A stretch of 35,350 bases of DNA, taken from Candidatus Hermodarchaeota archaeon (GTDB lineage: Archaea > Asgardarchaeota > Lokiarchaeia > Sigyniarchaeales > SOKP01). The stretch spans positions 1 to 35,350 of the forward strand of contig JBHLLO010000030.1 in the NCBI GenBank assembly GCA_048885535.1, written 5' to 3'. The notes beneath the pieces were generated by a model. It was not told where the DNA came from and searched no databases. It worked only from the letters and a program-made list of their open reading frames with translations. Positions 1-35,350 of the stretch are shown here, one piece after another. Each line of letters opens with the position of its first letter. Within the stretch, counting starts at the first letter, position 1. The translations under genes and the position numbers were made by a program.

Positions 1-524
<524 letters not shown>

Positions 525-865
525 AACATGGATTGAATTGTCCGCAAGGAAATTCCATCTTATTGGTTAGGAATTGTATTCTAAGGAGTTCCTAATTTAA
601 CCTTCTTCAGTTATAATTAAATAAACTATAACTACATTTTTTATATCGTGTCTATGATAAAACTTTTCATCTAACGGTTAAATACCGCAATCTAAGCATA
701 CACCGGAAGAGACACGACTTTCTGTAATTATAAAAAACACTATTGATTTTAAATTTTTTTATTTTATAAGTCTAAAGATTAGATTCTTCTTTTTAAATTT
801 TCGGAGTTTATAAATCTAATTTCAGAATAAAGAATACATAATTAAAAAGAGGCCTAGTAATAAAA

Positions 866-1867
866 ATGGATTTAAAAGAGAAAATAGGAATTCACTTAGA
901 TCAAATAAAACATTTAAAAGGTGTAGAGAACGCTGTCCTTACACAAAGAGATGGAAATCCTATTCAATCTTCAGGTGTTTGGTTTTCAAAAGATGAAATC
1001 TTCAATGTAAGTTCAGCAACAAGTGCTATTTTCAATGTTGGAATCCATCTGCATCCAAATGATTTGAAGTATATATTAATTGAAGGTAAGAAAGCAAAAA
1101 TATTGATAGCTCCATTAAATAGTCCAATACATTATTCTTTAAACAGGATTCTTGAACAACAAGGTATTTTTGATAATAAACATGAATTCTTTATAGCAAT
1201 CACAGCACAACCAAGTACCAATTTAGGTGGGATTTTTTTACAAACTGGAGAATGTCTTAAAAACATAAAAACTTCTTTAATTACTTCAGGAGAAAACTTT
1301 AAACCTCCTTTAATCCAATTTGATGACCAAAAAGTTAAAAATATTATCAAAGGATTTAATATAAAAGAAAATGATGAGAAAGAATTCAAATTATCTTCGT
1401 TTTCTTTAAGCTTATCCGAAAGGGTCTCATTCGAGTTGAGAAAAGTGTTAAATAATTTTTCTGTGACAATTCCTGATTTACGATATGCGTATATAACAAT
1501 TGAGGGTGGATTTATTGCTTCAAAGATCATTAAAAGTAATGATCTTAATAAGAATAATTTAGATAACATCTCAGCAATGAGCTATTCTCTATATCAAACT
1601 GCAAATAGATGTGCATGGTTATTAAAAAAAATGGGTGCAGAGAGTATACTATTAGATTGCGAAAACTCTTATCAATTTATTTATGGTTTAGGACGGGCAA
1701 TCTTTAGTACAGAAATAGGGAAATCAAGACAAAAATTAGGCTTAATAAGACTTATTATCCCACAATTTTCTCTAAAAATTCAAAGTTTAATTAAAGAAGC
1801 ATCAGAAATACGAGAACAAAGAAATTTCGACATCAAGACACTATTAGGCGAATTAGTTATAAAATAA
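866..1867 (+). CDS. Tandem (two-domain) Roadblock/LC7 (MglB-like) protein
   Basis: Two Roadblock-pattern units: GVENAVLTQRDGNPIQS...VSSATSAIF...YILIEGKKAKILIAP and PDLRYAYITIEGGFIAS...ISAMSYSLY...SILLDCENSYQFIY...KLGLIRL. Confidence 0.85.
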   Translation: MDLKEKIGIHLDQIKHLKGVENAVLTQRDGNPIQSSGVWFSKDEIFNVSSATSAIFNVGIHLHPNDLKYILIEGKKAKILIAPLNSPIHYSLNRILEQQGIFDNKHEFFIAITAQPSTNLGGIFLQTGECLKNIKTSLITSGENFKPPLIQFDDQKVKNIIKGFNIKENDEKEFKLSSFSLSLSERVSFELRKVLNNFSVTIPDLRYAYITIEGGFIASKIIKSNDLNKNNLDNISAMSYSLYQTANRCAWLLKKMGAESILLDCENSYQFIYGLGRAIFSTEIGKSRQKLGLIRLIIPQFSLKIQSLIKEASEIREQRNFDIKTLLGELVIK

Positions 1868-1879
1868 AGGTGGTCTAAG

Positions 1880-2776
1880 ATGAATTTTTTTAATTTCATA
1901 GAAAAATTAAAAAGAAACGAAGCTGCCATAGTATTTTATTGTCTATTGAACAGAATTCCCATAATTGTTTTTGGTGACGATCAATTAAAAGTTGATGACT
2001 TTTTAATTGATTTATCGGAGCTTATTCACTTTAGGAAAGAATTGGTTTTTTACACAGATTTTATTTCGATATCTGAGTATGATGAATTAATTCAACATGA
2101 AAATATTGATTTTAATTCACAAAGATTTCATATTAGATGCCCTACTAATGTCGCACTTAAAGCTTTGAATCAATTTTCAAATTTTGATTCATGGCTGATA
2201 GGATTTGAAGTGCCTGATCATAAAGACAGAATAAATAATTTAATAATTAGTATTAAAAAGAAGTTGGATTTTTTTTTAAGCATATCATTATTCTCAGAGA
2301 AAATTTCAGTAAATTTGCAAGGACTTAGTTCAAAATTGATTGATTTATCGTTAGAACAAAACTTTCTTCAAAAAATTTCTCAAGATACAGAAAAATCCAT
2401 AACAAAGATGATGCGTGTATTATCTGAAAAGATTACACCTAATGATTTCCATAAAGATTTAATCCAATCCTTACTTGACTTTGAAAATGAAAAGAAGGAA
2501 TTGAAGAGAAATATAATTAAAAAGGAGATTCAGAATTTCTTCTCTGGATCAAAAAGAGCATTTTTCATATTATCAAGATTAAATTTATTGAATAATATTG
2601 ATATAAATACCAAAATTGGCAGCAAGACACTTTTAGATACGATAGATTATTATGATGCTCCGATTGATCGTGTAATATTTTTTATTAAAAAAGAATGGGG
2701 AGAAGACTTTTCAGCGATAATCGAAAATGGGAAAAAAGTCAATGCTCTTGATAGCATACAATCGTTATGGGGTTAG
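1880..2776 (+). CDS. Hypothetical protein with a putative DENN-core-like domain (folliculin/C9orf72 type)
   Basis: IVFYCLLNRIPIIVFGDDQLKVDDFLIDLSELI resembles the cDENN helix-strand-helix start, with later SWLIGF and FLSISL strands and a helical C-terminus. AGGTGG ribosome-binding site upstream. The domain call is by eye. Confidence 0.55.
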   Translation: MNFFNFIEKLKRNEAAIVFYCLLNRIPIIVFGDDQLKVDDFLIDLSELIHFRKELVFYTDFISISEYDELIQHENIDFNSQRFHIRCPTNVALKALNQFSNFDSWLIGFEVPDHKDRINNLIISIKKKLDFFLSISLFSEKISVNLQGLSSKLIDLSLEQNFLQKISQDTEKSITKMMRVLSEKITPNDFHKDLIQSLLDFENEKKELKRNIIKKEIQNFFSGSKRAFFILSRLNLLNNIDINTKIGSKTLLDTIDYYDAPIDRVIFFIKKEWGEDFSAIIENGKKVNALDSIQSLWG

Positions 2777-2780
2777 AGAA

Positions 2781-3374
2781 ATGATTTTTGATTATGAAAG
2801 TAAAGTATTACAAATAAAAATCGTATATTACGGTCCAGCGATGTCAGGTAAAACAACCTCCATAAAGTACCTTTTTTCATATTTTAAGAAAGAAAGTGAT
2901 TTAGAATCTATTGAAAGCTCCGTGGGACGTACTCTTTTTTTTGATTTTGGAGTTTTAAACTTTCAAGGATCTAATTGGGGCCTAAAGTTTTTAATATATT
3001 CGGCAACTGGACAGGATTTTTATGCTAGTACCCGTCCAGCAACATTAAATGGTGTTGATGGGATAATATTTGTAGTTGATTCACGTTTCAGTTATTTAAA
3101 ACACAACCTACGGTCATGGAATGAATTAAAATCTCTATTTGGGGAAGAAATTTATAATATTCCTATTGTAATTTCATTAAATAAATATGATTTAGAAGGG
3201 ATTAATAAATTAAAAGAAGTTGATTTCTTGAATTTAATTGATTTTAATTTATTTAAATATCTCTCTATAGAAAAAACTACGGCAATAAATGGAACAGGGC
3301 TTTTAGATTCTTTTAAAACAGTCGTTAATTTTATATTGCCAGAACTACAAATTAATACAAACTTAATTCAATAA
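2781..3374 (+). CDS. MglA-family small GTPase
   Basis: KIVYYGPAMSGKTT (P-loop), RTLFFDF (switch I), SATGQ (G3), GVDGIIFVVDS and NKYD (G4) match MglA. The ATG at 2781 is preferred over 2727, which overlaps the previous gene. Confidence 0.92.
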   Translation: MIFDYESKVLQIKIVYYGPAMSGKTTSIKYLFSYFKKESDLESIESSVGRTLFFDFGVLNFQGSNWGLKFLIYSATGQDFYASTRPATLNGVDGIIFVVDSRFSYLKHNLRSWNELKSLFGEEIYNIPIVISLNKYDLEGINKLKEVDFLNLIDFNLFKYLSIEKTTAINGTGLLDSFKTVVNFILPELQINTNLIQ

Positions 3375-3378
3375 GATT

Positions 3379-3561
3379 TTATTTTAATTTTTCATACATG
3401 TTTTTTGAAATCCGTTTGACATACCCTTGTTTGAAAAATTGTTTTAAGATATTTCTTACAAGTCGAACTTCTTTAGCATCAATCCTCAAAATAGACATTA
3501 ATTGAAAGATTGAAAAGTGTTTTGGTAACTGATCTTTTATATTATTATAAAGTCCTAAAAT
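3379..3561 (-). CDS. Small winged-helix-like protein not in the ORF track (probable ATT start)
   Basis: Manual translation: ILGLYNNIKDQLPKHFSIFQLMSILRIDAKEVRLVRNILKQFFKQGYVKRISKNMYEKLK*. It has a wHTH pattern with a GYVKRIS..MY wing. GGGTG lies just upstream of an ATT, and there is no ATG/GTG/TTG before the domain. Confidence 0.6.
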   Translation of the reverse strand: MLGLYNNIKDQLPKHFSIFQLMSILRIDAKEVRLVRNILKQFFKQGYVKRISKNMYEKLK

Positions 3562-3917
3562 AATGCACCCTATGATATGTGTTATTAATATATAAAGAAA
3601 AATGATGAATTCTATATATAGATTATTACATCCAAACGCTCTTCTAAAGGCTAAATTTCAAGTTTTTTCAATCTTCAAAATAACTATAAATTTTCATTCC
3701 TATTAATAATAGGTCATATTATAAATTTTTTCATCGATTTTTACAACTTGAGGGAAATCCTACTAGCTTTAATGGATTATACAAATTAGTTTCATTTTTT
3801 TCTTGATAGATTTCTATTTTTCATAAAAATGTTTCCAAAGATACATATTATCATAAGGATAAAATCTTATAATATTATTGGGTTTAATAGACATTAAAAA
3901 GAGGGTCTCAATTATTA

Positions 3918-4598
3918 TCAAAATGCTGCAATGTTTTTTTTAAAATCATTTCCTATAGGTGCCTTACCATCCCCATAAATCTGATATAAGCCTGTTCTTC
4001 TTGCGCATTCGCTAAAACTACGATATACATCTCGGTGTTTTTCATATAAAGCACAGGTTTTATATATAATTGGATTCCAAATATATAATTCATGATCTGG
4101 CTCATACCATAATTTTTCTTCCTTTAAAACTTGTTTGAAATCTTCCTCTCCAATAACTTCGGAAAGATCCTGTTTGTTCAACATAATTATCAGAGGGATG
4201 TCTTTTATTAATTTTCCTTGAGTCACTTTCTTAAGTTCTTTTAAGGATTCAATGTTATCCTCAAAAAAATGAGTTTGAGAATCAATTACAAATATCACTC
4301 CATCAGTACCTTTAAATATTTTTTGCCGTAAGGGAGAAAACCTACTTTGACCTGCTACAGTATAGACATGATAAAAAACTTTATTTTGCTTAGTTGATTG
4401 AAAAATTCCTCTATCGAAATACAGTGTAGATCCACTTGCCATTGAAATTTTAGTTAAATTTCCTGTAGGAGTTATTTCTTTCTTTTGTTCTTTTGTTAAT
4501 CTATAAAGAGTGTCAACTATAGTAGTTTTTCCTGAACCTCCCATTCCCCAATAGAGAATTTTGATATATATGTTGTGATCTGCTGTCCATCGGACCAT
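3918..4598 (-). CDS. Second MglA-family small GTPase
   Basis: KILYWGMGGSGKTT, STLYFDR, YTVAGQ, GTDGVIFVIDSQ, NKQD and TCA motifs. Confidence 0.92.
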   Translation of the reverse strand: MVRWTADHNIYIKILYWGMGGSGKTTIVDTLYRLTKEQKKEITPTGNLTKISMASGSTLYFDRGIFQSTKQNKVFYHVYTVAGQSRFSPLRQKIFKGTDGVIFVIDSQTHFFEDNIESLKELKKVTQGKLIKDIPLIIMLNKQDLSEVIGEEDFKQVLKEEKLWYEPDHELYIWNPIIYKTCALYEKHRDVYRSFSECARRTGLYQIYGDGKAPIGNDFKKNIAAF

Positions 4599-4827
4599 TA
4601 AAAAATCTACCTTAATCCTTATATTTTAAAAAATTTTATTATTATTCTGTTATTCTTAAAAAAAATACTAAGATGGGGAGTATAATCGTATAACTAATAG
4701 ATTATTATATATTCTATAAATACAACTACTTATTTATAATAACATATCAACCTTTTATAATTATTTGTATTTAGAAAAATGCAAAAATACTAAGACCATA
4801 GTATTATAATTAGTATTAAATGGATTT

Positions 4828-5073
4828 TTAAATTGATTCGAAATTAACTAGTAAATCCCCTTGTTTTATTTTATAATTACACCAAATAATTATTTGATTG
4901 TAAACATCTCCCTTGTAGTGCTTTCTTACTAATAAGTTTATAATATCAGAATACATTATTTCTCTTTTTCCATTAATAATTTTATTAATTTTCTTAAGTA
5001 AATCTCTTAATAAATCTGCACAATTGTGAGGTATTTCTTCGAGATTATTCATTTTATTCTGAATTTGACTCAT
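4828..5073 (-). CDS. Small hypothetical protein
   Basis: 81-aa ORF with ATG filling an intergenic gap. It is helical with a C-terminal G-D-L-L-V strand, possibly wHTH-like. Confidence 0.6.
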   Translation of the reverse strand: MSQIQNKMNNLEEIPHNCADLLRDLLKKINKIINGKREIMYSDIINLLVRKHYKGDVYNQIIIWCNYKIKQGDLLVNFESI

Positions 5074-5319
5074 TATTGAAAAGTGGTGTCTTATTTCTTA
5101 TAAAATTAAACTTGGTAAAAATATTCTAGTAAATTTATTTTATAGATAATCTTTTAAACTCCAACTTTTTTACATTTAATTACCTCTCTCCTTCCCTCAA
5201 AAAATTTTTTCCCTTTAATGAAACAAGGTTTTCTATAAATTGGATTATCCTTCCAAGTAATAAAAATAAAACAGACATTTTTCTTTCCAATTAAAAACTC
5301 ATATATTTTAATAAGGAAA

Positions 5320-6336
5320 ATGAAGAATGAAGAATTTCAAATTCAACGCATTAAAAAGTGTCCTGAATGTAATGGTAATGTTATTCTCACCAGTCATGAA
5401 CAAGTATGTAAGGAATGCGGCTTAATAATTGACCAGCTTTATGTAGAGACTTCTTACCTTTTTGATAATCATTTAAGTAATAATACTCTCAATAAACAGT
5501 ATGTAGCTTTAGGAGAGAGAACAGATTTTGTTGGAGGTTTAGGAACTTTTATAGATTATGAAAGTTCAAAATATTTAAAGGACACTTCTGGTAGATTATT
5601 ACCACCAAATGAACAAACACTATATAGAAGACTAAAGAAGAACTATGCGCAATTCCTAAGGATTAAAAATCATGAGACAGAATATAGAATTTTTAATATA
5701 TTGAATAAAATTACTACTTATCTAAATTTAAATAAAAATATAAGAAATAATGCGGCTTATTACTATAAAAAAATCATAAAAAAAGAAAAAAGAGTTATCA
5801 ATAATATCTCTTTAATTGGTTTTTGCATTTTTTATGCTGCCCGCGAAGAATTACATAATGCTCCAATAAATATTACCGAACTCTCAGAGGCATTCCAAAA
5901 TTTCGGGCATCGTGTAAATCCTAGACTCATTTTAAGAGACGGTTTAAAGTATAAAATACATTTAAAGAAAAATGCGACACCTCATACAAGTGAGGATTAT
6001 TTAATAAGGTTAATAGATCAGGTTATAAATCATAAAGATTTGGATTCTAGATTAGAAAGCAAGGGATGTTTATGGGACAAGAGTGAATATCGGATGAAAT
6101 TGATAAATAAAAGTCAGAAAATTTTAAGACAGTTAAGCTCTTGGGATCGTGGAGGTAGAAACCCATTTATTTTAACTGGTGCGATAATTTATTTGGCAGA
6201 TAAGTTATTAGCAGAAAAAAATAGGTACAAATCTATTTTGACTCAAAAATTAATATCTGATTCAACGAAAATTGCTGAATACTCAATTAGAGACCATTAT
6301 GTAAATCTTTTAAAACCTTTATTTAAGAAACATTGA
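5320..6336 (+). CDS. tfb: Divergent TFB/TFIIB paralog
   Basis: Zn ribbon CPECNG...VCKECGLII, cyclin repeats, GRNP..LTGAIIYLA and a C-terminal HTH LTQKLISDSTKIAEYSIRDHY. Confidence 0.85.
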   Translation: MKNEEFQIQRIKKCPECNGNVILTSHEQVCKECGLIIDQLYVETSYLFDNHLSNNTLNKQYVALGERTDFVGGLGTFIDYESSKYLKDTSGRLLPPNEQTLYRRLKKNYAQFLRIKNHETEYRIFNILNKITTYLNLNKNIRNNAAYYYKKIIKKEKRVINNISLIGFCIFYAAREELHNAPINITELSEAFQNFGHRVNPRLILRDGLKYKIHLKKNATPHTSEDYLIRLIDQVINHKDLDSRLESKGCLWDKSEYRMKLINKSQKILRQLSSWDRGGRNPFILTGAIIYLADKLLAEKNRYKSILTQKLISDSTKIAEYSIRDHYVNLLKPLFKKH

Positions 6337-6493
6337 AAGGATAAAGTATAAAAAAATGAGTTAGATATTGGAAAATGTTAAAAGAAAATATTTTATTTCC
6401 TATTTATACTTAGGTTTAATATAACAGATATTTTTTTAAGGCTAAAAAATTATTAGACTCTATACACCTAATGACCATTTCTAAAATTTATTT

Positions 6494-6597
6494 GCTTCTG
6501 TAGTGTAGTTCGGTCAAACTTTTCTTATAATGAGAGAAAGGGTAACGCATACGAGGCTCTCACCCTCGCGACCCGGGTTCGAATCCCGGCAGAAGCA
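6494..6597 (+). tRNA. tRNA-Glu(CTC) with a 29-nt D-loop intron (6518-6546, position 21/22)
   Basis: Acceptor GCTTCTG/CAGAAGC, anticodon arm CGAGG-CTCTCAC-CCTCG, T arm CCGGG-TTCGAAT-CCCGG. Removing 6518-6546 gives a 75-nt cloverleaf. No encoded CCA. Confidence 0.93.
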
Positions 6598-6614
6598 TCT
6601 TTATATTTTAAAAT

Positions 6615-6989
6615 TTAGGATTTTTTATTAACTTGGGTAATTAAATCAATATATTTCAAAACTTTTAACAATTGCAAAAGAATTTTTGTATAATTTTTTA
6701 TATTATCAATTTTGATTTCTTTTGCCAATAAATCATTTAAAAATTTTATCTTCTCAATGACAACTTCCTTTAATGGCATCAAAACAGTGTCATTATCTGG
6801 TATTTGAGGAGTACGCCTTTTTTCATCATTTTTGATCTTCTCAATCGAATATTCGTCACTTACCATGATAACCTCTCTATTACATATCGGACAAAACATT
6901 TTATCTTTTTTGTCTTTGAAAATTGGGTTATTACACACAGGGCAAGACTTATTTAGCATTTTATATCCTGACCTTAGAAGATTTGCCAT
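6615..6989 (-). CDS. UPF0148 / Sjogren-scleroderma autoantigen 1 (ZNRD2)-like Zn-ribbon protein
   Basis: MANLLRSGYKMLNKSCPVCNNPIF...FCPIC signature. The true start may be ATT at 7010 (see findings). Confidence 0.88.
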   Translation of the reverse strand: MANLLRSGYKMLNKSCPVCNNPIFKDKKDKMFCPICNREVIMVSDEYSIEKIKNDEKRRTPQIPDNDTVLMPLKEVVIEKIKFLNDLLAKEIKIDNIKNYTKILLQLLKVLKYIDLITQVNKKS

Positions 6990-7072
6990 AATTTTCGCAT
7001 CATCTTTAATATTAACTCACCTAAATATTAATTATTCTTTCAAACTTAAAATAGTGAGATAAATTAATTGTA

Positions 7073-7267
7073 TTATTCTTGACTTTTTATTTTTAAAAGA
7101 TTAACAATGTATCCAGAAATTCTATTTCTTAGATGCTTTGAATCGATTTCTAGATATTTATCAAGTAATTTTTTATTTTTTTCAAAATCTGTAGTAAAAA
7201 CATCTGGATATTTATTTATTAATTCTTTTGAGATATTTTTTATCAGGAATGTCCTTACCTTTCCCAT
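7073..7267 (-). CDS. rps17e: 30S ribosomal protein eS17
   Basis: MGKVRT..IK..SKELI.KYPDVFTTDFEKNKK...SKHLRNRISGY. Start trimmed to the ATG at 7267. Confidence 0.96.
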   Translation of the reverse strand: MGKVRTFLIKNISKELINKYPDVFTTDFEKNKKLLDKYLEIDSKHLRNRISGYIVNLLKIKSQE

Positions 7268-7373
7268 TTTAATTTCCAAATTTACTATAAATCTTTTTTA
7301 GAAAATAAATTTTGTATAACATAAATTTTTTTGGAATTCGCTAGGTTTTAATAATTTCTTTTTAAAAAAATAT

Positions 7374-8585
7374 GTGAATAAAAAAAATAAAATTATTACC
7401 TTGTTACTTTTTATCCTCTCAGCCTCAGCTTCAATAAGAAATTTAGAAGCTAACAGCTTTTATTATAATCTAATTTTATTTAATACAGATAAAAGCGCTT
7501 ATTATTATGATGAATTTATGGAAATAAACGCTTTATGGGAGTTGAATTATGATAATGATCTAGAAATTTCCTATATACAGATCCAAATTTTTGGTATTAA
7601 TGATTCTTTACTCTTTAATAGCTCAAAATTTTATGATACTGGCATATCTGCAAAAAATTGGACTATTGAACTTCAAAAGCTAGAATTTACCTTTGAAAAT
7701 TCTTCATATATTTTATTCATTAAAGCTCTCAACTCTTATAAGAATCTTAATGTAGGAACTCCCGAACTCACTATTTTAGATTCAATAAGAGTGGTTATTT
7801 TAAAAAGGAATATCAGCTGTGAAGTTACTGGATATAGAAGTAACATTAAATATGGAGAAAATCTCTCCTTAATAGCAAAACTGTCTTCTCCAGATAAAGA
7901 AAGAGATCTTTCAAATCAGTCAGTGGAAGTTAAAATAATTTCAAAGAATATAGTAAACTATAAAGCATACTATATCACAAATTCTTCAGGGAAATTTACA
8001 TTTCAGATTTTTTCAATATATCACTTAAATTTAGGACTGAATCTATTAATAATTAATATTACTGACAGTGATCTTTTCAAGGATAGCTTTTTTACGTATA
8101 ATATTACTGTAGAAAAATATCAAATATTTGCTGAGGTTATATATTTCAATAGTAGAATCCAACTAAATGAAGATATCCAATTAGAGCTTTTATATTATTA
8201 CAATAATAATTCTATTCACCCCTTAAAAAATGAGACAATTAATGTAGCGATCTATACTAATAGTCTATTGAAATTTAAAGAAAATTTTAAAACAAATAAT
8301 TCTGGTTTATTAAAAGTAAATATATTTTATGAACTTCTCGAATTTGAACCAGATCAGAGGACCTTATTAATTAATTTATTTTTTAATGGTTCAAAATTCT
8401 TACAAAATTATACTTTATCCTTTAGCTTAGAAATAAATTATAATGAAAATCAAATGAATTTTCTTACAGTGGAATTTACTCTAGTTTCATTAGTTGGTTT
8501 TTTATTGATAGGTTTTTCGATTTTTGTTTATAAAAAGAGGAGAGCAAAAAACCAGCTAATAAAAGATATTAGTTTCAAATACTAA
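7374..8585 (+). CDS. Secreted, membrane-anchored surface protein (beta-rich, possibly Ig-like repeats)
   Basis: N-terminal signal peptide, repeated (Y/F)xTNxSG.. strands, many N-x-S/T sites, and a C-terminal TM helix followed by KKRR. Confidence 0.75.
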   Translation: MNKKNKIITLLLFILSASASIRNLEANSFYYNLILFNTDKSAYYYDEFMEINALWELNYDNDLEISYIQIQIFGINDSLLFNSSKFYDTGISAKNWTIELQKLEFTFENSSYILFIKALNSYKNLNVGTPELTILDSIRVVILKRNISCEVTGYRSNIKYGENLSLIAKLSSPDKERDLSNQSVEVKIISKNIVNYKAYYITNSSGKFTFQIFSIYHLNLGLNLLIINITDSDLFKDSFFTYNITVEKYQIFAEVIYFNSRIQLNEDIQLELLYYYNNNSIHPLKNETINVAIYTNSLLKFKENFKTNNSGLLKVNIFYELLEFEPDQRTLLINLFFNGSKFLQNYTLSFSLEINYNENQMNFLTVEFTLVSLVGFLLIGFSIFVYKKRRAKNQLIKDISFKY

Positions 8586-8846
8586 TTTAAATGTAAAAAT
8601 AGGAGGAAATTTTCAGAATCAATTAAAAGTCTATATTAAAGAACCCGACAAAAATCAGAATCGTAATGAATTAATTACTATGATTTACGTTTGAGATTAT
8701 GAATACTAATGTTTAAGACCTCTATTAAGTTAGATATCTCTATAAATTCCTTATCAATGTTATTATGACAAAAAACTCTTACTCTGTATTCTATTATATA
8801 TCAATGTTTTTTTAACTCTAATATCGAGATTTTGAGGTAACTTTTT

Positions 8847-10052
8847 ATGACAGTTGATTATTTCGAAGATTTGTTAAAGAAGCCCTCAATATTTAAAGAT
8901 GAGAGCTCGCTCGATATCAATTTTATACCTGAAATGCTCCCGCATCGGGAAAAGGAATTGTCTTTACTCTCTCAATTATTCTTAATATTATTAACCGATC
9001 CAAACTCAATTTCAAGAAAAATACTAATCACAGGAAAAACGGGAATAGGGAAAACAGCAACAGTGAAATTATTTGGACAAATGTTATTAAATGCTTCAAA
9101 AAAAAGAAATATATCTATTAAGTATGTACATATTAATTGTAGAAAAGAACAAACTAGCTATAAAGTACTTATAAAGATTATTCGTTCATTAAATAAAAAT
9201 TTCCCAAAAAGAGGATATTCTCCTCAAGATTTATTAGAAATAATTATTGATTTTCTCGATAATCAAGATTTATATTTATTAATAGTATTAGATGAGTTAA
9301 GTTATTTAATAAATAAGAATGGGGATTTGATATATTCTCTTACTAGAATAAATGATGATTCAATTTGTAGTCCTCAAAGAACATCTATCATAGGAATTGT
9401 TAGAGACATTTCGTGTTTAAACAATTTAGATGCTAGTACAATAAGTACCCTTCAAAGAAATATTATTAATTTCAATATGTATTCTAAATCACAAATACGT
9501 GATATATTAAGGTACAGAGCTGAAATTAGTTTTAAAAGAAATTGTATTACTGAGGATATAATTGATATGATTTCAGATTTAGTTCTGAAAAATGGAGATA
9601 TTAGAAATGGTTTAAACATTTTATGGCGAGCGGGAAAAATTGCGGAGAGCAAGAACTTAAAATGCATTACACCTGAATGTGTTCGTCTTGGTAATCAAGA
9701 TTATGTTGCTTTTTCCACTCGAGATTCTTTACAATTTATGTCTTCTCCAAAACTTATTTTTTTATTATCAATAATTAAAAGCTTAAAGAAAAGTAAAAAA
9801 TCTCAAATATCTGTGGCTGAAATTTTAGAATTATATAATATTTTATGTGAAAGTTCAAGTAAAACACCTAAATCATATTCACAATTATGGAATTATCTTC
9901 AAGAATTTAAAAGAGAAAATATCCTGTCCATTAAGATTAAAAGTGAATCAATTAAAGGGAGAAAAGCTTTTATTAATATTCAAGACACTGGTTTATATCA
10001 ATTTGAAACAATTATTATTGATTTATTAAATTCAAAGGGGATTGATTTTTGA
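8847..10052 (+). CDS. cdc6: Orc1/Cdc6 replication initiator
   Basis: FIPEMLPHREKE, Walker A GKTGIGKT, YVHINC, Walker B IVLDELS, GDIR sensor and a C-terminal wHTH. Confidence 0.97.
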   Translation: MTVDYFEDLLKKPSIFKDESSLDINFIPEMLPHREKELSLLSQLFLILLTDPNSISRKILITGKTGIGKTATVKLFGQMLLNASKKRNISIKYVHINCRKEQTSYKVLIKIIRSLNKNFPKRGYSPQDLLEIIIDFLDNQDLYLLIVLDELSYLINKNGDLIYSLTRINDDSICSPQRTSIIGIVRDISCLNNLDASTISTLQRNIINFNMYSKSQIRDILRYRAEISFKRNCITEDIIDMISDLVLKNGDIRNGLNILWRAGKIAESKNLKCITPECVRLGNQDYVAFSTRDSLQFMSSPKLIFLLSIIKSLKKSKKSQISVAEILELYNILCESSSKTPKSYSQLWNYLQEFKRENILSIKIKSESIKGRKAFINIQDTGLYQFETIIIDLLNSKGIDF

Positions 10053-10342
10053 TTTCCAAAAATGAAAATAATTATCCTGATTTTGAAAAGATTTTTGGAT
10101 CAAAAGCCCGCATTAAAATCTTAAGAACTTTATCATTAAATTATGAATTATCAATATCTCAAATTATAAAGAAGACAAGATTAAATCATTCTTGTGTCTT
10201 AAAACATTTGAATTATTTAAAATCTGTGAACTTAATACATGAAAAGCAATTTGGGAGGATTAAAATCTATAGATATAAAATTGAGAATTTTAAAGCAAAG
10301 AGTTTAAAAATGTTTATCGAAATATGGGAAGAAAGGCATTAA
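10049..10342 (+). CDS. ArsR-like winged-helix regulator overlapping the cdc6 stop
   Basis: IFGSKARIKILRTL..LSISQIIKKTRLNHSCVLKHLNYL...LIHEKQFGRIKIY. TTGA overlap with cdc6. Confidence 0.88.
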   Translation: MISKNENNYPDFEKIFGSKARIKILRTLSLNYELSISQIIKKTRLNHSCVLKHLNYLKSVNLIHEKQFGRIKIYRYKIENFKAKSLKMFIEIWEERH

Positions 10343-10343
10343 A

Positions 10344-11009
10344 ATGCTCAATCTAATCATGTATTCTACAAACCTTATATTCATGACATCTGTACTAACA
10401 TATTGTTTGATTTTAGATATTAAAAATCGAAAAATACCTAATCAATCTGTTAAAGTGTTCTTTATAATTGCTGTAGTCTTATTTTTTACAGAAGCTTTTG
10501 TTTTTCTTGAAGAAATTTATCTTTTCTTTTTTGTCAAGTTTATCTTCGTGTTCTTTGCTACTTTTTTATCTTTTATTTTATTTTCATTGAAAATTATTGG
10601 GGGTGGTGATGGAAAAATTATCACTTTGATTTTTTTTATTTCTCCCATTAGTTGTCTAAATAGTTTATATCTCTTTAGTTTTTTTTTATTTTTAATTTTA
10701 TCCTATTTCATTTTGATAATAATTAATCTTTGTTTGAATTGTTTTACTGTAAATAGGTTCTCTTTTAAATTTTTTTTTCAAAACTTACCAAATGCAACAA
10801 CTTTTCGAAAATTTTATCTTTTATCATGTTTTAGATTTATAACTATCTCAAAATTATGTAAATATAAAAAGAATAAGTACATGATAATTTCATTAGACAT
10901 AATATTTAACCCAAAGTCTTGTCTTTTTCAGATATTCACCCAATTTAAGCCTCCCGTTATTTTATCTTGCTTTTTGTCTTATATTCTCTTACTTTTACTA
11001 AGATTTTAG
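10344..11009 (+). CDS. Prepilin peptidase (A24 family, GXGD aspartic protease)
   Basis: Multi-TM protein with LDIKNRKIPN and GGGDGK, which carry the two catalytic Asp. Confidence 0.88.
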   Translation: MLNLIMYSTNLIFMTSVLTYCLILDIKNRKIPNQSVKVFFIIAVVLFFTEAFVFLEEIYLFFFVKFIFVFFATFLSFILFSLKIIGGGDGKIITLIFFISPISCLNSLYLFSFFLFLILSYFILIIINLCLNCFTVNRFSFKFFFQNLPNATTFRKFYLLSCFRFITISKLCKYKKNKYMIISLDIIFNPKSCLFQIFTQFKPPVILSCFLSYILLLLLRF

Positions 11010-11154
11010 ATTTAAATTTTTGGATGTTAAATTTTAAAAAAAAAAGGAAAATTTCATTAATAGCTTGACAATTTTTGCTATAAAATAAATTTTAAATTTG
11101 TATATTTTTATAAACTAATTGAGAATGAATTAAATAAAATGTGAAAAATTACAT

Positions 11155-11538
11155 ATGGAGATTGAAAAAACTAGAGAAACTACTTGGAAAATTCGATTAA
11201 AGAAAGAGAATGAACACATTGAATTAACATCAGTTGAAATAAGTGGTGAGGTTAGGTTAATCAAATTAAGCTTATTAAAAGATGGGGGCTCGATAGTAGT
11301 ACAAATGAATAAAGAAGAATTTTTTAATTTTCTCTCTTTAATTGGAGCATTTAAAGATGTTGTAATTGGAGAAGATTCACTTATTTCAGAAGAGCGTCAG
11401 GTATTAGCTGAAGCTCAAGAAGCAAGCACTAATCAACAAAATAATGATGATTTATATCCATTAGATTCAGGATCTTCTGAAAAGTTAATTAAGAATGATG
11501 AAGAAGAGTTAAATCCTGAAGAATGGGATCCCTGGTAA
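11155..11538 (+). CDS. Hypothetical protein: compact beta4-alpha domain plus acidic tail ending EEWDPW
   Basis: 127-aa ORF with alternating hydrophobic strands, then an amphipathic helix and a low-complexity acidic C-terminus. Confidence 0.75.
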   Translation: MEIEKTRETTWKIRLKKENEHIELTSVEISGEVRLIKLSLLKDGGSIVVQMNKEEFFNFLSLIGAFKDVVIGEDSLISEERQVLAEAQEASTNQQNNDDLYPLDSGSSEKLIKNDEEELNPEEWDPW

Positions 11539-11547
11539 GAATACCTC

Positions 11548-12036
11548 TTAACTTGTTTTCTCGATTTTAAATTCACATGCATTTAGCTTATCATTTTCTA
11601 AACTACAATTACTTTCTGTGACATTGACTCTATATAGTGCAAATTCGCCAAAACCATTTAATAAACCATTAATGAAATAACAAACATATTTAGATTTATT
11701 TTCTAAATCATTGGTAATGTTTTTTTGTAATTGTATCACTATTAAATCTTCAGAAATTTGTCGAGGAATAAATTTCCCCCACCCATGATTACTCAAAATA
11801 TTACAAAATTGAGTAGTTAAGTCGTTAAGTGTTCTGGGTTTAAGGGTCTCATCCCAACTCTGTATTAAATCCCAACCCGTTTTTTTCCCAAGCCAAACTA
11901 ATAATGATTTTACTCCTTCACCATATATAGAGGATAAAATATCAATTAATTGTGGAGGAAAGAATACAAACCGATCTTCAAATAATTGATATATCCCTTT
12001 ATTATATTTTAAGCCCTTTAATTTCAAGTTTTTCAT
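11548..12036 (-). CDS. V4R-domain protein (V4R/Bet3-like superfamily)
   Basis: LGKKTG, GWGKF, CYFINGLLNG and VTESNC...CEFKI V4R motifs. Confidence 0.85.
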   Translation of the reverse strand: MKNLKLKGLKYNKGIYQLFEDRFVFFPPQLIDILSSIYGEGVKSLLVWLGKKTGWDLIQSWDETLKPRTLNDLTTQFCNILSNHGWGKFIPRQISEDLIVIQLQKNITNDLENKSKYVCYFINGLLNGFGEFALYRVNVTESNCSLENDKLNACEFKIEKTS

Positions 12037-12197
12037 AATTAAGTTTTAGATTTTTTTTTAATATTTTCAACGTAATTATTATAAACATAAAAGATTATTT
12101 CTCATGAAACTAATTTTAATGAATTAAATATTATATAATAATCTTATTTGGTCTATTTATTTTAAAAGCGATTTAAATATTTTTTTTTTAACTTATT

Positions 12198-12503
12198 TTG
12201 AGTATGTTTGAAATCTTTTTAACATTAACGGAAGTTCTTTCAATGCTAATGATTTTCATTCTAATTTTTATCTATTCAATTCTATCTTCAGATTCTCTTA
12301 TAACAACTATTTCATTTATTCTCTATTTAATTCTTTTAAGTCTTTTTTTATTATTATTGGAATATTTTAAACTATTAATTAGTCCGATAGCAATAGAAAA
12401 TAGAACAATTTTTGAATCAATTATTTTATTTTCTAGAGCAATAGTATATATTATTGGTGCAATATTATTCATAGAGTTAATTTACTTGCTGTTATTTAAT
12501 TGA
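12198..12503 (+). CDS. Small membrane protein (about 3 TM)
   Basis: Three hydrophobic segments; converges on the platform gene. Confidence 0.55.
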   Translation: MSMFEIFLTLTEVLSMLMIFILIFIYSILSSDSLITTISFILYLILLSLFLLLLEYFKLLISPIAIENRTIFESIILFSRAIVYIIGAILFIELIYLLLFN

Positions 12504-12521
12504 GCTACATTATGTAATTGC

Positions 12522-14054
12522 TTAAATTAAGTTTATAATATTGAAGTATGACACGAAAAAAATGATTACAAATAAGATACATGAGAAAAAGAGTAAAAAC
12601 AGCAATCTTTCATAATTTATGATTTTAAGGAAGTAATAGGAGGAGATTAAATTACAAGCAAGAAGACATAAAAAGGTAATTAGAAATTCATGAGAAATAG
12701 TTAACGTAAATAAGTTAACTATACCAATATTATCAAATGAAGAAAAATCAATAATCGATATAAATAGTGGAAACATACCCCCTATTGCACCCAGAATTAT
12801 TGGTAATAAAAAATAAAAGATTAAGACTTTAAACTTTTCACCCTTTATAATTAATTCTAATTTTTTTTCTAACTTTCTATGTTTTGATATTATATTTAAA
12901 AGCTCCAGGATTTTTTTAGAAGATTCTAAAGTATTTTCGAATAAAATTTTTTTTAAAACATCTATAATTATCCAATAACGAAATGCCTTCAATTCATATT
13001 GAAGGAACCCCATCATTTCAGTAAAAGAACAATTTAGATTTAATAGACGATTTATTTGTTCATCTAGTGGTTTACTCAACTTAATCAATTGATCTTTATG
13101 AGAAAAATACGAAGTAACAAATGCCTTTTCAGGAGAGATTTTATTTTTTAATTTAAGAGCAAAACTTTTAAGAAATAATAAAAATTCTTCAAAATTTTTT
13201 TTTTCATTTTTATTATAATTATTCAATAATCCTAATAAGAAAATGTCACTCTTAATAAAATTTTTAAACAAAATTCTCTGAATGAGAAAAAAAATTGGCA
13301 CAAGAATAATTAAGAAGTACAAATTTAAGCTATTAAATAATAACAGAAAACTTAAACCTAAGGGAAAAAATAAGCTAGTGAAGAAAATTATGCTTAATCG
13401 TGTTTCAATTTGTTTTAAATATATTTTGAATTTTTCCTCTAATACATTTGAATCGTTTTTAATAAGAAAAATCTGATTCTTAAAATTATTTAGAACCAAT
13501 CCTCTTACGTATTTGTTAAAATCTTTAGAAGGGCTAATAAAATTAATCAGTTCTCTTTCAGGGGCACCTCCTTCTTGAATTTTTTTTATAATAACTTTAA
13601 AGGATTTCGAAATAGGAAGGTTATATTCTTTGATCAATTGTATGAACACCAAGGAAAAATCAGAGTCATTTGATAATGACTTTTGCATTAATGAAAAATA
13701 AATTTTTATTAAATATAAAAAGGCATTTAACTTCATTTCTTCTTTATTAACAATTTTATAAAGTCTTAAATTGAAAAGATAGGCACAAATTATTGAAATA
13801 ATGAATGAATAACAAATAATTGTCATTATAGGGAAAGGTAAAAAAATCAAAGAGAATGAGAATAAACTCATAAAACTAATAATGAATATTATAAATGTTG
13901 CTTTGTCGATATCTTCCTGCTCGATTCCATATTCATTTCTAAATATGTAATTATAGTGTTCATTAACCTTTTTAAACTTTAATTTCGGAATTTTTAAATT
14001 ATGAAAACTTCGGCAGAACGCATTATATGTCCGATAATTTTTTATGTAGTTCAT
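12522..14054 (-). CDS. Type IV pilus / T2SS-F (TadB/TadC-like) membrane platform protein
   Basis: Two repeats of a cytoplasmic helical domain (IQEGGAPE; KISPEKAF) flanked by TM segments. Lies downstream of the secretion ATPase. Confidence 0.75.
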   Translation of the reverse strand: MNYIKNYRTYNAFCRSFHNLKIPKLKFKKVNEHYNYIFRNEYGIEQEDIDKATFIIFIISFMSLFSFSLIFLPFPIMTIICYSFIISIICAYLFNLRLYKIVNKEEMKLNAFLYLIKIYFSLMQKSLSNDSDFSLVFIQLIKEYNLPISKSFKVIIKKIQEGGAPERELINFISPSKDFNKYVRGLVLNNFKNQIFLIKNDSNVLEEKFKIYLKQIETRLSIIFFTSLFFPLGLSFLLLFNSLNLYFLIILVPIFFLIQRILFKNFIKSDIFLLGLLNNYNKNEKKNFEEFLLFLKSFALKLKNKISPEKAFVTSYFSHKDQLIKLSKPLDEQINRLLNLNCSFTEMMGFLQYELKAFRYWIIIDVLKKILFENTLESSKKILELLNIISKHRKLEKKLELIIKGEKFKVLIFYFLLPIILGAIGGMFPLFISIIDFSSFDNIGIVNLFTLTISHEFLITFLCLLACNLISSYYFLKIINYERLLFLLFFSCILFVIIFFVSYFNIINLI

Positions 14055-14067
14055 AACCCACCATTAG

Positions 14068-14481
14068 TTAAAAGATTTGAATTTCTATGATATTTAATTG
14101 ATACCGAATCTGCAAAGTATAAATCTGAGGAGTGAGGTTTTTGAAATTAGCGATTAGAAATTGGTTTTGGTATTCTACAATAGTAATGGATAGTTGATCA
14201 CCAAGGATATATTCATATTTAATATAAAACTCCTTTATGGAGATATTCAAGTTTTCTGGATAATTTATATTCTTTTGATAAGTACTATCTGGATTCTCAT
14301 TGATAGAAGTTATGCCTTGATCCAATTCATTTATAACATCGGAGTAAACCTCATAGTCTTCTCCATAATTTATGTTAAAGTTAAGGATTTGATTCCAAAC
14401 TGGAAGAACTAATGAAAGTAAAGATATAAGTATTAAAATACCTAAAGCAGTTAATAATGCTTTTTCTAATAAACTAGTCAT
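14068..14481 (-). CDS. Pilin-like protein
   Basis: N-terminal TSLLEKALLTALGILILISLLSLV hydrophobic helix with an early Glu, followed by a beta-rich domain. Sits between the ATPase and platform genes. Confidence 0.6.
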   Translation of the reverse strand: MTSLLEKALLTALGILILISLLSLVLPVWNQILNFNINYGEDYEVYSDVINELDQGITSINENPDSTYQKNINYPENLNISIKEFYIKYEYILGDQLSITIVEYQNQFLIANFKNLTPQIYTLQIRYQLNIIEIQIF

Positions 14482-14496
14482 ACTTTTTTTCTTTAT

Positions 14497-16683
14497 TTAA
14501 CAATTTAAACTTCTAGAACGCTTCCATGAGATCCAAAAATTTTCAAGTTTTTGTAAGGATATAAATGAGAAATATGATATCTGATCAAAAAAATCGAATA
14601 ATTCATTTAACGTAAGTTTTGGTATATTAAGCAAAAAATGAAATATCTCTTCATAGATTTGAAGATAAGCATAAAATTTTTTTGAGTTTAAAGATTCTAT
14701 TTTTCTCATTTTTTTTATACTATTTGTATTAAATAAATCTATTAATACGTCCCATCCATTTGATTCAGGATTATATTCAAATATACGCTTGTAGATCCCT
14801 TTTGAGGTTAATTCTAAATCATTAATTTCTGAAATGGATATTATTTTTCTATTATGACGAAATTTCTTCATTAAAATAATAAGATCCAAATCTTGTAGAC
14901 ATGATTTATCTATTTTAAAATGAAATAAGAACCTATTAATAAGGGAGTCAAGATCGTTTGAGTGAATAGTTTGAAATCCTCTAAGTCCCGCTGCTAAACA
15001 ATGGAACATCGCATTAGCTTCTCCTTTAGTAAGAATTTCTCCCAAATATATAATGTCTGGTGTTCGATGTAATAATTTTTTGATTTGGTTTTGTTTGGAG
15101 AACTTCTGCTTAAATGTATTCTCTTGTGAATCTACTTTATATTTTAATTGGTGCCTTTCGTAGCTCGATTGATTTAATGATTCTGTTATTGATTCAACAT
15201 ATATTTTCCTAAACTCCTTAGGAATAAGTAAATCTAACGCATTTATGAGAGTTGTTTTTCCTGTATTAGTTTCACCTGTAACAGTAAGATTGGTTCTTCT
15301 TGTGATATTAAAGTATAAGTAGGCCGCAATGTTAGGACTTAAAGTTTTGTTTTTCAATAAATCTTGAATTGTAAAAATATTTTTATTTAATTTTCTTATA
15401 TCTAATGAAAATTTGTTTAAACTTATGGGTTCTGTATCAACAGCAAATCTACAATAAAAAAATTTATTGTTCAGAACAAGTTTTATGCTTGGATTGGCAT
15501 AATCAATTGCTTTGCCACTGTATAACCTTATTAGTGTCTTAATACGTTCAAGTTCTATTGAACTAAAACCGGTTTTGGTTCTACAGCGCCCGAATTTCTG
15601 ATGATCGATATATATTGTATCAATTGGAGAATCTAAGAATATTTCTTCAACATTATCGTCAACTAAGAAAGGAAATAACTTATGAATATTTAATTTTTGA
15701 AGAGTTGTTAATAAAGCTAATTTTTTTACTTTTTCTTTAGAAAATTTATATTTTGAATTGATATATTCAATTGCCTTTTGTTCATAAATCTCGATCAAAT
15801 CTTCAAGTGATATGATTTTATCTACATTTAAGAGCTCTAAATTTCTGCTAATATCGTTTATAATTTTGGAATGATAGATTTCTTCTAATTCTGATTCAAA
15901 GGCAAATTTTACATTATATAATTTCTCAAATTCATTAGGAATCTTGTAAATTAGTATCTTGAATAAGTTATGGGGTCCAATATTATATTCATCTATCAGA
16001 TTCTCTTCATATTGTCTTTGAATTTCTTTTGGATATCTCAATTCATTTATGCCAAATTCAAAGCTAAAAAAGTATTTTTCATAAAAATTTGAGTTTACAG
16101 TTGAATTTTTTATTCTTTTCTGGAATTGAATATACTCCTTAACTATCTTTAACTCTTTTAATATTTTTAATAGAGCCTTAAGTGAATACCTTAGTGATCT
16201 CTCACACCTAACACAATAAGATTCTAATTTTGTATTAATTTTATAATTGTCCAATTTCGCGCTAATTAAATTGTAAACATATATAGGATCAATATATTGA
16301 TCATCAGATAGAGAAAAATCAAGGTAATCATTAGTAAAAATTTTACATTGAAAGGTTTTTAGATCACATTTTTTTTTTCTTAGATTTTGAATTTTTTCAA
16401 TAACGCTCTTTATTTTTTTCAATTTCTTAAAATACTCTAATATTGGAGTACATCTAAAAAAAGGGATTTCAGCATTAGAGATTCCTAATGATAAATAATT
16501 AAAATTAGTATCTTGAAGTGAATTTAGTGACTTTAATATACATCTAATGCATTTCTTTCTGTTAAATTCACTTAATTCTGCGCTCACACACTTTTTACAG
16601 TTTAATATCAGTATTCTCTCTTTTTTTCCTTCAAAGTTCTCTCTTTCACGGGAAGTAAGTTGATAGTTTAGTTTTAATGACAT
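14497..16683 (-). CDS. VirB11/TadA(CpaF)-family pilus assembly ATPase with a Cys-rich N-terminal extension
   Basis: DDNVEEIF, SLDIRK, Walker A GETNTGKTT, RTPDIIYLGE and His box QTIHS. Confidence 0.92.
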   Translation of the reverse strand: MSLKLNYQLTSRERENFEGKKERILILNCKKCVSAELSEFNRKKCIRCILKSLNSLQDTNFNYLSLGISNAEIPFFRCTPILEYFKKLKKIKSVIEKIQNLRKKKCDLKTFQCKIFTNDYLDFSLSDDQYIDPIYVYNLISAKLDNYKINTKLESYCVRCERSLRYSLKALLKILKELKIVKEYIQFQKRIKNSTVNSNFYEKYFFSFEFGINELRYPKEIQRQYEENLIDEYNIGPHNLFKILIYKIPNEFEKLYNVKFAFESELEEIYHSKIINDISRNLELLNVDKIISLEDLIEIYEQKAIEYINSKYKFSKEKVKKLALLTTLQKLNIHKLFPFLVDDNVEEIFLDSPIDTIYIDHQKFGRCRTKTGFSSIELERIKTLIRLYSGKAIDYANPSIKLVLNNKFFYCRFAVDTEPISLNKFSLDIRKLNKNIFTIQDLLKNKTLSPNIAAYLYFNITRRTNLTVTGETNTGKTTLINALDLLIPKEFRKIYVESITESLNQSSYERHQLKYKVDSQENTFKQKFSKQNQIKKLLHRTPDIIYLGEILTKGEANAMFHCLAAGLRGFQTIHSNDLDSLINRFLFHFKIDKSCLQDLDLIILMKKFRHNRKIISISEINDLELTSKGIYKRIFEYNPESNGWDVLIDLFNTNSIKKMRKIESLNSKKFYAYLQIYEEIFHFLLNIPKLTLNELFDFFDQISYFSFISLQKLENFWISWKRSRSLNC

Positions 16684-16818
16684 TTATTAGATATTTTAGA
16701 ACTGAAAATAAAAATTCCCCCAATTTTAGTCTAACTTAATATAGAAATTCGCTCATCTGTAATGCAAAAACTTTTTTTATTTTGCACAATTTGGATTTTT
16801 AAAAGTAAGTGAATACAT

Positions 16819-17838
16819 ATGGGTCATCGAAAAAGACATGCTCCTCGACATGGTTCACTAGCATTCCTACCTAGAAAGAGAGCGGCGGCTATTAAAGGTA
16901 GAATAAGACATTGGTTAGATCACCCAGAGGATATCAATTTTTTAGGATATGCTGGTTTCAAAGTGGGTATGACACATTTAACATACATTGAAGATCAGAA
17001 AAATAGTCCATATTTTGGAAAGGAATTAATGAAACCTGTTACTATAATTGAGGTTCCTCCCCTTGTACTTATTGGTATTAGAGTTTATAATGAAGACGAA
17101 TATGGAAAATATGTCATAGGAGAAGTGTTCACGAAAGAATTAAATCAATATCTTATCCGTAAAATTAATGTTCCTAATATTGAAAATTATGATTTTGATA
17201 AGAAAGTTAAAAATCTGAAAACTCAGTTGAATAATACAAGTGAAATTAGAGGAATATTTCAAACTCAACCACACCTTACCTCATTGCCAAGAAAGAAACC
17301 TGATATTATTGAGATCAAATTAAATTCGATGGGGGATACTATTAAAGAATTTAACTATGGTTTATCAAAATTGGGCGAAGAAATAAGAGCTCGAGAAATC
17401 TTGGTAGAAGGAGAACAAATTGATGTTATCGCAGTTTCAAAAGGAAAAGGTTTTCAAGGTCCAGTAAAAAGATTTGGAGTAAGGCTTTTAGGTCGTAAAA
17501 ATAGTAAAATGAAAAGGGCAGTAGCTTGCATTGGTCCATGGCATCCTGCTAGGGTACTTTATACAGTTCCTAGACCCGGACAATTAGGATATCATCAAAG
17601 AACTGAATACCATAAAAGAATAATGCTCATAAGTGAAAATGAAGAAGAAGTTAACCCTAAAGGAGGTTTCATTAAATATGGCAAGGTCAAGGGAGATTAT
17701 ATATTAGTATTAGGCTCAATTCCAGGTCCTAGGAAGCGGTTAATAAGATTAAGAAAGACAATACGGCCTATAAAGTCATTTACTATTAAATCCCCAGAAA
17801 TTACCTTTATTAGTAGGGAGAGTCAACAGAAGAGATAA
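16819..17838 (+). CDS. rpl3: 50S ribosomal protein uL3
   Basis: MGHRKRHAPRHGSLAFLPRKRA, GFKVGMTH, KGKGFQGPVKRFG, IGPWHPARV. Confidence 0.99.
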   Translation: MGHRKRHAPRHGSLAFLPRKRAAAIKGRIRHWLDHPEDINFLGYAGFKVGMTHLTYIEDQKNSPYFGKELMKPVTIIEVPPLVLIGIRVYNEDEYGKYVIGEVFTKELNQYLIRKINVPNIENYDFDKKVKNLKTQLNNTSEIRGIFQTQPHLTSLPRKKPDIIEIKLNSMGDTIKEFNYGLSKLGEEIRAREILVEGEQIDVIAVSKGKGFQGPVKRFGVRLLGRKNSKMKRAVACIGPWHPARVLYTVPRPGQLGYHQRTEYHKRIMLISENEEEVNPKGGFIKYGKVKGDYILVLGSIPGPRKRLIRLRKTIRPIKSFTIKSPEITFISRESQQKR

Positions 17839-17860
17839 ATTATAATGGATATGTGATTTC

Positions 17861-18649
17861 ATGGAGAAAATAAATGTATATAGTTTAGAAGGAAGTAAGA
17901 AAACGTTAATCGATGTTCCAAGGATTTTTTCTATTACACCTAGAAAAGATATAATTCGGAAAGCTTGTGAAGCTTCTTATAGCAGAAATAAACAAATTCA
18001 GGGAAGAGATAAAAGAGCAGGACTGAGGAATAGTTCCGAGAGTTGGGGTACTGGTCATGCTCTCTCTAGAGCACCAAGAATCAAGGGATCGGGGTTCCCT
18101 ACAGCACGAAACGTTGGAAGAGTTCCTTTCGCAAAAGGAGGAAGGAGAACCCACCCTGTAAAATCAGAAAAAATAATAAAAAAGAAAATAAATAGGAAAA
18201 CAAAAAAGCTTTCCATGATTTCAGCGATTTCTGCCTGTGGTGATGAAATTTGGATAAAGAAAAGAGGACATGTTATTGAGGACGTTCCAGAAGTTCCATT
18301 AGTCATCGACGATAAAATTCAAACAATTAAAAAAACCTCTAACATCTATTCCATTCTATGTGACTTAGGGTTGAAAAAAGAACTAGTTAAAGCAAAGGAA
18401 TCTAAAAAAGTTAGACCTGGTAAGGGAAAAAGAAGAGCTAGAAAATATAAAATGAAGAAAGGAATTTTAATTGTAATAAAAGATGACTTTGGAATTATAA
18501 AGGCTGCGAGGAATATTCCTGGAATAGATATTATAAAAATTGAGAATCTTTCTATAGATGATCTAGCTCCAGGAGGCTTTCCAGGAAGATTGGTCCTATG
18601 GGCTCAATCTGCGTTTAATGAGTTAAATAACTTTGAGAGGTTAATATAA
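17861..18649 (+). CDS. rpl4: 50S ribosomal protein uL4
   Basis: ESWGTGHALSRAPRIKG, KGGRR, ARNIPGID, LAPGG.PGRL. Confidence 0.99.
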   Translation: MEKINVYSLEGSKKTLIDVPRIFSITPRKDIIRKACEASYSRNKQIQGRDKRAGLRNSSESWGTGHALSRAPRIKGSGFPTARNVGRVPFAKGGRRTHPVKSEKIIKKKINRKTKKLSMISAISACGDEIWIKKRGHVIEDVPEVPLVIDDKIQTIKKTSNIYSILCDLGLKKELVKAKESKKVRPGKGKRRARKYKMKKGILIVIKDDFGIIKAARNIPGIDIIKIENLSIDDLAPGGFPGRLVLWAQSAFNELNNFERLI

Positions 18650-18650
18650 A

Positions 18651-18914
18651 ATGGAAAGATTTTATAAATTAATTAAAAAACCTTTAATAACGGAAAAAAC
18701 CTTTGATTTGATTGAAAAAGAAAATAAACTTGTGTTTATAGTAAACAAATCAGCTAATAAGAATCAAATTAAAAGGGCTTTCGAGAAGATTCATAATGTT
18801 AAAGTCATAAGTGTTAACACATTAATTACAGCTAAAGGGGAAAAAAAAGCCTTCATTAAATTACACCCTGATTATTCTGCTCAAGATATTGCAATAGAAC
18901 TGGGCATATTTTAA
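18651..18914 (+). CDS. rpl23: 50S ribosomal protein uL23
   Basis: PLITEK...ENKLVFIV...VNTLIT.KGEKKAFIKL. Confidence 0.99.
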   Translation: MERFYKLIKKPLITEKTFDLIEKENKLVFIVNKSANKNQIKRAFEKIHNVKVISVNTLITAKGEKKAFIKLHPDYSAQDIAIELGIF

Positions 18915-18915
18915 C

Positions 18916-20028
18916 TCAAACTACTTTAAAATTCTGTATATCAATACTTTTAAAACTTTCATAATTTAATATTTCTAGATTTTTTAAAGATTTTATCTTG
19001 TCCATTTTTAGTAATTTATTATATTCATTCTCATCAAGAATCAGTAAGTAAATTTGATATTTTGAGAAAAATCGCTTAAATATTTTTAAGATCAATTTAT
19101 AATTTAATTTATCTAAAGTTAGGAATACTAGTTTTTGTTCTATGAAGTACAAATATTGATTAATACGTTGAAACTCAATTTGGTTTGATTTTAATAATGC
19201 TTCAAATTTTAGATTAAAGCCTTGAAGATTTATACTTTTAGAATTATTCATATCTAAAAGAGAAGAATTGTCAGGAATATACGGAAAGTGTGTGTCAGTT
19301 AAATTTAATCTCCATAATATTCGATAAGTGTTAGAAATATCAACTTTTAGCTTTTGTATTAATTCGAACTCAAAGATGGTATTCACCTCTTTTTCAATAT
19401 TAATTTGATCTATATTATTATTTTCAATAATATGGATTAAGTATGCGTCTAGAGAGACATAATTGATAAGATAATTGAAATTTAAAATCAAATAACCTTT
19501 TTGGTTAAGATTCTTTATTAAATTTGAAAGTTGAATGATAATTTGAGGTGTATTCTTATGATTTTCAAGGATTATTTTATAAATATCTAAAATTTTATGG
19601 CCTAAATGATTTTTAATTATAATTCCTCCTTCGCCCTTAAGAAATCTCATATTAAAATTTAAATTGTTAAGTATAACATTTATGAACATCGTCTCTAACT
19701 TTTTGTCTTTATATATTTGAATCGATTTATCATAATCGATTAATTTATGATAGAATACGTTAAATAGCTCCATTATCTTACTTTTTTCACTGGCAGTAAA
19801 ACAAAAAATTATTAAAGTTTCCAGATTAGTTGTATCAATTTGAATTGAGTAATAATAAAAATATCCTCTTCTCATTAACTTGTTTAAATGTGGGATTAAT
19901 TGATAAAAGCTTGAAACTTTAATTATAGAAAAGGCATACAATTTTTTACATTTATTCAAACTCTTATAAAAGATTAAATCACTCTCCACTAAATATGATA
20001 ATAATTTGTACTTTCCTTTTTTAGTCAT
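18916..20028 (-). CDS. Hypothetical protein
   Basis: 370-aa ORF with a GTGA ribosome-binding site; no motif recognised. Confidence 0.75.
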   Translation of the reverse strand: MTKKGKYKLLSYLVESDLIFYKSLNKCKKLYAFSIIKVSSFYQLIPHLNKLMRRGYFYYYSIQIDTTNLETLIIFCFTASEKSKIMELFNVFYHKLIDYDKSIQIYKDKKLETMFINVILNNLNFNMRFLKGEGGIIIKNHLGHKILDIYKIILENHKNTPQIIIQLSNLIKNLNQKGYLILNFNYLINYVSLDAYLIHIIENNNIDQINIEKEVNTIFEFELIQKLKVDISNTYRILWRLNLTDTHFPYIPDNSSLLDMNNSKSINLQGFNLKFEALLKSNQIEFQRINQYLYFIEQKLVFLTLDKLNYKLILKIFKRFFSKYQIYLLILDENEYNKLLKMDKIKSLKNLEILNYESFKSIDIQNFKVV

Positions 20029-20165
20029 TTCATAATCACTTTTCAGTAAAATTATAAAAACTTAAATTTTTTTTGAAGAAGACACACTCTCTTTCAACCT
20101 TCTTTATATCTTTATAATAAAATTTTAAATACGGAAGGTTTTTTTTAATATCATAAATTCCATAA

Positions 20166-21422
20166 TTGGTAATTAAATTGCTAAATCAAATAATTAAATA
20201 CATTAACAACTTAAATCCAGCTATAATAGTTCAAGCACCTTCAAGAATCAATCTAATAAACCCTTTAGATGCGGTTGAGGGAGACTTCTGGATGCCTTCA
20301 GTCGCAATAAATGCTTTTAAAAATCCATTATCGACCTTTGTTTATATAAAAACCATTAACAATGAGAGTAGAGTAAAACTTTACGATATAATAAAAGTGG
20401 ACGATAAATTTAACTTTAAAATAATCTATGAAAAAAAATTACCTAAAAGTCGAGCAAAACTTAAAATGAGCATGACCGATGAATTAAAATTAGTTCATGG
20501 AAGTATATACAGATTTTCAAGGACAAATTCGTATTTCTGGGAGAAATTCAAAGAACTAAATATAGAAATTGGGATTATTTCAACTATTCCACGTCAAAGT
20601 GGACTAGGAGGAAGCGCTTCTATTATTATTGCCGTTTTATATGCTCTTGCTAGATATTTTGGAATATATAACAATCTATTGTCTGTAAAGCATCATGAAT
20701 ATCCAATAAATAAAGATATAATTGCTGAGATGGCTACTAAAGTAGAAGTTAAAGATTTAAAAATTACAGCAGGATTTTCAGATCGATATTCTATCTGTAG
20801 AGGTGGTATAGGTTTCTGCTCTTATGTTGGGAAATTATATCATAAGAAAATATCAATGGAACCCATTGCAGTTTATGATAGAATAGATAAAATTTATAAT
20901 ATTACTAATTTACCTGTAATCGTATGTTACTCTGGAATAATACATGATAGTGGGAATGTACATAAAAGACTGAGAAAGTTGTATCTGTTAAATGATTTGT
21001 ATGTTAGGAAGAAATATAAATTATTGGCAAACCTGGCTTGGAAGTCCAGATTTGCTTTAATGAAGCATGATTGGAAATTTTTAGGAGAGCTTTTCAATAA
21101 AAATAATCAAATGATGAATAAAATAATGCAATATGCTGGATTTAAGCATGGAATAGGATTTATCAATAATCTTTTAATAAAACTTATTGAAGACTATCCC
21201 GGAGTTTATGCTGTAAAATTAACTGGTGCAGGAGGTGGAGGCTCTGTATTTGCTTTAACTAATCCTGAGAGAAATGACGAGGTATTATCAGAATGGAAAA
21301 GAAGGTTAAATAATTTGATAAAAAATAAAGGGCATAGATATGACCCAAAATTAATAGAAGATTTAAGGAATGCTGAATTTTTCAAAATTAAGATTTCTTA
21401 TTATGGAGTGAAAAAAATATAA
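20166..21422 (+). CDS. GHMP-superfamily kinase (sugar-kinase/HddA-like; substrate unknown)
   Basis: APSRINL..PLD, IPRQSGLGGSAS (GHMP ATP loop), AGFSDRY and KLTGAGGGGSV. Confidence 0.9.
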   Translation: MVIKLLNQIIKYINNLNPAIIVQAPSRINLINPLDAVEGDFWMPSVAINAFKNPLSTFVYIKTINNESRVKLYDIIKVDDKFNFKIIYEKKLPKSRAKLKMSMTDELKLVHGSIYRFSRTNSYFWEKFKELNIEIGIISTIPRQSGLGGSASIIIAVLYALARYFGIYNNLLSVKHHEYPINKDIIAEMATKVEVKDLKITAGFSDRYSICRGGIGFCSYVGKLYHKKISMEPIAVYDRIDKIYNITNLPVIVCYSGIIHDSGNVHKRLRKLYLLNDLYVRKKYKLLANLAWKSRFALMKHDWKFLGELFNKNNQMMNKIMQYAGFKHGIGFINNLLIKLIEDYPGVYAVKLTGAGGGGSVFALTNPERNDEVLSEWKRRLNNLIKNKGHRYDPKLIEDLRNAEFFKIKISYYGVKKI

Positions 21423-21467
21423 TTGATTAAGTACAAATTTATTATTAATAATTAAAGGAGAATTGAT

Positions 21468-21665
21468 TTGAGTAAATTCGAAAGATATAAGAAACAAGCA
21501 GAGGAATACATTTATCCTCATAAGCACTGCAAGAAATGCGGACAATTAATAGAAGAGGCTTATAGTTATTGTTCAGATTGCTATAAAAAATTAAAAGAAA
21601 AGAAAAAGAGAAAATTGTTTAAATTCTGGAAGAAAACGAAGAAGGAAAACAACCTAAATAAATAG
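21468..21665 (+). CDS. DUF2116-like Zn-ribbon protein
   Basis: PHKHCKKCG..I......CSDC followed by a basic helix. GGAG upstream of the TTG start. Confidence 0.8.
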   Translation: MSKFERYKKQAEEYIYPHKHCKKCGQLIEEAYSYCSDCYKKLKEKKKRKLFKFWKKTKKENNLNK

Positions 21666-21673
21666 TTAGGATA

Positions 21674-23383
21674 TTAATCCAAAATTAGGCTTAATCTATG
21701 TAATAACCATTCTCTATCTAACATAGCAATAAAAGGTCCTAAACGAGGACCTGATAATTTACCTAGAAGAATGAGATAAAATGCTTCAAACATCTTTTTA
21801 GGAGCTATTTTTAATTCCTTTTTAGCAATAGAGAAGATTTTATTTTGAATAGTATCAGGCTTTAAACCTTGATTATGTTTAATAAAATCTCTAAAAATTG
21901 AAATCCCTTTCATTTGATTATTATCTAACTTATTTATAATAAGATCATCTACTCCCTCTGGTATAGAAAAAATGTCTACTTTCTTAAGGATATTTTTCTT
22001 TTTTTTAGTATCTTCCATCTCATTCAAAATCTCCTTGATTTCATTTAGCCAATTTTCAGTCCTTTTTAATAGAAATTTAAATTCTTCAAAAGGTAAGTCT
22101 TTTTCCTTTATATCTACAACTTGAATTGCCTTTTCATAAATTTTTTCTGCGGTTATAATATTTTGAAGCTGGGTAAAATAGGTTAGGAATTTAAATGGAA
22201 CTTTTACGGGTTTGACTTCAGGGAGCTCGCCTATTTTAGTTAGAGGATAAATATATTTGAAAAATTCTAATTCTTGTTCTGATTCGGCTTTATCATTATT
22301 ATAAAAAATATCTTCCATTCGTTCAAAATAATCATGATATTGCGTCATTTCCTCTAATCTTAATGATATATGTTTCATTGGATTTGTTCTATTTATCAGC
22401 ATTCGATATATCTCAGGATCTGCTAATTCTAGATATGTTTTTGGTGTAAGTACTATCCCCTTTGATGTTTTCATATCCTGATCTCCAAGTCTAAGCCATT
22501 CATATGGAAGTTTGACGGGACCTTCATATTGGAAAATTTTTTTACATATTTCTAGGCCAGTATCATAAGCTCCTCCTTTTACACTATGATCCTTGCCTGC
22601 GGGTTCACATGTGGTATTGAACATTGCCCATTTTGCAGGCCAATCAATACGCCAATTTAATTTCAGTCTACCACTATATACAGAAACCTTTCCTTTATAA
22701 TTACAAGCAGGACATTCATAAGTGACTTCATCGGCCTCCATAATATATGATAACACTCTATTGGGTGAAATTGAACCATCAATGTTTATATTTTGGAGTT
22801 TATTGCAATTCTCACACAATACCATCACAGGCATCCAATTTCTTTGCATTTCTATAAATTCTTGTTTCCTTTCATCGCTTAAAGTTGGTAAAATGAATTT
22901 TTTTAAAATTTTTTTAATTGAATCTACATTTATAAGAGCTAATTTAATCTTATCTTGCATTGCTTTCTTTTGATATAGTTTGAATGACCATATTATCTCA
23001 TTTTTAATACCAAAATCAATAAATGTGGAAATCAATTCATTTCCAAAATGTTCTGCATAGCTTTCACATCCACAATCAGAAAAAGGGCATGGGATCAAAA
23101 AAAATGGTTTTCCTAAATTTTTTTCAGCAAATTCTTTATCAATGTAAGCAGGAAAGCGCTTAGCAGCATCAAAATCATCCATAAATAGATAAAATCTAAC
23201 ATTTTTCCCCATATCTTCAAAGACTCTCCTTAAAGCATCACAAATTATAATTTCTCTCAAAATACCAATATGAATATGCCCTGAAGGCGTTTTTCCAGTA
23301 GATAAAATTATTTCTGAGGCATTTTTCTTTAATATTTGTTCTATAGTTTCTTCTAACCAATGAATAGAAATTTCTTCACTCAA
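21674..23383 (-). CDS. lysS: Class I lysine--tRNA ligase
   Basis: TPSGHIHIG (HIGH), KLNWRIDWPAKW, EPAGKDH, MKTSKG (KMSKS-like) and GPRLGPF. Confidence 0.98.
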   Translation of the reverse strand: MSEEISIHWLEETIEQILKKNASEIILSTGKTPSGHIHIGILREIIICDALRRVFEDMGKNVRFYLFMDDFDAAKRFPAYIDKEFAEKNLGKPFFLIPCPFSDCGCESYAEHFGNELISTFIDFGIKNEIIWSFKLYQKKAMQDKIKLALINVDSIKKILKKFILPTLSDERKQEFIEMQRNWMPVMVLCENCNKLQNINIDGSISPNRVLSYIMEADEVTYECPACNYKGKVSVYSGRLKLNWRIDWPAKWAMFNTTCEPAGKDHSVKGGAYDTGLEICKKIFQYEGPVKLPYEWLRLGDQDMKTSKGIVLTPKTYLELADPEIYRMLINRTNPMKHISLRLEEMTQYHDYFERMEDIFYNNDKAESEQELEFFKYIYPLTKIGELPEVKPVKVPFKFLTYFTQLQNIITAEKIYEKAIQVVDIKEKDLPFEEFKFLLKRTENWLNEIKEILNEMEDTKKKKNILKKVDIFSIPEGVDDLIINKLDNNQMKGISIFRDFIKHNQGLKPDTIQNKIFSIAKKELKIAPKKMFEAFYLILLGKLSGPRLGPFIAMLDREWLLHRLSLILD

Positions 23384-23469
23384 ATTACTTTCCTTTTTTG
23401 TTCTTTCCTTTACTGATTAAATGATAAAAATTATTTATCATTTTTCATTTAAAATTGTCGTGAAGCATT

Positions 23470-25275
23470 ATGAGGATTGCTGTTCTCAATAAGGATCGTT
23501 GTAAACCTGATAAATGTAGCCCATTTGGTGAAAAGCCATGTATTAAGTATTGTCCAAGAGTAAGAACTGGTGATAAAACCATTATTTTAAATCCAAGTAA
23601 TAAGTTTGTCGAAATTACAGAAAATTTATGCACTGGTTGCGGAATTTGTATAAAAAAATGTCCTTTTAAATCGATAAGCATAGTTAATTTACCAGATCCC
23701 TTAAAGAATCAAATAGTTTTTCGGTATGGTCCCGATCAGTTTTCTCTTTTTAGAATGGCTATTCCAAAAAAGGGAAAGGTTTTAGGATTAATTGGACAAA
23801 ATGGTATAGGGAAGTCCACCATGTTAAGGATTCTGTCCGGAGATTTAACGATAAATCTAGGAAGATTTGATGAATCCAAACCTGATGATAATGAAGTTAT
23901 TGATTTTTTTAAAGGCTCAGAGCTACAACAATATTTTCTTGATTTAAAAAAGAAAAAGATTAATATTGTTCATAAACCACAAAATATTACTTCTATTCCA
24001 AAATTTGTGTCAGGTAAAGTTTTCGACTTATTAAATAAGAATGATGAAGAAAATAAATTAGATTCAATCTCAAATTCATTAAATCTTACTGAGATATTAG
24101 ATCGTGAAATTAATGTTTTATCTGGAGGTGAATTACAAAGGGTCGCTGTAGCAGCTGCATATCTAAAAAATGGAGATGTCTATCTAATTGATGAACCAAG
24201 TTCATATTTAGATGTAAGTGAAAGAATTAATATGGCTAAAATAATTAGGTCCTTGGCTCAAGAAAACAAGATAATAATAGTCGTAGAACATGATTTAGCA
24301 ATTTTGGATTATTTAAGTGATTATATCTCATTATTCTATGGCGAACCTGGTGTTTATGGTATTATTTCTCACCCCCAAGGCGTAAGAGTAGGAATAAATA
24401 TTTATTTAAATGGATATATTAAAGATGAGAACTTAAGAATAAGAGAAGTGCCGATAGTGTTCCACGAGAGACCTCCTATAACTTCTTCTTTTGATTCAGG
24501 CGAGGTAATTTTTATTTATGAAGATTTCGAAAAAATTTTGGGGAATTTTCACCTAGATGTTATGGGAACTGAGATTCATGCCGGTGAAATAATTGGAATA
24601 TTAGGACCAAATGGGATTGGTAAGACAACCTTTATAAATTCGATAATAGAGAAGATTAATTCAAATAAAGTAGACTCAGACGATTACAACAGTTTTAAAG
24701 TTTCTGCTAAATCCCAATATATTAAAATAGAGCATTTTAATTTAGTTTCTGAACTGGTTAAAAAAATAGAACTATCGCCTTATTTTAGTCAATCTTATAA
24801 AAAAAGGATTTTAAATGCCTTGAATCTTGATAACATAATTGAGCGTAACATATTAGAACTAAGTGGAGGAGAACTACAAAGAGTTGCTATAGCAGATTGC
24901 TTAACAAATAAAGCTGATTTATATCTTTTAGATGAACCTTCAGCCTTTTTGGATGTAGAGATGAGGTTACAAGTAGCTCAGCTTTTAAGAAAGTCAATTG
25001 AGGAAATCAAGAAAGCTGCTTTTGTTGTCGAGCATGATATAATAACTCAAGACTTTATAGCCGACTCCATTTTAGTTTTTGAGGGAACTCCTGGTATTAA
25101 AGGGCAAGCATTAGTCCCTCTTAATCTAAGAGATGGTTTTAATAAATTTTTAAAAATAATGGGGATTACTTTTCGCAGGGATTCCTCCACAAAAAGACCT
25201 CGTGTTAATAAGTTAGGTAGCTCAAAAGATCAGTATCAGAAACGAATTGAAGAATACTATTTTATCCCAAAATGA
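23470..25275 (+). CDS. rli: ABCE1/RLI ribosome-recycling ATPase
   Basis: N-terminal 2x[4Fe-4S] Cys motif, two ABC domains (GQNGIGKST and GPNGIGKTT, LSGGELQR twice) and C-terminal TFRRD..RPRVNK. Confidence 0.98.
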   Translation: MRIAVLNKDRCKPDKCSPFGEKPCIKYCPRVRTGDKTIILNPSNKFVEITENLCTGCGICIKKCPFKSISIVNLPDPLKNQIVFRYGPDQFSLFRMAIPKKGKVLGLIGQNGIGKSTMLRILSGDLTINLGRFDESKPDDNEVIDFFKGSELQQYFLDLKKKKINIVHKPQNITSIPKFVSGKVFDLLNKNDEENKLDSISNSLNLTEILDREINVLSGGELQRVAVAAAYLKNGDVYLIDEPSSYLDVSERINMAKIIRSLAQENKIIIVVEHDLAILDYLSDYISLFYGEPGVYGIISHPQGVRVGINIYLNGYIKDENLRIREVPIVFHERPPITSSFDSGEVIFIYEDFEKILGNFHLDVMGTEIHAGEIIGILGPNGIGKTTFINSIIEKINSNKVDSDDYNSFKVSAKSQYIKIEHFNLVSELVKKIELSPYFSQSYKKRILNALNLDNIIERNILELSGGELQRVAIADCLTNKADLYLLDEPSAFLDVEMRLQVAQLLRKSIEEIKKAAFVVEHDIITQDFIADSILVFEGTPGIKGQALVPLNLRDGFNKFLKIMGITFRRDSSTKRPRVNKLGSSKDQYQKRIEEYYFIPK

Positions 25276-25300
25276 TTAGTAAAAATATTTTACCTTTACA

Positions 25301-25474
25301 CTCCTACATTTCGAATGGAAATTAGATGTTCAAATTTACCTAAAATTAAACTAATCAAATAATTAATAAAATTATTTATATATAATGTAAAAATAATTAG
25401 CTGGGACGCTTTTAATATTATTTAATATAATTTTACATTAAGTTTTAATTTGTAAGTTCCATTGGAAATAAAAC
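25301..25474. other. Candidate replication origin: inverted ORB-like boxes flanking an AT-rich spacer
   Basis: TTCCATTCGAAATGTAGGAG on the minus strand (25320-25301) and GTTCCATTGGAAATAAAAC on the plus strand (25456-25474), about 135 bp apart, between convergent genes. Confidence 0.5.
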
Positions 25475-25511
25475 TGTCTTTAATATTTTATTATTGCCTT
25501 AATAACTCTAA

Positions 25512-25766
25512 TTATTCTTTTAATTTCCATAATACTAAAGGCCTCCCACGCTTCCCATTATTCCTTGAAAATTTTTCGATCAATTTAATTTTCTGTAACT
25601 TTAATAAATTATCATAAATTGTTGTTCGTGGGGTATTCAGTTCCTTTACAAGTTCACTTCTAGATAACGGACCAGTCTTTTGAAGTGTTTTAAATAAATT
25701 ATGTTGTATAGGAGTTAAATAAACTTTTGAATTAATCTCTTTATTTAACAATACTTTATCTGCCAA
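25512..25766 (-). CDS. Small wHTH DNA-binding protein (TrmB-N/HTH-like)
   Basis: GPLSRSELVKELNTPRTTIYDNLLKL...GRPLVLW. GGAGG upstream of the TTG start. Confidence 0.9.
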   Translation of the reverse strand: MADKVLLNKEINSKVYLTPIQHNLFKTLQKTGPLSRSELVKELNTPRTTIYDNLLKLQKIKLIEKFSRNNGKRGRPLVLWKLKE

Positions 25767-25990
25767 ATTTTATTCCTCCACTAAAAATTATTTTTAATTT
25801 ATTTCAATATACATCTCGACAATTTTTCGACATTTTTTGTTTAAGGTTAAAAGAGAGCTTTATAATATAATATAAATGCTAATTATATATAAAGATGCTT
25901 ATTGATGACTTATTATCACCAAAAAGCATAGATTTATTAACGACAAAAATATTGTAATATTGGATACTAAAAATAAATAATTAAGAATTT

Positions 25991-26365
25991 ATGACCGAAA
26001 CCTCTCGAACGACAGTAACACTTAGTAAAATAAGTATGGATCAAGTGAAAGAATTAGTAGGAGTCTTTGGAAATACTCCTGCTGCCGTAATAAGTAAAAT
26101 AGTGGAACATTTTTTTGATTATGGAAAGTTTGATGACGTATTAAATCGATTAGTGGCAAAGAAAAGAGAGTTATATCCTCCTGATGAAAAAATAATAGAA
26201 AGAAAAATTAAGGACTTATTTAAGGGAGCAAACAAAATCCCTTTAGAAGAATTCATTGACTATCTAGAAATCAGTAAGAAATATCTCTTTAAGGAAATTC
26301 ATAAATGGAAAGAAAAATATAATATCAAGATTGAAGAGAATCTGATTATAAAAAACTCAGAATAA
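25991..26365 (+). CDS. Putative ribbon-helix-helix DNA-binding protein with a C-terminal HTH-like domain
   Basis: RTTVTLS..SMDQVKELVGVFGNTPAAVISKIVEHF fits an RHH; IPLEEFIDYLEISKKYL fits an HTH. Confidence 0.65.
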   Translation: MTETSRTTVTLSKISMDQVKELVGVFGNTPAAVISKIVEHFFDYGKFDDVLNRLVAKKRELYPPDEKIIERKIKDLFKGANKIPLEEFIDYLEISKKYLFKEIHKWKEKYNIKIEENLIIKNSE

Positions 26366-26396
26366 GGAGTTGTTTATCATATTTCCAGTTTAATTA

Positions 26397-26609
26397 TTAT
26401 CCTATCAAAGAAAAAAAATTATTTGATAAACCTAATGTCCAATCCAACAAAGAAGTTATAATCCCGACTAAAATAAAAAATATAAACAAAGCAAATCCAA
26501 TAAGCAATGCATATTCTACTAAATTTCCACCATCTTCCTCTATAAAAAACCGTTTAAGAAGATGTTTTAATCTCTTAAGTTCTGTTTTTAAAACCAAATC
26601 TAAAACCAC
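26397..26609 (-). CDS. Flp/Fap-type (type IVb/c) pilin
   Basis: LKRFFIEEDG|GNLVEYALL has G-1, E+5 and Y+6, followed by a hydrophobic helix and a C-terminal F. The mature pilin is about 43 aa. Confidence 0.85.
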   Translation of the reverse strand: MVLDLVLKTELKRLKHLLKRFFIEEDGGNLVEYALLIGFALFIFFILVGIITSLLDWTLGLSNNFFSLIG

Positions 26610-26685
26610 AGCAGATTTTATTAATATTAATTATGAATTTAGATATTTAAACAACCATTTTTTTCATGGAATGGCTTTAGAGAAT

Positions 26686-27099
26686 TTATTTATTTAACAG
26701 TTTAATTATTTCATTAAGTTCTTTTTCATTAGCTTGATTTCTTGGAATTTTTAATCTAAACTTACCATCATTAATACTTCTAGGGATAATATGAACATGA
26801 AAATGATCAATAACCTGACCAGCAGCTCTGAAGTTATTTTGTAATATATTATATCCATCGATATTTAACTTTTCATGGAGAAGTTTTGCGCAAATCTTAA
26901 CGATCTTAAAAACTTCTACAAGATCATTTTCAGGAATATCTTCGATATTTTGATAATGGTTTTTAGGTGCTATAATCAAATGACCTTTCGAAATTGGAAA
27001 GATATCTAAAAACCCTATAACATATTCATTTTCATAAATAATTTTTGAACTAATTGTTCTTTCTATTATTTGACAAAATGTACAGTTTTCAATTCTCAT
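26686..27099 (-). CDS. HIT-family hydrolase
   Basis: CTFCQI, FLDIFPISKGH and AGQVIDHFHVHIIPR. Confidence 0.96.
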   Translation of the reverse strand: MRIENCTFCQIIERTISSKIIYENEYVIGFLDIFPISKGHLIIAPKNHYQNIEDIPENDLVEVFKIVKICAKLLHEKLNIDGYNILQNNFRAAGQVIDHFHVHIIPRSINDGKFRLKIPRNQANEKELNEIIKLLNK

Positions 27100-27233
27100 A
27101 ATCTTACTTTTAAATTTAATTTTCTAAAATTTTTTGCACTTTTAAATGAATTTTTTAAATAATAAAAAAGTTACACCCTCTTTCTTTTTTTAAACACATA
27201 ATAAATCTTTTTCATAGTTAAGACTCTATTAAA

Positions 27234-28055
27234 TTGGTTATGTTATTAAAAGAAATTGTAACTTTATTGGAAAAAGAATTATCACCAAAAGTATACAATT
27301 TTAAAGAAGATATATATGGTCTTCATTATGGTCAGCAATCAAAAAATAAGATAATTAAAAAAATTATGATTACACCTGACCTAAGTTTAGAGTCAATACA
27401 TTACGCTCTGAAAAAAAAGGTAAATCTTATTATCTCTCTTAATGGATTAATTAGTAAGCCAATAACTCAATTTAATTCTGACTTAATAAATAAATTAACT
27501 TTACTCTCAAGATATCCAATCAATATTTTTGTGTTAAATCACTCATTTATTGCGGCTGAGGGCGGTATTTTAGATACTATTATGAATGCCTTATATTTAA
27601 AATTTGATAAACCTTTTTTCGCTAAGAGTAATGATAATAGGCTTATTCCAATTGGAAGGCTTTGCTTTCCAAATATTTATCCAAATTGTGGCAAATCATT
27701 TAATATGGTAGAACTTCTTATGAGAATAAAATCAAATCTAGAAATAAAGAATATTTTCTACGTAGGTGATTTAAACAGATCCATTGAAAAGATTTGTATT
27801 ATTGGAGGAGAGTTATTAATAGATGAATACTTACAGGAATTACATGAATTAGGTTGTGATTGTCTTATCACAGGAGAAATTGATGATAACATTGCAAAGT
27901 ATGCCAAAGAGAAAGGAATCTGTCTGATAAAGCTACCCTTATTTAAAATTAAGGTACTTGCCCTAAGAAAGTTCTACAATATCCTCAGCTTAAGATATCC
28001 AAATGATACTTTTTTCTTTTTTAAGGCTGAAAATCCATTAAAGTCATACAATTAG
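27234..28055 (+). CDS. Nif3/YbgI-like protein with degenerate metal site
   Basis: Family scaffold present (L.EIV..LE..LSP, YGL.YG, IKKIMITPDLS, IGR, KICIIGG, CLITGE), but the His ligands are absent. Confidence 0.8.
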   Translation: MVMLLKEIVTLLEKELSPKVYNFKEDIYGLHYGQQSKNKIIKKIMITPDLSLESIHYALKKKVNLIISLNGLISKPITQFNSDLINKLTLLSRYPINIFVLNHSFIAAEGGILDTIMNALYLKFDKPFFAKSNDNRLIPIGRLCFPNIYPNCGKSFNMVELLMRIKSNLEIKNIFYVGDLNRSIEKICIIGGELLIDEYLQELHELGCDCLITGEIDDNIAKYAKEKGICLIKLPLFKIKVLALRKFYNILSLRYPNDTFFFFKAENPLKSYN

Positions 28056-28180
28056 ATTTATAGATTAATAAAAGTTTAAATTTATTAAAACTAAAAGTAG
28101 ATTAAATATCTTATAAAATTAAATAAGATATCTTTTTTATAATACTTTAACTGTTTAAAAAAAGAATCTAGTGATTAAAT

Positions 28181-28762
28181 ATGGTAATTTTTGAATATAA
28201 CGGTAAGGAACCAAAAATTAGTGAAAATGCATATGTTTCGCCTCTTTCGACATTAATTGGAGATGTAAGAATCAACGATAATGTTGTGGTTTGGCCAGGA
28301 TCTATTATCAGAGCTGAGAATTCTCCAATTAGCATAGAAGAGTATACTACTATTTTTGATGGTGTTATGCTCTTCACACGTTCACAAAAAAGTGCTATCC
28401 ATATTGGTAGATATTGTATTATTGAATCAGGAGCAACAATCATGGGTTGTTTTATGGAGGATTATGTCCAAGTTATGGAAGGAACAATGATTTACGAAGA
28501 TAGTTCAATAGGTGAAGGTTCGATTATCTTAATGAAAAGCCAAGTACCTCCTGGTTTGACAATACCCGCTCGATCTGTAGTGAAAGGAATACCTGTAGAA
28601 CCTATTAGGGAACAAACTCGTAATGATGTATTAAAACAAAAAGAGAAAGCTGAACATTATTCTCAAATGTTCATTAAGATAAAAAACCTTTTACCTAATG
28701 CTCAGAGTTATTTATTATCACTGCCAGATTTTATAAAATTATTACTTAAAAAAGAAAATTAA
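28181..28762 (+). CDS. Gamma-carbonic-anhydrase-like left-handed beta-helix protein lacking the Zn-binding His
   Basis: YNGKEPKISENAYVSP..LIGDVRI...WPGSIIRAE, hexapeptide repeats, VPPG..IP.RSVVKGIP and a C-terminal helix AEHY. Confidence 0.85.
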   Translation: MVIFEYNGKEPKISENAYVSPLSTLIGDVRINDNVVVWPGSIIRAENSPISIEEYTTIFDGVMLFTRSQKSAIHIGRYCIIESGATIMGCFMEDYVQVMEGTMIYEDSSIGEGSIILMKSQVPPGLTIPARSVVKGIPVEPIREQTRNDVLKQKEKAEHYSQMFIKIKNLLPNAQSYLLSLPDFIKLLLKKEN

Positions 28763-28773
28763 TAAAAAAATGG

Positions 28774-29661
28774 TTATATAGTAATTTTAAGTTTAGCAAC
28801 TAATTCCTTAAACCTTGAGCGAAGGGTTACTTCTGTGACCCCCACTATATTTGCAATTTCCTTTTGTGAGATTCTCCTCTGCTTCTTTTTAGAAACTAAA
28901 TATAAAGCACCTGCACATAATCCCTTGGGATCCTTTCCACTTATTGAGTATCTAGAAGCAAATTTCTGTAAAATATTAATTGTTTCTTTTTCAGTTTCAA
29001 CATCCAAACCTAACTCTGCTATGAATCTAGGAACTAGTGAAATGGGATCCGTTGAGGGCGCCTTTAGGTTTAATTCCCTGATGAGAGTTCTATAACATCT
29101 TCTTACATTTTTATCATTAACTGCAGTCTCATCCAAGATTTCTTGTAGAGTTCTTGGGATTTTTCTTTCTCGACATGCAAAATACAAACATGCAGCAACC
29201 ATCCCATTTATAGATCTACCACGTAGTAGTTTTTTTTTAAAAGCTTCTATATATAATCTTATTGCAGCTTTCTTAACATGGTTAGGTAGATTTAAATTAC
29301 TGGCTATTCTTTTTAATTCAGTTGTAGCAATTAACATATTCCTTTTATCCCATGTCATTCTCGAGTTCCATTTGGCTGCTCTTTTTAAATCTGGACTTTT
29401 AATATTAGATTTATCAATAATCGTGCTTAATCCCATATCAGGCAATAAAATTGAAATTGGGGAACCTGTTCGTTCTCTCTTCTCTTTTTCCTGTTTAGTG
29501 AATGCTCGCTTATCAGTATGTGATAAATCAACCAATTTTTCACTTATAACTAAACCACATTGGCTACAAACAATTTCACCTTTTTCATGAATAGGAATAG
29601 CCTTTCCCCCACATTCAGGGCATTGATTTGATAATATTGAAGATTCTAACTCTACTTCCAT
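28774..29661 (-). CDS. tfb: Transcription initiation factor IIB (canonical-type TFB)
   Basis: CPECGG...GEIVCSQCGLV, RAF...RERTGSP, LLRGRSI, IPRTL.EI, GKDPKGLCAGALY and SQKEIA..VGVTEVTLR. Start at 29661 or 29676. Confidence 0.97.
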   Translation of the reverse strand: MEVELESSILSNQCPECGGKAIPIHEKGEIVCSQCGLVISEKLVDLSHTDKRAFTKQEKEKRERTGSPISILLPDMGLSTIIDKSNIKSPDLKRAAKWNSRMTWDKRNMLIATTELKRIASNLNLPNHVKKAAIRLYIEAFKKKLLRGRSINGMVAACLYFACRERKIPRTLQEILDETAVNDKNVRRCYRTLIRELNLKAPSTDPISLVPRFIAELGLDVETEKETINILQKFASRYSISGKDPKGLCAGALYLVSKKKQRRISQKEIANIVGVTEVTLRSRFKELVAKLKITI

Positions 29662-29837
29662 TTTAAAAAACCCCATTTTAAATATAAAATTTAATCTTAA
29701 AATAACTTCGAATAAAGGATCTAATGATACATACTTGTGACTGAAACTCAATTTTGCAATGAGTGCAAATTATCTATATTTAACTTAGCTATATAAATCT
29801 TTCGATTGTGAGAATCTTTTTTTACGATTTTAAACAA

Positions 29838-30377
29838 TTATACCAAAAAATAGGGTAAACATTCGAATCCAAAAAGCATAATTTCTAAAACCGAATATAT
29901 TAAAATATAACTAGACTTATGGTGTTTGTTATTAATATATTTATTATTTGTGAAATAATAAAGACCTAGAAAACATTGTGAAATCGCTAAAGCGGATACA
30001 AAAGCTAAAATGGGAGTAAGAAAAGCTTTAAGTATATAATTATCTTCAATTATTTGCTCTATAGCAAATAGAATAAAACCTTTAAAAGGTTTTGAAATAA
30101 AAATTAGCAGATAAATTAGATAATCAAATAAAATTCCAAATCCTAGAATTATGTAAACAAATCCCAAAATAAACCAAACTGTTTTTATCCTGCTATGACT
30201 TTTTTTAAAAACTAGATTACGATGTTTAGAGTAAATACTTCTTAGTCTCAAGAGAAAAAGTACTCCATAAAGCATTAAAATACCCACCAAAAAGTATTTT
30301 AAGATTATTAATAACATTGAAAAAAATAATTCATAGTTAATCAATAGCTGATTGAGAAATAATTGTTCATAAAGCAC
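29838..30377 (-). CDS. Membrane protein (about 4 TM), unknown function
   Basis: Several hydrophobic segments; start uncertain. Confidence 0.65.
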   Translation of the reverse strand: MLYEQLFLNQLLINYELFFSMLLIILKYFLVGILMLYGVLFLLRLRSIYSKHRNLVFKKSHSRIKTVWFILGFVYIILGFGILFDYLIYLLIFISKPFKGFILFAIEQIIEDNYILKAFLTPILAFVSALAISQCFLGLYYFTNNKYINNKHHKSSYILIYSVLEIMLFGFECLPYFLV

Positions 30378-30440
30378 TTATGATAGTCTAAATATAAGTT
30401 TAAAAAATTATAGTTTTCTCTGTAATAAATTCACAGAAAT

Positions 30441-30872
30441 CTATAGAATTTTTTCACACTCTTGATTCAAGATTTTCATCGTTGTGTTGAAATCTTGCCA
30501 CCAATCTTGACCTTGTTGAGTTACAAGCATCGAATCCACTTTTCGAGAATCTAAACATCGAATTTCTTCTTTTTGTGCTTTTATTTTATCCTTCCAAATT
30601 TGGCTAAAAATATTTTGCATATTAATTTTAACTTTTTTTATTAATTCTTCATAAGTTATCGATATATCTTCTTTTTTCTGTAACTTCTGAAGTTCTTCAA
30701 ACTTAACCTTTTCCTTCGCACGATTTAAATCACTACATTTAATTGATATAGCAAAAGGTTTTTCCTTTCCATATTGACAATATTTTTGTATTTCACATGG
30801 AGAACAATAAGAATCAAAACTAATAATGTAATCTTCTAATCCAATAATCGAATAATTTAATACTCTCGTCAT
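30441..30872 (-). CDS. Hypothetical protein with a Cys cluster
   Basis: CSPCEIQKYC plus three further Cys; well-formed 143-aa ORF. Confidence 0.75.
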   Translation of the reverse strand: MTRVLNYSIIGLEDYIISFDSYCSPCEIQKYCQYGKEKPFAISIKCSDLNRAKEKVKFEELQKLQKKEDISITYEELIKKVKINMQNIFSQIWKDKIKAQKEEIRCLDSRKVDSMLVTQQGQDWWQDFNTTMKILNQECEKIL

Positions 30873-31086
30873 TTATCTTTTTGATTCTAAATTGAAAAAT
30901 GGATGTATCTTTATTAAGATGGAAGGCTTAAGGGTGAAAATATAACTTTTATATAAGTAATAAAATTTTTTAGCTATCCATTATTTGAATCATTCAATCA
31001 AAATTAAATATTATCATTTTTGATTTAATTATTAAATAAAATAGATTAATAGAAACTAAGATAACTCATAACTGGGAAGGTACGCT

Positions 31087-31190
31087 GGGAGAGAGACCTC
31101 CTTTAGTTAAGGGGATTCTCAAATGGCTTAGCCTGGTATAGCGCACGGCTGATAACCGTGAGGTCGGGGGTTCAAAGCCCCCCTTTCCCA
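31087..31190 (+). tRNA. tRNA-Ile(GAT) with an approximately 30-nt insert (31094-31123) at the acceptor/D-arm junction (7/8)
   Basis: Anticodon arm CACGG-CTGATAA-CCGTG, T arm GGGGG-TTCAAAG-CCCCC and 3' acceptor strand CTTTCCC-A. The complementary 5' strand GGGAGAG lies 30 nt upstream of TGGCTTAG. Confidence 0.85.
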
Positions 31191-31276
31191 TTAAGCTTAT
31201 AAACTTTCTCATATAAAGTTCAATCTTTATTTTATTAGAAAATAAACCTCTAGAAACACATACTATAAATTAAGAT

Positions 31277-31870
31277 ATGAAAATTGTGATAATCTCAGGA
31301 ACTCCTGGTACTGGAAAAACTACAGTCTCTAAAGCGATATCTAAAAAATTAAAGGCTAGATTAGTATCATTAAACGACTTAGTTATGCAAAAAGGTTTTA
31401 TAATTAGCTATGATTCGAATAGAGATACTTTTATTTTCGATGAGAAAGCAATTATAAAATTCATTCTTGATTTAATTAAAAATTATGATTCAAAAAATGT
31501 AAATTTTCTTATAGTCGAAGGCCATTTTTCAGATATAATTCCGGAGAAGTTTATTGATTACATAATAGTTTTAAGGTGTCATCCTGATGAGTTATTAATA
31601 AGATTAAAGAAAAAGGGTTATGGTAAATTAAAAATTGTTGAGAACATTCAAGCGGAAATCCTCGGGAATTGCGTAAGCTATTTCATTAATAAAGGTATTA
31701 AAATGCCAATATTAGAAATTGATACAACAAATTTAAACGTACACACGATCGAAAAAATTATCATTGAGATTATAACAGAAGAAAAAAAAATTGAACAATA
31801 CATTATAGGAAAAGTTGATTGGTTAGAAAATCTTTATCAACAAAATCGTTTAGATGAATTTTTTGATTGA
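31277..31870 (+). CDS. Adenylate kinase AK6/Fap7 family
   Basis: ISGTPGTGKTT, VEGH, VLRCHP..L..RL..KGY...KI.ENIQAEI. Confidence 0.93.
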   Translation: MKIVIISGTPGTGKTTVSKAISKKLKARLVSLNDLVMQKGFIISYDSNRDTFIFDEKAIIKFILDLIKNYDSKNVNFLIVEGHFSDIIPEKFIDYIIVLRCHPDELLIRLKKKGYGKLKIVENIQAEILGNCVSYFINKGIKMPILEIDTTNLNVHTIEKIIIEIITEEKKIEQYIIGKVDWLENLYQQNRLDEFFD

Positions 31871-31896
31871 ATTCTATATGTTAGAGATGAAAGTAA

Positions 31897-33546
31897 ATGG
31901 AATTTGAACTAATTGATAGTGAAGCGCTAGCAAGAATCGGACGGATTAGATTAAATAATCAAGAATTAATCACCCCTAACCTTTTGCCAGTCATCCATCC
32001 TTTCAAGAACTTAATCACCCCAAATGAGTTATTAAAAATGGGAGTAAAAGCCTTATTTACTAATGCTTATATCATCTATCAAAACCAAGATTACAGAAAT
32101 GTGGTATTAACAAAAGGGATTCATGATTATTTAAACTTTCATGGATTAATAGCGACAGATAGTGGAGCCTTTCAACAGTATATCTATAGAGATAATGATA
32201 TTGAGATAAATCCAATTGAAATTGAAAGCTTTCAAGAAAAAATTGGATCTAACTTCCCCGTTATTCTCGATTCCCCAGTCCAATTAGATGATGATTATGA
32301 AACAGCAAAAAATAAAGTTAGATTAACATTGCGCAGAGCGAAGGATAATATTGCCAGAAGAGAAAATAGGGATTGTGCTTGGATAGGACCTATCCATGGA
32401 GGTAAGTTCTTTAATTTGGTAAAAAAATGTGCTTCTGCAATGGAAAAATTAGATTTTAATATTTATGCCATTGGGGGATTAGTTAAGGCTTTTCTAAATT
32501 ATAGATTTGATTTGCCTTTAAGAATCTTGCTAACTATAAGGAAAAATGTCATTTCGAGTAAACCTATTCATATGTTTGGGTTAGGATTACCTCAATTTTT
32601 TGCACTTGCGGTAGCATTTGGATGTGATCTCATGGATTCTGCAGCATATATGCTATATGCAAAAGAGAATCGCTATTTCACATTATCAACAGGTACAAAA
32701 AAGCTTGAGGAACTTGAAGAGTTTCCATGTCATTGTCCAGTTTGTTTAAATTATACACCAAAAGAATTAATGTCTTTTGAAAAAAGCATGAGAATCAAAA
32801 TATTGGCAGAACATAATTTACATCTTTCATTTTCAGAACTAAAAACAATCCGTCAATCAATTAGGGAAGGAAATCTCTGGGAATTAGTTGAAAATAGAAT
32901 TAGAACTCATCCTAATCTAGTAATGGCTGCTAGGTTGTTACGGAAAAATAAAGCTTTCTTTGAAATCCATGATAAAATAGTTAAAAGGCATGGAAGATTA
33001 TATAGCTCTTATTATAGCTTACATAGACCGACGATTTATAGGTATGTACGTAAATTATCTAAAAATTATCGTGTTCCTAATGATGTTAAATTTATAATTA
33101 TTCTACCTGAGTTGGATGTTAAAGGTTATAATTCACCTAGCATTAAAAGTTGGTTAAGTGAAATAGTAAGCAATCAGAAAATTCAATTAAAGTATATTCA
33201 TATAGTTTTTTTCTCCCAAATTTATGGTATTATACCATATGAATTAATAGATACCTTTCCAATGGGACAATATGAATCAATAAAGGCTTCATACAGAAAT
33301 GACTTAATTCATAAAACCTCAATAAAATATAGTCTAAGATTTTTTCAAAATCATTCGCATCACTATGAAAAATGGTTTATTCTTCTTCCCGCAATATATA
33401 TCAACCAGTTTAATGAATTTAAAAAGTTTCCTATCCATTATCCTCTAAAGCAATTAATTAATTACTTGAGAAAGCAATTTAATCCAAATTTATTTGTTTC
33501 TGATGCCATTAAAGATTTTATAAGATTTTTCGAAGAGACCACGTAA
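31897..33546 (+). CDS. tgtA: Archaeosine tRNA-guanine(15) transglycosylase
   Basis: ARIG..TPNLLPVIHP, TDSGAFQ, PIHMFGLG, GCDLMDSAAY, Zn site CHCPVC and HNL. Confidence 0.95.
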   Translation: MEFELIDSEALARIGRIRLNNQELITPNLLPVIHPFKNLITPNELLKMGVKALFTNAYIIYQNQDYRNVVLTKGIHDYLNFHGLIATDSGAFQQYIYRDNDIEINPIEIESFQEKIGSNFPVILDSPVQLDDDYETAKNKVRLTLRRAKDNIARRENRDCAWIGPIHGGKFFNLVKKCASAMEKLDFNIYAIGGLVKAFLNYRFDLPLRILLTIRKNVISSKPIHMFGLGLPQFFALAVAFGCDLMDSAAYMLYAKENRYFTLSTGTKKLEELEEFPCHCPVCLNYTPKELMSFEKSMRIKILAEHNLHLSFSELKTIRQSIREGNLWELVENRIRTHPNLVMAARLLRKNKAFFEIHDKIVKRHGRLYSSYYSLHRPTIYRYVRKLSKNYRVPNDVKFIIILPELDVKGYNSPSIKSWLSEIVSNQKIQLKYIHIVFFSQIYGIIPYELIDTFPMGQYESIKASYRNDLIHKTSIKYSLRFFQNHSHHYEKWFILLPAIYINQFNEFKKFPIHYPLKQLINYLRKQFNPNLFVSDAIKDFIRFFEETT

Positions 33547-33548
33547 AA

Positions 33549-33968
33549 ATGCCAATTATAGAAAAAATCCAAGCATATGGTCATTCTAATATAAGTTGTA
33601 CTCATAAAACAACAATAGAGATAACAAAAGATAAATCTATTACGAATAGAGCTACATGTATTCTAGCAATAAATGCTTCGAAATCTTGCTTTGATTTAAA
33701 TAAAGAACTTAAAAAGAGGATATTTAATGGAGAAAAAATTAAAGTTACTATAAAAGTAAATAACATTTCAGATCATTTTTTCGGCTTTGGTGATAAGAAA
33801 CTTCATTTACAAAGTCGAAAAGAGATAGTATTTCGTAAGAGTGATTATATTTGCGATAGAACAGTATTAATAAAATGTTCAAAATCCTCTAATGAATTAA
33901 AACGGGAACTTATTGAAAAAATTAAAGTACCTGGAAAAAAAATTATATTACTTTTTGAAGCTATTTAG
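33549..33968 (+). CDS. DUF371 family protein
   Basis: AYGHSNI..THKTTIEITKD...CILAI, IVFRKSDYICDRTV. Confidence 0.9.
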   Translation: MPIIEKIQAYGHSNISCTHKTTIEITKDKSITNRATCILAINASKSCFDLNKELKKRIFNGEKIKVTIKVNNISDHFFGFGDKKLHLQSRKEIVFRKSDYICDRTVLIKCSKSSNELKRELIEKIKVPGKKIILLFEAI

Positions 33969-35132
33969 ATGTTGATCAGGGTGAAAAAATTAAGCACAAA
34001 ATCACAATTTTTAAAGTTGAATAAAAAAGACGCTCAAACTTTCCTTAATCTTATTAAGAAAAAATTAAAGAGTGAAAAATTTATCGATAATAGAAAGAAA
34101 GTAATTTCAGAAGGGCAATTCGTGTTTTTCCCTTTAATTGAAAATAAAAATCAAATTGAAAAGCTAACTAAATATATTGAACCTAATATCTTTTTTGAAA
34201 TAATTCATCGAGAATCATGTAACTCTTTAGATAGCAACCTTAAAACAATTGGAGAGATTTTAAAAAACGATTTACCCCCCAAGATTTTCAAACTTATACC
34301 GAAATCGTATGATATTATTGGTCATATTGCTATTATTGAATTCGATCGCTTCAAAAATATTAGCTATAGGGATGCTATTAGATATAAAAAAACATTCGCA
34401 AAAGCATTACTGAATACAAATAAAATCGTAAAATCTATATATGAAAAGAAGAGTAAAATAAAAGGAAGATTTAGATTAAGAAACTTAAAATTATTAGCAG
34501 GAAAAGACCAACCACGCACAATTTATAAAGAAAATAAATGTATTTTTAATCTAGATGTAAAGAAAACTTATTTTTCTCCTAGATTGGCTTATGAACGGAA
34601 AAGATTGGCTAGTTATGATATAAAGGATCATGAGTTAATAATTGATATGTTTGCAGGTGTTGGTCCATATTCGATTCAAATAGCAAAAGTTCATGATGTC
34701 GAGGTTTATTCTTTTGATATTAATCCAATAGCCTATAAATACCTTATAAAGAATATTCTATTGAATAAAATGAAGGGGAAAGTAAATGCATTTAATATTA
34801 ATGCAGAAGAACTTCTTAAATCAACAAATACTTTAGGAAATGAGCTAAAGCATAAAGCAAACAGGATTATTATGAATCTCCCTCAAAAAACCCTCAAATT
34901 TATTGATGTTGCATGTTTTTTAATGAAATTATCAGGTGGGATCCTCCATAACTATCAGATTGTTAATAGTCAGAATTCAATTGAAATAGCAATAAAAAGT
35001 TTGTGTTTAGCTTTAGAAAGATCATTTTGGACTGTTGAGAAGATTATTGATTACAGAATTGTAAGAGCGTATTCTCCAAGATTAAATTTCGTGGTAGTAG
35101 ATTCATTAATTAGACCATCAAATTATCCTTAA
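33969..35132 (+). CDS. trm5: Trm5/Taw2-family SAM-dependent tRNA G37 transferase
   Basis: SYDIIGHIAI, T.YKEN.C.F.LD..KTYFSPRL, DMFAGVGPY, DINP.A and RIIMNLP. Confidence 0.9.
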   Translation: MLIRVKKLSTKSQFLKLNKKDAQTFLNLIKKKLKSEKFIDNRKKVISEGQFVFFPLIENKNQIEKLTKYIEPNIFFEIIHRESCNSLDSNLKTIGEILKNDLPPKIFKLIPKSYDIIGHIAIIEFDRFKNISYRDAIRYKKTFAKALLNTNKIVKSIYEKKSKIKGRFRLRNLKLLAGKDQPRTIYKENKCIFNLDVKKTYFSPRLAYERKRLASYDIKDHELIIDMFAGVGPYSIQIAKVHDVEVYSFDINPIAYKYLIKNILLNKMKGKVNAFNINAEELLKSTNTLGNELKHKANRIIMNLPQKTLKFIDVACFLMKLSGGILHNYQIVNSQNSIEIAIKSLCLALERSFWTVEKIIDYRIVRAYSPRLNFVVVDSLIRPSNYP

Positions 35133-35275
35133 TATCTTTTTTATAATCGTTCTCGAAGATATTAATAAAATGTTTTTAGATGTTTATTATAAAAGTAAAA
35201 TTTTAATTTTTTAATACTTATAAAACTTTAAACCATAATATTTTTCACTTTAAAAATTAAAATAATACAAAGAAA

Positions 35276-35350
35276 GGACCTGTAGCCTAGCATGGATAGG
35301 GCGTCGGACTTCTAATCCGAAAGTCGCAGGTTCGAATCCTGCCAGGTCCG
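35276..35350 (+). tRNA. tRNA-Arg(TCT), intronless
   Basis: GGACCTG/CAGGTCC acceptor, TCGGA-CTTCTAA-TCCGA anticodon arm and GCAGG-TTCGAAT-CCTGC T arm. Confidence 0.97.

What the first reader, a model, noticed from the sequence alone, without database searches (positions are those of the whole stretch)
31074..31190. tRNA-Ile(GAT) apparently split by an intron at position 7/8
Seen: the 7 nt before U8 (TCTCAAA) cannot pair with CTTTCCC, but GGGAGAG at 31087-31093 pairs 7/7. The intervening 30 nt fold into a BHB/BHL-like motif: GGAG|AG^A bulge, hairpin CTCCTT/AAGGGG, then CTCA|AA^T. Cutting after the second nucleotide of each bulge gives exactly GGGAGAG-TG-GCTT. The central helix has 3 bp plus a terminal G.A, the same irregularity as the tRNA-Glu intron here. 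I do not recall 7/8 among reported archaeal intron sites. Inference: a rare or new intron position and a lineage-specific splice motif, leaving a 5' exon of only 7 nt plus leader.
Basis: partly seen in the sequence, partly recalled or inferred. Interest (0 to 1): 0.75.

Follow-up and report, generated by a model that had tools for sequence, protein, structure and literature searches.

The report
Interrupted tRNA-Ile gene in an Asgard archaeon
An isoleucine tRNA gene of an Asgard-type archaeon lacks its first seven bases at the expected place and is most likely repaired by cutting out a 30-base intron just after base 7, an unusual site for a known kind of intron.

Summary
An intact tRNA-Ile(GAT) body (U8 to A73) lies at 31124-31190, and the 7 nt in front of it cannot form the acceptor stem. 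GGGAGAG (31087-93) pairs 7/7. The D-arm intron of tRNA-Glu in this window has the same odd shape.

Three things temper the reading.
- A second 7-mer, GGGAAGG (31074-80), pairs equally well. RNAfold prefers it (pair probabilities 0.96-0.99), and it sits where the GC-rich island begins. It has no splice motif, so I take it as leader, perhaps a decoy strand.
- No relatives were obtained. My only genome scan used too broad a pattern and returned 120 unrelated loci, so nothing is tested by covariation.
- Introns near or in the acceptor stem (3/4) and heavily interrupted Asgard tRNA genes are already in print. I could not check whether 7/8 is catalogued.

Verdict: a probable new member of a known kind. 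The mature 5' end is unresolved. Interest is moderate.

The parts
31072..31086 (+). GC-rich 5' leader holding the second candidate acceptor strand GGGAAGG (31074-80). CTGGGA at 31072-77 repeats at 31085-90. GCT at 31084-86, together with G31087, can pair with T31124-C31127.
   Evidence: Sequence. The GC-rich island starts at about 31073/74. GGGRRRG matches 15 times on both strands of the window. RNAfold pairs 31074-80 with 31183-89 at probability 0.96-0.99.
31087..31093 (+). Proposed 5' exon: acceptor-stem nucleotides 1-7 (GGGAGAG).
   Evidence: It pairs 7/7 with 31183-89, with one G-U. It is the only exon end with a splice-motif-like fold. The in-silico splice is read as tRNA-Ile(gat), 74 nt.
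31094..31123 (+). Proposed 30-nt intron between tRNA positions 7 and 8. Inner hairpin 31098-31103 / 31109-31114, loop 31104-08. The 3' part CTCA (31118-21) pairs with exon GGAG (31088-91).
   Evidence: Geometry. 10/12 pairs against a chance value of 4.8 +- 1.7, P 0.003. The register costs +5.0 kcal/mol over the MFE, similar to +6.5 for the tRNA-Glu intron.
31124..31190 (+). 3' exon: tRNA-Ile(GAT) positions 8-73, with D-arm, anticodon arm, T-arm and 3' acceptor strand CTTTCCC plus discriminator A. No encoded CCA.
   Evidence: Rfam tRNA 44 bits, model 5-66. Cloverleaf drawn by ARAGORN after in-silico splicing.
6494..6597 (+). Comparator in the same window: tRNA-Glu(CTC) with a 29-nt intron (6518-6546) at the end of the D-loop (21/22), in the same relaxed motif shape.
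   Evidence: Rfam tRNA 54.1 bits, full length with a 34-nt insert. Geometry. The in-silico splice is read as tRNA-Glu(ctc), 75 nt.

Best explanation
This is a working but interrupted tRNA-Ile(GAU) gene of an Asgard (Promethearchaeota-like) archaeon.

The mature 5' strand is GGGAGAG (31087-93). A 30-nt intron (31094-31123) sits between nucleotides 7 and 8.

In the precursor, exon nucleotides 2-5 pair with the 3' end of the intron. This gives a 3-bp central helix plus a G.A. A 3-nt bulge AG^A holds the 5' cut. The intron's own hairpin is the inner helix. The 3' cut (AA^T) lies in a loosely structured loop. This is a relaxed HBh'/bulge-helix-loop substrate.

A broad-specificity (alpha-beta)2 splicing endonuclease cuts both sites, and an RNA ligase joins G7 to U8.

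Transcription probably starts near 31074. The 13-nt leader carries a second complementary strand (GGGAAGG). I infer that it occupies the 3' acceptor strand while the true 5' strand is engaged in the splice motif. After splicing the strands swap and RNase P removes the leader.

Shown: the sequence anatomy, the pairing statistics, the folds.
Inferred: the cleavage sites, the enzymes, the start of transcription, the role of the leader.
For: - The body is intact and tRNA-like, but the adjacent 5' strand is missing.
- Of the three boundary pairs that restore a cloverleaf, only 31093|31124 has a splice-motif-like fold: 10/12 pairs, P about 0.003 at random places and 0.0024 for intron shuffles. The other two score 5/12 and 3/12.
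- The G5.U68 wobble of this strand fits a double duty: G31091 pairs with C31118 in the central helix. The A at that place in the other copy would mismatch.
- The better-attested tRNA-Glu intron in the same window has the same shape and a similar folding cost (+6.5 against +5.0 kcal/mol).
- The window is Asgard. Ribosomal protein L3 is closest to proteins named Promethearchaeota, 88% identity and below. Roadblock and Arf/Ras GTPase genes are present.
- Asgard tRNA genes are often interrupted at non-canonical sites (PMC11291895, passages; preprint 10.64898/2026.10.13.758758, abstract and sections 2.2, 2.3 and 4.8).
- Asgard genomes are reported to encode (alpha-beta)2 EndA with the L1 loop, which is linked to relaxed motifs (PMC5829648, passages).
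- For the leader role: deleting 31074-80 in silico raises the cost of the splice register from 5.0 to 10.7-11.1 kcal/mol.
Against: - GGGAAGG (31074-80) pairs equally well: MFE of the spliced products is -32.0 against -32.4.
- RNAfold puts GGGAAGG in the acceptor helix with probability 0.96-0.99, in the precursor and even after in-silico splicing with the leader kept.
- The GC-rich island begins at 31073/74, whereas tRNA-Glu and tRNA-Arg are AT-rich right up to +1.
- The motif is only 3 of 4 central pairs with no outer helix in register. The purine run GGGAGAGAGA allows several registers. A shifted register (31093|31123) has a 4-bp outer helix but would leave one extra A.
- There is no covariation or conservation: 0 of 120 fetched loci is a close relative.
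- No endonuclease, ligase or RNase P gene was among the 33 ORFs scanned, so the enzymes are inferred from the literature.
- In the shuffle control for the decoy idea, shuffled 7-mers gave nearly the same cost (mean 5.6), because G/A-rich shuffles still pair.
Confidence: 0.5

Rival explanations
1. The mature 5' strand is the distal copy GGGAAGG (31074-80), at or near the transcription start. The whole 43 nt up to U8 (31081-31123, or 31082-31124, because T occurs at both 31081 and 31124) is the intervening sequence, at 7/8 or 8/9. GGGAGAG would then be just part of the intron's purine-rich stem.
For: - 7/7 pairing; ARAGORN reads the in-silico splice as tRNA-Ile(gat).
- It is the acceptor strand in the MFE and in 96-99% of the ensemble.
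- The GC-rich island starts here, and the upstream DNA is AT-rich right up to it, as for tRNA-Glu and tRNA-Arg.
- A TATA-like ATTAATAG lies at -29..-22 from 31074, similar to the spacing in front of tRNA-Arg. This is my reading and is weak in 27% GC DNA.
- The preprint notes that a substantial minority of Asgard intervening sequences lack a canonical motif.
Against: - There is no splice motif at either boundary pair: 2/4 or 1/4 central pairs, 5/12 and 3/12 pairs overall, which is chance level. No known enzyme would define the cuts.
- The full GGG of the inner copy and its 7/7 match to the 3' strand would then be unexplained. GGGRRRG occurs only 9 times on this strand of the 35-kb window.
Confidence: 0.2
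2. Two introns give the same mature sequence as the main explanation, but the tRNA's 5' end is at 31074. A 13-nt mini-intron (31078-31090) lies inside the acceptor 5' strand: at 4/5 by the motif, anywhere from 1/2 to 4/5 by sequence because CTGGGA is repeated. The 30-nt intron lies at 7/8.
For: - The direct repeat CTGGGA (31072-77, 31085-90) forms a symmetric core. CTGG pairs with CTGG 4/4 (two G-C, two G-U), with bulges GA^A and GA^G. This is my reading using the geometry.
- It explains the CT in front of both copies and the start of the GC-rich island.
- Introns of 11 nt and an intron at 3/4 are reported (PMC4090602, passages).
Against: - There is no outer or inner helix, so it is not counted as BHB-like under the published rule (section 4.8 of the preprint).
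- Two of the four central pairs are G-U and close a 6-nt loop.
- The central helix needs two leader nucleotides, and it clashes with the predicted acceptor pairing of 31074-80.
- Any direct repeat of CTGG would pair this way, so this is not independent evidence.
Confidence: 0.07
3. The upstream copy has no function. It is a scar of the event that disrupted the gene, either a partial duplication of the tRNA's 5' end or an integration and excision of a mobile element at the 5' terminus. This is compatible with the 7/8 intron and rivals only the decoy idea.
For: - A 5' tRNA fragment lying upstream of an intron-gaining tRNA-Thr gene was described in Caldiarchaeum and ascribed to integration of a mobile element (PMC3293823, abstract and Discussion).
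- The repeat extends 2 nt beyond the acceptor strand (CT), which looks like shared descent.
Against: - In a 27% GC genome an unselected GC-rich 13-mer should decay.
- The two copies differ only by pair-preserving A/G swaps at positions 5 and 6, while the flanks differ (7 of 13 identical, my count).
- The repeat finder reports no direct repeat family in 31040-31210 at its thresholds.
- No integrase or element is nearby in the Pfam scan.
Confidence: 0.25
4. The locus is a dead or dying gene copy or an assembly artefact, and the working tRNA-Ile(GAU) is elsewhere in the genome.
For: - Standard finders fail or report a truncated match.
- Only 35 kb of the genome is visible, so a second copy cannot be excluded.
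Against: - The body keeps all four arms and, by my reading, the universal nucleotides U8, A14, G18 G19, U33, G53 T54 T55 C56 and C61, at 56% GC in a 27% GC genome.
- Two complementary 5' strands are kept.
- Archaeal chromosomes mostly carry non-redundant tRNA genes (statement in PMC3293823, Discussion).
Confidence: 0.1

Closest known systems
Non-canonical archaeal tRNA introns with relaxed BHB motifs (HBh', hBH, BHL), for example the HBh' intron at 20b/21 in the D-loop of Methanopyrus kandleri pre-tRNA-Glu(UUC)
   Same: A short intron outside the anticodon loop. The 5' cut lies in a 3-nt bulge flanked by a central helix and an intron helix, and the 3' bulge is disrupted. Such introns are cut efficiently only by endonucleases with an extra loop (PMC5829648, passages). 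The tRNA-Glu intron in this window lies almost at the same place.
   Different: The Ile intron lies between the acceptor stem and U8, so the central helix borrows acceptor-stem nucleotides 2-5. The central helix has 3 pairs plus G.A in both introns here. No cleavage data exist.
Acceptor-stem intron at 3/4 in certain Thermoproteales tRNAs
   Same: An intron very near the 5' end leaves a 5' exon of only a few nucleotides. tRNAscan-SE 2.0 extends candidates by 60 nt to catch such cases (PMC4090602, passage; PMC8450103, passage).
   Different: Different position (7/8), different phylum (Asgard against Thermoproteota), and a second complementary strand in the leader. I could not read the primary catalogue (Sugahara 2008), so I do not know whether 7/8 is listed there.
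[quoted passage not shown]
   Same: Same superphylum. Many non-canonical, often D-arm, intervening sequences are missed by standard annotators. Other Asgard families have a median of 0.86 per gene (PMC11291895, passages; preprint section 2.2). Here 2 of the 3 tRNA genes in the window are interrupted.
   Different: This window is closest to Promethearchaeota-named proteins, not to the two intron-rich classes. The position lists are in supplements I could not see.
tRNA-Thr 5' fragment upstream of an intron-gaining tRNA-Thr gene in Caldiarchaeum subterraneum
   Same: [quoted passage not shown]
   Different: There the fragment is 1.8 kb away with a recombinase gene in between. Here it is 13 nt away, only 9 nt long, and no element is present.

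Membership tests
Archaeal endonuclease-spliced (BHB-type) tRNA intron | Removal of the intervening sequence restores a complete cloverleaf tRNA | tested here: met
   Joining 31087-93 to 31124-31190 in silico gives a 74-nt tRNA-Ile(gat) by ARAGORN. The unspliced region is not called.
Archaeal endonuclease-spliced (BHB-type) tRNA intron | [quoted passage not shown] | tested here: inconclusive
   3 of 4 pairs (G.A at the outer position), which is the relaxed class only. Chance for the inner three pairs plus the first two inner-helix pairs at fixed boundaries is 0.0115.
Archaeal endonuclease-spliced (BHB-type) tRNA intron | Two 3-nt bulges holding the cut sites | tested here: inconclusive
   The 5' bulge AG^A is clean. 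The 3' site AA^T has no outer helix in register, so it is a loop rather than a bulge. A shifted register with a 4-bp outer helix would leave an extra A.
Archaeal endonuclease-spliced (BHB-type) tRNA intron | At least one flanking helix (h or h') of 2 or more contiguous pairs | tested here: met
   h' is G95-T117 and A96-T116, then one mismatch, then 6 bp: 7 of 8 positions paired.
Archaeal endonuclease-spliced (BHB-type) tRNA intron | Motif and exon pairing kept in relatives (conservation or covariation) | not tested
Archaeal endonuclease-spliced (BHB-type) tRNA intron | Actual cleavage and ligation; spliced RNA observed | not testable with these tools
   No RNA data are available.
Archaeal endonuclease-spliced (BHB-type) tRNA intron | The host encodes a broad-specificity splicing endonuclease | not testable with these tools
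   None among the 33 ORFs scanned in the window. Only the literature statement for Asgard is available (PMC5829648).
Split or permuted tRNA gene | The missing part is encoded elsewhere or downstream, with a complementary leader and trailer | tested here: not met
   Two complete candidate 5' strands lie in cis, 30 and 43 nt upstream on the same strand.
tRNA pseudogene or fragment | Degraded arms or lost universal nucleotides | tested here: not met
   The body scores 44 bits over model positions 5-66 and forms all arms. It is 56% GC in a 27% GC window.

The most novel reading that the evidence does not exclude
The GC-rich leader copy (GGGAAGG, 31074-80) is a functional surrogate acceptor strand. 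It holds the 3' acceptor strand in a tRNA-like minihelix while the true 5' strand is lent to the splice motif. After splicing it is displaced and trimmed. That would be a built-in conformational switch that makes introns next to the acceptor stem spliceable. No paper I read describes such an element.
Probability: 0.15. Interest if true: 0.6.

Novelty: new member of a known kind. Interest (0 to 1): 0.35.

Why it matters
- **Annotation.** tRNA-Ile(GAU) reads the common AUU/AUC codons and is usually single-copy in archaea. A gene that ARAGORN misses and Rfam truncates would make a genome look as if it lacked an essential tRNA. Incomplete tRNA sets in Asgard and DPANN genomes have been blamed on such hidden disruptions (PMC5829648).
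- **Enzyme range.** A spliced 7/8 intron would extend the range of sites that the Asgard endonuclease must handle to one where the splice helix competes with the acceptor stem.
- **Intron origin.** The duplicated 5' strand may be a trace of how the intron arrived, which the 2026 preprint calls an open question (abstract).

Tried and rejected
- **Genome scan.** I scanned genome contigs with a degenerate pattern running from the anticodon arm to the T-loop. It was too broad. 0 of 120 loci has the T-loop AAAG or the acceptor strand CTTTCCC. 112 of 120 have a contiguous 5' strand 29-31 nt before G30. The other 8 are L022 (cut by the contig end), L040, L046, L054, L057, L058, L107 and L111.
- **Splice motif for GGGAAGG as exon.** None at 31080|31124 or 31081|31125.
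- **Helix GCTG/TGGC (31084-87 with 31124-27) as a central helix.** It is 4 bp, with TAC and AAA beside it. Both bulges lie 5' of their strands, the mirror image of a BHB. Rejected from the geometry.
- **Sequential removal.** Taking out the 30 nt first and then 31081-93 would give GGGAAGG-U. The second step has 0/4 central pairs (my reading). Rejected.
- **Repeats.** The repeat finder on 31040-31210 found no direct repeat families and no similarity between the Ile and Glu introns.
- **Promoters.** TATA-like words are too common in 27% GC DNA to decide where transcription starts.
- **RNAfold as arbiter.** The splice register is 5.0 kcal/mol above the MFE. The better-attested tRNA-Glu intron costs 6.5, so this does not discriminate.
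- **Shuffle control for the decoy idea.** Not informative, because G/A-rich shuffles still pair.
- **Literature.** The phrase 'positions 7 and 8' gave 9 papers; none of the 9 listed titles concerns archaeal tRNA introns (search listing only). Marck & Grosjean 2003 and Tocchini-Valentini 2011 are not held. Sugahara 2008 has no PMC id. Searching the held supplement zip of PMC11291895 for 'intron' returned only annotation tables, not the intron table. bioRxiv supplements are closed. Searches added nothing on 7/8.

Full report
**What is there**

The window is archaeal and very AT-rich, at 27.3% GC. It holds the 5' part of a 16S rRNA gene (1-523, minus strand) and three Rfam tRNA matches.
- tRNA-Arg(TCT) at 35276-35350 is uninterrupted.
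- tRNA-Glu(CTC) at 6494-6597 has a 34-nt insert in the D-loop of the Rfam alignment.
- A truncated match lies at 31121-31186: 44 bits against a gathering score of 29, covering model positions 5-66 of 71.

ARAGORN finds only tRNA-Arg.

Reading, the third match is a complete tRNA body from U8 (31124) to the discriminator A73 (31190). It has anticodon GAT, all three arms, and 3' acceptor strand CTTTCCC (31183-89). The seven bases in front of U8, TCTCAAA, pair with that strand at 2 of 7 positions.

**Lineage**

Ribosomal protein L3 (16819-17838) has its best named relatives in proteins called 'Promethearchaeota archaeon', at 88% identity and below. The top hit, at 95%, is unnamed. The window also encodes a Roadblock/LC7 protein and two Arf/Ras-type GTPases. 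I take it to be an Asgard archaeon.

That matters for three reasons.
[quoted passage not shown] In three complete Atabeyarchaeia and Freyarchaeia genomes, 92-95% of tRNA genes carry introns (PMC11291895, passages).
- Other Asgard families have a median of 0.86 intervening sequences per gene, and tRNAscan-SE missed 30% of them in the focal families (preprint 10.64898/2026.10.13.758758, abstract and section 2.2).
- Asgard genomes are reported to encode (alpha-beta)2 splicing endonucleases with the L1 loop, which goes with relaxed motifs (PMC5829648, passages).

**Two candidate 5' strands**

The 3' strand needs GGGRRRG. This word occurs 15 times on both strands of the window, 9 of them on the plus strand. 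Two of these lie 13 nt apart just upstream of the body: GGGAAGG at 31074-80 and GGGAGAG at 31087-93.

By my arithmetic, about 0.015 such words are expected in 60 nt. Two are therefore not chance.

Each pairs 7/7 with one G-U. Joined in silico to the body, each gives a 74-nt RNA that ARAGORN reads as tRNA-Ile(gat). The MFEs are -32.0 and -32.4 kcal/mol. The repeat is really CTGGGA (31072-77 and 31085-90).

**Splice motif test**

I used the published geometry, as restated in section 4.8 of the preprint:
- four exon nucleotides upstream of a 3-nt 5' bulge pair with four intron nucleotides upstream of a 3-nt 3' bulge;
- cuts fall after the second bulge nucleotide;
- flanking helices are h (exon) and h' (intron).

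Three boundary pairs restore a cloverleaf.

| Boundaries | Central helix | h' (of 8) | Total (of 12) |
|---|---|---|---|
| 31093\|31124 (reader) | 3/4 (G88.A121, G89-C120, A90-T119, G91-C118) | 7 | 10 |
| 31080\|31124 | 2/4 | 3 | 5 |
| 31081\|31125 | 1/4 | 2 | 3 |

Random places in the window give a mean of 4.8 pairs (sd 1.7) and P(>=10) = 0.0033. Shuffling the intron gives 0.0024. The stricter pattern, inner three central pairs plus the first two h' pairs, has P = 0.0115.

It is still only the relaxed class. [quoted passage not shown] Here the boundaries have no slack.

A shifted register (31093|31123) adds a 4-bp outer helix (G84-C127 to G87-T124) but would leave an extra A before U8. The purine run GGGAGAGAGA permits such slippage.

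**The tRNA-Glu comparator**

The sensible boundaries for tRNA-Glu are 6517|6547. They keep A21 and give an 11-nt D-loop, and ARAGORN reads the in-silico splice as a 75-nt tRNA-Glu(ctc).

They show the same shape:
- a G.A at the outer central position (G6512.A6544);
- three further pairs;
- an A-rich 5' bulge;
- no outer helix;
- a long h';
- 10 of 12 pairs.

It is n = 2, and the Glu boundaries were chosen among a few candidates.

M. kandleri pre-tRNA-Glu has an HBh' intron at nearly the same site, 20b/21 (PMC5829648).

**What speaks for the other strand**

- RNAfold puts GGGAAGG in the acceptor helix. In the MFE of 31074-31194 the energy is -47.7 kcal/mol, z = -2.26, and 3 of 200 shuffles fold as well. 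In the ensemble the pair probabilities are 0.96-0.99, against 0.003 for GGGAGAG.
- This still holds after in-silico splicing with the leader kept.
- The GC-rich island begins sharply at 31073/74, whereas tRNA-Glu and tRNA-Arg are AT-rich right up to +1.

The folding cost is not decisive, because the better-attested Glu intron costs +6.5 kcal/mol for its own motif.

**Putting it together**

Every route I could construct that uses an endonuclease-type motif ends in the mature strand GGGAGAG. The strand GGGAAGG has no motif.

Why would a 13-nt leader be GC-rich and complementary to the 3' strand? My inference is as follows. The central helix borrows acceptor nucleotides 2-5. The motif can therefore form only if the acceptor stem is open. 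A leader strand that occupies the 3' strand makes that cheaper.

In silico, removing 31074-80 raises the cost of the motif from 5.0 to 10.7-11.1 kcal/mol. The shuffle control in the same call was uninformative. This decoy idea is the most novel reading, and I give it about 0.15.

Other readings of the upstream copy:
- It may be a scar of a partial duplication or of a mobile-element event. A precedent is the 5' fragment upstream of an intron-gaining tRNA-Thr gene in Caldiarchaeum (PMC3293823).
- It may be part of a second, 13-nt mini-intron defined by the CTGG/CTGG repeat. That would have four central pairs but no flanking helix, so it does not count as BHB-like under the rule.

**Known or new**

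- Reviews list non-canonical sites such as 20/21 to 59/60, and 3/4 'in an extreme case' (PMC4090602, passages).
- tRNAscan-SE 2.0 extends candidates by 60 nt to find introns near the ends (PMC8450103, passage).

An intron next to the acceptor stem in an Asgard genome is thus a member of a known kind.

I could not establish whether 7/8 itself is catalogued. The primary catalogues were not held or not searchable. The supplements that list Asgard intron positions were not readable (bioRxiv supplements are closed).

**What stayed open**

- No orthologue was seen. My one genome-contig scan used too broad a pattern and returned 120 unrelated loci.
- No RNA data exist for this locus.
- No endonuclease, ligase or RNase P gene lies in the window.
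- The mature 5' end is therefore a prediction.

Noticed in passing
window 6494-6597: tRNA-Glu(CTC) with a 29-nt intron (6518-6546) between A21 and G22, at the end of the D-loop. ARAGORN misses it and Rfam finds it with a 34-nt insert. It has the same relaxed motif with an outer G.A as the Ile intron.
   Followed up: yes
window 31277-35350: tRNA-Ile is followed by a run of genes: an AAA_18 kinase-like gene, a TGT-family (archaeosine-type) transglycosylase, DUF371 and a TRM5/TYW2 methyltransferase. tRNA-Arg(TCT) then lies at 35276-35350. Several of these are tRNA-modification genes, so this is a tRNA-centred neighbourhood.
   Followed up: no
window 866-4598: A 333-aa protein carries only an N-terminal Roadblock/LC7 domain. 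Next to it are two Arf/Ras-family small GTPases (2727-3374, 3918-4598). This is the eukaryote-like signature typical of Asgard archaea.
   Followed up: no
window 31040-31210 (script): With its intron option, ARAGORN miscalls the region as 'tRNA-Ala(agc)' with an intron, starting at about 31073. Automatic annotation of this locus could therefore be wrong rather than merely missing.
   Followed up: no
L040, L107, L111 (Thermoplasmata MAGs), L057 (Bathyarchaeia MAG): In these tRNA-Ile(GAU) genes the DNA just upstream of G30 is not a contiguous tRNA 5' half. No complementary acceptor strand lies 29-31 nt away. They probably carry introns in the D-arm or anticodon stem.
   Followed up: no
window about 296-320 (minus strand, 16S rRNA): The 16S rRNA 5' domain carries an insertion of roughly 20 nt relative to the Rfam archaeal SSU model, near model positions 194-198 (alignment).
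   Followed up: no
window 8847-16683: A Cdc6/Orc1 gene (8847-10052) lies near a prepilin-peptidase-like gene (10344-11009) and a 728-aa T2SSE-type ATPase (14497-16683), with several unannotated ORFs between them. This may be a pilus or archaellum-like cluster beside a replication gene.
   Followed up: no
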